In this document: positions 1-44,845 of the stretch, piece after piece
How the letters are laid out: every line of letters starts with the position of its first letter
Numbering within the stretch: position 1 is the stretch's first letter
Origin: Candidatus Zixiibacteriota bacterium
GTDB lineage: Bacteria > Zixibacteria > MSB-5A5 > GN15 > FEB-12
Assembly (NCBI GenBank): GCA_016926795.1
Contig: JAFGNW010000230.1
Coordinates: 1 to 44,845 of the forward strand
DNA: 44,845 bases
Reading direction: 5' to 3'
The notes under the pieces: generated by a model
The model's database searches: none
Told to the model about the DNA's origin: nothing
The model's input: the letters and a program-made list of their open reading frames with translations, nothing else
Position numbers and translations under genes: made by a program

Positions 1-2315
1 ACCTTGGCGTCCGGATAGCGCAAGCTCGTTGGCGGAGCCGCGAGCGCATCCTGAGGATACAGCCAGTGCAGAACGGAATCTATCACAACCTGCATGGTTT
101 CATCTTTCAAACTGAGCGGCGTGAAGCAGAAGTGAACCGTCTTATACAGACCGGTATTGTACCTATGGGCGACCGGGGCGCCGTCGAAGGAATAGTCGAA
201 ACCGAGCGGGTGGTCCAGCCCATAATAGGATTTGTACAGGTACATACCCTCGGTGCCGTACACGCGCGAGGACCAGTTGACCTCCGGCAGAGCGTGCAGT
301 TCCGCCGGTTTGAAGATTCTCGGGTTAACATAAGACATCGGCAGGGTATCATTATAGGAGAAACCCTTGATCACCGGGCCGTCGGGGAACCAGTAATAAC
401 GCCGGTTCAGCTGGTTGGTGTCAATCTCCAAATCCGGCCATTTGCCGGGATTCAAGCTGATCGCACCGACAAAGTCCTCGATTCGACGGTGGGGTCGTTT
501 AATCGGATTGGGAATCCACTCGCCGTTAACATAAATGGAATCCGCTTCGAGGTCAAAAGAATGGTAACCCCAGCCGGAATAAACCATACCGTAAACCGGG
601 TCAACCCCGAAATGTTCGGCGTAATCATCGTCCGGTATGACCAGGTTGGCGCCAACTCTCGGACTGTCGTTAAAGCTGCCTATAATCGGGGCTCGCATAG
701 TCAGCCAGACGTTCACCCCCGCTTCAAGGGCGATATAAACATTCCTGCCAATCGCAGTCGGCTGACCGCCGGGTCCGGTGGTAATACCGGATTGGTTGAC
801 ATCGTCACTGTACAAAATCAGTATCTTGTGCTGCAGCATCCGCCGTAAAGCCACTTTATCACCGGCCTTACTGGAATAGATGTAGTCAACATACTGACCC
901 TTCTGATTCGGATCCAAATCCGGATACATAGGCGTTATATCGAAATCGGTAACGATGCCTTCATTGATGCTCCAGTTCGTGATAACGGAATCCCAATAAT
1001 GAACAGCGGTATCAATTTCGTACATGCCGTCGACACTTTTATAAGGTGCGTTGATACGCCCCCTCCCTATCTTGGAGAAGTCGATGACCAGGATATCCCG
1101 TTCGTATTTCGGTTGGATGACGTTGATTGCCTTATAATCCGGCGTCAGGTCAACCACCTGGGCGGCGTCCCGAGCTTGCACCCAGAAAATGAATTTCATG
1201 CCCCGGGTCGTATCTGCTGCCGGGTCCGATACCGTTGGATAAACATCATAAAGGGTGTCCCGAACCGAAGTTATCCAGCCGTCGGAAGTCTGGCGAAGCT
1301 TGTTAAAATTCGTGTCGGCAATAAAATCCGGGTCGGTTACATCAAAGAGCGTGTCGAACTGGCCGTATATACCCCACTGGCCGATACTGTCGGGATGGGG
1401 GGTGAAATCGTCAATATATATGGTCTGGGAATCGATTTCCACATAACAGGTATCCTCGATGGTATCGCATACGTACGAGGAATCGACCAGGATAAAGAAA
1501 GTATCGATTCCGTAATAATACAATTCCGCAGTACGGGTGACGAAAACAACTTTAACGAAGGAATCGATCAAATCCTCGTAAGGTCCGCCAGCGACGGTGT
1601 CCGATTTATAGGGACCGAACAGCTTCCACTGGAACTGGAAGAGAGTATCCTCGAGGTCCGGGTCCTCCCCTTCCCATCTTACCGGGATACCGGTGTTGAC
1701 ACCACCGGCCGTAACGGCATTGATATATTCCCGGGCAAGGTCGATGCCGATAATCCGGGTATCGGGAGGGTAGTCGTTTCTCAAAATGAGTTTAAAGACA
1801 ACCTCCGAGGACAGACCTTCATCATCGAAAGCCTGAAGGAAGACATATTGGGGCACAAATTCCAGAACCGGATTGGTCAGGCTGGCCGACATGGATACGA
1901 TTTGCGAGGTTTGCGGATCGTCGATAGTAACCGGTAAAAAGGTCCAGTTCAGCGTATCGCCGTCAAGAACAAACGAGGAATCGTTCGGGGACATCGCCCG
2001 CAGGAAATCGGCGAAACTAGCCGCTGACTCACCGGCGGCAGTATCAATATAGGCGGCTTTGACAACCACATAGCGGAACAGGGTAACCTGACCGTCATAG
2101 TCGGTGCCGACCCAATGAATAACATCGTTGAAAGATTCTTTATAACCGTCCGGCGGAATATTCACGAAATAAACCTGAGGTGGTCGGTTGGCGTTTTTGG
2201 TGCCGCTGATGCGATCGGAACAACTGGAGATATACAGGGAGGAGAAAACCAGTACCGCCAATATAAAAACCGTCAGAACCGCCGTTCGGCCGTGATATTT
2301 AGTTTTAAAAGTCAT
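1..2315 (-). CDS. Large lipoprotein (at least 771 aa, 3' end outside window) with Ig/FN3-like modules; third gene of the TBDR-PorV operon
   Basis: Missing from the ORF track because no stop is in the window. Manual translation from the ATG at 2315 gives MTFKTKYHGRTAVLTVFILAVLVFSSLYISSC (lipobox-like ISS-C), then NRPPQVYF..HWVGTDYDG, VFLQAFDDEG, NDYPPDTRI..VRWEGEDPD. The same frame is open at the window edge (..HWLYPQDALAAPPTSLRYPDAK). The + ORFs 66-848, 999-1937 and 2115-2351 are its codon-aligned antisense shadows. Confidence 0.85.
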   Translation of the reverse strand, partial: MTFKTKYHGRTAVLTVFILAVLVFSSLYISSCSDRISGTKNANRPPQVYFVNIPPDGYKESFNDVIHWVGTDYDGQVTLFRYVVVKAAYIDTAAGESAASFADFLRAMSPNDSSFVLDGDTLNWTFLPVTIDDPQTSQIVSMSASLTNPVLEFVPQYVFLQAFDDEGLSSEVVFKLILRNDYPPDTRIIGIDLAREYINAVTAGGVNTGIPVRWEGEDPDLEDTLFQFQWKLFGPYKSDTVAGGPYEDLIDSFVKVVFVTRTAELYYYGIDTFFILVDSSYVCDTIEDTCYVEIDSQTIYIDDFTPHPDSIGQWGIYGQFDTLFDVTDPDFIADTNFNKLRQTSDGWITSVRDTLYDVYPTVSDPAADTTRGMKFIFWVQARDAAQVVDLTPDYKAINVIQPKYERDILVIDFSKIGRGRINAPYKSVDGMYEIDTAVHYWDSVITNWSINEGIVTDFDITPMYPDLDPNQKGQYVDYIYSSKAGDKVALRRMLQHKILILYSDDVNQSGITTGPGGQPTAIGRNVYIALEAGVNVWLTMRAPIIGSFNDSPRVGANLVIPDDDYAEHFGVDPVYGMVYSGWGYHSFDLEADSIYVNGEWIPNPIKRPHRRIEDFVGAISLNPGKWPDLEIDTNQLNRRYYWFPDGPVIKGFSYNDTLPMSYVNPRIFKPAELHALPEVNWSSRVYGTEGMYLYKSYYGLDHPLGFDYSFDGAPVAHRYNTGLYKTVHFCFTPLSLKDETMQVVIDSVLHWLYPQDALAAPPTSLRYPDAK

Positions 2316-2336
2316 TTGTTATTACTCCATTCCTCA

Positions 2337-3326
2337 TTAAAACGCAATTAACATGCTAAAGCGATGAACCTCGGTGAGAATACCGAAATCCTGGAAGGCG
2401 TAATCGAAACGAAGCTCGCCGTCTTCCCCGAACGGAAATCTCAAACCGCCGCCGGCCGTAAAGCCGTCCTCATCATAGTGCATCCGGGTACCGCTGCGAA
2501 GAATGAAACGGTCCTTGAAAACATATTCGACACCCATATTGTACTTTTCCAGGTTGTCGGAAGGGTGTGAACCTTCGATTGAGAAAGTCACGAAATTATC
2601 GGTTCGCTCCAGAATGTTGATGCAACCGCCGAACTTGAAGTTAATCGGCAACGGGTAATCGTTTTGAACCATGTTCAAATCGGGTCCGAAATTAGTAATC
2701 ACCATGGCGATTTTGAAGCCGCGGAAGCCGGTATCGTAGGACGTACCGATGTCGGCAGCCCAGCCGCTGGCCGATTCATCGGCGTAATACTCACCGATAT
2801 ACTTCACGTTGAAACCGATAGAGAATCGGTCCGTGAGATAACGGCCGTATCCAACCGAAAAAGCGATATCGTTGGCCTGAAACATCCGACCGGTACCGTC
2901 CGGTCCATCGCCGTAAGTTCTCTCAATCATATCGCCAGTGCTCAGGCCGTAAACGCCGAAACCGAGCACACCGCCGATCGACTCCAGAGGAAAACCAACG
3001 GCACCGAAACCGTAATTGATATCAGCCGGCATCTTGATGTAGGTAAACATAGCCTCCCGACCCAGCAGGGACGTCAACCCGGCCGGGTTGTAATACACGG
3101 CCGAAATATCATCGGATACGGCCGTGAAAGCGTCAGCCATCCCCATGGCTCGAGCTGATACCCCCAGTTCGAGAAATTGAGCACCGGTCGTTCCGACCTT
3201 AGCCTGAGCGTTGACCCGGGCAGGCAACACGGCCAGAACCAGGAACGACAGGCACAGCAGGCATAACAAGCCGGCGCCGGTATATTTCTTTCTGCGCGAC
3301 ACTGGAAGTCTTCTTTTCATTATCAT
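2337..3326 (-). CDS. PorV/PorQ-family (UPF0164-like, FadL-type) outer-membrane beta-barrel
   Basis: Signal peptide, then KVGTTGAQFLELGVSARAMGMADAFTAVSDDISAVYYNPAGL, typical of this family. Alternating beta-strands and C-terminal ..HRFSMLIAF. Confidence 0.85.
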   Translation of the reverse strand: MIMKRRLPVSRRKKYTGAGLLCLLCLSFLVLAVLPARVNAQAKVGTTGAQFLELGVSARAMGMADAFTAVSDDISAVYYNPAGLTSLLGREAMFTYIKMPADINYGFGAVGFPLESIGGVLGFGVYGLSTGDMIERTYGDGPDGTGRMFQANDIAFSVGYGRYLTDRFSIGFNVKYIGEYYADESASGWAADIGTSYDTGFRGFKIAMVITNFGPDLNMVQNDYPLPINFKFGGCINILERTDNFVTFSIEGSHPSDNLEKYNMGVEYVFKDRFILRSGTRMHYDEDGFTAGGGLRFPFGEDGELRFDYAFQDFGILTEVHRFSMLIAF

Positions 3327-3372
3327 CTCAACCTCATTTATTTACAAATCAACTTTTTTCCTAATTCAAGGC

Positions 3373-6300
3373 TTACAGGTTAACTTCCAAACCTAACCTG
3401 ATCTGCCGGCCGTAATCCCAGTTGTAGGGATTAAGGTCATACTCGGTTCCGCCGTAAATGACCTGGGTGATGTTCTGTCGGGTATCGGGGCGTCCGGTGG
3501 CGGTATAAATATAGGTCACGTTCCGGGCGTCGAAGATATTCTCAACCCAGCAAATGAAGCTGTAATCGAGTCCGAAGAGCGAGAAATCCTTGGTGAAGCG
3601 AACATCGAAAACCGCCGTGGCCGGATACCGCAGGGAGTTGCGCTCGATCGATTCGGCCGTTTCCTGCTGAATATTGGGATAGCTCTTGTCCGGCGTAAAC
3701 GGTTGACCGCTCTCGATGACGGATTCGATCGAGAGAGACCAGCCGTTGGGAATCGGCAGGCCGAACAGCCGCGGCTTCACCGTATTCGGCACATAAATCT
3801 GAACGGCTGCCTTCAGTGAGTGCCGGATATCGTTATCCAGTGGCGCTTCGGACAGCGGCTCCCGCGACAGGTAGAAGTCACTCAGGTAATCTTCGTTGGT
3901 CTGGGAGGCCTTACCGTAAGCGAAGGCATAAGTGTAACTGACCTGGCCGTTGACATAACCGCCGCCGCGTTTTTCCAGAGTAAACTCGAAACCGCGGCTC
4001 CGACCATAGTCGGAGTTCTGATACTGCTGACGGGTCAGGCCGCCCACCTTCACCTGTTTGCTGTTGATCTTGTCAAACTCGTCTTTGAAATAACCCGAGA
4101 TGTCAATCGAGTAATATTCGCTCATGGCATACTTTACGCCGAAAGAGTACTGGATGGTTTTCTGGTAATCCAGGTTGTAGTTGCCGACAACATCGTTCTG
4201 GTCCACGGATGAAGTGTTACGCGCGTACATGTATAGGTATTCCGGGAGCTGGTAGAAATGGCCGTAGTTGAAATGGACTTTGGCCTTGTCCGATATCGGG
4301 TAGGAAAAACCTATACGCGGTGAAATTTTATGACGGTCACCGTAAATGATACCGGAACCGAGGTCGTCGTTACGCGCCACCTCGATAAGACTGTCGGTAT
4401 CCTGGATGAAGAAGTCCCAGCGGACACCCAGCGAAGCAATCATCGAACCGTATTCAAGTTTATCGCGGAAATATCCGGTCCCGGCCATCGGGCTGTAGTT
4501 AAACACGTCGCGGAAGGCGCCGCGGTCCGGGTAAGGACCGCCGTCATCACGACCGGTATAAAGAATGTAAACTCTTTCGATATCTTCAAAAGTAAAGCTT
4601 TCATGACGGAAAGCGAAACCGGCTTTCAGTTCGTGCGGACCGAGCTGGCGGAATATTTTCAGCTCCCCGCGGACCCTCTCGATCTCGCGCTGCGTCCAGG
4701 AAATATCTTCGGTATAGTTCCTGGGATCCAGGAAGTTATAGCTGCCACCGTAATCATATTTACCGTTGCCGTTGAGGTCGTCATAAGGTTCGCCCGGGTC
4801 GTACTGGTAATTGCGGCCGTCGAATATACCGTTGCCGTTGCGGTCGAGGAAAGGAATCCCCGGTTCCCACTGGCAACCTTCCGAACCCAGTTCGCAAGGT
4901 CCGTCATAGCGGCCGTTGTGATTGAGGTCATGATTCTCAATGCCGGTGCTCCGGATAAAGACATCGATACCCCGGTCATACAGACCGTTACCGTTGACGT
5001 CGGTGAACGGCTCGCCCAGAATAGAGTCCCCGTCGATATAAGGTTCCGGGCTGCGGTTATTGATGTTGGACACCAGATTCTGGTCGAGAACACCGTTGCC
5101 GTTCTTGTCATAAAGAATATCACCGGAGTCCCAAACACCGTTGCCGTTGATGTCGATAAACGGCTCACCTTCGAGACTGTCCTGATAACCGTTATTGTTG
5201 AAGCGGAATCCGGACCAGTTTATCGAACCGTCCGGGTTTGTATATTCGGTACCGCCCTGTATGTTTTCATCGAAAAGATATTCCCCGAAGGTGTACGCCG
5301 GCCCGTTCACATCCGTCCCGTAAATAGCCGAATCCGGGAACAGGTTGATAATCGGTTCCGGGGCGTCATAGACACCGTTGTCGTTCAGGTCCTGGAAACT
5401 TTCCCATTCGGTATCGAGGTTGAATTCATCGGGGTTCAGACCCTTGCCGGGATTGTTAGGATCACCGGGCTTCTGGGTATATTTAAAGGTATAATAGGAA
5501 AGCACCAGCTCATAGTTCATATCTTTTGAAATCGCCTGGGAAACCTCCAGTGAAAGAGATTTCCAATCCTCCTCGTATATCGGTGCCGTCGAAGATGAAT
5601 AACGATAGTTCCAGTCAAAAACCGTACCGTGCCGTTGAGAATTCTTGTAAGACAGAATGAACTTCAAATTCTGTTTGGGCCGGAACTTCAGGTTGGCCAT
5701 CCAGTAATACCGGTTGCGCAGGCGTTCCGGAATCTGGATACCGAAGAAATTAAAGAAACCGTAATTGTTCCGGGTTTCCGGAGTGTCGTAAGAATCATAC
5801 TGGTAATAACCGTCGTCCTTATCAACTTCAGCGTAGAAGTAATAAGTGAATTCCTTATCCTCCAGGAAATTAAGTCCCAGCGCCGGGAGAATTTTATTCT
5901 TGAAAATCGGGTCCGGACCGGAAAGAGAGAACCTCGTGAAATCATAGTTACGCGAATATTCGTTCAGGTCGGCATTTCCCAGGTCATCGGTAATATACTG
6001 GAAATTGATGCGGGTGTTATCTTTGGACCCGGTCTGGGTGGAGATTTTTACGATACCGCTAAGAGCGTCACCGTATTCGGGGTCGAAACCGTCTTTAATA
6101 ATCTGAATTTCCTGAATGGACCCCGATACCAGCGAAAGGTTCGCCCCCGTCTGGCCCATACCGCCGAGGGGGTCGCCGATCGGGACACCGTCGAGAATGT
6201 AGGATACCTCACCGGCCCGGCCGCCGCGGATAAATACTTCACCGGTTGAAGTGGTTTGAACACCAGCCACCTGCTCCAGCAGAGCATCCACCGTCTGTAC

Positions 6301-6747
6301 CGGTTTGTGCTTGATCGTTTCAGAAGTAATGGTCAGCTTGTTCTCAGTTTCAAAACGGTCAATCACGTCGTGGGTACCAATAACCTTGATCGTTTTATCG
6401 AGGTCACTGACTTTCTTGGTCAGTTTCTGAGAAACCTCGGTAGTCAGGTCAGCGTTCACCACTACATCCGAAACTTCGACAGTGTTATATTCGATAGAAG
6501 AGATCCTAATGGTATAGGTTCCGGGATCCAGGCGAGGGATAATATACTTGCCATCGAGATCGGTGAAGTTACCCATAGTGGTCCCCACGATCAAGACCGA
6601 GGCATTTACAACAGCTTCCCCCGTTTCAGCGTCAGTGATTGTTCCCTTAATCTGACCGAAAGCCGCTGCGAAAGCGGCGGTAGGCATTATCAGTAGACCG
6701 ACAAGGAAAATCGCCAGTAGAGTACAGAACCTCTTTTTATCGAACAT
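3373..6747 (-). CDS. TonB-dependent receptor with N-terminal carboxypeptidase-regulatory-like domain and a large DxNxNG-repeat insertion
   Basis: Signal peptide, GQIKGTITDAETGEA..., plug motifs (FIRGGRAGEVSYILDGVP, GFDPEYGDALSGIV), SPRIGFSYP, C-terminal GRQIRLGLEVNL. AAGGAGG RBS upstream. Confidence 0.93.
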   Translation of the reverse strand: MFDKKRFCTLLAIFLVGLLIMPTAAFAAAFGQIKGTITDAETGEAVVNASVLIVGTTMGNFTDLDGKYIIPRLDPGTYTIRISSIEYNTVEVSDVVVNADLTTEVSQKLTKKVSDLDKTIKVIGTHDVIDRFETENKLTITSETIKHKPVQTVDALLEQVAGVQTTSTGEVFIRGGRAGEVSYILDGVPIGDPLGGMGQTGANLSLVSGSIQEIQIIKDGFDPEYGDALSGIVKISTQTGSKDNTRINFQYITDDLGNADLNEYSRNYDFTRFSLSGPDPIFKNKILPALGLNFLEDKEFTYYFYAEVDKDDGYYQYDSYDTPETRNNYGFFNFFGIQIPERLRNRYYWMANLKFRPKQNLKFILSYKNSQRHGTVFDWNYRYSSSTAPIYEEDWKSLSLEVSQAISKDMNYELVLSYYTFKYTQKPGDPNNPGKGLNPDEFNLDTEWESFQDLNDNGVYDAPEPIINLFPDSAIYGTDVNGPAYTFGEYLFDENIQGGTEYTNPDGSINWSGFRFNNNGYQDSLEGEPFIDINGNGVWDSGDILYDKNGNGVLDQNLVSNINNRSPEPYIDGDSILGEPFTDVNGNGLYDRGIDVFIRSTGIENHDLNHNGRYDGPCELGSEGCQWEPGIPFLDRNGNGIFDGRNYQYDPGEPYDDLNGNGKYDYGGSYNFLDPRNYTEDISWTQREIERVRGELKIFRQLGPHELKAGFAFRHESFTFEDIERVYILYTGRDDGGPYPDRGAFRDVFNYSPMAGTGYFRDKLEYGSMIASLGVRWDFFIQDTDSLIEVARNDDLGSGIIYGDRHKISPRIGFSYPISDKAKVHFNYGHFYQLPEYLYMYARNTSSVDQNDVVGNYNLDYQKTIQYSFGVKYAMSEYYSIDISGYFKDEFDKINSKQVKVGGLTRQQYQNSDYGRSRGFEFTLEKRGGGYVNGQVSYTYAFAYGKASQTNEDYLSDFYLSREPLSEAPLDNDIRHSLKAAVQIYVPNTVKPRLFGLPIPNGWSLSIESVIESGQPFTPDKSYPNIQQETAESIERNSLRYPATAVFDVRFTKDFSLFGLDYSFICWVENIFDARNVTYIYTATGRPDTRQNITQVIYGGTEYDLNPYNWDYGRQIRLGLEVNL

Positions 6748-6923
6748 TACAATTCCTCCTTGAGATATTAAAACAGTAACATTTATCTAACTTATTTTAA
6801 ATCTTGGATTTTTTTAAACAAAGCGGTGAGGGAACTTTGCTTTTTCCAACCCATCCTCATAAAAAATACGTCTATAACCCTATTAATAGTTGGAGCTTAT
6901 GTTTACACTCCTTTCAAGCTCAA

Positions 6924-6952
6924 AAGATAGGTCAAAAAAGTCACAAAAGTCA
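6924..6952 (-). promoter_or_regulatory. Putative sigma70 promoter of the TBDR operon
   Basis: Minus strand TTGACT-N17-TATCTT. Confidence 0.55.
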
Positions 6953-7010
6953 AGCGATTTTTTCCCCTTAAATAACCTAAGCTCCTATCATAAAAGACTA
7001 TTGAAGAGGC

Positions 7011-7808
7011 TTATTTGTTTAATATTCGCCTCTGAATAAGGTTGTTTTTTTTTAAAAAAATGCATCTTTTTTTTATTTTCTCAAGTTCCTCCGGAGAGTT
7101 ATCCACCGCCACCACATCGAATTTTAAAAAAGATGCCATCGCTTTACGAAAAATTTCAGCTATTTCATTAAATTCTTTATTCACAATCGTTTGTTTGTCG
7201 GATACCGGACAAAGCCAGCCATCATTTAGAGCCGGATGCGATACTAACCCGTTCAACTTGACAGAGCCGTGCTGCAAAAGAGACGTACCGAGCCGTTTCT
7301 GGGCGGATGCAATTATTTTTCGGTTTTCGGAAACCAGCTCATATTTGGCCCGGGAGGCGAAACAGGGAGCTTTGTGAAAAAAATCCGGCCGGGCGTTTTC
7401 ACGGGAGGATTGACGCACTAATTCGGCTTCGAATCCCAGCATATTCAAAAAAAGAGCCAGAGCGCCTGCGAGAGCGCGCGAAGTTGCCGAAAGCGAGCCG
7501 ACCAGCATATCGTTTTCCAGACCGGCGCTGTTGAGTGCGACCGCGTAAGTATATTCCGAGGGGTCGTGATAAATCGCCCGGCCGCCGGTAAGACGACGGA
7601 TAACGGGTGTGTCCCCCACCCGGGAAAAATCAAGAGCGGTCTCCTGCCGCTGATTGTAACCGAAGGTAATCGCTCCCGGTCGCCAACGGTAAAGGCGCAG
7701 GCAGACCAGACCCGGTTCGTTCAGGACCCGCGACAACAACCATTCGTCGAAAGCCATGTTAAAATACGGGTCAGCGGCATTGTGTACATAAAACAAGGCC
7801 GGTTTCAT
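7011..7808 (-). CDS. Lipoate-protein ligase A / octanoyltransferase LipM family
   Basis: FNMAFDEWLL, LRLYRW..ITFGYNQ, RRLTGGRAIYH, CF...KIIASAQKR..LLQHGS. The ATG at 7808 (MKPALF) is preferred to the ORF start at 7844. Confidence 0.88.
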   Translation of the reverse strand: MKPALFYVHNAADPYFNMAFDEWLLSRVLNEPGLVCLRLYRWRPGAITFGYNQRQETALDFSRVGDTPVIRRLTGGRAIYHDPSEYTYAVALNSAGLENDMLVGSLSATSRALAGALALFLNMLGFEAELVRQSSRENARPDFFHKAPCFASRAKYELVSENRKIIASAQKRLGTSLLQHGSVKLNGLVSHPALNDGWLCPVSDKQTIVNKEFNEIAEIFRKAMASFLKFDVVAVDNSPEELEKIKKRCIFLKKNNLIQRRILNK

Positions 7809-7874
7809 GCCGGACAGTATAAAAAAAAACACCCTGGAAGACAAGGTGCCGAATAAAAAAACTTGTTAAAAAGA

Positions 7875-10808
7875 TTATTCGGAAAGGTCGAGATGATTTA
7901 AGTCGATATCGTATTGTTTGATTTTCAAACGCAGGGTCGATTCGGGAATGTTCAAGCTGGCGGCGGCATGTTTCTTGATACCCTTATGTTCCTTAAGAGC
8001 CTTGATGATAAATTGCTTTTCGTAAGAAGACAGGAAATCATAAAGAGAATATTGATCGTTGAAAACCACATCCTCGAGCGGTGTTGAGAAGCCGGGCTGG
8101 TCAACCGATTCCGACTGATAGGATGTGACAATCTTGCGGGAAACGATATCGGTTTCTATTTTGTTGTTGTCACCGGCCAGAAGGACGAGTTTTTTGATTT
8201 CATTTTCAAGTTCCCGGACGTTCCCCGGCCAGTCATAAGCCACCAGATACCTCATAACCGGCGGCGTGATTTCTTTACCGCTGCTTTCGAGGAAATGCTC
8301 GACCAGAAGCGGGATATCCTCTTTGCGTTCGCGAAGCGGCGGCAGGCGGAAGGTCAGCGCCGTCAACCGGTAGAAAAGATCCTGGCGGAAAGTGCCGTTC
8401 TTCATCTCTTCTTTCAAGTTCTTATTGGTGGCCGAGATAACCCGGACATCGACCTTGCGCGGCGTCGATTCGCCCAGCCGGACTAATTCTTTTTCCTCCA
8501 GGACCCGAAGAATCTTAGCCTGGATGGTCAAAGGCATATCGGCTATTTCATCCAGGAAAAACGTTCCGCCGTCGGCCTCCTCGAACAAGCCCGGCTTGTC
8601 GTTGTTGGCGCCGGTAAAAGCCCCTCGTTTGTAACCGAACAGCTCCGATTCCAGCAGGGTTTCGGGCAGGGCTGCACAGTTGACCGAGATAAAGCGCTTA
8701 TCCCGGCGGCAGGAGTTATAATGTATCGCCCGGGCCAGAACATCCTTGCCGCTGCCGGTCTCGCCCTCGATGGATATCGAGATATTGGAATCGATTACCT
8801 GGTTCACCTGGGCCAGGACTTCGAGCAACTGGCTGTTCTGGGTGATGATGTTCGGGAAAGCCGCTTTCTCCATCAACTGGGCCTTGAGGCGACGGTTATC
8901 CTCAATAAGTTTTTTCTTCTGCAGTTCGGCCGCCTTGAAAACGAGAATGTCGGAGAAACCGACCGCGAAATTAAGCTCGACCTGGCTGAAAGGATTCAGA
9001 GTATTGTTGACCGACTTCTTGTCGAGATAGAGGAAACAGCGGGAGTTGTTGCTCTGCATGGGAACCACGATAATCGAGGCGATTAAATCCGGTTCATCGG
9101 GGAAGAGGTCGTTGACATACGGGTCCCGCCGGCAGTCCAGAAGCAGGGTGGGCCGGGTAAGAGAAATTTCCTCTCCCAGCAATTGCTGTATATTTTCGGC
9201 GAATTTCTTTTCCTGGAAAGGTGACATGACGGTCGAAGATATGATAGGGTTGGTCTCGTAATCGGGATAATAAACGATTGCCCGCTGAGCGCCGGTCCGC
9301 TTGAGCAGGATGTTCATTATCTCTTCCATCTGCCCGGATTTCAAATCATCGACCTCGTCCTGGGTGATAAGGTTGCCGAAAATCTTAAATTCGTTTTCGT
9401 TGGAAATAGACAGGGCGATAGCCTGGTCGGCCATCGATTGCAGGAACTGGTTAACCGCCCGAGCCTTGCCCTTCTCACCGAGGCTTAAGAACGTTTTTTC
9501 GGCCCGGCTGAGTTTTTTGAAACCCCGCGAGAGATTGCCCTGCTGGCAGGCGAAGATACCGGCTTTGAAATCCGCTTCCGCCAACCAGAAATTAACTTTC
9601 AGTTTTTTGAAAATACGCCGGGTTTCATCATAGATTCCCTGAATTTTTTCATATTCATCGCTTTCAGCCTGCTGACGGATTTCCGCCGCAATTAAAAGCG
9701 TCTTGGCCAGTTCATAGGGGAATTCCACCGCGCGAAGGATTTCCACCGCCCGGTTGATATATTCGAGAGCCTCAGCATGTTCCGAACGCATAGCGTACAC
9801 GCGAGCGATAGCCCGATAAGCCATCCCCACCTCGGCTTTCTCACCGATTTTCTGAGCCACTTCGAGTGCCTTCTGACCATATTTCATGGCTTCATCTACA
9901 TAATCGAGCTCCAGTTCCACCTCGGCCAGCAAGCGGCAACTTTGAGATACCAGGGTATTTCCGGGGGAAAGCAACAACGCTTCCTTATAAGCTTCCGTAA
10001 GAAAATTCTTGGCCTGGTAAATATCACCCTTATCCAGTGCCAATTCACCGGAGAATTCGAAATATATGACTTTTTCTGATTTCAGGTTCAGCTTCTCGAT
10101 GATTTTCAAAGCCTTGTTGTAAAGCCGCGAGGTCGTACTATAATCGCGACGTTTGAAATTAAGATATCCGAGCGAAAGGAGGTTGATAACCTGAGCGACT
10201 TCCTGATTGTGTTCAGCGTTATAATTCAGGGCATCGGTAAGATTTTTTTCGGCTTCGTTCCACTGCCCGACGAGAATGCGGGTCATACCGGCGTTACCGG
10301 TAATCTGGGCCATCTTGCGGGGATTGTCGGCAGCTTTTTCAATCGCTTCATCAAGAAATTCCAGAGCGGCGGAGAAATTACCACGATAAAATGCGATACG
10401 GGCCAATTCGTTAAGAGAGTCAATCTGGCCGAGGGTGTCGGTTGCCCGACGGAATGCGGCCAGACCGTCGCGAGCCCGAATCTCCGCATTCTTCAGATCA
10501 CCAATCTGGGAATAGGCTTTGGCCAGCGTCAGTTGAACCCGACCGTAATGCCGGTTCAGGGGAAAGCCGGCCAGAATCTTGGCCGCTTTGAGACCCGCCT
10601 CGACGGTTTTTCGATATACACCTTCAAAGTACTTGACCTCGGCCTGCAACAGAAGATACAATCCCAGTTCATGTTCCGTACTTTCAAAATCCTGCTGGTT
10701 TAATAGGGCAAACTCCTTCTGAGCAACCTGGTACTGTCTCTGCCTCAGTAACTCTTCGACAGCCAGAAGGCGATCATCAAAAGTATATTTCTGTGAGGGA
10801 ACCTGCAT
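7875..10808 (-). CDS. Sigma54-dependent enhancer-binding protein: TPR array + GAF-like domain + AAA+ + Fis-type HTH
   Basis: Walker A GETGSGKD, ESELFGYKRGAFTGA, FFLDEI, FRQDLFYRL, WPGNVRELEN, C-terminal KHAAASLNIPESTLRLKI. The N-terminal ~460 aa are tandem helical TPR-like repeats, with no receiver domain. Confidence 0.93.
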   Translation of the reverse strand: MQVPSQKYTFDDRLLAVEELLRQRQYQVAQKEFALLNQQDFESTEHELGLYLLLQAEVKYFEGVYRKTVEAGLKAAKILAGFPLNRHYGRVQLTLAKAYSQIGDLKNAEIRARDGLAAFRRATDTLGQIDSLNELARIAFYRGNFSAALEFLDEAIEKAADNPRKMAQITGNAGMTRILVGQWNEAEKNLTDALNYNAEHNQEVAQVINLLSLGYLNFKRRDYSTTSRLYNKALKIIEKLNLKSEKVIYFEFSGELALDKGDIYQAKNFLTEAYKEALLLSPGNTLVSQSCRLLAEVELELDYVDEAMKYGQKALEVAQKIGEKAEVGMAYRAIARVYAMRSEHAEALEYINRAVEILRAVEFPYELAKTLLIAAEIRQQAESDEYEKIQGIYDETRRIFKKLKVNFWLAEADFKAGIFACQQGNLSRGFKKLSRAEKTFLSLGEKGKARAVNQFLQSMADQAIALSISNENEFKIFGNLITQDEVDDLKSGQMEEIMNILLKRTGAQRAIVYYPDYETNPIISSTVMSPFQEKKFAENIQQLLGEEISLTRPTLLLDCRRDPYVNDLFPDEPDLIASIIVVPMQSNNSRCFLYLDKKSVNNTLNPFSQVELNFAVGFSDILVFKAAELQKKKLIEDNRRLKAQLMEKAAFPNIITQNSQLLEVLAQVNQVIDSNISISIEGETGSGKDVLARAIHYNSCRRDKRFISVNCAALPETLLESELFGYKRGAFTGANNDKPGLFEEADGGTFFLDEIADMPLTIQAKILRVLEEKELVRLGESTPRKVDVRVISATNKNLKEEMKNGTFRQDLFYRLTALTFRLPPLRERKEDIPLLVEHFLESSGKEITPPVMRYLVAYDWPGNVRELENEIKKLVLLAGDNNKIETDIVSRKIVTSYQSESVDQPGFSTPLEDVVFNDQYSLYDFLSSYEKQFIIKALKEHKGIKKHAAASLNIPESTLRLKIKQYDIDLNHLDLSE

Positions 10809-10845
10809 TATACTTTTACTTTGTTTAAATAATTATAAATATTAA

Positions 10846-11214
10846 TTACTTCGCCGTACTTTTTACTGCGGCTGCTTGCTCATTATTACTTCCTTCCGCC
10901 TCGGACATGATATAATAGGTATCCGGCTGATAATAATAAACAGAATTCATGATGAAGAATAAAATTTGAGATGCAATACCGTCGATTAAATCGGGAGAAT
11001 CGGGATTGACGACAAAACTACTGGACATAATCACCTGAGATGAGGTAGTGGTGTCCGGTTTGTCGTCATTGGGATCATCATGAGTACCCGTATCATCAGC
11101 ATCCCAGGGATACCCATCACTACTTCCGTTACCGGAAAATACAGGGGCAGCAATAAAGCAAGTTATCACAAATGCTAAAAGTATCATTAGCAGCATAAAT
11201 TTTTTAGCATGCAT
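10846..11214 (-). CDS. Small secreted protein (122 aa) with acidic low-complexity region, directly upstream of the TPR activator
   Basis: AGGAGG RBS. Sec-type signal MHAKKFMLLMILLAFVITCFIAAPVFS, then GNGSSDGYPWDADDTGTHDDPNDDKPD. 37 bp gap to the activator. Confidence 0.75.
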   Translation of the reverse strand: MHAKKFMLLMILLAFVITCFIAAPVFSGNGSSDGYPWDADDTGTHDDPNDDKPDTTTSSQVIMSSSFVVNPDSPDLIDGIASQILFFIMNSVYYYQPDTYYIMSEAEGSNNEQAAAVKSTAK

Positions 11215-11291
11215 GACATTGCCTCCTATTAATAAATGTATTGTCTTCTATATCAACAAAAGCAACAAAAAAAGGTTTACTTTTTATACAA

Positions 11292-11368
11292 CGCATATTT
11301 TGCCACTTATAATTTAGAAAATAGCTATCGCTTTGTCAAGCAATATTATAGAATTCGCAAATTTTGCG
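11292..11368 (-). promoter_or_regulatory. Sigma70 promoter bracketed by two related 13-bp palindromes (putative operators)
   Basis: Minus strand TTGACA (11339-11334)-N17-TAAATT (11316-11311). CGCAAATTTTGCG at 11356-11368 and CGCATATTTTGCC at 11292-11304. Confidence 0.6.
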
Positions 11369-11390
11369 CCGCTTAACTTAATTGGATATT

Positions 11391-12533
11391 TTAGCGGATA
11401 AATTTCCGGGCCAGCCAGGATTTGTTAATAAATATAGCGTTTTCCGGACAAATTTCATGACAGCACCAGCAATTTATGCATAAATCTTTGTCCACTATTG
11501 GGATAGAGGTGTCGTCCGGCTGCCTCATGGCTTTGGTTGGGCAGGAATTCACACAATCGCCGCACTGCACACAGTCGGTTTCATCTACTTTTGGCCGCAT
11601 CCAGAGAAAAGGACCGATCATATCCATAAGAAATTTGGGTAAAAGTTCCAGGGCGCGGTTGGAGGTCAGTTCGAAATCATCTATTTTTACGGCATTAAGC
11701 TTCTCCCCGACAATTTCGATACCCTCCAGCCAGCCGATACCCAAACCGGCCTCAGCGGCATATTTAATAGTGTGCACTTTCTGGGGAGTCAGACCTATAA
11801 TGGAGGCGGCTACCGTGTCGAGAGCTACCGCGTCGGTAGAAGCTAAAAGCATTTTCCCCTCGCGCGCCGTTCCGGAAGCCGGGCCGTCCCCTTCCATGAC
11901 CAGGATAGCATCCATGATATTCAAACCGGGTTGGACAGCGGAAAAGATATCCACCACAATACGTGAAAAATGTCTCGGGTTGGGAGCTTCCTTATGATAC
12001 AATCCCTTCCTGAAGCCGGGTATCACCCCGAACATATTTTTCACCGCCCCGGTCATCAACGTCAGGATATGGGTTTTTAGTTTGGGGAGATTGATAATGA
12101 AATCGGCCTCGAGCACCGGCTTTGATATATAATAAGTGAACGGTCCTACCTTAACCGGACGGGTACCGGAGCGTTCAAATCCGACCAACTCCAGGTTGTC
12201 CCGGCGGGCAATCTCAGCCAGACCGGTACTGTCCCAGACCCGTTGTATGCCGGTTTTTGCCCCGGCCGGGGAATCACCGATTTTTACTTCCGCCCCGAGG
12301 TCGCGCGCCATCCCGGCCACCACCGCCACCAGTTCCGGGTGGGTGGTAATCGCTCGGCCGGGGGCTTTGGCCGACAACAGGTTCGGCTTGACCAGAACTT
12401 TCATGCCCGGCTTGATAAAGCATTCCAAGCCACCGATAAGGCCGAGTACCTCGTGTAACTTTTCCTCCAGAGAGCGGCGTTCATAGGAAGCGGCGCGGAC
12501 GATAGCTACTTTTGGAATGACATCTTTCAACAC
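11391..12533 (-). CDS. DUF362-domain protein with C-terminal 2x[4Fe-4S] ferredoxin
   Basis: KVLVKPNLL, TTHPE, INLPKLKTH..TGAVKNMFG, then CVQCGDCVNSCP and CINCWCCHEICP. Start uncertain (GTG 12533 chosen; the ORF extends to 12647). Confidence 0.88.
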   Translation of the reverse strand: MLKDVIPKVAIVRAASYERRSLEEKLHEVLGLIGGLECFIKPGMKVLVKPNLLSAKAPGRAITTHPELVAVVAGMARDLGAEVKIGDSPAGAKTGIQRVWDSTGLAEIARRDNLELVGFERSGTRPVKVGPFTYYISKPVLEADFIINLPKLKTHILTLMTGAVKNMFGVIPGFRKGLYHKEAPNPRHFSRIVVDIFSAVQPGLNIMDAILVMEGDGPASGTAREGKMLLASTDAVALDTVAASIIGLTPQKVHTIKYAAEAGLGIGWLEGIEIVGEKLNAVKIDDFELTSNRALELLPKFLMDMIGPFLWMRPKVDETDCVQCGDCVNSCPTKAMRQPDDTSIPIVDKDLCINCWCCHEICPENAIFINKSWLARKFIR

Positions 12534-12714
12534 AGTATTATATACGCAATCAAAAGCTGGATAATAGCCGGCATTTTCTTTCAAACTAAACACAATGAAG
12601 AGCTTGAAAACCCTGAAAAGGATAAACCAGCTCGATATCAAGAGCAAGATTTTTTTAATTACTATTTTATGAAAGAAGTGAAAACCGATAAGCGATACAT
12701 CCGGGGTTACGGGA

Positions 12715-13977
12715 TCATTTTTTATGGACTTTGACTTTCATAATCCGCTGCCCCTCAACTTTTTCCACGTCAAAAACAAGGTTGTGCCAGCGAATTTTAT
12801 GACCTTCCCGGGGAACCGAGCCGACCAGGTCATAGATTAACCCCCCGACCGTATCATAATCCTCCTGAGGATAGTCGGTATCGAGATAGTCCTGTAGCTC
12901 CTCGACGAGTAACCCGGCGTCAACCAGATAAGTATTGGCGGCTATTTTTTTAAATTCAGCTTCTTCCGAGTCATGTTCATCCTGGATTTCACCGAAAATT
13001 TCCTCGAGAATATCCTCCAATGTGACCAGGCCGGCCACGCCGCCGTACTCGTCGACCGCAACGGCGATATGAAATTTTTTAAGTTGAAACTCCCGCAGCA
13101 ACTGGCCGATTACTTTCGATTCGGGGACATAGTAGGGTTTGCGCAGGTAGTTTTTGATGACAAACTCTTCCCCCCGCTCCGGCATCCGGTTAAAGAGGTC
13201 CTTGACATAGACAATACCCAGAATCCGGTCGATGCTCTCGTCGTAAACCGGGTATCGCGAATAACCGTGTTGCAATACCAGTTTCTGGATATCGACGAAA
13301 CTCATCGATTTTTCGATACCCACAATATCTATCCGGGGGACCATAATTTCCCGCACCACCGTTTCGTCGAGGAGGAAAATCTGGCCGATCATTTCCTTTT
13401 CGTCTTCTTCCACGATGGCTTCGCTGATCCCGGCCTGTTCTGCCAGGGTCTCGATTGCCCGCTCGACAATATCTTCCTTATCCTTTTCCGAAACCTGTTC
13501 TTCCTTGTTGATACGCGAAAGAGCCTTGCGGTAGGCGCTCACCACCGGGAAAAAGATAAAATATATCAGCGTTATCAGCCACAGGTGGCGGGGCATACTG
13601 CTTTTATAAGCCCTACGGGCCGCCCGCCGGGCGAAATATTCCACCCAGAAAATCTGCGAAAACCAGACCAGGACCAAACCGACCGGATAGACATAAAGAA
13701 AACTGAGGTCGTACCGACGGGTTACCGACTGAAGGATATAGGTCGTCAGGACAGTAATCACTATCAGGGCGAAAGATTTGTATACGGTCGCGATTTGCAT
13801 GAACGCCCGGGGATCGTCGGCCAGCTTCTTTAAGGCCTCCCGGTTCTTCCGGGAAATACCAGGAAAGAGGGTGACGATATCATCAGGGTCGATATATACC
13901 GCCAGGGAATAGAATGATACTATATATGCCGACAGGAAAAAGCCGATAATCAGAAATAAAAACAACCATTCCAGCAC
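12715..13977 (-). CDS. Hemolysin/CorC family membrane protein (DUF21-like TM region + CBS pair + CorC/HlyC domain)
   Basis: VREIMVPRIDI, GYSRYPVY, AVDEYGGVAGLVTLEDILEEIFGEIQDEHD, YDTVGGLI. Confidence 0.9.
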   Translation of the reverse strand: MLEWLFLFLIIGFFLSAYIVSFYSLAVYIDPDDIVTLFPGISRKNREALKKLADDPRAFMQIATVYKSFALIVITVLTTYILQSVTRRYDLSFLYVYPVGLVLVWFSQIFWVEYFARRAARRAYKSSMPRHLWLITLIYFIFFPVVSAYRKALSRINKEEQVSEKDKEDIVERAIETLAEQAGISEAIVEEDEKEMIGQIFLLDETVVREIMVPRIDIVGIEKSMSFVDIQKLVLQHGYSRYPVYDESIDRILGIVYVKDLFNRMPERGEEFVIKNYLRKPYYVPESKVIGQLLREFQLKKFHIAVAVDEYGGVAGLVTLEDILEEIFGEIQDEHDSEEAEFKKIAANTYLVDAGLLVEELQDYLDTDYPQEDYDTVGGLIYDLVGSVPREGHKIRWHNLVFDVEKVEGQRIMKVKVHKK

Positions 13978-13985
13978 CGCTTAAA

Positions 13986-14414
13986 TCACCTCCCCACCGC
14001 TTTAAGGTACCGTTCTTCACGGGCTTTCATTATTCTCTCATCGTTTTTTTTCATATGGTCAAAACCGAACAGATGCAGAAGACCGTGGCAGAAAAGGCGC
14101 AGGTATTCTTCGTTCAACACGGTTTCGTATTCGGTTGTCTGACGCCGGGCGGTTTCGGCCGAAATATAAATTTCTCCGAACACGCCATCGTCGTCATCCG
14201 GGTCGTCCAGGTTGAACGAGAGGACATCAGTCGCCCTGTCCTTCCGTCGATAATCCCGGTTAAGGCGGCGGATATTCTTATCGTCGGTGATGACCAGGTT
14301 AACCGTTCCCCGGGTCAACCGGTCGGTCTCGGAGGTGCTTATTTCATCGAACAGCCGGTTAATCCGGGCGACGGGCAGCCGGGCGGGTATTTCCTTGAAT
14401 ATCCGCAACTTCAT
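13986..14414 (-). CDS. ybeY: rRNA maturation endoribonuclease YbeY
   Basis: LNRDYRRKDRATDVLSF, GEIYIS, HGLLHLFGFDH. Start set to the ATG at 14414 with a GAGGAG RBS, adjacent to the upstream stop. Confidence 0.93.
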   Translation of the reverse strand: MKLRIFKEIPARLPVARINRLFDEISTSETDRLTRGTVNLVITDDKNIRRLNRDYRRKDRATDVLSFNLDDPDDDDGVFGEIYISAETARRQTTEYETVLNEEYLRLFCHGLLHLFGFDHMKKNDERIMKAREERYLKAVGR

Positions 14415-14415
14415 C

Positions 14416-16662
14416 TTACTCCTCGTCATCCTTCTTGGGATAGACAACGCGGTGATGGAAGGCGGCAATAAGCACCTGGGCGAAAGCCTCCTTGATAAGA
14501 GCCAGGTCGCGCAGGGTCAGGGGGCACTCTTCCAGTTCGCCCGATTGGAACCGGTCGCTGATTATCCGCTGGATGAGATTATTAATTCGGGCTGGTTTGG
14601 GGTCTTCCAGCGTTCGACTGGCCGCCTCAACGGCGTCAGCCAGCATAACAATACCCGTTTCCCTGGTTTGCGGTTTGGGACCGGGGTATCGGAATTTGTC
14701 GATCGTCGACGGATCGGCACCCTGCTCCATGGCTCGGTTATAAAAATAACTCATCACCATAGTCCCGTGATGTTCCTCGATAAAATTCAACACGTCGTCG
14801 GGAATATCCGCTTCCTCTCCCAGCACCCGCCCCTTCTTGACATGGGAGGAAAGAATCAGAGAGGACATGGTCGGGGTCAAAGATTCGTGTTTTGAGGTCA
14901 CCCCGAGCTGGTTTTCGACGAAGTATTCGGGTATTTCCATTTTCCCGATATCGTGATAATACGAACCGACCCGGGCCAGAAGGGAATTGGCGTTGATAGC
15001 CTTGGCGGCCGCCTCGGCCAGGTTGCCGATGATAATCGAATGATGATACGTTCCCGGCGCTTCAATAGCCAGCCGTTTCAGGAGGGGATGGTTCAAATCG
15101 GACAGCTCCAGCAGGGTGGAATCGGTGGTGAAACCGAACAGGGACTCAAAAAACGGCAGCAGGAAGAATATAATCGGAATGGTGATAATACCATTCACGA
15201 CGCCGTAAACCACATCCTCGAGAATTTCCGGGTTGGGGGCGAATTTGAGACTCTCGACCAGGATAATCAGAAGCAGATAACTCAGAACAATCGAAAGCAT
15301 TATCCGGTAAAAATGTGAGCGCTTGCGCACCGAGCGCGAGGTGAAGCAGGCTACCAGCCCGACAATCATCGTCATCAGGGTGATACTGAAATTGAAACGA
15401 TGCATGATGCCGAACAAAAGAGCCAGGATGATAGTGGAAAGTATCCCCACCTCGGCGTCGAAAAGAATCGTCACCATAATCGGCAGCACCGCCACCGGGT
15501 AGAGGTAAATGGAGACGCCGCCGAAGAAATCCACCATGTAAACCAGAAACAGCTGCAGGGCGAAAACCAGAAACAACGCCAGCAGCTTGGGGTTGGAATG
15601 AAAGATAACCTTGCGGAAATAAAACAGGAAAAGATACAGGGCGGTAAAAATCGCCAGGACCAGGACGATACGGGCCAGAACCGGCAGAAACGCCTTGAAC
15701 CAGCCTTCCTTGGCGGCCTGAAGGTGCTGGAGGCGGGCCATCTCGATTAGAATTTCCTCGACCGGTTCGGTGACTTTCTGGCCCTCACGGACGATGATAT
15801 CCGAAGTTTTGACCAGCCTGCGAACGTTGGATATCTGTGCCAGTTGTTCGTCCACCCGGTGTTCGTACTCTTCCATATTGACCCATAAATTGGGCTGAAT
15901 GAAATTTTTCCCCACCAGGTAATAATAATCGACATCGATGGAATCGGTGGCGCCCAGGCGGTTGAGAGCGCTCACCAGCTGGGCGTACACCATAGCTATA
16001 TCCTTGAGCTGGTCCCGCTGGTGAATGGTTTCCCGACCGCCGCGCCGGATGACCACCATCTTGTTGCGGCTCGGGGGTATGTCATTCAGGTTTCTCAAGA
16101 CTCCGACTTTATAGACTTCCTCGCTGTAAATCTTTTCCAATTGAATGAGGAGTTTGCTCAGTCTGACCGAGGTGTCCAGTGAGCGCTCGATGGCGGTCCG
16201 GCTGAGTAAGGGATATTTTTGAGAAACATACCGAACATATTCAGCGTGCCGGACGGAATCCGAAGAATCGTTTTTCTGTCTCAGGGAATCCACCACCCGG
16301 ACAAAACGGCGCAGGCCGTTAAAAGCGCTGTTGCTCAGAGAGGTATCATAATCGATCAGGTAGGGAATCGAAAAACGAATCTGCTCTTCTTCGTCTTTTA
16401 TTTCCCGGTCGGATTTATAGACGGTGATATCGAAGGGGGCCAGGATATCCTGCTGGGCGGTTTCTCCCTTGTGGGGGATGTCCAGTGGCTGGTAAATTTC
16501 CTCGCCGGGATAGAAGACGGCGATCAGCACCGAAAACACCACCAGGAACAGAGACTTGATGGTTTTTGAGCGCACCGTCAGGGCGCGTTTCTGGCGGCTT
16601 TCCGTCTGGACTTTTAAAAGCCTTTTAATCCGTCGCTTTAATTTTAACAATAATGAAAACAA
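14416..16662 (-). CDS. 7TM-HD membrane phosphohydrolase (PgpH/YqfF family)
   Basis: N-terminal TM, large extracytoplasmic domain, about 7 TMs, then EAPGTYHHS..YYHDIGK..YFVENQ..EHHGT..FRYPGPKPQ..MLADAVEAASR. Lies in the usual position between phoH and ybeY. Confidence 0.9.
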   Translation of the reverse strand: MFSLLLKLKRRIKRLLKVQTESRQKRALTVRSKTIKSLFLVVFSVLIAVFYPGEEIYQPLDIPHKGETAQQDILAPFDITVYKSDREIKDEEEQIRFSIPYLIDYDTSLSNSAFNGLRRFVRVVDSLRQKNDSSDSVRHAEYVRYVSQKYPLLSRTAIERSLDTSVRLSKLLIQLEKIYSEEVYKVGVLRNLNDIPPSRNKMVVIRRGGRETIHQRDQLKDIAMVYAQLVSALNRLGATDSIDVDYYYLVGKNFIQPNLWVNMEEYEHRVDEQLAQISNVRRLVKTSDIIVREGQKVTEPVEEILIEMARLQHLQAAKEGWFKAFLPVLARIVLVLAIFTALYLFLFYFRKVIFHSNPKLLALFLVFALQLFLVYMVDFFGGVSIYLYPVAVLPIMVTILFDAEVGILSTIILALLFGIMHRFNFSITLMTMIVGLVACFTSRSVRKRSHFYRIMLSIVLSYLLLIILVESLKFAPNPEILEDVVYGVVNGIITIPIIFFLLPFFESLFGFTTDSTLLELSDLNHPLLKRLAIEAPGTYHHSIIIGNLAEAAAKAINANSLLARVGSYYHDIGKMEIPEYFVENQLGVTSKHESLTPTMSSLILSSHVKKGRVLGEEADIPDDVLNFIEEHHGTMVMSYFYNRAMEQGADPSTIDKFRYPGPKPQTRETGIVMLADAVEAASRTLEDPKPARINNLIQRIISDRFQSGELEECPLTLRDLALIKEAFAQVLIAAFHHRVVYPKKDDEE

Positions 16663-16683
16663 ACGGCGAATCTCCTTTTCGCC

Positions 16684-17661
16684 TTAAGATTTTTTCTTCG
16701 ACTTCTCGTATTTCTCATACGCCTTGATGATATTCTGAACCAGGTGATGGCGGATGACATCCTTTTCCGTAAGATAGACGAACTCTATGCCTCGAATATT
16801 TTTCAAAACGGTCTGAACTTTCACCAGTCCCGAACTGTGGCGGTCGTCGAGGTCAATCTGGGTGATATCGCCGGTGATGACGGCTTTCGATTTTTCTCCG
16901 ATTCGGGTCAGGAACATTTTCATCTGGGCGTTGGTGGTATTCTGGGCCTCATCGAGCACCACAAACGCCTCGTTGAGAGTGCGGCCGCGCATGAAGGCCA
17001 GAGGGGCGATTTCGATAACGCCCATTTCTAAAAGCTTCTGGATTTTATCGGGCTGCAGCATATCGTAGAGGGCGTCATAAACGGGGCGAAGATACGGGTC
17101 CACCTTGGCCCGGATATCGCCGGGCAGGAACCCCAGCGATTCCCCGGCTTCCACTGCCGGACGGGTGAACACTATCCGGTTGACGCGGTTGGCCTTGAGT
17201 TCCGCGACGGCCATCGCCACCGCCAGGTAAGTTTTACCGGTACCGGCGGGGCCGATGGAAAAAACTATATCGTTCCTGTCAACCGCCTCGACATACTTTG
17301 ACTGGCCGACGGTTTTGGGTTTAATGGCTTTTTTCAGGGCGCTGGTCAGAAGAGCCGCGGTGGAGATTTCCTGCGCCGGACCCCGGCCGTTTTCCTGTAC
17401 CATGGCGATAGCGTAATTGATATACTGTTCGGTGATGATATCGCCCAGCTTGACACGGGTTACCAGGTCCCCGAGCAGCCGCAAGACCCGCTCGACATCT
17501 TCCGGCGGACCCTCGACCATGACCTTGTCGCCGCGGGCGATGATTTTACATAAAAAACGGGACTCGATTAACCGCAGGTAAACGTCATTCTGCCCGAACA
17601 GCAGTCTCTGGTCGATACTGCCGATATCATAGGTGCGCGTCTTTTTTATCTCGGTATCCAT
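16684..17661 (-). CDS. phoH: PhoH-family ATPase (YbeZ-like)
   Basis: GPAGTGKTYLAVA, RPAVEAGESLGFLPGD, LAFMRGRTLN, LDEAQN, GDITQIDL. Confidence 0.93.
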   Translation of the reverse strand: MDTEIKKTRTYDIGSIDQRLLFGQNDVYLRLIESRFLCKIIARGDKVMVEGPPEDVERVLRLLGDLVTRVKLGDIITEQYINYAIAMVQENGRGPAQEISTAALLTSALKKAIKPKTVGQSKYVEAVDRNDIVFSIGPAGTGKTYLAVAMAVAELKANRVNRIVFTRPAVEAGESLGFLPGDIRAKVDPYLRPVYDALYDMLQPDKIQKLLEMGVIEIAPLAFMRGRTLNEAFVVLDEAQNTTNAQMKMFLTRIGEKSKAVITGDITQIDLDDRHSSGLVKVQTVLKNIRGIEFVYLTEKDVIRHHLVQNIIKAYEKYEKSKKKS

Positions 17662-17666
17662 ATTTA

Positions 17667-19496
17667 TCAGGCTTTCCGGTCTTCTTTGACGACAATCCCC
17701 AGTTCCTCGAGCTGGGCCGGTTCGATGGCGGTCGGGGCGCCGTCCATGAGCGACAGGGCGTTGGTCGTTTTCGGAAAAGCGATAACATCGCGGATGGAGT
17801 CGCTGCCGACCATGAGAGCGACAATCCGGTCCAGACCGGGGGCGATACCGGCATGAGGCGGGGCGCCGTATTCCAGGGCTCGCAGCAGAAAGCCGAACAT
17901 CCGTTCCGCCCGTTCTTTATCAATACCCAGGATAGCCAGGATTTTCTCCTGCAGCTCGCGACGGTTTATCCGCTGCCCCCCCGAGGCGATTTCCACCCCG
18001 TTGACGACCAGGTCGTACTGCAGGGCTTTAGCCCGCCGCCAGGGATGATTTAAATCGGTGCCGGGCAGGTTGCTGGTGAAACCTTCGTCGATAAGCGGCA
18101 GGTCCTCCTCGTGGGGGTGCGAAACGATATTGTGCATTGCCTCGAAACGGTTCATTTCCTCGTTATATTCGAACAGCGGAAAATCCGTTACCCATAAAAA
18201 TCTGTATTGACCGGTTTTTATCAAACCGTGCTCGCGGCCCAGACTCAGGCGCAACTGCCCCAGGATAGACTCCGTTTTAAGTTTCCTGTCGGAGATGATA
18301 AAAAGAGCGTCGCCAACCTCAGCCCCGGCTTTCCGACACAGGTTGTCTTTGACCTCTTCGCCGATAAATTTCAATATCGGCGATTTGTCCCCGGTTTCGG
18401 CGCGAAGGATATAAGCCAGTCCCCCGGCGCCGAGTTCTTTGGCCAGGTCGGTCAGGGTATCGATTTGTTTTCGCGAATATGAACCGCCCCCTTTGAGCAG
18501 GATGCCCTTGACCACCCCACCGGCTTTAACGTTGTCAGCGAAGACCTTGAAAGCGCAGTCCCTGACGGAATCGCTCAAATCTGTGATTTCCATGTCGAAA
18601 CGAAGGTCCGGTTTATCGATACCCCAGCGGGACATGACTTCGTCGAAGGAAAAGCGCGGGAAGGGCGTTTCGATTTCTAGATCGAGAACCTTTTTGAATA
18701 AATCAGCCATCATTCCTTCGGCCACCTCGAATACATCGTCCGGCGTAACATAAGACATCTCCATATCGATCTGAGTATGTTCCGGCTGGCGGTCGGAGCG
18801 CAGGTCTTCATCGCGCAGACAGCGCGCCAGTTGAAAATATTTATCGAACCCGGCCACCATGAGGATTTGTTTTAAAAGCTGGGGCGATTGCGGCAGAGCG
18901 TAAAACTTCCCTTTCTGGACCCGGCTGGGTACGACATAGTCCCGGGCGCCCTCGGGGGTGGAGCGAATCAAAAGCGGTGTTTCGATTTCATAAAAACCGC
19001 GGTTGTCCAAATAGTTTCTTATCGCCATGGTGGTCTCATGACGAATACGCATATTCTCCTGCAGGGGTTTGCGGCGAAGGTCCAGATAGCGATATTCCAG
19101 CCGTAATAAATCGCCGGCATTGGTTTCGTCCTCAATTTCAAAGGGCGGGGTTTTAGCTTCAGCCAGAATATGAAACGCCTCGGCGTTGACTTCGATTTCA
19201 CCGGTAGCCAGTTTCGGGTTAATCGTTCCCTCCGGACGCTTTTGCACTTTCCCGACCGCGGCCACGACAAACTCATGGCGGGTACGTTCGGCCTCGGCCA
19301 GCATCGCGGGATCGAAAATCTGAGGGTTGATAACCACCTGGGTCAGACCATAGCGGTCTCTCAGGTCGATAAACAGCAGACCGCCCAGGTTACGGTAGCC
19401 GTCCACCCAGCCGTTCAAACGGACTTTGGCGCCGTTATCGGCTGACCGGAGCTGGCCGCAGGTATGAGTTCTTTTAAGTTCTGAAAAAAGCGGCAA
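17667..19496 (-). CDS. aspS: Aspartate-tRNA ligase
   Basis: KRTHTCGQL, FIDLRDRYG, YRYLDLRR, STPEGARDY, ALPQSPQ, RDEDLRSDRQPE, YGAPPHAGIAPGLDR, IRDVIAFPKT. TTG start with GAGG RBS. Confidence 0.97.
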   Translation of the reverse strand: MPLFSELKRTHTCGQLRSADNGAKVRLNGWVDGYRNLGGLLFIDLRDRYGLTQVVINPQIFDPAMLAEAERTRHEFVVAAVGKVQKRPEGTINPKLATGEIEVNAEAFHILAEAKTPPFEIEDETNAGDLLRLEYRYLDLRRKPLQENMRIRHETTMAIRNYLDNRGFYEIETPLLIRSTPEGARDYVVPSRVQKGKFYALPQSPQLLKQILMVAGFDKYFQLARCLRDEDLRSDRQPEHTQIDMEMSYVTPDDVFEVAEGMMADLFKKVLDLEIETPFPRFSFDEVMSRWGIDKPDLRFDMEITDLSDSVRDCAFKVFADNVKAGGVVKGILLKGGGSYSRKQIDTLTDLAKELGAGGLAYILRAETGDKSPILKFIGEEVKDNLCRKAGAEVGDALFIISDRKLKTESILGQLRLSLGREHGLIKTGQYRFLWVTDFPLFEYNEEMNRFEAMHNIVSHPHEEDLPLIDEGFTSNLPGTDLNHPWRRAKALQYDLVVNGVEIASGGQRINRRELQEKILAILGIDKERAERMFGFLLRALEYGAPPHAGIAPGLDRIVALMVGSDSIRDVIAFPKTTNALSLMDGAPTAIEPAQLEELGIVVKEDRKA

Positions 19497-19585
19497 ATAA
19501 TCCTCGTTAACTATTTGTAATCTATATAATTATCGGCATTTCCGCCTTTTTTTTAAAGGCGCCGAATAAGGGTTTTTCCTGCCGG

Positions 19586-19614
19586 AAAGTACGCTTTTTC
19601 GGCACATAAGTCAA
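19586..19614 (-). promoter_or_regulatory. Putative sigma70 promoter of the aspS-phoH-HD-ybeY-corC block
   Basis: Minus strand TTGACT-N17-TACTTT. Confidence 0.55.
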
Positions 19615-19714
19615 TAGTCCTTATTTTCCTGAAAAACAGCCGAATTAAAATAAGGGGAAAAAAACAGGATTTTTTATCCTTGGAAAAAACGAAAATTTTA
19701 TTTAAAATTGGAAT

Positions 19715-19848
19715 TCTAACAACCTGAGAGCCGTGCCTTCGGAACCGGCGGCGATTTAATGTTGTTAAAGTAAAGACAACCGGTCGCACGGTTAGTATGT
19801 GACCGTCCATAAGCGTTCGTTAACCCTTCGGGCGCACGTAACCCCTTG
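19715..19848 (+). ncRNA. Candidate structured intergenic RNA (unassigned; 6S-like is possible)
   Basis: GC-richer island in an AT-rich spacer. Preceded by TTGGAA-N17-TAAAAT (19680-19708). Contains two C-TTCG-G loops, hairpins GTTGTT/GACAAC and CGGTCGCA/TGTGACCG, and long-range CGTGC/GCACG pairing. Confidence 0.4.
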
Positions 19849-19875
19849 ACAAATGAGGCTATTTTAACCTATAAT
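19846..19875 (+). promoter_or_regulatory. Consensus sigma70 promoter of the PTS IIA gene
   Basis: TTGACA-N18-TATAAT. Confidence 0.65.
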
Positions 19876-19917
19876 GGCTCAATTTTTAAGGAAATTACGC
19901 CGATAAAGATTAATATT

Positions 19918-20418
19918 ATGAGAATTTCGCGATTTTTAAATGAAGAACACATCAAGCTCGAAATGGACACCGTCATCGAGCCGCTCGAGGAGGGTGCATC
20001 GTTCGAGAAGTGGCGGTTGGACGCCAAGGAAAAGATTCTGTCCGAGTTGATAGACCTGCTGGAGAAGAACGGCCGGGTCGGCAACCGCACCAAATTCCTG
20101 CTTGATTTTGTCAACCGCGAAAAAAAAGCCACCACGGCCATCGGCGACGGTATCGCTATCCCCCACATCCGTTCCCTGCAGGCAAAAGAATTCATGATTG
20201 CTTTCGCCCGTTCCTCAACCGGTTATGACTTCGAGTCGCTCGACAGCAAACCCACTCATCTTTTCTTCGTCATGGCGGCGCCGCCTTATGATGATTCACT
20301 TTATCTGAAAGTGTTCAAAACCCTGGCGGAAATGCTCCGTTTTGAATCGTTTCGCAAGGAATTAATGTCTATAAATTCCCCCGGCGAAGTCATCCGCGCC
20401 ATCCGCGCTATGGAATAA
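19918..20418 (+). CDS. PTS EIIA (fructose/mannitol/Ntr type) domain protein
   Basis: NREKKATTAIGDGIAIPHIR (phospho-His motif), FARS..DFESLDSKPTHLFF. The ATG at 19918 is preferred because the TTG at 19846 coincides with the -35 box. Confidence 0.88.
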   Translation: MRISRFLNEEHIKLEMDTVIEPLEEGASFEKWRLDAKEKILSELIDLLEKNGRVGNRTKFLLDFVNREKKATTAIGDGIAIPHIRSLQAKEFMIAFARSSTGYDFESLDSKPTHLFFVMAAPPYDDSLYLKVFKTLAEMLRFESFRKELMSINSPGEVIRAIRAME

Positions 20419-20476
20419 CCATCCTTTTATTTCTATATTACACGTTCCATCAATTTCAGAAACATGGATTGAATCC

Positions 20477-20505
20477 TTGACAATTTATGACAATATAGAT
20501 ATATT
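20477..20505 (+). promoter_or_regulatory. Sigma70 promoter with overlapping TGACAAT direct repeat
   Basis: TTGACA-N17-TATATT. TGACAAT at 20478 and 20488. Confidence 0.6.
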
Positions 20506-20604
20506 GAGTCAGATTTGCATTTCCTGTATGGTCAGCCTCGATGATACAAGCATCGAATTTCGCTAATTGAAAAATTTAATCATATATCCCAAGGAGGTCT
20601 TTCC

Positions 20605-22035
20605 ATGAAAAAGACTGTACTCCTCACTACAGCTTTTATCCTGGGTATCTTTCTGATTCTGACTCAGGCCGATGAAATATCCCCGACTTCGGTGTCCCCT
20701 AATGAAATAACTCCGGACGCTTTCAAACAGGTTGAAAAAACGAGTCTCGGGGAGCAGGCTGGTTTTTCCTGCCCGTATAATGCCACCGTTTACGGTCAAC
20801 CGGCTCACGGCCCCGGCGACAGCTGGAGTATCGGTATTTCGGACAAGTTCGCATCGTACCTTATCTATGATGATTTTTCGGGGGCCGGTGTCATAACCGG
20901 TCTTCACTTCTGGGGCGCCACAGCAACCGTAAGCGGCGGTCCCTGGAGTCCCTGCTCTGAAAACCCGGTCTATTTCGGATTCGTTTTTAAGGATGACAAC
21001 GCCGGTTATCCGGACGCGGTGGTGGCGAATCGCTATGCTATTGTCGAGGGTACCCCGACCGGTCAGTTTTATTCCGGCTTTGAACTTTACAGTTACGAAG
21101 TCAGGTTCGAGGAGCCGGTAGAACTGGACAACGGCTGGCTTTGCATATACGGCACAGGCGGTGCCGAGGACTGCTGGTTTGGCTGGGTTAGCGGTACCGG
21201 CGGCGACGGTCAGTGCTGGCATTATGACGGCCTGACTCCTAACATCCGTTATTATGACCAGGCATTCTGCCTGTTAAGCGAAGGTTGCCCGGAATGGGTT
21301 ACGGATTTCGGGCAGGCTCCGATATTACCCTCATCTTCAAATTTCCGCTCTTCCGATGACGGCTCGCCTGAAAACTATTGTGTGTATGATAATTTCTCGG
21401 GTGTCAGCCAGGTTGCCAGCCTTCATTTCTGGGGGATAACGGGTCAATATTCCGCGGGATGGTATCCATGTGCGGAGAACCCGGTGACTTTTTACATAAA
21501 ATTTTATTATGACAACAGTGGGACACCCGGCTCCGTCGCGGCGTCGATGACCAAAACCATCATGGGCAGCCCCACCGGCCTGTTATATATCGGCGGCGAC
21601 TACGAAATGTATGAATACGTCGCTTATTTCCCGCCGGTAGTTCTCACCGACGGCTGGGTATCCATTCAGGGCACCGGGGGTGCGACCGATTGCTGGTTTT
21701 TATGGGCGTCTTCCCGGGACGTCACGGACAATCACTGTTATCAATGGAATGGCTCGACACTCACCGACCAGTCATTTGACATGGCCATGTGTCTTTTTGA
21801 GGATACCGTCTGCTGCGCCGGCGACAGGGGCAACGTCAACTGTTCGCTGGTCGAGGTCCCGGACATCTCCGACATCACCCGGCTTATAGACTATCTTTAC
21901 CTGAGCCATACCGCTCTGTGCTGTCCGGAGGAGGCCGATGTCAACGGTTCCGGCGGCGAACCAGACATTTCCGATATAACCCGGCTGATTGACTTTTTAT
22001 ATCTGAGCCATGCCCCGCTTCCGGGGTGCTATTAA
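20605..22035 (+). CDS. Secreted protein: two tandem Cys/Trp-containing beta-rich domains + C-terminal Cys-flanked dockerin-like domain
   Basis: AAGGAGG RBS and signal peptide. Repeated CP..GQ..YD(D/N)FSG..LHFWG..W.PC.ENPV.F..GW..I.GTGGA.DCWF.W..A(F/M)CL. Tail from 21811: CCAGDRGNVNC..PDISDITRLIDYLYLSH..CCPEEADVNGSGGEPDISDITRLIDFLYLSH.PLPGC. Confidence 0.85.
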   Translation: MKKTVLLTTAFILGIFLILTQADEISPTSVSPNEITPDAFKQVEKTSLGEQAGFSCPYNATVYGQPAHGPGDSWSIGISDKFASYLIYDDFSGAGVITGLHFWGATATVSGGPWSPCSENPVYFGFVFKDDNAGYPDAVVANRYAIVEGTPTGQFYSGFELYSYEVRFEEPVELDNGWLCIYGTGGAEDCWFGWVSGTGGDGQCWHYDGLTPNIRYYDQAFCLLSEGCPEWVTDFGQAPILPSSSNFRSSDDGSPENYCVYDNFSGVSQVASLHFWGITGQYSAGWYPCAENPVTFYIKFYYDNSGTPGSVAASMTKTIMGSPTGLLYIGGDYEMYEYVAYFPPVVLTDGWVSIQGTGGATDCWFLWASSRDVTDNHCYQWNGSTLTDQSFDMAMCLFEDTVCCAGDRGNVNCSLVEVPDISDITRLIDYLYLSHTALCCPEEADVNGSGGEPDISDITRLIDFLYLSHAPLPGCY

Positions 22036-22063
22036 GCTTTAAGGGTCTTTCAGAACGAACCTT

Positions 22064-22090
22064 CCGCCCCGTTTTAAAAACGGGGCGGTT
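22064..22090 (+). terminator. Intrinsic terminator-like hairpin
   Basis: CCGCCCCGTTTT-A-AAAACGGGGCGG perfect inverted repeat, 28 bp after the stop; weak U tail. Confidence 0.65.
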
Positions 22091-22100
22091 ACGGTATTGG

Positions 22101-22129
22101 TTGACAAGTTTAAATCTTCGTTCTATATT
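22101..22129 (+). promoter_or_regulatory. Sigma70 promoter
   Basis: TTGACA-N17-TATATT. Confidence 0.6.
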
Positions 22130-22182
22130 GATTTCGAATTAGAAATCCGATTTTAGACTTGTATATAATCCGCGGAGTAACC

Positions 22183-23199
22183 ATGAAAAAAAACGATTGT
22201 CTGTTCCTAATAATTTTCCTGGCTGTTCTGTTTGTTGCCATCGGCAGCGTAAATGCGCAACCCATCATCGCCGGTCATCAGGCAGCGGCCGAATTCCCGC
22301 TCATCCCTCATCCTTATATAGAACAGGTGAAAAACACCTACAAGATATTTTACGGCCATACCTCGCACGGCAGCCAGATTGTCACCGGCATGGTCATCCT
22401 GAGGGACAGCACCAGCCTTTACGACTTCAACAACGGAACGGGCACGCTGTCTTTGAGCGAGTACGGCAGCGACCTCGGCCATTTGGGCGACACCAGCTGG
22501 GTGCCGATAACCCGCCAGGTCCTCGACCAGTCCGGCAGCGATATTAATATGGTAATGTGGTCATGGTGCGGGGGCTGCTCGGACAATACCGAAGAGGGCA
22601 TTAATATATACCTGAACGCTCTGAACGGTCTCGAGGCGGATTATCCCGACGTCACTTTTATCTATATGACCGGTCATCTGGACGGTTCCGGCATCGACGG
22701 CGACCTGTACCGAAACAATAATCAGATCCGGGTTTATTGCCAGACCAACGGCAAAATTCTTTTCGACTTCGCTGACATCGAAAGTTATGACCCCGCCGGT
22801 ACGTACTACCCCGACGAAACCGATGCCTGCAACTGGTGTTATGACTGGTGCAGTACATATCCCGGCTGCTGCAGCAATAGTTGCGCCCATTCTCACTGCT
22901 TTAACTGTTACCTGAAAGGCCGGGCATTCTGGTGGATGATGGCCCGAATCGCCGGCTGGACCGAAAATCCCGATTGTTGTGAGGGTTTTACCGGTAATGT
23001 TGATTGCTCGGATATCGAGAACCCGGATATTTCCGATATCACGCGCCTGATTGATTATCTTTATCTCAGTCACAATCCCCTGTGCTGTCCGGAAGAAGCC
23101 GATGCGGATGTCAGCGGCGGACAACCTGACATCTCGGATATCACCCGGCTGATCGACTTTTTGTATCTTTCACATCAGCCTCTGGCGGGGTGTCCCTGA
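22183..23199 (+). CDS. Secreted putative hydrolase (GHTSHGSQ family, possibly SGNH-like) + dockerin-like tail
   Basis: GGAG RBS and ATG at 22183, signal peptide ..VNA/Q. Motifs IFYGHTSHGSQI, VMWSWC, FIYMTGHLDG, NNQIR..C..ILFDFADIES, CAHSH..NC..KGRAFWW. Dockerin-like tail from 22975. Confidence 0.8.
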   Translation: MKKNDCLFLIIFLAVLFVAIGSVNAQPIIAGHQAAAEFPLIPHPYIEQVKNTYKIFYGHTSHGSQIVTGMVILRDSTSLYDFNNGTGTLSLSEYGSDLGHLGDTSWVPITRQVLDQSGSDINMVMWSWCGGCSDNTEEGINIYLNALNGLEADYPDVTFIYMTGHLDGSGIDGDLYRNNNQIRVYCQTNGKILFDFADIESYDPAGTYYPDETDACNWCYDWCSTYPGCCSNSCAHSHCFNCYLKGRAFWWMMARIAGWTENPDCCEGFTGNVDCSDIENPDISDITRLIDYLYLSHNPLCCPEEADADVSGGQPDISDITRLIDFLYLSHQPLAGCP

Positions 23200-23306
23200 A
23201 CAAAGATATTGAGTCATAAGAAACGTATGTATAACAGTAAATTGTTTTGAACAATTCAGCGATAAGGACGTCAATAATTAAATTCTCTTGAGATTTTATG
23301 TAAGGA

Positions 23307-23512
23307 TTTTAAGGCTGAACAACCTTAATCATGGACAGGAACAAGGTCGAGGATAAAATCGTACATTAATCGGTATCGAGTTTCGGCCTTGTTCGCCTTA
23401 AAAATGGCCATATACCATGGCCTCTTCGCCTTGGGTAATACTTGCTTATATTACCTTAGAGCGCTTATGTTACCAGGCCATCTTTGCCGACGGCAAAGGT
23501 GGCTTAATTATT
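23307..23512 (+). promoter_or_regulatory. Structured element with alternative pairings ending in an intrinsic terminator (attenuator/riboswitch-like leader or sRNA)
   Basis: Stems GAACAAGGTCGAGG/TTTCGGCCTTGTTC and GGGTAATA/TATTACCT. Terminator GCCATCTTTGCC-GAC-GGCAAAGGTGGC-TTAATTATTT (23477-23513). Competing pairings are described in findings. Confidence 0.5.
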
Positions 23513-23645
23513 TATCATTAATCACGCTGTATTAATTATCATAAAAAATAATTATTAAAATGTAAGATATTACGTTTCACGGAACTATTTATATAGAAGT
23601 ATCCTCACACTCAAATTAAATATGGTTCAAATAAGGGAAGAGGAA

Positions 23646-25481
23646 ATGTCTCTCAGTGCGAAACTCATATTCAGCGCAGCTTTCTGCGGTATTTTCTTTT
23701 ATCAGTTCCTGACAACTTCGGCGGCTTTCGCCCAGTTATCCGTAGACGATATCGACGAACTCCGTGAACGGGGTTGCCGCGAAGGTTGGACCTTCAGTGT
23801 GGGTGAAACTCCGGCTACCCGGCGACCTCTTCCGAAATCCCAAGCTCTTATCATGCCGGAATTTCATTCTCCCCGGGTCGTCTTCACTGCCCGCACGGCA
23901 GTCTCGGAACTTCCCGAAGCCTTCGATTGGCGGGCTCTGGACGGCTGTACGCCGGTCAAGGACCAGGGGACCTGCGGCAGTTGCTGGGCTTTCGGAACCG
24001 TCGGTGCCTTCGAAAGCGCTATCAAAATTCACGACACCCAGACGGTGGACCTTTCCGAACAGTACCTGGTCAGTTGTAACACCGACGATTACGATTGCAT
24101 CCGGGGCGGCTGGTTTTCTTTCGATTATTTTCAATGGAAACCGGACCATTGTGGCGGTGTGGGTGCCGTTCTCGAATTATATTTCCCCTATACCGCCGCT
24201 GATTTCTTCTGCGACTGTCCTTTTCCCCACCGTTACCTTCTCGAATCCTGGGGTTATGTAGGCGGCTCAGGGCTGGATACATTTTACATTCCGGATGTCG
24301 AAGCCATCAAACAGGCTATTTACGATTATGGACCGGTGGCGGTCGGGGTATATGTCAACAGACCCTTCGCCGCCTATACCGGGGGGGTGTTTAATGCCTG
24401 TGAGAACAAAATCCCCAATCATATTGTCGTTCTGGTCGGTTGGGACGATACCCTGGGCGAGGAGGGCGTCTGGATTCTGAAAAACTCCTGGAACATTGAC
24501 TGGGGCGAGGACGGCTATATGTATATTGAGTACGGTTGCTGCGAGGTCGGGTTATCGGCTTGCTTTGTCAATTATACCGGATATTCTTTCTTTGCCGATA
24601 CAACCGTCGGCTGGCCCCCCCTCGAAGTCAATTTCACCGGCTGGGACAACTATCGGTGTGAAAGTTGGTGGTGGGCGTTCGGTGACGGCGACAGCGCCTT
24701 TACTAAAACACCCGGCCATGTTTATACGACCGCCGGGCGCTATGACGTTTCATTCAGGGCAGCCAACCCGATTGATACCCACACTATAACGAGAGAGAAC
24801 CATATTATTGTTCTGGCCGATTCTTTAATCGTCGGTGATTACGCCGGCGAAATAGATTCTCTGATCGAGGTGCCGGTCGCGGCGGTTAATAATATTCCCC
24901 TGTACAGTCTGATTGTCCCCGTTGAATACGCCGGGCCTCTCGACCTGGAATATGTCGGCTACACCACTGCCGGTTGCCGAACGGACAGCACGGCCAAAAT
25001 TGAGTATCGTAATATCGATGCCAACCAAAAACGGTTCGCTCTTGATATCAATTATTACGGTCGTACCCACCGGCTCGAGCCTGGAAGCGGACCGATTATA
25101 ATACTTATTTTTAAAATCAAAAGCGGCGAAAACGAGGCAAGCAATCCGCTTCTTCTTGACGGTTACAACTTGCTGCTGCCGCACTTCATCGGCGAACTGG
25201 CCGATTACGCGCCGGTTCTATCCGAGGGTTCCGTTACTTATATCGAAATTTCCTGTTGTTCCGGCTTAACCGGGAATACCGATTGTTCGGAAAACGAGAC
25301 CCCCGACATCTCCGACATTACCTGTTTAATTGATTATCTTTACGGCACTCATGAACCGCTGTGCTGTCCGGAAGAAGCGGACGTCGATATCAGCGGCGGG
25401 GAGCCGGATATTTCCGACATTACGAAGTTGATTGACCATTTATATCTGAGTCATTCTTCCCTGCCGGAATGTCCCTTGTAA
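23646..25481 (+). CDS. Secreted papain-family (C1A) cysteine protease + PKD domain + cohesin-like domain + dockerin-like tail
   Basis: LPEAFDWR, VKDQGTCGSCWAF (catalytic Cys), NHIVVLVGW (His), WILKNSW..WGEDGY (Asn). PKD W.FGDG...PGHVYTTAGRYDVS. IEVPVAAVNNIPLYSLIVPVEY..LEPGSGPIIILIFKI resembles a cohesin. Tail from 25254. Confidence 0.9.
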   Translation: MSLSAKLIFSAAFCGIFFYQFLTTSAAFAQLSVDDIDELRERGCREGWTFSVGETPATRRPLPKSQALIMPEFHSPRVVFTARTAVSELPEAFDWRALDGCTPVKDQGTCGSCWAFGTVGAFESAIKIHDTQTVDLSEQYLVSCNTDDYDCIRGGWFSFDYFQWKPDHCGGVGAVLELYFPYTAADFFCDCPFPHRYLLESWGYVGGSGLDTFYIPDVEAIKQAIYDYGPVAVGVYVNRPFAAYTGGVFNACENKIPNHIVVLVGWDDTLGEEGVWILKNSWNIDWGEDGYMYIEYGCCEVGLSACFVNYTGYSFFADTTVGWPPLEVNFTGWDNYRCESWWWAFGDGDSAFTKTPGHVYTTAGRYDVSFRAANPIDTHTITRENHIIVLADSLIVGDYAGEIDSLIEVPVAAVNNIPLYSLIVPVEYAGPLDLEYVGYTTAGCRTDSTAKIEYRNIDANQKRFALDINYYGRTHRLEPGSGPIIILIFKIKSGENEASNPLLLDGYNLLLPHFIGELADYAPVLSEGSVTYIEISCCSGLTGNTDCSENETPDISDITCLIDYLYGTHEPLCCPEEADVDISGGEPDISDITKLIDHLYLSHSSLPECPL

Positions 25482-25506
25482 AAATCACCCCTCCTGTGCT
25501 TCTACA

Positions 25507-25548
25507 AAACAGGCCGTCCACGCCCTCCGTGACGGCCTGTTTCCTTTT
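25507..25548 (+). terminator. Intrinsic terminator
   Basis: AAACAGGCCGTC...GACGGCCTGTTT followed by CCTTTT. Confidence 0.75.
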
Positions 25549-25687
25549 CTAAGCCCCGGCAGCGCCAGTATTTCCTTGGCTAAATCGCATAAGTTATTAT
25601 ATTATAACAGATTTCAGCGGTGTACGATTCATTTGAACCCTGGACATCGTTAGTCTACATATAAAATAAACACCTAACGGAGGGATT

Positions 25688-26421
25688 ATGAATGCAAACC
25701 GCACTCCCGGTTCAATCATTATTTACGTTTTCTGATATTCCTTTTAGTCGGCTCCATTTTCGCTGAATATGATTGTCCCGGAGGTACGATATTCGGTCAG
25801 CCGCCGCATTATCCCGAAGATATATCCGCCGACCAAACTTCCGACAACGGTCCCGATGAAGCCAAGCTGATTTGCGATAATTTCACCGGGGTCGCCCAAA
25901 TAGACGGAATCCATTTCTGGGGCATGCATGCTTATTCCGATTACGGCTGGTTCCCCTGTTCGGAAGACCCGATGACTTTTGAGATTATTTTTTATATCGA
26001 CAGCCTTTCGAGGCCCGGCCGCCAGGTCGCTTCACGTACCGTTATACTCGACGCGGTCGCCACCGGCGTTTATTATTATGATAACACTTTTGAACTGATG
26101 GAGTACACGGCCTCGTTTCCGACCGTATCATTAACGGAAGGCTGGCTGTCGATCCAGGGTAAGGGCAATCCTTCCTGCTGGTTCATGTGGCTTTCGTCCC
26201 GTACGAGCCTGGACAGCATAAGCATCCAGTACGGCGGCGGCACCAACTATATGCCCTGGGATTTCGCCTTTTGCCTGACGGGCACGACCTCCTGCTGTAG
26301 CGGCTTTACCGGTAACGTCGATTGTTCGACCGAGGAGGCGCCGGATATCTCCGATATTACCCGGCTTATCGATTATCTCTATTTATCGCATAACGCTCTG
26401 CCGGTTTGCCCAGAAAAGTAG
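25688..26421 (+). pseudogene. Frameshifted single-domain paralog of the 20605 gene with a half dockerin-like tail
   Basis: GGAGGG RBS and ATG at 25688 give MNANRTPGSIIIYVF*. Adding one T to the T4 run at 25728-25731 restores MNANRTPGSIIIYVFLIFLLVGSIFA-EYDCPGGTIFGQPP..CDNFTGVAQIDGIHFWG, continuous with ORF 25924-26421. The tail has only one PDISDITRLIDYLYLSH repeat. Confidence 0.8.
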
Positions 26422-26472
26422 GCCGAAAATCAGCATGCGATCTGCTTTTTTCTTTATTCGAAAACAAAATAC

Positions 26473-26501
26473 TTGACATAACAAACCTTATTTCATATAC
26501 T
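26473..26501 (+). promoter_or_regulatory. Sigma70 promoter, about 250 nt upstream of the thrombospondin-repeat gene
   Basis: TTGACA-N17-TATACT. Confidence 0.6.
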
Positions 26502-26759
26502 ATTATAGAGCTTATTATCTTAGTTGAGAGGGGAATATTTCAAATTTTTTCGGGAGGAGGTGGTAAAAAAATAACATTTTTTTCTTTTTACGTTTCTATT
26601 TACAGTAACATTCATTACTCGTTATCGAAAATCAATCTAAAGTAGAAGCAAGTACGTTTTCTTTAGTTCGTCAGCAATGGCGGTCAACTATTCGAACTCT
26701 GGAAGCAACCGTTTATTCAAATATATAAAATTAAACGCGTAAAACATGGAGGTGGTTTT

Positions 26760-28976
26760 ATGAAATTTAAAGCTTTCCTCGCCCTCATATGTTTTTTCAC
26801 GTTGGCCTGGACACCGGTTCTGGCCGATGAGGGCGGCGCTAAAGACACCGTGGACATGGTTATTACCGTGATGCCCGATTCCGCCCTGGGACAACTCAAC
26901 GTCCAGCTGGAGTTGTGGGTTTTTGACGATGACGACACCCTGAACGGTGCTTCGATGGGTTTCGGCTGGGACAACCCCAAGATGCAGATGACCGGCGCTG
27001 TCGCCGGCCCCGGGGTCAGCGGTTTTATAGCCCCTGTCTTTTTTGACAACAATGACATCGACTGGGCCAACGCTAATCAGGTGTTCTGCTTTGTGGGGTT
27101 ACGCCTGTTCACGCCTGGTGTTTGGCCTAACCCGACCAGACAACTCTGGGCGACTTATAACGCCACCGTTACAGCTGACTGGAATACATCGGATGTCATT
27201 CACATCGACACCTTCGCGTATAGTTCCGGGACCAAGTATAAATTCGTCAGCTCCACCCGGGACGATTACTATCCCTACTGGACCGGCGCAGTCGATGTTT
27301 ATAATTACATGGACAGCGACAATGACGGTCTCCCGGATTACGAGGACAATTGCCCGCATAACTATAATCCCGGTCAGGAAGACGGAGATGGCGACGGGGT
27401 GGGCAACCTCTGCGATAACTGCCCCGGAACGCCCAACGAGGAACAGGTCAATTCCGACGGTGATAGTTACGGCGATGCCTGTGATAACTGCCCGGCCGTC
27501 ACCAACGAGAATCAGGCCAACAACGACGGGGACAATTATGGTAACGTTTGCGATAACTGTCCGGACGACTCCAACAACGACCAGGCCGATTCGGACGGCG
27601 ACGGGGTGGGCGATGCTTGCGATTTGTGTCCCGGTTACGACGACAACCTTGACGCCGACAACGACAACATTCCCGACGATTGCGATAACTGTCCGGCCAA
27701 TTACAACCCCACCCAGGCCAACAACGATGGAGATGAGTTCGGCGATGCCTGCGATAACTGCGATTATGTCACCAATCCCGGCCAGGAGGACGGCGACGGC
27801 GATGGGGTGGGCGATGTCTGCGATAACTGTCTGACCATACCCAACACCAACCAGCAGAACTCGGACGGGGACAATTACGGTAACGCTTGCGATAACTGCC
27901 CGTACGACGCCAACAACGACCAGACCGATTCGGACGGCGACGGGGTAGGTGACGCCTGCGATTTGTGTCCCGGCTACGACGACAACCTTGACGCCGACAA
28001 CGACAACATCCCCGACGATTGCGATAACTGCCCGGCCAATTACAACCCCACCCAGGTTAACAATGACGGGGATGAGTTCGGCGACGCCTGCGATAACTGC
28101 GATTATGTCACTAATCCCGGTCAGGAAGATGTCGACGGCGACGGAGTGGGTAACGTTTGTGACAACTGCCTCGACGTACCGAACACCAACCAGCAGAACT
28201 CGGACGGCGACAGCTACGGCAACGCCTGTGACAATTGCCCCTCCACCACCAATGAGGACCAGCTTAATTCCGACGCCGATAGCTATGGCAACGCCTGTGA
28301 TAACTGCCCCAACGAGGACAATGAGGACCAGCTCAATTCCGACAGCGATACCTACGGTAACGCCTGCGACAACTGCCCGACCGTCACCAATCAGAGTCAG
28401 ACCGACGGCGACGGTGACGGGGTGGGCGATGCGTGCGATATCTGCCCCGGTTATGACGACAACGTCGATACCGATGCCGACAGCCATCCCGACGGCTGCG
28501 ATAATTGTCCCGACGACTACAATCCCGACCAGGTTAATTTCGACGGCGATTCGATGGGTGACGTCTGCGACCCGGATGACGACAATGACGACATCCTTGA
28601 CGATGGCGACCTGAGCGGCACCATCGGCGACAATTACTGCACGGGTGGAGAATTCGAGAACTGCGATGACAACTGCCAGTTTGAGCAAAATCCCGACCAG
28701 GCCGACAAGGATAACGACAGCATCGGGGATGCCTGCGACGGCTGCTGTATCGGGGTTACCGGTAATGCCGATTGTGACGGGAACCAGATAGTGGATATCG
28801 TGGATATCACTTATTTAATCAGGTATCTTTATGTGGAACCAGGGCAATTTGAATTATGCTGCGACGAAGAAGCTGATGTTAACGCTGACGGCAAACCCAA
28901 ACCCAATATTTCCGATATTGTGAGATTAATTGATTACCTCTATATTAGTCACGCTCCTTTGCCCGATTGTCCGTAA
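26760..28976 (+). CDS. Secreted thrombospondin type-3 repeat protein with N-terminal cohesin-like beta-sandwich and C-terminal dockerin-like domain
   Basis: GGAGGT RBS and signal peptide ..VLA/D. About 20 repeats of D.DGD..G(D/N)ACDNCP...N..Q. Tail from 28743: CCIGVTGNADC..VDIVDITYLIRYLY..CCDEEADVNAD..PNISDIVRLIDYLYISHAPLPDCP. Confidence 0.9.
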   Translation: MKFKAFLALICFFTLAWTPVLADEGGAKDTVDMVITVMPDSALGQLNVQLELWVFDDDDTLNGASMGFGWDNPKMQMTGAVAGPGVSGFIAPVFFDNNDIDWANANQVFCFVGLRLFTPGVWPNPTRQLWATYNATVTADWNTSDVIHIDTFAYSSGTKYKFVSSTRDDYYPYWTGAVDVYNYMDSDNDGLPDYEDNCPHNYNPGQEDGDGDGVGNLCDNCPGTPNEEQVNSDGDSYGDACDNCPAVTNENQANNDGDNYGNVCDNCPDDSNNDQADSDGDGVGDACDLCPGYDDNLDADNDNIPDDCDNCPANYNPTQANNDGDEFGDACDNCDYVTNPGQEDGDGDGVGDVCDNCLTIPNTNQQNSDGDNYGNACDNCPYDANNDQTDSDGDGVGDACDLCPGYDDNLDADNDNIPDDCDNCPANYNPTQVNNDGDEFGDACDNCDYVTNPGQEDVDGDGVGNVCDNCLDVPNTNQQNSDGDSYGNACDNCPSTTNEDQLNSDADSYGNACDNCPNEDNEDQLNSDSDTYGNACDNCPTVTNQSQTDGDGDGVGDACDICPGYDDNVDTDADSHPDGCDNCPDDYNPDQVNFDGDSMGDVCDPDDDNDDILDDGDLSGTIGDNYCTGGEFENCDDNCQFEQNPDQADKDNDSIGDACDGCCIGVTGNADCDGNQIVDIVDITYLIRYLYVEPGQFELCCDEEADVNADGKPKPNISDIVRLIDYLYISHAPLPDCP
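27519..28196 (+). repeat. Tandem 339-bp (113-aa, five-repeat) intragenic duplication
   Basis: GATTCGGACGGCGACGGGGT at 27588 and 27927. The CDLCPGYDDNLDADNDNIPDDCDNCPANYNPTQ block occurs twice, 339 bp apart. Confidence 0.9.
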
Positions 28977-29000
28977 ATAACTGACAACCCCCTAAAAATA

Positions 29001-29038
29001 AGGCCGTTTTGTAATCCTGTACAAAACGGCTTTTTTTT
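29001..29038 (+). terminator. Intrinsic terminator between convergent genes
   Basis: AGGCCGTTTTGTA-ATCCTG-TACAAAACGGCTT followed by a T run. Confidence 0.8.
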
Positions 29039-29055
29039 ATTATAAAATTCAGAGC

Positions 29056-29478
29056 TCAGAATAAATATAACACCCGGTGACTATCTTTATTGAACCGAAC
29101 CGGTCTTATTTTCACATAGGCGTTGTCCCTCCAGGCTTGATTGGTATCCGCCGTCCGGTTGTTACCGCCGCTGGCGCCAATCTGAAATAATTCGTCGAGG
29201 CAGATCACCACGTGAGAAGCACGGCCGGTCTTATTAAGAGTAAAAAGCAGAGCGCCTTCACACGGCTTATCAACTACACAAGAACTGAATTTATGCATGA
29301 GGCTATCGGCCGTGTAATCATCGTTTTCGTCCAGGTAGCCGCCCGATTTCAGACATTCGACAACAAAACCGCTGCAGTCAAACCCGGACGGGTCGTCGCC
29401 TCCCCAGACATACGGCGTTCCCAGGTAGGAAAGAGCCGTATATACAAACCATTTTCGAGCCCGGTATTTTTTATCCAT
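29056..29478 (-). CDS. NlpC/P60 family cysteine peptidase (stand-alone)
   Basis: SYLGTPYVWGGDDPSGFDCSGFV (catalytic Cys) and downstream SHVVI (His). Confidence 0.88.
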   Translation of the reverse strand: MDKKYRARKWFVYTALSYLGTPYVWGGDDPSGFDCSGFVVECLKSGGYLDENDDYTADSLMHKFSSCVVDKPCEGALLFTLNKTGRASHVVICLDELFQIGASGGNNRTADTNQAWRDNAYVKIRPVRFNKDSHRVLYLF

Positions 29479-29579
29479 AACAGGGTGTACTTTTTGGTAA
29501 TCACCACAACTTAACCGTTTTTTGGGGGGAACTTTGCCGCCTTATTTTCATTTTAATCATAGGAAAAGGAGTCTTAGCT

Positions 29580-29801
29580 ATGGATAATAACAAGATTAAA
29601 CTGAGTATTACCGGTATGACCTGCGGCGGTTGTGCCGCTGCGGTCAAGCAAGCCCTGTTAACTGTTCCCCGGGTCAGCGCGGTGGAGGTGGACCTCCCGA
29701 CCAAAACCGCAACAATAACCTTTTCCGGCGCCGCTCCGACTTCTAAAGAATTGATTGATACCGTCCAACAGGTGGGTTACGCTGCTTCTTTATCTGACTG
29801 A
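29580..29801 (+). CDS. Heavy-metal-associated (CopZ-like) chaperone
   Basis: LSITGMTCGGCAAAVKQAL..V.VDL....ATI...GY. AAGGAG RBS. Confidence 0.9.
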   Translation: MDNNKIKLSITGMTCGGCAAAVKQALLTVPRVSAVEVDLPTKTATITFSGAAPTSKELIDTVQQVGYAASLSD

Positions 29802-30677
29802 CCTGGACTTCGCCGGTTTACGTTCCGAGTACCACACCCCGGTCAGAACTAAAAGCCCGCCCAGGGCGGTGAACAGACCGAAGGATTCGTGTAAATACGG
29901 CACCGCCAGAGCGGTGGTAGCGACCGGCATCAGGTACAGAAAAATCCCGGCCCTGGCCGCGCCTATGCGTTTCACGCCCTCCTGCCAGAACCAGTGTCCT
30001 ACCGCCAGCCCCAGCACGCCCAGGAATATCAGGGCTAACATCGGCTCCAATGGCAGCAGGAATAGTTTCGACCAGCTCGAACCGCAGCACATATAACCGA
30101 ACATTACAACTGCTGACGGCAACAGCACCGCGAAAGTTACCACCAGCGGGTCCTTCCGGCGCACAACATCGCGCACGGCAATTGTATAAAGAGCCCAGGT
30201 GTGCGAGGTCGCCAGAACCAGCCAGTCCCCCACACTGGTCAGCCAGTCGAGATTGAGCAGATTGCCCCTTGACATCAGAAACACAATCCCCGTCGTGGAA
30301 ATCGTAATACCGAAAACCCCTCGCCACCCGAGTTTTTCCCTGAGAATCAGGTACGACATGAGGGCCATCACCAGCGGCGTTACTCCCACAATCCAGCCGG
30401 TGTTGGTGGCGGAAGTGTATTTCAGTCCGAGTATCTGCAAAAACAGGTGAGCGGTCATAATCAGGCCGCCGATTATGAGCTGGTTTTTCTCTTTCCGTGT
30501 GAAATCGAAACGAAGTTTTTTAACCCGGATGATTATAAACAATACCGGCAGCGCCAGAAGCAACCGCAGGCCGAAAATCTCGAAAATGTTTAAATACTCG
30601 AGAACAATTTTGGTGGCTACGAAAGTCCATCCCCAGAAGACGACGCACAACAGCAGAAAAACCCGCGCAGCCGTCAT
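29790..30677 (-). CDS. EamA/DMT family transporter
   Basis: About 10 TMs. FWGWTFVATK, GLKYTSATNTG, LILREKL, GDWLVL, LHESF. Confidence 0.9.
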   Translation of the reverse strand: MTAARVFLLLCVVFWGWTFVATKIVLEYLNIFEIFGLRLLLALPVLFIIIRVKKLRFDFTRKEKNQLIIGGLIMTAHLFLQILGLKYTSATNTGWIVGVTPLVMALMSYLILREKLGWRGVFGITISTTGIVFLMSRGNLLNLDWLTSVGDWLVLATSHTWALYTIAVRDVVRRKDPLVVTFAVLLPSAVVMFGYMCCGSSWSKLFLLPLEPMLALIFLGVLGLAVGHWFWQEGVKRIGAARAGIFLYLMPVATTALAVPYLHESFGLFTALGGLLVLTGVWYSERKPAKSRSVR

Positions 30678-31567
30678 GAGGTCTGTCCGATGGGTTTGAT
30701 TTTACTGAATTTTTCCGAGAGATAAACGCCGAGACTGATTAACACCGCCCCGAGCAACAGCCAGACGGTAATCCTTTCACTGAGCAACCACCAGCCGGCG
30801 AACATGGCCACCAGCGGCTCGACATACAGAAAAACGCTTACCTCGGCGGCTTTGCTCCGTTTCAGACCTTCCGACCACAGCCAGAAAGCAATAGCCAGGC
30901 AGAACACGCCCAGGAAAACCAGGCTCAGGTAGGTTTTACCCTGTAGGGTCAGGAATTTTTCAAAGCCGGTGGTAAAAAGAGTATAGGGTACGAATACCAG
31001 CCCGGCGATAGTGACCATCCAGAAAGTCGCGACCAACGGGTGAACCTCGCGGGTGATGTCGCGAGTGCCGACAGTGTACAACGCCCAGGTGCCACAGGAA
31101 GCCAGGAGCAGCAAATCCCCGCGGGAGTCGAGCCAGCCGAGATTAGCCGGGTCGCCGTTGTAGGTCAGGATAAATACGCCCGCAAAAGCCAGCATCAGCC
31201 CGCCCCACTGGGAAAAGCGCAGGGTTTCCTTTAAATAGTAATTGGCCAGAAGCGCCACAAAAATCGGCGCCGCGGCCAAAATCCAGGCGGCACTGGAGGC
31301 GGCGGTTTCTTTCATCCCCACCGCCATTATCCAGAAATGCAGGAAGACAATAAACGCAGCCAGGAGCAGCTTGAAGCGTTTGTGGGGGGTTTTAAACGGC
31401 AGGCCCTTGGCTTTGATGATTATAAAAAGCGTCACCGACGCCAGCAGAAAGCGCACCGCGATCATCTCCACCGGGCTGACCTCGTACAGAGCGACTTTTA
31501 TAGCCACAAACGAAAAACCCCAGAAGAGAATCGATATAAGTAAAAAAAGTGAATTCCTGTTCAACAT
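30674..31567 (-). CDS. EamA/DMT family transporter
   Basis: FWGFSFVAIK, AVRFLLA, YLKETL, GDLLLL, LYVEPLVA, LLSERIT. ATG at 31567. Stop overlaps the next start (ATGA). Confidence 0.9.
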   Translation of the reverse strand: MLNRNSLFLLISILFWGFSFVAIKVALYEVSPVEMIAVRFLLASVTLFIIIKAKGLPFKTPHKRFKLLLAAFIVFLHFWIMAVGMKETAASSAAWILAAAPIFVALLANYYLKETLRFSQWGGLMLAFAGVFILTYNGDPANLGWLDSRGDLLLLASCGTWALYTVGTRDITREVHPLVATFWMVTIAGLVFVPYTLFTTGFEKFLTLQGKTYLSLVFLGVFCLAIAFWLWSEGLKRSKAAEVSVFLYVEPLVAMFAGWWLLSERITVWLLLGAVLISLGVYLSEKFSKIKPIGQTS

Positions 31568-31753
31568 CAGACCGCCTAAACCTAAAGTGGAACACAAGAT
31601 ACTATTTGTCAGGAAGAATACAACAGAAAACAACGGGAAAAGTTTCCGGGGGATTTTTAGCGACCATCCACATTATCGTTGACAAATCCCGACTTTTTGA
31701 TTTATCAATATCAGGAATAACAGTAAATTCAATTTTATAGGCAGGGAAATATA

Positions 31754-32341
31754 ATGAGAAAAATAATTGCGTTATTACTGGCGGGGCTTTTGATAATTCC
31801 GTTTGGCTGCAGCGATGATGATGATGACGATACCAGCATCAAAGTAATCATGCCCCTCGCAGTCGGCAACCAGTGGTCCTATCGCAGCTTTGTTCAGGAC
31901 AGCCTGGGTGTCCAGAGGGACACCACTTTGTTGGATTTGACTATTTACAATGACACTGTTATTAACGACATCCACTGGTACATCACGACGGATGAGTACC
32001 CCTATAAAGTAAGCTCGCTGATCGCTCACCGGGACGATGGCCTGTGGGCTTACGGCCCGCCGCCTTATTTGATTATCAAGTACCCGGCTGAAATTTTCGA
32101 TACCTGGACTACCCCCGGCGGGGCGTATGAATACAAGCTGACCGCCAAAGGGGTGATACTAACCGTGCCGGCAGGGACTTTCTCCTGTTACAAGTACATA
32201 AGCCATGCCTCCGGCAGCGAAGATTCGACCCTGAATTATTATGCCCCCGGTTACGGCCTGATAAAAAGCCGCTTCTGGCTGGACGACGGCACCAAAGAAG
32301 AGCGCATCACCGAGCTTTACGACATGATATTGATACGGTAG
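31754..32341 (+). CDS. Lipoprotein with TVPAGTF motif (DUF3108/TapB-like beta-rich fold)
   Basis: Lipobox PFG-C followed by an Asp run. MPLAVGNQWSY, LTVPAGTFSCYK, YYAPGYGLIK. Confidence 0.78.
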   Translation: MRKIIALLLAGLLIIPFGCSDDDDDDTSIKVIMPLAVGNQWSYRSFVQDSLGVQRDTTLLDLTIYNDTVINDIHWYITTDEYPYKVSSLIAHRDDGLWAYGPPPYLIIKYPAEIFDTWTTPGGAYEYKLTAKGVILTVPAGTFSCYKYISHASGSEDSTLNYYAPGYGLIKSRFWLDDGTKEERITELYDMILIR

Positions 32342-32356
32342 ATTAATAAATAGTTT

Positions 32357-32383
32357 GCAGGTCGATACCCTTGCGGTTTCGAC
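32357..32383 (+). repeat. GTAG-type REP hairpin, family 1 (degenerate copy)
   Basis: GCAGGTCGATACCCTTGCGGTTTCGAC, 24/27 identical to the copy at 33401. Confidence 0.75.
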
Positions 32384-32396
32384 AGTCGCAGTTTCA

Positions 32397-32512
32397 TAGA
32401 TTGGGTTCTGAGTCCGCAACAGCGGACGAAAAACCCGACAAGCTCATTTCATCTTAAAAAGCCTGATGTCGGGTTTCTCATTTCGCTGCGCTCAATCCGG
32501 AACCCCAATCTA
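32397..32512. repeat. Inverted REP doublet (REPIN-like), family 2
   Basis: Outer inverted repeat TAGATTGGGTTC/GAACCCCAATCTA and inner AAACCCGACA/TGTCGGGTTT. One arm contains TGAGCGCAGCGAA. Confidence 0.7.
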
Positions 32513-32975
32513 ATTTACTTATCCGATAAAAAAGGCTTGGCAAGTCATCATCTATTTTAGATATATAAATATCAATTTCTTCATAGAATAAATCCCAAAA
32601 CGCATTATTATCTATATTATAATGAGCTAATTTAATAAATTCTAAATGGGTATTCGGAATATTATTATTCTCATTTATTATAAATTTAGAAAATCTATTT
32701 TTATCATCAGATAAAATCTTCAACGCAAACAGTTGAATCAAAATCAATCTTCTGACATATTCTCTCATTTGAGAATAACTAAGATTTCGTTTACCTGGCC
32801 AACGACTTATATTATCGAAAATAGTAGGTGATTCTTTTTTCCCGTGTGCTATAGTACATCTAATATCGTAAATATTATCTGCAAGGTTTTTTATATAATC
32901 CTGCTCTTCATTATTATTCGAGAGAAATTTAGATAATCGATTACAAAATTTTTGTGAAAGGCAGATGTCCTCATC
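32478..32975 (-). pseudogene. AT-rich remnant of a HEPN-like (RxxxxH) domain gene
   Basis: NLADNIYDIRCTIAHGKK. Strongly AT-rich relative to neighbours. The ORF-track start runs through the SRP RNA and its terminator, so no credible N-terminus is present. The last ~11 codons are REP sequence. Confidence 0.6.
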
Positions 32976-32981
32976 TGCCCA

Positions 32982-33011
32982 ATAAAAAGCCCCTTTGTAA
33001 AAAGGGGCTTT
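32982..33011 (-). terminator. Terminator of the tRNA-Ala/SRP RNA transcript
   Basis: AAAGCCCCTTT-GTAA-AAAGGGGCTTT with a T-rich tail on the minus strand immediately after the SRP RNA. Confidence 0.8.
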
Positions 33012-33017
33012 CATTTT

Positions 33018-33282
33018 GTGCACCCACCTCCGAGCCGCGCTCAACCGGCGCTCCGGACAGCCGGCTCAGGCCGGGCTGACCCGCAACACACATCAGGAAC
33101 TCCTTACCGCTGCTACCTTCCGGTCCTGACGGGATTCGGAGGCTGATGTTGTACGGGACCCAACCCTCAACACCGCTTATCCGTCGCCACCGGACGGCTA
33201 CCGCACCCTCGGGTGGGAATTCGACCCCGGTATAGCGGATTCCGGGTTACAGGGCACCGCTAGCTCCCCGTCTAGCACTCAA
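33018..33282 (-). ncRNA. ffs: Signal recognition particle RNA, large bacterial type with Alu domain
   Basis: 5' GTGCTAGACGGGGAGCTAGCGGTGCCCTGTAACCCGGAATCCGCTATACCGGGGTCGAATTCCC resembles the Bacillus scRNA Alu domain. S-domain GTCAGGACCGGAAGGTAGCAGC. 3' GGGTGCAC pairs back to the 5' end. About 265 nt. Confidence 0.95.
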
Positions 33283-33311
33283 ACCTTGACGGTTTGTACC
33301 TAAATTTATAA

Positions 33312-33384
33312 TGGAGCAGATCGGGATCGAACCGACGACCTCCACGTTGCGAACGTGGCGCTCTCCCAACTGAGCTACTGCCCC
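33312..33384 (-). tRNA. tRNA-Ala(CGC), CCA not encoded
   Basis: GGGGCAGTAGCTCAGTTGGGAGAGCGCCACGTTCGCAACGTGGAGGTCGTCGGTTCGATCCCGATCTGCTCCA. G3-U70 pair, anticodon CGC, followed by TTA. Confidence 0.97.
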
Positions 33385-33400
33385 AAACTTTAATTTACCT

Positions 33401-33563
33401 GTAGGTCGAAACCCTTGCGGTTTCGATGTTTTAACAACTGTCGAAACTCTACGAGATTTCGACCTACAAATATTTAACTTGTCGAAACCATAAAGGTTTC
33501 GACCTACAAAAATTAAAACCTACAAAAATTAAAACCGTCAAAAGCACATGGCTTTTGACCTAC
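33401..33563. repeat. Cluster of four GTAG-type REP hairpins (family 1) plus a 16-bp tandem duplication
   Basis: GTAG-GTCGAAAC-N7-GTTTCGAC consensus at 33401-33427 (+), 33440-33467, 33481-33507 and 33537-33563 (-). ACCTACAAAAATTAAA occurs twice at 33502-33533. Confidence 0.85.
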
Positions 33564-33633
33564 TAAAATCAAGCTACAGGTTTATAGGATAATAAATAAT
33601 TTCCCGAAGGCAACTGATTTTTAAGACAGGCTC

Positions 33634-34212
33634 TTAATTCAAAAACATGATCCCCACCCGGACCTGCAGGAACGGGCCCAAAGTGATGTCGTATTCTTCG
33701 TTAAAGCACTTCGGCGCCCCCCAGATTGCCGCCTCCCCGAAAAAAATATATTTGCTCTCGGTAAAAAAGACCATCTCGAACGAGCCTTTCAAAGTCAGAT
33801 ACTGCGTCCGTTTCAAATCGCCGATATGCCCCAGGTCAGCCAGGCCTATGGCTATCCCGGGCTTATAGGCAATTTTTGCCCTTTTCCGATAATAAACCGG
33901 TTTCAAACCCAGGCTCAGGTTGACCATCGCCTCCCGTTCCTCGAAAAACTGGATATCCTGGAAATCAATCATGACCCCCCAGAAGAGATAGTCGCTGACG
34001 ACAAAATCAAAATAGAAGCCGCCGGAAATCCCCACCCGGGTCTCGTATTTCTCCCCGTTCACCCGGGCTGAACCCAGATTGTTTATACCCAGCTTCATGC
34101 CGAAATGGGTCTGGTGCCATTGAAATTTCTTTTTGACCAGGTTGCCCGAGGCGTTGGCAGCCAGGGGTAAAAACAGGATAATAACGATTATCCATTTAAA
34201 TCGATTGTTCAT
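33634..34212 (-). CDS. Small outer-membrane beta-barrel protein (OmpA-like/porin family)
   Basis: Signal peptide ..ANA/S, FGMKLGIN, alternating beta-strands, C-terminal LQVRVGIMF. Confidence 0.7.
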   Translation of the reverse strand: MNNRFKWIIVIILFLPLAANASGNLVKKKFQWHQTHFGMKLGINNLGSARVNGEKYETRVGISGGFYFDFVVSDYLFWGVMIDFQDIQFFEEREAMVNLSLGLKPVYYRKRAKIAYKPGIAIGLADLGHIGDLKRTQYLTLKGSFEMVFFTESKYIFFGEAAIWGAPKCFNEEYDITLGPFLQVRVGIMFLN

Positions 34213-34391
34213 TAACTCCCGTTCTTTCAATAAAACCGAGCGCAGTTTAAATATAAGCCGGATGTCGAAAAATAACGCATAAAAAAACCTCTATAATATT
34301 GACGCAGGCGAAGCGTAAGTGTGATAATAAAAAAACAAAAAGTCGGAAAATATGATTCACAATCGTCGGTCGATTGCTTATATTGGCGTTT

Positions 34392-36077
34392 ATGAGTTAC
34401 CTGGTTTTTGCCCGGAAATACCGTCCGCAGCTATTCGAAGATGTTGTGGCGCAGGAACATGTCACCAGAACCCTGCGCAACGCCATCAGGAACAACCGGA
34501 CCGGTTCGGGTTATCTGTTCTGCGGCCCCCGGGGCACCGGCAAAACGACCGTGGCGCGACTTTTCGCCAAGGCTCTAAACTGTGTCAACGGCCCCACCGA
34601 AACGCCCTGCAACGTTTGCCCGGCCTGTCTGGAGATAACCGCCGGAACCTCGCTCGATGTCCTTGAAATCGACGCTGCCTCCAACACCGGGGTGGACGAT
34701 ATCCGGACCCTTCGGGAAAACGTCCGCTATATGCCAACCGGGGGCAAGAAGCGGATTTATATCATCGACGAGGTTCACCGGCTGTCCGGCTCGGCTTTTG
34801 ACGCTCTTTTGAAAACGCTCGAGGAACCGCCTTCCCATGTTATTTTTATTTTCGCCACCACCGAGCCGCTGAAAGTGCCCGACACCATATTATCGCGCAC
34901 CCAGCGGTTTGATTTCCGGCGGGTGTCGGTCGATGACCTGGCCGGTCATCTAAGGCACATCGCCGAAAATGAAGGGCTGACGGTTGATGACGCCGCTTTG
35001 ATTTTACTGGCCCGCAAAGCCGACGGTTCGGTACGCGACTCGCTGTCGCTGCTGGACCAGATTACCGCTTTCGCCGATGACAAAATCACCGTGGTCGAGG
35101 TCGTCAACGCTCTCGGGCTGGTGGACCGGCAATTTTTATTCGATTACGTAGCCGCGGTCGCCGGCTCCGACCGCCAGAAAGTGCTGAAAATGACCAAGAG
35201 CCTGTTCGACAGCGGTATCGATATCGGCGACTTTGTCGAGGAACTGCTGGAACATTTCCGGATACTGCTCATTTTAAGCTCCGGCTCGGATACCTCGGAC
35301 CTGTTGAACCTGGGCGCGGCGGAAATCGAGGAATACCGAACCCAGGAGGACTTTTTCAAGGCCGGGGACCTTCTGCGTCTGATGAAAATCACCGCCGATA
35401 TCATCGGCGATTTAAAAAGCGGCCTCGACGAACGGCTGGTGCTGGAAATCGCCGGCGTTAAAATGGCCGAGATGGAATCCACCGTCAAGCTGGCCGAGAT
35501 TTTAAAGCTGCTGCAGCAGGGTGTCTATCCAACGGCTCAACCCGCTCCCTCGGAGGAGTCCAAAACATCCGGTCCGCCGAGTTTTTTTAACAATGTTGAT
35601 AAGAATACGGCACCAACCCCGTCTGAAAAAGAAACCGCCCCGGCGGAACCCGAACCGCTTTACACCCGCTCGGTCAACCAGCCTCAGTTCGAGAAAGACT
35701 GGGATAACTTCATTGCCAAACTGCGGCGGCAGAGCCCCATGCTCGCCTCGCAACTGGGCATGGCGGAGTTGAAATCGGTCCGGGATAACGAAGTCAATCT
35801 GGTATTTTTCGCCTCGGGTGAGGCCTCGCTGCAACTGGTCAGAAAGCCGGACAATTTAAACTTGATATTGAAAATTTTAAAAGAACATTATAAAGCCAAT
35901 TTAAGTATAAATTTTACACTCGACCCGAAAAAAGAAAATCCGAAACTGGAGCAGGACGAGAGTAAAAAAAATTATAACCATATCGATAAAAAAAAACTGA
36001 TTGAGAACTCGCCGCGTTTGAGGAAATTACTGGATAAAGTCGATGGTGAGATTATCGGTGTAAAAAAAGCGAAATAA
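34392..36077 (+). CDS. dnaX: DNA polymerase III subunit gamma/tau
   Basis: MSYLVFARKYRPQ, GPRGTGKTT, Zn-binding LNC..PCNVCPAC, EIDAASNTGVDDIR, IIDEVH, LLKTLEEPP. Confidence 0.97.
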   Translation: MSYLVFARKYRPQLFEDVVAQEHVTRTLRNAIRNNRTGSGYLFCGPRGTGKTTVARLFAKALNCVNGPTETPCNVCPACLEITAGTSLDVLEIDAASNTGVDDIRTLRENVRYMPTGGKKRIYIIDEVHRLSGSAFDALLKTLEEPPSHVIFIFATTEPLKVPDTILSRTQRFDFRRVSVDDLAGHLRHIAENEGLTVDDAALILLARKADGSVRDSLSLLDQITAFADDKITVVEVVNALGLVDRQFLFDYVAAVAGSDRQKVLKMTKSLFDSGIDIGDFVEELLEHFRILLILSSGSDTSDLLNLGAAEIEEYRTQEDFFKAGDLLRLMKITADIIGDLKSGLDERLVLEIAGVKMAEMESTVKLAEILKLLQQGVYPTAQPAPSEESKTSGPPSFFNNVDKNTAPTPSEKETAPAEPEPLYTRSVNQPQFEKDWDNFIAKLRRQSPMLASQLGMAELKSVRDNEVNLVFFASGEASLQLVRKPDNLNLILKILKEHYKANLSINFTLDPKKENPKLEQDESKKNYNHIDKKKLIENSPRLRKLLDKVDGEIIGVKKAK

Positions 36078-36096
36078 TTATTTTAAGGAGTCTTAT

Positions 36097-36423
36097 ATGA
36101 GTAAAGGCGGCTTAGGCGATATGATGAAACAGGTCCAGAAGATGCAGGCCAAGATGGAAGAAATGCAGGCTGAACTGGAGAAACAGACGGTCGAAGCCTC
36201 CGCCGGCGGCGGCATGGTGAAAGTAGTGGCCAACGGCAAGAGCGATATCATATCGATAACCATCGACCCCGAAGTCGTGGACAAGGACGATATCGAGATG
36301 CTCCAGGATTTGATCGTGGCCGCGGTCAACCAGGCGCGGGAGAAAGCTCAGGAGCTGCAGTCTGAACAGATTTCCGGCCTGACCGGAGGGCTTAAAATTC
36401 CGGGATTGAATTTACCTTTCTAA
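36097..36423 (+). CDS. ybaB: YbaB/EbfC nucleoid-associated protein
   Basis: MMKQVQKMQ, AGGGMVKV, DDIEMLQDLIVAAVN. Lies between dnaX and recR. Confidence 0.95.
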   Translation: MSKGGLGDMMKQVQKMQAKMEEMQAELEKQTVEASAGGGMVKVVANGKSDIISITIDPEVVDKDDIEMLQDLIVAAVNQAREKAQELQSEQISGLTGGLKIPGLNLPF

Positions 36424-36447
36424 GCTGATTTATTCGAAGGATAGTTT

Positions 36448-37044
36448 ATGTTCAATTCTGCCGGTTCGGTGGAAAGACTTATCAATCAGCTGGCCCGGCT
36501 GCCCGGTATCGGCCGCAAAACAGCCGCCCGGCTGGCGTTTCATATTCTCAAATCGACCCGCGAGGAAGCTTTCGAGTTGGCCGAGACCATCCGCGAGGTC
36601 AAGGAGAAAGTGGGTTTTTGCTCGGTGTGTTTCAATATCTCCGAGGAAGACCCCTGCCGGATTTGTACCGACCCCAAGCGGGACCGGAACACTATCTGCA
36701 TTGTCGAGGATGCCTCCGACGCCGCCGCGTTCGATAAAGTTGAGGGGTTCAACGTTCTCTACCATGTTTTAGGCGGGCGGCTCTCGCCGCTCGATGGTAT
36801 CGGGCCCGATGATTTGAAAATCAGGGAACTGCTGGGGCGCCTGGACGACAACGTCAAGGAAATAATCATCGCCACCAATCCCAATGTCGAGGGGGAAGCC
36901 ACCGCCACTTACATCTCCCGCCTGCTCAAACCGATGGGTATTCGGGTCACCCGCATCGCCCGGGGGTTGCCGGTCGGCTCCGACCTGGAGTACGCCGATT
37001 CGGTCACCCTGTCGAAATCGCTCGAAGGAAGACAGGATATTTGA
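36448..37044 (+). CDS. recR: Recombination mediator RecR
   Basis: LPGIGRKTAARLAF, CSVCFN..PCRIC, YHVLGG.LSPLDGIGP, ATNPNVEGEAT, IARGLPVG.DLEYAD. Confidence 0.97.
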   Translation: MFNSAGSVERLINQLARLPGIGRKTAARLAFHILKSTREEAFELAETIREVKEKVGFCSVCFNISEEDPCRICTDPKRDRNTICIVEDASDAAAFDKVEGFNVLYHVLGGRLSPLDGIGPDDLKIRELLGRLDDNVKEIIIATNPNVEGEATATYISRLLKPMGIRVTRIARGLPVGSDLEYADSVTLSKSLEGRQDI

Positions 37045-37045
37045 G

Positions 37046-39100
37046 ATGACCGGGGAAAACAAACCGAATAACTTCACTTTTTATTTCCTGCTTTTTATCA
37101 TTGCTCTTTTTATCCTTGGGCGGTTTTTGGGCGGCACCCTTTTCGACAACCACTGGTCATTCAACCACTGGTCGTTCCAGCCGACATGGTACGCGATATT
37201 ATGGTTCGTCCTGCTGGCGGCGATATCTTTCCTCTTCTTAAAATACTCAGAGAAAATAGAGCGGTTTTTCGAAAACAGACGGACGATTACAATCGGTCTG
37301 CTGGCGCTTTTCATCCTGACCGTAATTTTGCATTTCGATTCTTTTCTGTACGGCGGCGGGAATGTACGCATTGCCCAAATCGGCCAGGCGGGAAAAATAC
37401 TGTACCCCTGGTACGAGTTCGGGACCATCGCCACAGTTTCGCTACTGTTCCATTTCTTCAACCTTTTCCCTTTTGACAGTATCCCGACCGCCCAGGCCAA
37501 TATCGCAGCGGTTATGGCCTGGCGAATGCTGGCTTATATTGCCACCGCTTTATCAATATTAGGGGCCGTCAAACTGGTCAAAGAAATCGCACCCAAAACC
37601 GCCGACCGATTTTACCTGTTTTTGATTTTATTTTTTGGCGGCCAGAGCCTGTTGTATTTCGGTTATATCGGCCCGGAGCCGGTTATTGTCGCCGCCTCTG
37701 TCTGGTTCGGCTGGGCGGCGGTTAAGCTCTCCCGGGATTTCACGTTCGGGAAACTGCTTCTACTCTGGTTGATTACCGCTCTCGCCGTGGTCGTGCACAT
37801 TACCTCGCTTTATATGCTGCCGGCTCTTTTATACCTGACGTTCTCGACTCCCTTTAAAAAAGGGATCAAAATCTACCTGCCGGTGACGATAGCTCTCATA
37901 AGTTTGTTCTTTCTTGTATTTATCGTTTATGACAAGATGGGTGATTCGCTCAGGTTTTCACAATACCTGCTTTTTCTTAAAGGACATCTGCCCTATTCCG
38001 ATTACGGCCTTTTTTCCGGCCGTCATCTCGGGGATATTTTGCAGCTTCTCTTTCTGGCGGTTCCTCTGGCAGCGGTTATGAAGGTCACCGCTTTTCTTCA
38101 GAAAGGCTGGCTCAGGAACAATCCCCCGGCCATGGCATTCTGGCTCATGGGTTTCGCCGGAGTGATTCTGGTGTTTATAGCCAATCCGACCAACAGCATC
38201 GTGCTCGATTTCCCCCGTTTCACAGCCTACCTGACGGCTTATTCGTTTCTCTTCGTGTTGCTACTGGTGAAGATGCATTATAAAGCTGCTCTATCGCGCC
38301 GCTTTACGGCGGTGCTGGCGGCGGCGGCACTGATGCTGCCCTTTTCCTATTTGCCGTCATATATTAAACTCGAGCAGGCCAAGCATTACCTGAATGATTA
38401 CATGGAGCGCCACGAGAATTTCTACCGGATGGGACTTATCGCTATCCGCGATGCCCATTTCTATCGGAAGGAATTCCGCAGCGCCGACTACTGGGAATGG
38501 CAGCTGCCGGTCAAATCCCTGGAATATTTGAATCTCAAAGGCACCCGCGACTTAATCCATGCCGGCCGCAACGACGAGGCTCTGAAGGTACTGTATCAGG
38601 CTGTTTCCCGCAATCCTTACTGGACCGAACCCCGTGAGATGATCGCCATCGTTCAGATGAATCTCGGCCGTTTGGAGCTGGCCAAACCCCAGATTGACAC
38701 CTGCCTTATGCTCGAGCCGAATAAAAAAGAATACCTGTCGAATCTTTACCGGTATTTCCGCGATTCCGGCAATCTCGTCCGGGCCAAAGAAACGGTTGAC
38801 CGGATGCTCAGCTTTTTTCCCGATGATCCGGAAGTTAAAACCGATTTAATGATTATCAGTTATCGCCTGGGCCGGATGAAAACAGCCGATTCGCTGGCCG
38901 ACCAACTCATGGAGTATGACCCCAACCTGCCTTTTCCTTATCTTATCAAGGGCTTCATCAGGGAAAAAAGCGATGACCTCAAAGCAACCGTGAGATTTTA
39001 TCAGAAGTTCATCGAGCTGGGTCCGATGGAAGTCGAGAAGCCGATGATAGAACAGAAGCTGGACAGCCTGCAGGCTGTAATCAAAGAAAAACAACTTTAA
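37046..39100 (+). CDS. Polytopic membrane protein (about 12-13 TMs) with C-terminal TPR region
   Basis: ATG 1 bp after the recR stop (MTGENKP..). Hydrophobic segments over about 440 aa, then TPR-like helices (EALKVLYQAVSRNP, A...D..L..EP, FYQKFIELGP). Confidence 0.8.
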   Translation: MTGENKPNNFTFYFLLFIIALFILGRFLGGTLFDNHWSFNHWSFQPTWYAILWFVLLAAISFLFLKYSEKIERFFENRRTITIGLLALFILTVILHFDSFLYGGGNVRIAQIGQAGKILYPWYEFGTIATVSLLFHFFNLFPFDSIPTAQANIAAVMAWRMLAYIATALSILGAVKLVKEIAPKTADRFYLFLILFFGGQSLLYFGYIGPEPVIVAASVWFGWAAVKLSRDFTFGKLLLLWLITALAVVVHITSLYMLPALLYLTFSTPFKKGIKIYLPVTIALISLFFLVFIVYDKMGDSLRFSQYLLFLKGHLPYSDYGLFSGRHLGDILQLLFLAVPLAAVMKVTAFLQKGWLRNNPPAMAFWLMGFAGVILVFIANPTNSIVLDFPRFTAYLTAYSFLFVLLLVKMHYKAALSRRFTAVLAAAALMLPFSYLPSYIKLEQAKHYLNDYMERHENFYRMGLIAIRDAHFYRKEFRSADYWEWQLPVKSLEYLNLKGTRDLIHAGRNDEALKVLYQAVSRNPYWTEPREMIAIVQMNLGRLELAKPQIDTCLMLEPNKKEYLSNLYRYFRDSGNLVRAKETVDRMLSFFPDDPEVKTDLMIISYRLGRMKTADSLADQLMEYDPNLPFPYLIKGFIREKSDDLKATVRFYQKFIELGPMEVEKPMIEQKLDSLQAVIKEKQL

Positions 39101-40497
39101 CGCCGGTACTCCAGGCGTGTCAGACCGTCGAGAGCAGCTACTTTGTATGCCTCCCCCAGAGTCGGGTAATTGAACACTGTATCGATGAAATAATCCAGCG
39201 TCCCGCCGAGCGTCATCACCGTCTGACCGATATGGATAAGCTCGGTGGCTCTCTCCCCGATAATATGGACGCCCTGGATGCGCTTGGATTTGGGGTCAAA
39301 GATGATTTTCAGCAGGCCGTCATGGTCGTTCATAATCTGCCCGCGCGCCGTCTCGAAATAGCGGGCGATACCGATTTCATACTCGATTCCGGCCGCGGCC
39401 AGCGATTCCTCGGTCTCGCCGACAATCGAAACCTCCGGAATAGTATAAATGCCGAACGGCAGAAGAGTATTCAGACAGGAGATATCGTCTTTTTTGAAAG
39501 CATGGATAGCGGCAATCCTGCCCTGGTCCATAGACACCGAAGCCAGCGAGGGGAACCCGATAACATCACCGACAGCATAGATATTGGGAACTTTCGTGCG
39601 GTACATATCATCGACTTTTATGAGGCCCCGGTTATCGGTCTCGATGCCCAGTTTGTTAAGTCCGAGATTTTCGGTGTTACCGCAGCGCCCGGCGGCGTAA
39701 AGCATACGGTCACCGATGACTTTCCGTCCGCTCCGGGTTTCCGTGGCAACCTGGTTGTCCTTGAGCCGGACCTCTTCCACGGCGTCCCCCAGAATCAAAG
39801 TCACCCCGTATTTGCGCATCAGGTAGGTCAGGGCGTCGGCAATTTCATGGTCCAGAAACGACAGTAACTTTTTGCGGTGGTCGATAATAGTCACCCGGAT
39901 ACCCAGGTGGGAGAAAATCGAGGCGTACTCGCAGCCGATAACACCACCGCCCACGATAGTCAGCGTCCGCGGGATAATATCCAGATCCAGAATCGTCTCG
40001 GCGTCGTAGATAAATTTATTGTCGAACTCGATATGGTCGGGATGGTAGGAGCGGGTACCGGTGGAAATGATGATAACTTTCCCCTTAAGGCTCAGTTCAC
40101 TGCCGTCGCTCTGTTTGACTTTGACGGTATGGCCATCCGCCAGGCGTCCGAAACCCTGCACGACCTCAATCCGGTAGCGAGCCATATTCTGCTGGATGAC
40201 ATCGAGCTCCTGCTGGATGACCTGTCCCTTGCGATACATCAACTCCCGAACGGTCAGGTCAGCCTTGACGCCGCCCATCAGACCGTACACCGAACGCTGG
40301 CGCAGCCCGGAGATAAACATGACCGTCTCGCGAAGGGTTTTGGAGGGAATTGTCCCGGTATGTATGCACACCCCGCCCTGGACCGAATGCCGTTCTATGA
40401 TAGCTGTGGTTTTGTGCAGTTTCGAAGCTTCAATCGCGGCCTTCTCGCCCGCCGGCCCGGAGCCGATTACGATTAAATCATATTCCTTGTAAGCCAA
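39097..40497 (-). CDS. sthA: Soluble Si-specific NAD(P)+ transhydrogenase
   Basis: IGSGPAGE, GGVCIHTGTIPSKTLRE (single Cys; Thr replaces the second), GGGVIGCEYAS, IYTIPE, FNYPTLGEAYKVAA. Confidence 0.92.
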   Translation of the reverse strand: MAYKEYDLIVIGSGPAGEKAAIEASKLHKTTAIIERHSVQGGVCIHTGTIPSKTLRETVMFISGLRQRSVYGLMGGVKADLTVRELMYRKGQVIQQELDVIQQNMARYRIEVVQGFGRLADGHTVKVKQSDGSELSLKGKVIIISTGTRSYHPDHIEFDNKFIYDAETILDLDIIPRTLTIVGGGVIGCEYASIFSHLGIRVTIIDHRKKLLSFLDHEIADALTYLMRKYGVTLILGDAVEEVRLKDNQVATETRSGRKVIGDRMLYAAGRCGNTENLGLNKLGIETDNRGLIKVDDMYRTKVPNIYAVGDVIGFPSLASVSMDQGRIAAIHAFKKDDISCLNTLLPFGIYTIPEVSIVGETEESLAAAGIEYEIGIARYFETARGQIMNDHDGLLKIIFDPKSKRIQGVHIIGERATELIHIGQTVMTLGGTLDYFIDTVFNYPTLGEAYKVAALDGLTRLEYRR

Positions 40498-40523
40498 TTT
40501 ACCCCCGTAAAAAATAAGTCCTT

Positions 40524-41576
40524 TTATTCGCCGGCAACTTTTTCCTCGTCCGCGACCGGACGGCGCAGTTTTTCCAGTTTGTATTCCAGGTTGCCCGTTT
40601 CACTTTTAGCTTTATCGAAACTCAACGACAGCGCCCTCAGGGAGCTCTCCATTCTTTCGTGCAGTCGCTTGAGGTTTGTCAGGATATCGGCCAGTTCGTT
40701 CAGCCCCGTCGCCAGAAGCCGCCCGCCGTCGGCCAGCCCGGCCCGGCTCAGATTAAGCGCCGCGTAAACCGAGGATACCGACGCCAGAAATCCGTACAGG
40801 TGGCCGGGGGAGCTGGGAATAACTTTTTTCGACAGGGCGTAATCGAAACCGCTGGTTTCGTCTTGCGAAACGAACTGATAATACACGGCCTCGGAGGGAA
40901 TGAACATTATCGCAAAATCGGTGGTGTTTTCATCCGGTTTCAGGTACTTACCGCAGATATCGTCGATATGCTTGCGGAAGGTCTGGGTGAACTCTTTCCG
41001 GGCGGTTTTGTCCTCGGGCGCGGCCAGTATTTTTTCATAAGATTCCAGAGGAAACTTGGCGTCCACCGGCAGGAGCTTATCGCCCAGTTTTATAACAGCG
41101 TCAACCCGCTGGCCACCGGCGAAGCGGTACTGGGTAGCGTAAAGCGCCCGGGGTAAAATCTGAGCCAGCAGGTTGTCAAGGAGAACCTCGCCAATGCTGC
41201 CGCGAATTTTGGGCGGCCGGAGAAGCTGCGACAGGGATTGAATATTTTTACCGATGGTCTCGATATTTTTGGTCTGCACTTCAAGCTGACCCAGCTTGTT
41301 CTCGATTTCCCCCACGAAGGCCATGCGTTCATCGAGAGTCCGGTTGCCCTCGGCCAGACGTTCGTTCAAAAGCCGATTGGCGTTGTCAATGGAGTCCCGC
41401 AGCGACAGGATGGATTCCGCCTGTCCGGTAATCAGCTCCGACTTGATAAGTTTCAGGACGGTTTCAAAATCGGGCGCGATCCCCTGCCGGCGGGACCGAT
41501 AGCCATTAATGAGCAGCCAGGTTAGCGCGACCAGGCAAGCCGCCAGGAGAATTATTATAACCGTCGTTCCGTTCAT
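40524..41576 (-). CDS. rmuC: DNA recombination protein RmuC family
   Basis: N-terminal TM, coiled coil, PKIRGSIGEVLL..LL, VDAVI..LPVDAKFPLE.Y, KYL.P..TTDFAIMFIPSEAVY. Confidence 0.9.
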   Translation of the reverse strand: MNGTTVIIILLAACLVALTWLLINGYRSRRQGIAPDFETVLKLIKSELITGQAESILSLRDSIDNANRLLNERLAEGNRTLDERMAFVGEIENKLGQLEVQTKNIETIGKNIQSLSQLLRPPKIRGSIGEVLLDNLLAQILPRALYATQYRFAGGQRVDAVIKLGDKLLPVDAKFPLESYEKILAAPEDKTARKEFTQTFRKHIDDICGKYLKPDENTTDFAIMFIPSEAVYYQFVSQDETSGFDYALSKKVIPSSPGHLYGFLASVSSVYAALNLSRAGLADGGRLLATGLNELADILTNLKRLHERMESSLRALSLSFDKAKSETGNLEYKLEKLRRPVADEEKVAGE

Positions 41577-41588
41577 ACCCGCTCAATT

Positions 41589-43169
41589 CTATAAGGGAAG
41601 GAATTTATAATCTTCGAAATCCGGCAATTTATCGCCGAGAGCTTCAGTTCTGAACTTTATGTTGATGCAATTGGCGATAGCGTCGTAATAACCTTCCAGG
41701 GGAGTAATACCCCAGATGAACTTGGCGACCAGTTCGTTGGTGCCGTAATCATAAAGGCCGGCCTCGTTGCGGTCAAACCGCACCGCATACCGGTAACCGT
41801 CGAACGGCTGACTGCCCTGGAACTGTTCTTCGAACAGCGGTGAGTTTTCCCCCTCGAGCCGCTTATCGCGTCCGAAAAACAGACTGCCCTGAAACAGGGT
41901 GTCTCCCCCTTGACCGGGGAACTCGAAAGCCAGCCATTGCTTATTTCTACTGATTTTAAAATTATCAACGGAAAGTACGATTTTGCCGTCATCGAGCCGA
42001 CCCGGCGCGGCCGCCTTGACAGCCTCGATTTTTTCATCAAGGTAATTTTCGAACTCTGTTTTCAAGGTTTGCCAGTCGACCAGACCGGTGAACTCGACGA
42101 TTTTATTTTGTATCTTGACCGGGGTCAAAGCCGCCAGATCCCGGTATTTCCCCGACAGGGCCAGATAAAGCTTGAAGTAATTGTCCTGACCCAGTTTATC
42201 CATAAGGTAGGAGGTAAAAACAGCCGCCACGGGGTAAGAGATATCGGCCCCGGAATTATTGCGGAAGCCCCTGAAAGTAAGGATGGAATCGATTTCGACG
42301 AACTTCTCGCGATAAATAAAGATACCCAGGTCGAAAAGGGCCGAAGGTTTCTTGCCCCAGCGGCCGCCGTAATAGACAGCCACGCCTTCCTGTACGACCG
42401 GCAGGGTGAAAAGAGGCAGGTTGCGCAGTTTGTAATTGACCAGAAAATGGGTCAGTTCGTGAAAATGGGGAAAGTTGGCTGAAATGATATCGTTGGAAGC
42501 CACGTCGAAAAGACCTTTGGTTTTCTGGGACGTAATTTCAGTAACGGTGCTGTCGTTGTCGCAATAAAAGAACTCAATCTTTTTCTCGGCAATTTTTTTG
42601 ACATCGTCCCTGGAAATATTCAATACTTTCGCCATCTCTTCTATGAAACCGTCGGCGGCTTCGAACAGCACCGGATTCAGGAATTTCTCGATATCGGGAT
42701 GATAGTGCACCCGGAAATATTTGGTTTCGGTAATCGGCCAGGTTTCGGCGCAATAATCCTGGGGATAAATCAGCCAGTAATAATCGCCCTGCTTCTTGAC
42801 GTAATAAAGATGCTGGACGGATTCTCCTCCTACTACCTGGGAGTATTCCAATTTGGCAAAAGCGCCGTGGTCGAGCAGTTCATATTTCTTGACCGGCTGG
42901 TACATGTAATCGCGGAAGAGTTGCAAATCCTGAACGACCGGTGAGGCGCAGTCCACCCTCACGGGGATATCCCGGTATTCGATGCCGAACCGGTCGGCTC
43001 GTTCCTGTGCATCCGGCAGCCACATCATAGCGGCGGTTTCGAAATTCCCGGACTCCAGCATATCGAAATATTCGGTTATGACCGGGACGGGGTCATCGGC
43101 CCGGGCAGTTAAAGACGACACCGAAATAAAAATCAGCACCAGCGTTGAGATTATATTTTTAGATTTCAT
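41589..43169 (-). CDS. Secreted hypothetical protein with gluzincin-like zinc motif
   Basis: Signal peptide ..ARA/D. ETKYFRVHY, HFHELTHF followed about 15 aa later by QEGVAVYY. AGGAG RBS; start at GTG 43178 or ATG 43169. Confidence 0.7.
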   Translation of the reverse strand: MKSKNIISTLVLIFISVSSLTARADDPVPVITEYFDMLESGNFETAAMMWLPDAQERADRFGIEYRDIPVRVDCASPVVQDLQLFRDYMYQPVKKYELLDHGAFAKLEYSQVVGGESVQHLYYVKKQGDYYWLIYPQDYCAETWPITETKYFRVHYHPDIEKFLNPVLFEAADGFIEEMAKVLNISRDDVKKIAEKKIEFFYCDNDSTVTEITSQKTKGLFDVASNDIISANFPHFHELTHFLVNYKLRNLPLFTLPVVQEGVAVYYGGRWGKKPSALFDLGIFIYREKFVEIDSILTFRGFRNNSGADISYPVAAVFTSYLMDKLGQDNYFKLYLALSGKYRDLAALTPVKIQNKIVEFTGLVDWQTLKTEFENYLDEKIEAVKAAAPGRLDDGKIVLSVDNFKISRNKQWLAFEFPGQGGDTLFQGSLFFGRDKRLEGENSPLFEEQFQGSQPFDGYRYAVRFDRNEAGLYDYGTNELVAKFIWGITPLEGYYDAIANCINIKFRTEALGDKLPDFEDYKFLPL

Positions 43170-43251
43170 ATACAGCACGACGGTCTTACTCCTTTTTATA
43201 ATGGTAATGTTATAAGGTACATAATTTTACCATTCTTGTCCAGAACCGACC

Positions 43252-43282
43252 AAAAAAAAACCCCGAAACCGGGGTTTTTTTT
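43252..43282. terminator. Bidirectional-type intrinsic terminator after the second PorV-like gene
   Basis: A9-CCCCG-AAAC-CGGGG-T8. Confidence 0.8.
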
Positions 43283-43296
43283 GTTTTGCTCAAGCG

Positions 43297-44310
43297 TTAA
43301 AAAGTAAATCCGACCGAAAACTTGTGGGTCTGTTCCAGGCGGCCGAAATCCTGCCAGGCGTAATCGATGAACAGCCGGGTGTCGCTGGAAATCGGTGTGA
43401 TCAGGCCACCGCCCAGAGACAGGGTTTCCTCGTCATAGTTCAACTTGTACCCGCCCCGGAGGAAAAACTTCTCGTCGTAAGCATATTGAGCACCCAGGTT
43501 GCCCTGCTGGATATTGTCGTTGGGATGTCTCAAATCGGCACAAACCGTAATCAGCGACTTAGGTCCGAAGGCGAAGTCATAGGCAATCCCGACTTTGAAA
43601 ACCATCGGCAAATCATAAGGCGTGGTTTTCAACTGAGAGCTGACCAGATTGTTGTTACCGACCCCGGTCGAGATTTCGTCTTCCGTCGGGTCATAGCGGA
43701 CGTCCAGGTCGGTCCCGGTGAATTTCATTTCCGGTCCCATGTTGCTTATGCTCATGCCCAGCCGCAGCGACCGGAAACCGGTATAGAGCAGGGTCCCGAA
43801 ATCGAAAGCGTAACCCCGGGCTCGTTCGTTATGGATTCTTTCCTCGACATACTTGACCGTGGCGCCGAACGCGAACCGGTCGGTCAGCTGACGGGCGTAG
43901 GTGACCCCGACAGCGTAAGAGGCCGCCGAGTAATAACTGCCGGTTCCATCCTCTTCAGTGAAAGTGGTAATTTCCTGGTCATCCATAGAGAGGATAGCGG
44001 CCGAGATACCGAAGACGCCGACGTCTTCGAAATACTTGGCCGCGGCGACATAGTTAAGGTCGATATCCAGGAGCCAGTTGACGTTGGTGAAGCCCACCGC
44101 CATGTTTTCCACCTCGACCAGACCGGCCGGATTCCAGTACATGGCATATACATCGTTGACGGAAGCCACCGAGGCTTCCCCCATGCCCTGGTATTTTGAC
44201 CCGACACCTATTTTGAGAAACTGGGCGCCTGCCGAACCCGTTTTGGACAATTCGGCGGAGGCGGTACCAGCCAGGCTCAGGACGAGCAAAAGTACAAAAA
44301 ACTTTTTCAC
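43297..44310 (-). CDS. PorV/PorQ-family outer-membrane beta-barrel (paralog of 2337-3326)
   Basis: AAGGAGG RBS and GTG start, signal peptide. KTGSAGAQFLKIGVGSKYQGMGEA..YWNPAGL, TGFRSLRLGMSISNMGP, C-terminal HKFSVGFTF. Confidence 0.87.
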   Translation of the reverse strand: MKKFFVLLLVLSLAGTASAELSKTGSAGAQFLKIGVGSKYQGMGEASVASVNDVYAMYWNPAGLVEVENMAVGFTNVNWLLDIDLNYVAAAKYFEDVGVFGISAAILSMDDQEITTFTEEDGTGSYYSAASYAVGVTYARQLTDRFAFGATVKYVEERIHNERARGYAFDFGTLLYTGFRSLRLGMSISNMGPEMKFTGTDLDVRYDPTEDEISTGVGNNNLVSSQLKTTPYDLPMVFKVGIAYDFAFGPKSLITVCADLRHPNDNIQQGNLGAQYAYDEKFFLRGGYKLNYDEETLSLGGGLITPISSDTRLFIDYAWQDFGRLEQTHKFSVGFTF

Positions 44311-44322
44311 GATTCGCCTCCT

Positions 44323-44845
44323 TTACTTAATGATGGCAAAGCGCCCGAGTCGCTCGCCATACGGGGAATCAACATGATATATATAAATTCCGGAAGCGAC
44401 CTGCTGAGCATTGCCGCTCAAAGCGTCCCAGCGGACCACTCCGGTACCATCGTCATGATTTATCGTTTTGACCAGATCACCGGCCAGAGTGTAGATACGG
44501 ACCGTGCACCGGTCGGGCACATTACGGAATTCCAGCACCGTCATCCCTTCGGCTGTTTCCGTCCGGGGGTCGTTGGTGGCGAAATAGGGGTCCGGCACCA
44601 CTTTGATATTCTTCAAATCCCGTGAGGCATCAGCGGCACTAACGCCGTCCACCCGGAAATCAAAGACATCATCGGGGCCGTTCATCGGCGCCCCTTCAAT
44701 AGTAAAGACGTCGTTAACGGCCGGATTATAGACCTCTTCATCGAAACCGAACAGCCAGCAGTAATAGTACGGGAAAGCCAGCGAGGTCAAATCCTGCCCC
44801 GGGTCGTATGCGTAATCGACAATCGAAAGCAGGTCGTAAGGGTCC
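44323..44845 (-). CDS. C-terminal part of a larger protein ending in a T9SS type-A/FlgD-like C-terminal domain (5' end outside window)
   Basis: Frame is open to the window edge (DPYDLLSIVDYAYDPGQDL..). Ends IKVVPDPY..LEFRNVP..CTVRIYTLAGDLVKTI..WD...QQVASGIYIYHV....RLGRFAIIK. Confidence 0.85.
   Translation of the reverse strand, partial: DPYDLLSIVDYAYDPGQDLTSLAFPYYYCWLFGFDEEVYNPAVNDVFTIEGAPMNGPDDVFDFRVDGVSAADASRDLKNIKVVPDPYFATNDPRTETAEGMTVLEFRNVPDRCTVRIYTLAGDLVKTINHDDGTGVVRWDALSGNAQQVASGIYIYHVDSPYGERLGRFAIIK

Follow-up and report, generated by a model that had tools for sequence, protein, structure and literature searches.

Can a sigma-54 activator take its input from an exported protein that is encoded immediately beside it? 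The question is raised by two adjacent genes of Candidatus Zixiibacteriota bacterium (GCA_016926795.1, contig JAFGNW010000230.1, positions 1 to 44,845; GTDB Zixibacteria; MSB-5A5; GN15; FEB-12), the whole stretch of 44,845 nucleotides analysed being referred to here as the window. The inputs known to switch sigma-54 activators are phosphorylation, small molecules and cytoplasmic anti-activators, and cytoplasmic TPR receptors for genetically encoded peptide signals are considered a speciality of the Bacillota, which are Gram-positive. An earlier note on this DNA had pointed to a small ORF next to a TPR-type activator; the genes, the ribosome-binding site, the signal-like N-terminus and the gap of 37 bp were confirmed as it had claimed them. 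Both genes lie on the minus strand of the window, the small ORF being upstream:

10846..11214 (stop codon included), minus strand: small, putatively exported protein, 122 aa (ORF; no Pfam family)
7875..10808 (stop codon included), minus strand: TPR-GAF-AAA+-HTH sigma-54 activator, 977 aa (Pfam domains)

The following features were assigned to the small ORF:

11222..11227, minus strand: AGGAGG ribosome-binding site, 7 nt before the ATG
11134..11214, minus strand: predicted Sec signal peptide, residues 1–27 (n, h and c regions by sequence; putative cleavage after V-F-S)
11095..11112, minus strand: Trp-acidic motif Y-P-W-D-A-D, residues 35–40 (alignment A1; family consensus E-[H/N/G]-P-W-D-x-D)
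10933..10989, minus strand: aromatic/hydrophobic helix, residues 76–94, the second conserved element, not TM-like (AlphaFold2, pLDDT about 70–81)

The N-terminus of the small protein consists of a basic n-region, a hydrophobic core and a small-residue c-region ending V-F-S, followed by G-N-G-S-S-D-G-Y-P-W-D, and the protein would appear to be exported by Sec and cleaved after V-F-S. The 12-residue Kyte-Doolittle maximum of the signal region is 3.3 in the window's protein and 2.4–3.7 across 60 homologues, all of which possess signal-peptide features (a K/R n-region, a hydrophobic h-region and small residues at -3/-1) as judged by eye and by hydrophobicity. The AlphaFold2 model is that of a disordered chain and one helix, with the N-terminal helix (residues 3–26) at pLDDT above 90. 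The mature chain, about 95 aa here (the small proteins of orthologous loci being 79–128 aa in length), is by prediction an acidic, disordered polypeptide that has a single aromatic helix and no membrane anchor. A membrane-anchored product, which the earlier note had considered, was not borne out: a type-I membrane protein was ruled out as the C-terminal 19-residue hydrophobicity reaches a TM-like score of 1.6 in only 3/60 and the tails, of which 22 are positive, 18 neutral and 20 negative, have no positive-inside bias. A lipoprotein was also rejected, since the Cys in the h-region, which is frequent but absent from many f2 and f3 members, is neither universal nor in a lipobox context. The dN/dS of the small ORF within the genus is 0.18–0.45 and it is therefore regarded as a real gene under purifying selection; its most variable part in alignment A1 is the C-terminal tail. 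A search of the ESM Atlas with the small protein returned only weak leads (score 0.80), namely hypothetical proteins of about 110 aa from Eisenbacteria.

As the earlier note had anticipated, an adjacent, putatively secreted ORF accompanies the orthologous activators. Activator orthologues of about 980 aa were found in 61/61 genomes of the order, and a small signal-peptide ORF lies directly upstream in 60/60 orthologous loci from four families of this one Zixibacteria order. The same holds for five other families (5/5 orthologous loci), and in five further families a Trp-acidic ORF was found at 10 of 11 TPR-activator loci. When all TPR-activator loci are pooled, 115/116 have the upstream signal-peptide ORF and 111/116 the W motif, although adjacency conserved among related genomes overstates independence because adjacent genes are inherited together. 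Other neighbours occur in about half of the loci or fewer (TonB-receptor-like genes in 25/49 and LplA-like genes in 26/49, both downstream; a DUF362 gene upstream of the pair in 22/59), so that the small ORF and the activator are the only universal part of the neighbourhood.

The motif sits just after the predicted signal-peptidase site across orthologues and hardly varies over more than 50 genera. P is found in 60/60 orthologues, W in 58/60, the D after W in 52/60 and the second D in 48/60 (one row being mis-anchored); in alignment A1, P36 is invariant and W37 at least 90% conserved. A conserved short motif of the [H/Y]PWD type had been proposed on the basis of the segment GNGSSDGYPWD, of which the GNGSSDG portion is confined to the genus and the conserved part is P-W-D-x-D. 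The suggestion that the motif co-varies with the receptor also held, as each receptor paralogue class has a variant of its own. A genome contains two to five paralogous cassettes, and with classes set by receptor length and E-value, not by motif, the upstream ORFs of the 750–830 aa activators carry [DE][HQ][PT]WG in 20/20 cases and those of the 705–734 aa activators a Trp-acidic motif in 16/18; the class-specific variants are HPWGG and D-P/G-W-G/E. The sampled members of both shorter classes are all of the TPR-Sigma54_activat-HTH_8 type (7/7). The second cassette in the window's genome lies on contig C186 and has the motif S-D-P-W-G-E. Across this genome the motif occurs in 3 of 468 signal-peptide-like small ORFs, two of which precede the only two TPR activators found. 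Judged by sequence comparison, the pairing of small ORF and TPR activator is not due to chance.

The activator is composed as follows:

9429..10808, minus strand: TPR sensor region, residues 1 to about 460 (TPR_12 and TPR_MalT matches)
8979..9362, minus strand: GAF-fold domain, residues about 483–610, then a long linker helix to the AAA+ domain (predicted structure and Foldseek)
8352..8849, minus strand: sigma-54 interaction AAA+ domain, with Walker A at 682–688 and GAFTGA at 729–734 (Pfam, alignment)
7911..8024, minus strand: Fis-type HTH_8 DNA-binding domain (Pfam)

Matches to TPR_12, TPR_MalT, TPR_1, TPR_2 and other Pfam families cover residues about 90–365, within a TPR region whose invariant polar residues are N172, R221, Q289, R292, E323 and E326. 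Sigma54_activat (PF00158) was matched at residues 654–819 (E 1.2e-68), together with AAA_lid_14, and HTH_8 at E 6.6e-9. Walker A (G682–K688) and GAFTGA (G729–A734) are intact and invariant or nearly so in 48 orthologues, in keeping with the GAFTGA-intact activator that had been described. No receiver domain was detected by Pfam, and a scan of six ORFs lying from 3.4 to 14 kb of the window revealed no kinase, again as claimed; neither a signal peptide nor a TM segment was seen at the activator N-terminus. The genome encodes rpoN (Sigma54_DBD on contig C264, E 2e-59), and a consensus scan placed canonical TGGCAC-N5-TTGC sites before flagellar, pilin-like and other genes. The GAF-like domain which the earlier note had proposed stays below threshold by sequence alone (Pfam E 0.06; PDB profile E about 1) and was recovered by structure prediction. 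Residues 462–650 were modelled with a pLDDT of 84.3 and a pTM of 0.81, and the best Foldseek matches in the PDB are GAF domains, including those of DosS, NifA (8jrc) and Nlh1 (4g3k) (best E 2.8e-4, prob 1.00; 17 GAF-domain matches at E up to 0.001). Residues about 483–610 are thus assigned a GAF fold on the predicted model.

TPR_MalT-like regions and GAF folds are known as small-molecule sensors in other proteins, and the compartments of the two products differ. Both points would suit an indirect or merely co-expressed partner: the small protein would act in the periplasm or outer membrane, for example by binding metal or an envelope component with its N-terminal X-X-His/Trp-acidic end, and would be linked to the activator by shared expression or a membrane relay only, while TPR and GAF sense something else. 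A His close to the predicted mature N-terminus, resembling amino-terminal Cu/Ni sites, is present in 32/60 orthologues. However, the other 28/60 have N, G, D or Y in its place and retain P-W-D, a relay would have to be paralogue-specific yet nothing else is conserved in the cassettes, and the strict pairing (115/116) and genome-wide specificity argue for a closer link than co-expression. Both the periplasmic role and the indirect link are considered unlikely.

The region upstream of the small ORF, and that following the activator, contain these elements:

11356..11368, minus strand: upstream palindrome op1, CGCA-N5-TGCG, 16 nt before the -35 hexamer
11311..11339, minus strand: sigma-70-type promoter, TTGACA-17 nt-TAAATT, the best promoter-like site on the strand (10/12)
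11292..11304, minus strand: second palindrome op2, GGCA-N5-TGCG, about 6 nt after the -10 and near the expected transcription start
7828..7850, minus strand: terminator-like hairpin and T-run, 9 pairs, just past the activator stop codon (consensus match only)

CTTGACA is kept at the same place in 50/60 loci, and op1, whose centre lies 64 bp from that of op2, is exact in 48/48 orthologous promoters, these being the ones among 60 loci in which both elements could be placed. Neither a terminator-like site nor a conserved hairpin was seen in the 37-bp gap of the window, and no Rfam family was matched in leader or gap. It may be inferred that the small ORF and the activator gene are co-transcribed. 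No conserved -24/-12 element was found at the small gene in the orthologous loci, nor a conserved sigma-54 promoter adjoining the cassette in 49 loci. Having a sigma-70-type promoter and lacking -24/-12, the small gene is therefore not simply a target of its activator, a role that the op2 spacing of GG-N8-GC, in place of the GG-N10-GC of sigma-54, also speaks against. As op1 fits GG-N10-GC in only 24/48 promoters whereas its palindromic halves are exact in 48/48, op1/op2 are more likely to be an operator than a sigma-54 promoter. No regulon emerged via the palindrome: exact CGCA-N5-TGCG occurs 18 times in the genome, compared with 17–22 for other spacings, and outside the two cassettes its contexts follow no pattern. 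With two metatranscriptome runs and one DNA run, the only matches obtained were short ones of 90–95% in the conserved AAA+ part, originating from other organisms.

A Shine-Dalgarno sequence with at least 5/6 matches precedes 55/60 orthologous small ORFs compared with 8/60 activator genes; the small gene is likely to be strongly translated and the activator gene weakly, leaving the small protein in excess. A signal-peptide ORF before a weak-Shine-Dalgarno gene, at gaps of 17–151 nt (median 52) across orthologous loci, is also the layout of a cis-acting export monitor, in which the nascent chain of a SecM/VemP/MifM-like leader arrests its ribosome when the export machinery does not pull on it, and so opens the weak ribosome site of the activator. 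Such a leader is highly improbable here, as there is no conserved C-terminal arrest motif (alignment A1 has no conserved column in its C-terminal third), the motif that is conserved lies near the N-terminus, far from the stop codon, the gap in the window has no conserved hairpin, and the class-specific motif variants are not explained.

In the reading preferred here the two genes form a signalling module, the small protein being the cognate partner of the TPR sensor and its motif being bound by the TPR domain; this is quite possible, if somewhat short of probable. The sigma-70-type promoter, flanked by the two invariant palindromes, would drive both genes. The small protein would be strongly made and exported by Sec, with the Trp-acidic motif beside the cleavage site, and the motif would probably be released as a fragment outside the cytoplasm and then taken up again. 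Bound by the TPR domain, the fragment would set the ATPase activity of the activator. We infer self-repression through the palindromes, as well as the sign of regulation, the route back and direct binding. Since each paralogue has its own motif variant, the paralogous cassettes would act as separate channels.

The most economical interpretation would be that the TPR domain binds the motif directly. As the TPR receptor is cytoplasmic and the motif exported, a return route is required. A search for Opp-type binding proteins (SBP_bac_5, PF00496) found them in 12/61 genomes of the order, the window's genome (88.5% complete) not being among these; OPT oligopeptide transporters were found in 58/61 and PTR2 in 14/61. 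The OPT family would be an available route and a possible substitute for Opp, its presence not being specific to the cassette. No import step would be needed if the unexported precursor itself bound the cytoplasmic TPR domain via motif and helix, holding the activator on or off until Sec export removed it, in analogy to FlgM/sigma-28 and ExsE. The absence of Opp from the hits in most genomes would then be of no consequence, the large TPR surface would suit a bipartite ligand, and both genes would share one message, an excess of the small protein being likely. Against this, the very hydrophobic signal peptides (2.4–3.7) suggest prompt, possibly co-translational export with little cytoplasmic pool, and two to five cassettes with differing motifs are hard to square with one shared export flux. 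This secretion-coupled scheme is judged improbable, and so is its consequence that activator output reflects how much export capacity there is or how fast the precursor is made.

Several observations are at odds with binding of a released motif. A mature chain of about 95 aa with a second conserved helix is needless for a mere pro-peptide, the TPR region of about 460 aa is far bigger than a hexapeptide needs, and the MalT-like TPR may bind small molecules, with the GAF domain as a second possible input. The near-invariance of the motif across genera is unlike the dialects of quorum sensing.

The exported protein and the TPR activator look like an undescribed signal-and-receptor pair, no paper on such a pairing, nor anything on Zixibacteria sigma-54, having been found in the open-access literature searched. 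The phylum-wide pairing of TPR-type sigma-54 activators with a putatively exported Trp-acidic protein of their own (ORF at 115/116 loci) points to a new input class for this large family of regulators, and possibly to signalling between cells, or about the state of the envelope, in a diderm phylum that is uncultured and abundant in the environment. It is suggested tentatively, and with more doubt than for the module itself, that Zixibacteria run several insulated channels of peptide or protein signalling, each a Sec-exported Trp-acidic pro-protein with a TPR-gated sigma-54 activator that binds its motif directly; enhancer-binding proteins would thereby gain their first ligands of this class. 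Other phyla with TPR-sigma-54 activators, namely Eisenbacteria, Krumholzibacteriota, Acidobacteriota and WOR-3, may have related cassettes (ESM Atlas leads only).

Among known systems, the activator resembles the GAF enhancer-binding proteins NifA, NorR and Aquifex Nlh1 in its GAF domain, long linker helix, sigma-54 AAA+ domain with GAFTGA and HTH_8. NifA is under the control of NifL, a cytoplasmic protein, and NorR responds to NO; here, about 460 aa of TPR repeats precede the GAF domain and a conserved gene for a putatively exported partner lies upstream. Control of a sigma-54 activator by a small protein encoded nearby is known from PspA-PspF and HrpV-HrpS. It is also described for FleN-FleQ (PMC8528422). 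In those systems the partner is cytoplasmic or peripheral and its target is the AAA+ domain, whereas the present partner has a signal peptide and, as its candidate docking site, a TPR array.

The RRNPP-like circuit of the earlier note stands in so far as a cytoplasmic TPR receptor is encoded beside a small gene for a putatively Sec-exported product, as in RRNPP(A) systems (Rap-Phr, NprR-NprX, PlcR-PapR, PrgX, AimR-AimP), with several paralogous cassettes per genome, each having its own short motif. It does not extend to receptor architecture, a C-terminal peptide, dialects between genera or Opp (12/61). The receptor is TPR-GAF-AAA+-HTH_8 instead of having an HTH or phosphatase-type domain N-terminal to its TPRs, and no RRNPP-specific Pfam family was matched in it at E up to 0.01. 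RRNPP peptides are about 5–10 aa from the C-terminal part of a 30–60 aa propeptide, whereas the present motif is N-proximal in a chain of about 95 aa with a second helix. The cassette also belongs to a diderm host, its motif hardly varies from genus to genus, and most genomes yielded no Opp-type binding protein. RRNPP(A) systems are treated as a Bacillota feature in two papers (PMC9765709; PMC10075063), and on its sequence features the cassette is not a member.

The closest parallel in binding may be the TPR groove of kinesin light chain, which, according to two papers, binds a short cargo motif with one aromatic residue flanked by acidic ones (PMC6214655; PMC5450233). By analogy, W-acidic/Y-acidic recognition would be the same chemistry as that of E-H-P-W-D-x-D. 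Kinesin light chain is eukaryotic, unrelated by descent and shares one compartment with its ligand, and so offers a binding analogy and not a relative. If the proposed channels are real, RRNPP-like logic would be present in a diderm for the first time, and its recognition chemistry would have converged on the W-acidic binding of kinesin light chain.

The cassette, comprising the gene of a small exported protein and that of a TPR-containing sigma-54 activator, has the following arrangement in the window:

10846-11214, minus strand: small ORF of 122 aa with a Sec-type N-terminus and AGGAGG 7 nt 5' of its ATG
7875-10808, minus strand: TPR sigma-54 activator of 977 aa, starting 37 bp past the small-ORF stop
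7011-7844, minus strand: LplA/B-like protein, downstream neighbour
3373-6747, minus strand: TonB-receptor-like protein of 1124 aa with CarboxypepD_reg and Plug domains, neighbour 3' of the cassette
Upstream of the cassette: DUF362 and 4Fe-4S protein (scanned neighbour, Pfam)
Scanned neighbour of the cassette: CNNM-CBS-CorC protein (Pfam)

The layout described in the earlier note, with a strong ribosome-binding site and a Sec-like start 37 bp before the activator, was thus confirmed. The domain make-up of the TonB-receptor-like protein resembles that of the Oar-type transporters of Myxococcus, exporters of a protease. Elsewhere in the window, a bacterial large SRP RNA (181 bits; 33016-33280, minus strand) adjoins a tRNA gene (33312-33384, minus strand).

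The activator possesses TPR families at residues ~90-365, followed by Sigma54_activat (654-819, E 1.2e-68), AAA_lid_14 and HTH_8. As claimed previously, no receiver domain was found in the activator by Pfam and no kinase among the scanned neighbours of the cassette. The GAF-like domain which had been proposed between the TPR and AAA+ parts was sub-threshold by sequence (Pfam E 0.06; PDB profile E ~1) but was upheld by predicted structure, as the top PDB matches of a model of residues 462-650 (alignment of 48 orthologues; pLDDT 84.3, pTM 0.81) were GAF domains, among them those from the activators NifA and Nlh1. Apart from its extra TPR array, the protein is a regular GAF-type enhancer-binding protein. 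The window's genome carries a sigma-54 gene and ~17 sigma-54 activators, and a pattern scan located canonical -24/-12 sites 5' of flagellar, pilin-like and other genes. Three public records match the activator at 55-82% identity, two of which are titled Candidatus Zixiibacteriota and the third (82%; locus L070) uncultured Ignavibacteriales. The latter title is probably wrong, the near-twin of this record and another relative being titled Zixiibacteriota.

One ~980-aa orthologue of the TPR part of the activator was found in each of the 61 sampled genomes of the order (four families, 52 genera), and the small protein as sole query gave matches just 5' of this orthologue in most of them. Upstream DNA was fetched for 59 orthologous loci (one genome, G046, was excluded as having a paralogue-level match only) and the window was added. 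Every one of these 60 loci has the adjacent signal-peptide ORF: it is 79-128 aa long, lies on the same strand as the activator and stops 17-151 nt (median 52) short of it. Of these ORFs, 56 were found by an automatic picker and four by eye (two with P-F for P-W and two with a misleading upstream P-W). The downstream TonB-receptor-like and LplA-like genes are present at 25 and 26 of 49 loci, respectively, nearly all in family f1, and the upstream DUF362 gene in 22 of 59; the small ORF and the activator are the sole universal part of the neighbourhood. At two loci (L074 and L077; G004:C225 and G010:C107) the activator gene has one in-frame TAA, leaving frames of 693 and 675 aa only, which could be due to misassembly or to disruption of the gene.

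No Pfam family matched the small protein. Alignment of the 60 sequences revealed three conserved elements, namely the signal peptide, a motif that immediately follows it and a Trp-containing hydrophobic segment further on, the rest being variable and rich in Gly, Ser, Asp, Thr, Pro and Asn. The motif reads E (46 of 60), H (32), N (11) or G (7), P (60), W (58, with F in two), D (52), any residue and D (48). The W count takes L065 by its true H-P-W-D, visible in the sequence, and not by an earlier P-F anchor, which gave W 57 and F 3. The [HY]PWD-like motif predicted in the earlier note is thus conserved, and the stretch between motif and hydrophobic segment, its acidic low-complexity spacer, has a mean net charge of -8. 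The segment GNGSSDG, which had been singled out as distinctive, is real but, like the Y replacing H, private to the window's genus. Within this genus the small ORF is fast-evolving under purifying selection (dN/dS 0.18-0.45, six pairs). The predicted mature chain of many orthologues starts X-X-His or X-His (G-E-H-P-W-D; the mature N-terminus of the window's own protein is encoded at 11095-11133), a start that resembles amino-terminal Cu/Ni-binding sites; as His occurs in 32 of 60 sequences only, it is not the conserved feature.

AlphaFold2, using the same alignment, predicted a helix at residues 3-26 (signal peptide), disorder at 27-75, a second helix at 76-94 (pLDDT ~70-81) and a disordered tail (pTM 0.29). 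The second helix is aromatic and moderately hydrophobic, and in family f3 it is shortened to some ten residues, rich in Trp. A membrane anchor was rejected as a general rule, since the 19-residue Kyte-Doolittle window reaches 1.6 in only three of the 60 sequences and their C-terminal tails show no positive-inside bias.

Shorter TPR proteins, in two length classes of ~750-830 and 705-734 aa, were present in every sampled genome of the order. The members sampled (4/4 and 3/3, respectively) are TPR-Sigma54_activat-AAA_lid-HTH_8 proteins without GAF. About 900 nt upstream was fetched for 20 loci of the longer class and 19 of the shorter, one of the latter (L158) being dropped with 124 nt only. A signal-peptide ORF with [D/E]-[H/Q]-[P/T]-W-G-[G/D/E] precedes all 20 longer-class genes. 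In the shorter class an acid-flanked Trp (e.g., D-P-W-G-E or G-G-W-D-E-P) was found at 16 of 18 loci, another has F for W, and at one of the 18 no upstream ORF was found. In both classes the motif lies ~15-30 residues past the signal peptide and is therefore not part of the cleavage site. Three loci of the shortest class (L153, L161 and L164) carry two tandem small signal-peptide genes with slightly differing Trp-acidic motifs. On contig C186 of the window's genome lies a second cassette, in which a TPR activator (identified by Pfam), truncated where the contig ends, is accompanied by a signal-peptide ORF of 129 aa containing S-D-P-W-G-E and a Trp-rich helix.

The pairing extends outside the order. 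A [D/E/G]-H-P-W-D-[D/E] ORF was found at 5/5 orthologue loci from five other families, D-H-P-W-Q-D-D upstream of a 736-aa paralogue in one of these genomes, and a Trp motif ORF at 10 of 11 TPR-activator loci sampled in a further five families (the eleventh has H-P-D-Q-E). One genome, G215, has five cassettes, each with different residues after the Trp. In total, of 116 TPR-activator loci, 115 are preceded by a signal-peptide ORF, and the Trp motif is present at 111. Profile searches across the phylum are consistent with these counts. The TPR profile (E up to 1e-45) matches 249 of 285 genomes and none of the 32 in families f6, f16, f17 and f18; the profile of the small protein, specific for the type that accompanies the long (~980-aa) activator, matches 187 of 285, with two weak matches only in those 32. 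Six-frame translation of the window's genome gave 468 ORFs of 60-220 aa that begin like a signal peptide. The Trp-acidic motif occurs at residues 19-95 of three of them; two precede the two TPR activators, and the other resembles a polytopic membrane protein.

A consensus scan of the cassette located a terminator-like site directly past the activator gene and none between the two genes, and the promoter region contains:

11368-11356, minus strand: palindrome op1, CGCA-N5-TGCG, in most cases 16 nt 5' of the -35 hexamer
11339-11311, minus strand: best sigma-70-type site on the strand, TTGACA-17-TAAATT
11304-11292, minus strand: palindrome op2, [A/G]GCA-N5-TGCG, ~6 nt past the -10 hexamer

The palindromes, with centres 64 bp apart, flank the promoter; at 48 of 60 loci the pair could be located, with exact half-sites in all 48. 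Because a GG-N10-GC reading fits op1 in only 24 of 48 and op2 is GG-N8-GC, they are more likely to be operators for a dimeric DNA-binding protein than sigma-54 promoters. This protein may be the activator itself, binding through its HTH, which would amount to self-repression. Self-repression of this kind is described for NtrC and PspF. A copy of the palindrome also precedes the C186 cassette and the second cassette of a congener (L165). The palindrome is not enriched genome-wide in the window's genome, and its contexts there pointed to no target beyond the C186 cassette.

At least five of six Shine-Dalgarno matches precede the small ORF in 55 of 60 loci versus 8 of 60 for the activator gene, so the small protein is probably made in excess. 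The leaders of the 750-830 aa paralogues from other genomes (L130-L149) have in common a TTGACA-type promoter ~135-150 nt 5' of the ATG, a short hairpin of GC pairs, a C-rich box of the CCTCAC or TCCGCC type with the potential to pair with the ribosome site, and a conserved ribosome site of unusual sequence, CAAGGAGTG. The window's own leader has nothing comparable and gave no Rfam family.

The pairing has survived three or more rounds of cassette duplication, each receptor class having a private motif variant; the TPR array is the one component duplicated together with the small protein, and no sigma-54 promoter was found for the small gene. Taken together, this strict pairing would most simply be accounted for by recognition of the Trp-acidic motif by the TPR array. 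The TPR grooves of kinesin light chain are described as reading short aromatic-acidic motifs (PMC6214655, PMC5450233). Direct recognition poses a topology problem, as it would join an exported ligand to a cytoplasmic receptor. It could be overcome if a fragment of the small protein were released outside the cytoplasm and then taken up again. Alternatively, the array might bind the precursor before export, the link between small protein and activator might be indirect, or the small ORF might be a SecM-like leader. Release and re-uptake is favoured over these because the mature chain is predicted to be disordered and protease-accessible, some cassettes have tandem small genes, and OPT-family oligopeptide transporters occur in 58 of 61 genomes of the order. 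In a single case (G013:C2:78518-80263) an OPT-family transporter gene lies ~2 kb downstream of the cassette activator.

No description of the small-protein/TPR-activator pairing was found in the open-access literature searched. Activators of the TPR-sigma-54 kind are in themselves present in other phyla; the ESM Atlas structure neighbours, which count as leads only, are from Krumholzibacteriota, Acidobacteriota and WOR-3. Surveys of RRNPP systems deal with Bacillota (PMC9765709, PMC10075063). The RRNPP-like circuit suggested earlier holds for layout, a TPR receptor beside the gene of a small exported product, but not for true membership. Unlike in RRNPP pairs, the motif is constant between genera, the small protein is long with a second conserved helix, and Opp-type binding proteins were found in only 12 of the 61 genomes of the order. 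The activator, for its part, resembles GAF-type enhancer-binding proteins except for its TPR array.

Follow-up and report, generated by a model that had tools for sequence, protein, structure and literature searches.

The window analysed here, the whole stretch of 44,845 nt, comes from Candidatus Zixiibacteriota bacterium (GCA_016926795.1, contig JAFGNW010000230.1, positions 1 to 44,845, forward strand). Its ORF listing contains, at 20605-28976, five plus-strand ORFs in succession that each end in the same cysteine-rich module (Table 1). The intact module, hereafter the tail, is about 78 aa long and has six cysteines; one gene of the array is degraded and retains only half of it. About 80 residues at the C-termini can be aligned, with 54-73% identity to ORF1, a similarity far above chance. 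The first-pass annotation had described these five neighbours and their shared tail, and the CC positions that it gave match exactly.

Table 1. Genes of the array (nucleotide positions in the window; each tail range begins at the first CC of the tail)
ORF	Position	Strand	Length	Features	Tail
ORF1	20605..22035	+	476 aa	Signal-peptide-like N-terminus; two unnamed beta-rich domains	six-Cys, 21811-22032
ORF2	22180..23199	+	339 aa from ATG	Signal peptide; unnamed ~230-aa domain	six-Cys, 22975-23196
ORF3	23622..25481	+	619 aa	Peptidase_C1 23910-24539; PKD 24645-24794; class B cohesin-like module 24804-25241	six-Cys, 25254-25478
ORF4	25678..26421 (open frame from 25678; ORF 25924-26421)	+	165 aa	Degraded	half tail, 26293-26418
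ORF5	26760..28976	+	738 aa	Signal peptide; unnamed N-terminal module; thrombospondin type 3 repeats	six-Cys, 28743-28973

Three of the cargo assignments in the annotation, a C1A protease, thrombospondin repeats and a repeated beta-domain, were borne out. ORF3 is a papain-family cysteine peptidase (Pfam Peptidase_C1, 157 bits) that also matches PKD_4 (31 bits), and ORF5 matches TSP_3 (132 bits). ORF5 additionally gives an MtsC-like match of 318 bits, under the cut-off of 350, and hhalign found no cohesin likeness in its N-terminal module. The Pfam scan found no family in ORF1, but an internal repeat comparison aligns its two beta-rich copies at 44% identity (E 1e-37). The putative hydrolase proposed for ORF2 found no such backing: the cargo matches no Pfam family, and the closest Atlas clusters (score 0.95-0.96) are "hypothetical" families that have neither a name nor a Pfam family. 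An alternative TTG start at 22159 would extend ORF2 to 346 aa.

ORF4 has a single copy of the ORF1 beta-rich domain, and its sequence is identical in another, non-independent assembly of the possible source run. There is no start codon upstream of 25924, and a signal-peptide remnant lies in two frames, split by a frameshift. Two orthologues from the same genus (296 and 315 aa) have full-length tails; relative to them, exactly one repeat unit of the ORF4 tail is missing, in frame, so that the pseudogene with half a tail noted in the annotation stands. The genome contains one further single-repeat tail, in the ORF C182:24622-25020. Such one-repeat tails resemble the single-repeat (group 2) dockerins of Ruminococcus flavefaciens, which are natural truncations (PMC12270676), but ORF4 differs: its orthologues are full-tailed, and it has neither a start nor an intact signal peptide. 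Its half tail thus looks like decay rather than a functional class.

Genome-wide distribution and cargo of the tail

The genome-wide census suggested in the annotation used an HMM of the five window tails, run at E<1e-3 against 40,649 ORFs from all six frames of this genome (3.3 Mb, 88.5% complete). Tail modules were found in 93 ORFs, 63 of which score at least 95 bits. These 63, the strong tails of the six-Cys form, are without exception C-terminal, and 53 extend by exactly one residue past the last cysteine. Across the 93 ORFs, seven modules are N-terminal or internal, for example at residues 37-101 of a 751-aa protein. By a crude rule, 62 of 77 tail ORFs have signal-peptide-like N-termini, and the tail is the commonest C-terminal module among the Sec-exported proteins of this genome. 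A tail profile matches all 73 sampled genomes of the family; in other genera, the six-Cys frame is retained and the positions before the last calcium ligand are variable.

The cargo is mixed, as the annotation had anticipated. Among the 88 tail ORFs scanned with Pfam, 29 are peptidases from eight families (C1, C10, C25, S8, M1, M4, M14 and M28), and 25 match no family at all. Propeller, FG-GAP and thrombospondin-repeat proteins, among others, make up further cargo. None of the 88 matches a GH, PL or CE family at E<=1e-4. Dockerin-borne carbohydrate-active enzymes, which characterize a cellulosome sensu stricto, were therefore not found.

Relationship of the tail to dockerins

The tail sequence consists of two tandem repeats of about 22 residues, each with an EF-hand-like calcium loop and then a helix. 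In the consensus of the 63 strong tails, repeat 1 reads G-N-x-D/N-C-S...P-D-I-S-D-I-T-R-L-I-D-Y-L-Y and repeat 2 reads A-D-x-N/D-x-S-G-G-E-P-D-I-S-D-I-T-x-L-I-D-x-L-Y. Loop and helix residues are nearly invariant in both, and the acidic and amide positions are kept in at least 90% of the rows. Compared with the 12-residue loops of the classical dockerins in this genome, the first loop is two residues longer and the second one residue longer. Of the six conserved cysteines, two lie ahead of loop 1, one within it and two in the linker between the repeats; the sixth sits at the extreme C-terminus.

Direct matches to known dockerins are mostly absent. Pfam Dockerin_1 (PF00404) detects only the tail of ORF5 (29.3 bits, cut-off 22.9) and gives nothing on the other four window tails even at E<=10, and the 63-tail profile found no dockerin at E<=1 among the solved structures in the PDB. 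However, the tail HMM also matches the Pfam-positive dockerins of this genome, and the 63-tail profile aligns over 65 columns to a set of ten cysteine-poor dockerins encoded there (hhalign 99.7%, E 4.9e-26). The profile of those ten in turn matches the solved type I dockerins 4fl4_A (E 2e-7), 1clc_A, 4dh2_B and 2ccl_B, with E-values from 2e-7 to 1e-3. By sequence, then, the tail belongs with the type-I-like dockerins as a divergent form, an assignment that is transitive. The dockerin-like nature proposed in the annotation is upheld by this chain of homology rather than by a fold; we infer the fold and calcium binding of the tail.

Like the type I dockerins found in the cellulosomes of clostridia and ruminococci, the tail has two tandem calcium-loop and helix repeats and a C-terminal position on secreted enzymes. 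Also in common are the near-identity of the repeats, which in known dockerins underlies dual binding, a probable single specificity across many paralogues, and cohesins in the same genome. The tail differs in its six conserved cysteines and longer loops, in a cargo made up of peptidases and adhesin-like proteins, among which no carbohydrases were detected, and in its host, a diderm of the FCB group. The secreted enzymes of anaerobic fungi also bear cysteine-rich dockerins, which are small and contain several cysteines but are not known to be related to bacterial dockerins in fold or sequence. The Zixibacterial tail, in contrast, is homologous to the bacterial type.

Cohesins, secretion and a putative surface complex

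Candidate partners for such a dockerin are encoded in the same genome, as the annotation had called for. Pfam cohesin is above the cut-off in three ORFs, with 12 matches at E<=1, and a cohesin HMM built from this genome finds nine CTD-bearing ORFs and one fragment. The profile of one family, C120, matches the solved cohesins 6kg8_A, 5lxv_A and 1aoh_A (E 4e-6 to 4e-3). The annotation had looked to multi-cohesin scaffoldins or lipid-anchored cohesins; the cohesins of this genome are neither lipid-anchored nor scaffoldins of the clostridial type. A cellulosome sensu stricto has a non-catalytic scaffoldin with many tandem cohesins, anchored by SLH or sortase, but the cohesin proteins here have one or two cohesins each; all the complete ones end in the T9SS domain Por_Secre_tail, and the SLH family is absent from their Pfam matches. 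There are at least three cohesin classes, the C120 type, the C127 type and class B. The class B module is related to the C120 family (hhalign 92.5%) and matches 2xdh_A at E 0.011.

The class B module adjoins the tail in 11 proteins, mostly proteases, and in the seven measured, 3-5 residues separate its end from the CC of the tail (five in ORF3). This arrangement is reminiscent of X-module-dockerin dyads, where an adjacent Ig-like module packs on the dockerin and supports it rather than receiving it. It could thus be that the tail works without cohesins, as a calcium-dependent stabilizing or self-associating module or as a binder of polysaccharide, S-layer or the neighbouring module. Seven genomes of the family, which have tail matches but no Pfam cohesin match at E<=1e-4, would fit such a role. 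However, the C120 profile found divergent cohesins in all four genomes tested from genus g30, which are among those lacking a Pfam cohesin match; this genus, which belongs to the same family, shows 22-42 classical Dockerin_1 matches and a C120-like cohesin instead. Cohesin and dockerin modules also co-occur across the phylum, where Pfam cohesin matches 183 of 201 sampled genomes, and the helix surface residues are near-invariant in the 63 paralogues, which points to one shared protein partner. A role without cohesins is consequently unlikely.

The genome encodes components of a type IX secretion system, with 37 CTD matches, a SprA homologue and PorV-like barrels. The tail is not itself a T9SS C-terminal sorting domain of type A: Por_Secre_tail (PF18962) matches none of the tail ORFs scanned, and the motif N[YF]PNPF occurs in none of the 93 tail ORFs but in 35 others. 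Tail and CTD are mutually exclusive, and the same kinds of cargo (C1 with lectin, S8, C25, FG-GAP, SBBP) bear either one or the other. This pattern would suit a tail that acts chiefly as a signal for sorting, export or anchoring, read by an outer-membrane route or a processing enzyme in parallel to the CTD, with cohesin binding secondary or absent. The strictly terminal position of the strong tails, most of them ending one residue past the last cysteine, would suit a processed signal as well, and a search of the genome for an outer-membrane route for the CTD-less tail proteins gave only two secretins. Classical dockerins, too, are usually C-terminal, however, and the clear dockerin homology, the conservation of both calcium loops and the presence of cohesins in this genome and phylum-wide all speak for docking. 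Relatives of the tail with two cysteines form tandem arrays, unlike a terminal signal. The pure secretion or anchoring signal that the annotation had offered as an option is disfavoured because of the seven N-terminal or internal modules, and a mainly signalling tail is very unlikely.

Since cohesins are encoded and the cargo is mixed and free of detected carbohydrases, a cellulosome-like assembly for proteolysis and adhesion is the best reading. The tail proteins would be exported, and the tail would then bind cohesin modules non-covalently and in a calcium-dependent manner. Because the cohesins reside on proteins with a T9SS CTD, they would be delivered to the cell surface; we infer this location. 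Recognition positions hardly vary across the 63 paralogues, all of which would thus compete for one cohesin specificity. The tail most likely hangs dozens of proteases, not cellulases, onto cell-surface cohesin proteins. As a whole, the probable interpretation, held with some reserve, is a cohesin-dockerin system that is anchored at the surface, dominated by proteases and directed to protein degradation and adhesion, with the tail as a divergent, cysteine-braced dockerin.

Such a system would be a variant of a known scheme. A cellulosome-like system has been inferred, from genomes only, for the Cloacimonadota "Ca. Stygibacter", where InterPro dockerins are described at the C-termini of a handful of signal-peptide enzymes, including S8 and C25 peptidases, GH18 and GH57, together with one 3,755-aa cohesin scaffoldin with CBMs and a T9SS-type CTD for surface attachment (PMC8542988). 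Both organisms belong to the FCB group, are known from MAGs and have peptidases with C-terminal dockerins and a CTD-bearing cohesin protein. The Zixibacterium, however, has 60-90 tagged proteins in a genome of 3.3 Mb, among which no glycoside hydrolase family was detected, and several small cohesin-CTD proteins with one or two cohesins each. It also has the six-Cys dockerin form, of which the passages on "Ca. Stygibacter" make no mention (PMC8542988).

Proteases also occur in cellulosomes. A cysteine peptidase of R. flavefaciens binds the anchor ScaE through an X-dockerin dyad, and an S8 protease of C. thermocellum with a double dockerin binds the cell-bound ScaD (reviewed in PMC12484212). ORF3 is likewise a cysteine peptidase, with an Ig-like or cohesin-like module placed without a linker before its dockerin, and docking to cell-bound cohesins is proposed in both cases. 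However, its preceding module is cohesin-related and not a described X module, and proteases, rare accessories in cellulosomes, are the largest cargo class in the Zixibacterium.

The cysteine frame

Relatives of the tail exist in 2-Cys, 4-Cys and 6-Cys states, the cysteines having been added in pairs. The 2-Cys form has its cysteines immediately ahead of the conserved Gly and at the C-terminus. In the dockerin of R. flavefaciens ScaA, residues -1 to -3 before the conserved Gly touch a residue near the C-terminus, forming a clasp that stabilizes the calcium-bound fold (PMC3821032). The 2-Cys forms thus place their cysteines at clasp positions, and the frame may be a covalent or metal-mediated version of this N-/C-terminal clasp, with two further cysteine pairs. 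Known clasps are aromatic, hydrophobic or electrostatic, and the word "disulfide" does not occur in PMC3821032. A cysteine-braced clasp, if real, would be useful in a protease-rich setting.

The annotation had called the tail disulfide-clamped. The gain of cysteines in pairs agrees with this, but no DsbA, DsbB, VKOR or Thioredoxin_4 match was found in the 88.5%-complete genome. A crude test gave an even-cysteine share of 0.44-0.45 in exported and 0.44 in non-exported proteins, and the missing bias argues against routine disulfide formation in exported proteins. The module may therefore be a docking dockerin whose six cysteines bind metal, for example in a Cys4 or Zn2Cys6-like thiolate cluster, rather than forming three disulfides. 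Counts of four and six cysteines would suit one or two tetrahedral thiolate sites, and the sole listed holder of this DNA is a sediment metagenome. However, the 2-Cys state, at the clasp positions of solved dockerins, fits a disulfide better than a metal site; in proteins with tandem arrays of 8-9 units, every unit has such a pair, and an incomplete genome might encode other oxidases. Metal binding is accordingly a possible but doubtful alternative to the disulfides.

A more far-reaching version of the cohesin-dockerin reading, which is speculative and rather improbable, is a "proteolysome" of this Zixibacteria family, in which 60-100 secreted proteins per genome, one-third of them peptidases, would dock onto cohesins displayed by the T9SS through a single, uniform dockerin with a cysteine brace. 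That brace, a metal-thiolate or a non-Dsb disulfide device, would allow calcium-dependent docking to persist amid the system's own proteases in anoxic sediment, and the tail might also be a handle for outer-membrane passage of the CTD-less proteins.

A common dockerin-like tail in the window

The window carries five consecutive plus-strand ORFs with housekeeping genes on both flanks. Its source belongs to Candidatus Zixiibacteriota, and the aspartyl-tRNA synthetase it encodes reaches 85% identity with those of MAGs bearing that title. As the first-pass annotation had proposed, all five (ORF1 to ORF5) end in a common C-terminal module of about 78 aa, here called the tail. The two copies of the beta-rich domain in ORF1 are 44% identical (E 1e-37 in an internal repeat comparison). 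The ORF2 cargo domain matched no Pfam or NCBIfam family and falls only into unnamed "hypothetical" clusters of Atlas, a protein cluster resource, and its initial label of "putative hydrolase" is therefore without support. This domain represents an unnamed, widespread family whose members are ~260 aa long and for which Pfam has no model, and its Atlas clusters (score 0.95–0.96) are most frequent in Planctomycetota and Thermodesulfobacteriota. No RNA dataset is listed as containing the window DNA, and RNA contigs from the same study match it at the thrombospondin repeats only, with 90–95% likeness.

Features of the window and of other contigs (C numbers) of the same genome; tail start is the position of the first CC
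Feature	Location	Strand	Tail start	Content
PorV/FadL-like barrel, second in window	2337-3326	-		neighbour of 1124-aa ORF
1124-aa ORF	3373-6747	-		CarboxypepD_reg, TonB-dependent-receptor Plug
PTS-EIIA-like gene	19846-20418			left neighbour of array
ORF1	20605-22035	+	21811	signal-peptide-like start, unnamed beta-rich domain x2, tail
ORF2	22180-23199	+	22975	unnamed ~230-aa domain, tail
ORF2 cargo domain	22264-22950	+		residues 28-257
ORF3	23622-25481	+	25254	papain-family peptidase, PKD domain (Pfam), tail
ORF4 (open frame)	25678-26421	+	26293	ORF1-type domain x1, tail
ORF5	26760-28976	+	28743	thrombospondin type 3 repeats (Pfam), tail
NlpC/P60 gene	29056-29478	-		right neighbour of array
PorV-like outer-membrane barrel	43297-44310	-		Pfam PorV 41 bits; directly downstream of right-end ORF
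Right-end ORF	44323-44844	-		runs off window; C-terminus ...SGIYIYHV...AIIK
Cohesin ORF	C127:2887-5385
Cohesin ORF	C120:9179-10051			285 aa: signal peptide, cohesin, CTD
Cohesin ORF	C205:3-1655
Scaffoldin-like locus L143	C127:43-11596			all on one strand
Second half tail, locus L097	C182:24622-25020	-		133-aa ORF
Fib_succ_major protein	C29:6398-8650			N-terminal 4-Cys dockerin
Fib_succ_major protein	C60:6190-7200			N-terminal 4-Cys dockerin

Profile comparison shows the tail to be homologous to dockerins. In a search with Pfam Dockerin_1, the ORF5 tail alone is found (29.3 bits, cut-off 22.9), with no match to the other four window tails even at E ≤ 10, and a six-cysteine profile built from 63 strong tails gave no match at E ≤ 1 among the solved structures of the PDB. 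The direct PDB search was therefore replaced by a transitive route through other dockerins of the window's own genome, in which the dockerin-like modules form a graded series from the six-cysteine form down to cysteine-free, Pfam-called dockerins. The six-cysteine profile aligns with ten of these Pfam-called dockerins (hhalign probability 99.7%, E 4.9e-26), and a profile of the ten in turn matches solved type I dockerins (4fl4_A at E 2e-7, 1clc_A, 4dh2_B, 2ccl_B and others), which bears out the dockerin likeness suggested at first pass. By column counts, the tail consists of two repeats in which the loop and helix residues hardly vary. The nearest Atlas clusters, which serve as a lead only, are titled "Dockerin type I domain-containing protein" from Zixibacteria (score 0.89).

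ORF4 had been taken for a pseudogene with half a tail, and this reading holds. In-frame ATG, GTG and TTG codons are all absent between 25678 and 25924. The neighbouring frame has a stretch that begins with Met and the ORF frame a hydrophobic one, and the two resemble a single signal peptide broken by a frameshift. Two orthologues from the same genus (296 and 315 aa) have hydrophobic N-termini and complete tails, relative to which the ORF4 tail lacks exactly one repeat unit, deleted in frame. Unequal recombination between two near-identical repeats would give this pattern. Single-repeat dockerins of Ruminococcus can be functional, according to the available text of one study (PMC12270676); unlike these, the ORF4 half tail points to decay because the start and signal peptide have been lost. 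An assembly error was considered as the source of the frameshift and rejected, as another assembly, made from the run that may have yielded this DNA, shows 0 differences over 21966-27158, although it is not independent evidence. A second half tail, on contig C182, likewise joins the head of repeat 1 to the end of repeat 2, so recombination between the two repeats recurs.

The cysteine frame

Four of the six cysteines never vary among the 63 aligned tails, and the remaining two occur in 61 and 62 of the rows. The genome has 90 complete dockerin-like modules, in which the cysteine number is mostly even and the states nest within one another. The 2-Cys state has one cysteine directly before the conserved glycine and one at the C-terminus; in the 4-Cys state, loop 1 and the linker each gain one; and in the 6-Cys state, a further cysteine stands both before loop 1 and in the linker. 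As described in the accessible part of one report, solved dockerins are stabilised by an "intramolecular clasp" at the two end positions (PMC3821032). Together, the nested even states, the clasp positions and the recurrence of the two end cysteines in tandem dockerin arrays (below) favour pairwise links, most simply disulfides.

Families DsbA, DsbB, VKOR and Thioredoxin_4 found no match in the 88.5%-complete genome. Nor is there an even-cysteine bias among exported proteins (fraction 0.44–0.45, versus 0.44 in non-exported ones), a weak argument against disulfides, as the gene set behind it is crude and its signal-peptide rule permissive. Because of these two results, a metal-thiolate brace is a candidate in place of disulfides, albeit a less likely one, given that the cysteine states are paired and nested and that the 2-Cys sites coincide with the clasp. 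About 60 exported proteins of the genome carry the conserved six-cysteine module although the Dsb-type families are unmatched. The cargo parts are themselves cysteine-rich, with 2.08 Cys per 100 aa compared to 0.74 in other exported proteins (crude rule). Two metagenomic proteins, P0272 (720 aa) and P0335 (1187 aa), consist of poly-dockerin arrays with 8–9 tandem units, all of which have both end cysteines; each unit opens with Cys-Gly-Asp and closes with Cys, making one pair per unit.

Cargo, cohesins and type IX secretion

An HMM of the five window tails was run against 40,649 six-frame ORFs of the genome (3.29 Mb). It matched 93 ORFs at E < 1e-3, including 63 at ≥95 bits; all 63 of these tails are C-terminal, and in 53 exactly one residue follows the last cysteine. 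Over all 93, the module is C-terminal in 82, N-terminal or internal in 7 and cut by a contig end in 4. Arrays like that of the window are common, since 41 of the 93 have a further tail ORF no more than 1.5 kb away. By a crude rule, 62 of 77 ORFs (≥150 aa, N-terminus intact) have a signal-peptide-like start. Sequence comparison has thus shown about 90 proteins, mostly with predicted signal peptides, to bear the dockerin-homologous tail.

Pfam was applied to the 88 tail ORFs of at least 60 aa, and the cargo was tallied by hand. Peptidases account for 29 ORFs (S8 x8, C10 x5, C25 x5, C1 x4, M14 x4, M1, M4 and M28). Other cargo includes TSP_3 repeats (14 ORFs), FG-GAP (7), DUF7948 with SBBP propellers (4), beta-lactamase fold (2), DUF7901 (2), Fib_succ_major (2) and CotH with LTD (1), and 25 ORFs have no Pfam family. 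None of the 88 carries a glycoside hydrolase, lyase or esterase family, so that the idea of a tagging system without carbohydrases, formed on the window, extends to the genome. In the Fib_succ_major proteins on C29 and C60, the dockerin sits right behind the signal peptide.

Pfam cohesin scores above cut-off in three ORFs of the genome, on contigs C127, C120 and C205, and an HMM made from them matches nine ORFs and one contig-end fragment. [quoted passage not shown] The cohesin partners anticipated at first pass are therefore encoded, but not with the lipid anchor then considered, as they end in the CTD instead. The C120 protein belongs, by its sequence, to a large conserved family: at least 7,783 homologues were found at E ≤ 1e-10 among the 8,000 scored candidates sharing most words, and those that are named carry Zixibacteria titles. 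The family profile matches solved cohesins (6kg8_A at 3.6e-6, 5lxv_A, 5nrk_A, 1aoh_A). The N-terminal module of ORF5 was also tried as a cohesin and rejected (hhalign probability below 1%).

Locus L143 encodes a 412-aa dockerin-variant protein followed by three cohesin-CTD proteins of 871, 833 and 940 aa, two of which have two cohesins each. The 871- and 833-aa proteins each contain an internal dockerin whose kind, "GDINLNG...FTNYF", is distinct. In five cohesin-CTD proteins, the dockerin found internally belongs to a third kind.

The genome encodes T9SS components, with 37 CTD matches, one homologue of SprA and several PorV-like barrels, of which the window holds two. A T9SS-like CTD had been noted at the right end of the window; the C-terminus there does look like a sorting domain and adjoins a PorV-like barrel, with no Pfam match at E ≤ 1e-4. 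The second barrel and the neighbouring Plug-domain ORF may be an uptake pair for products of extracellular proteolysis. The cargo of the CTD set overlaps in kind with that of the tail (C1 with lectin, S8 x4, C25, M6, FG-GAP, SBBP). The idea that paralogues had recently exchanged CTD and tail was rejected, the best CTD/tail cargo pairs being just 30–38% identical.

In 11 proteins, ORF3 among them, the tail is preceded by a second, divergent cohesin-like module (class B), which ends 3–5 residues before the tail CC in the 7 measured. It aligns with the C120 family (hhalign 92.5%) and with the Archaeoglobus cohesin 2xdh_A (E 0.011). The arrangement is reminiscent of a cysteine peptidase of Ruminococcus whose X-dockerin dyad binds an anchor on the surface, as outlined in the sections available of a 2025 review (PMC12484212).

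Cohesins are thus carried on T9SS-tagged proteins, and tail and CTD are mutually exclusive (0 of 93 tail ORFs have both). T9SS cargo may be released or surface-anchored, according to the available text of one source (PMC10202324), and T9SS would place the cohesin proteins on the cell surface. The tail proteins would arrive by a non-T9SS route, perhaps through one of two secretins, and dock on cohesin in a calcium-dependent manner, so that proteases and adhesin-like proteins would be held together at the cell. Where class B and tail form a dyad, the dockerin may be stiffened or chains may become possible. Rival readings of the same tail are that it is a sorting signal, or a module that acts independently of cohesin.

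Distribution and relation to known systems

The spread was assessed in 201 evenly drawn genomes of the phylum (tail profile at E ≤ 1e-10, Pfam cohesin at E ≤ 1e-4). The tail was found in 90 of the 201: in 73/73 of the window's family, 11/21 of a sister family, 1/12, 2/5 and 2/10 of three more, and none of the remaining 14 families. Pfam cohesin was found in 183 of 201. Positions before the last calcium ligand and in the helices set specificity in known dockerins. These positions are almost invariant within the tails of the window's genome; in other genera of its family, the six cysteines are kept, the residues before the ligand vary from I-S to M-G, V-A and I-G, and helix residues also differ. 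Genus g30, also of this family, has few six-cysteine matches, 22–42 classical Dockerin_1 matches and a C120-like cohesin, so the two dockerin forms look, from sequence, interchangeable within one system. Co-loss of tail and cohesin in g30 (Pfam cohesin 0/4, fewest tail matches) was rejected, since a C120-like cohesin-CTD ORF is present in 4/4, together with the classical dockerins.

Cohesin-dockerin assembly is the textbook organisation of cellulases in Gram-positive anaerobes. Here, the pair is found in a diderm candidate phylum, has expanded to about 90 genes of a genome of 3.3 Mb, comes with proteases in place of carbohydrases and would rely on type IX secretion for its display. The same overall plan is described in the available part of a 2021 study, which inferred, for an FCB-group bacterium of the Cloacimonadota, that peptidases with dockerins sit on a cohesin scaffoldin anchored by a CTD (PMC8542988). 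No earlier description was found, in the literature listings and text passages covered, of the six-cysteine (or 2- and 4-Cys) dockerin forms, of the scale and the protease-dominated cargo without detectable carbohydrases, or of presence throughout a Zixibacteria family. No literature pairing Zixibacteria with dockerin was found, and the one listed paper to combine zixi, dockerin and cohesin deals with peptide tags for modular enzyme assembly. Among the cysteine or disulfide and dockerin literature, judged by titles, no paper on a natural cysteine-framed bacterial dockerin was found; the 2025 cellulosome review, in its available sections, mentions disulfides for engineered systems only (PMC12484212). 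If the binding is true, the tail would offer protein engineering a protease-resistant, possibly covalently clasped dockerin, and a test case for the folding of exported cysteine-rich modules without a recognisable Dsb system.

Among 1.84 billion representative proteins, the tail profile matched 6,127 at E ≤ 1e-3, 2,144 at ≤ 1e-10 and 84 at ≤ 1e-30. In a length-limited search, almost all of the 120 relatives listed out of 151 are unnamed or "hypothetical protein", and few of the 120 have a precomputed Dockerin_1 match. The six-cysteine form escapes current annotation, which leaves much of the secretome, and a coherent part of it, unread in a sediment phylum that is widespread. Of the 80 best genome matches to the tail, the sole MAG not of Zixibacteria type is one titled Bacteroidales, where the match lies on a contig of 3.5 kb (locus L216); as the contig is short, mis-binning seems likelier than transfer.
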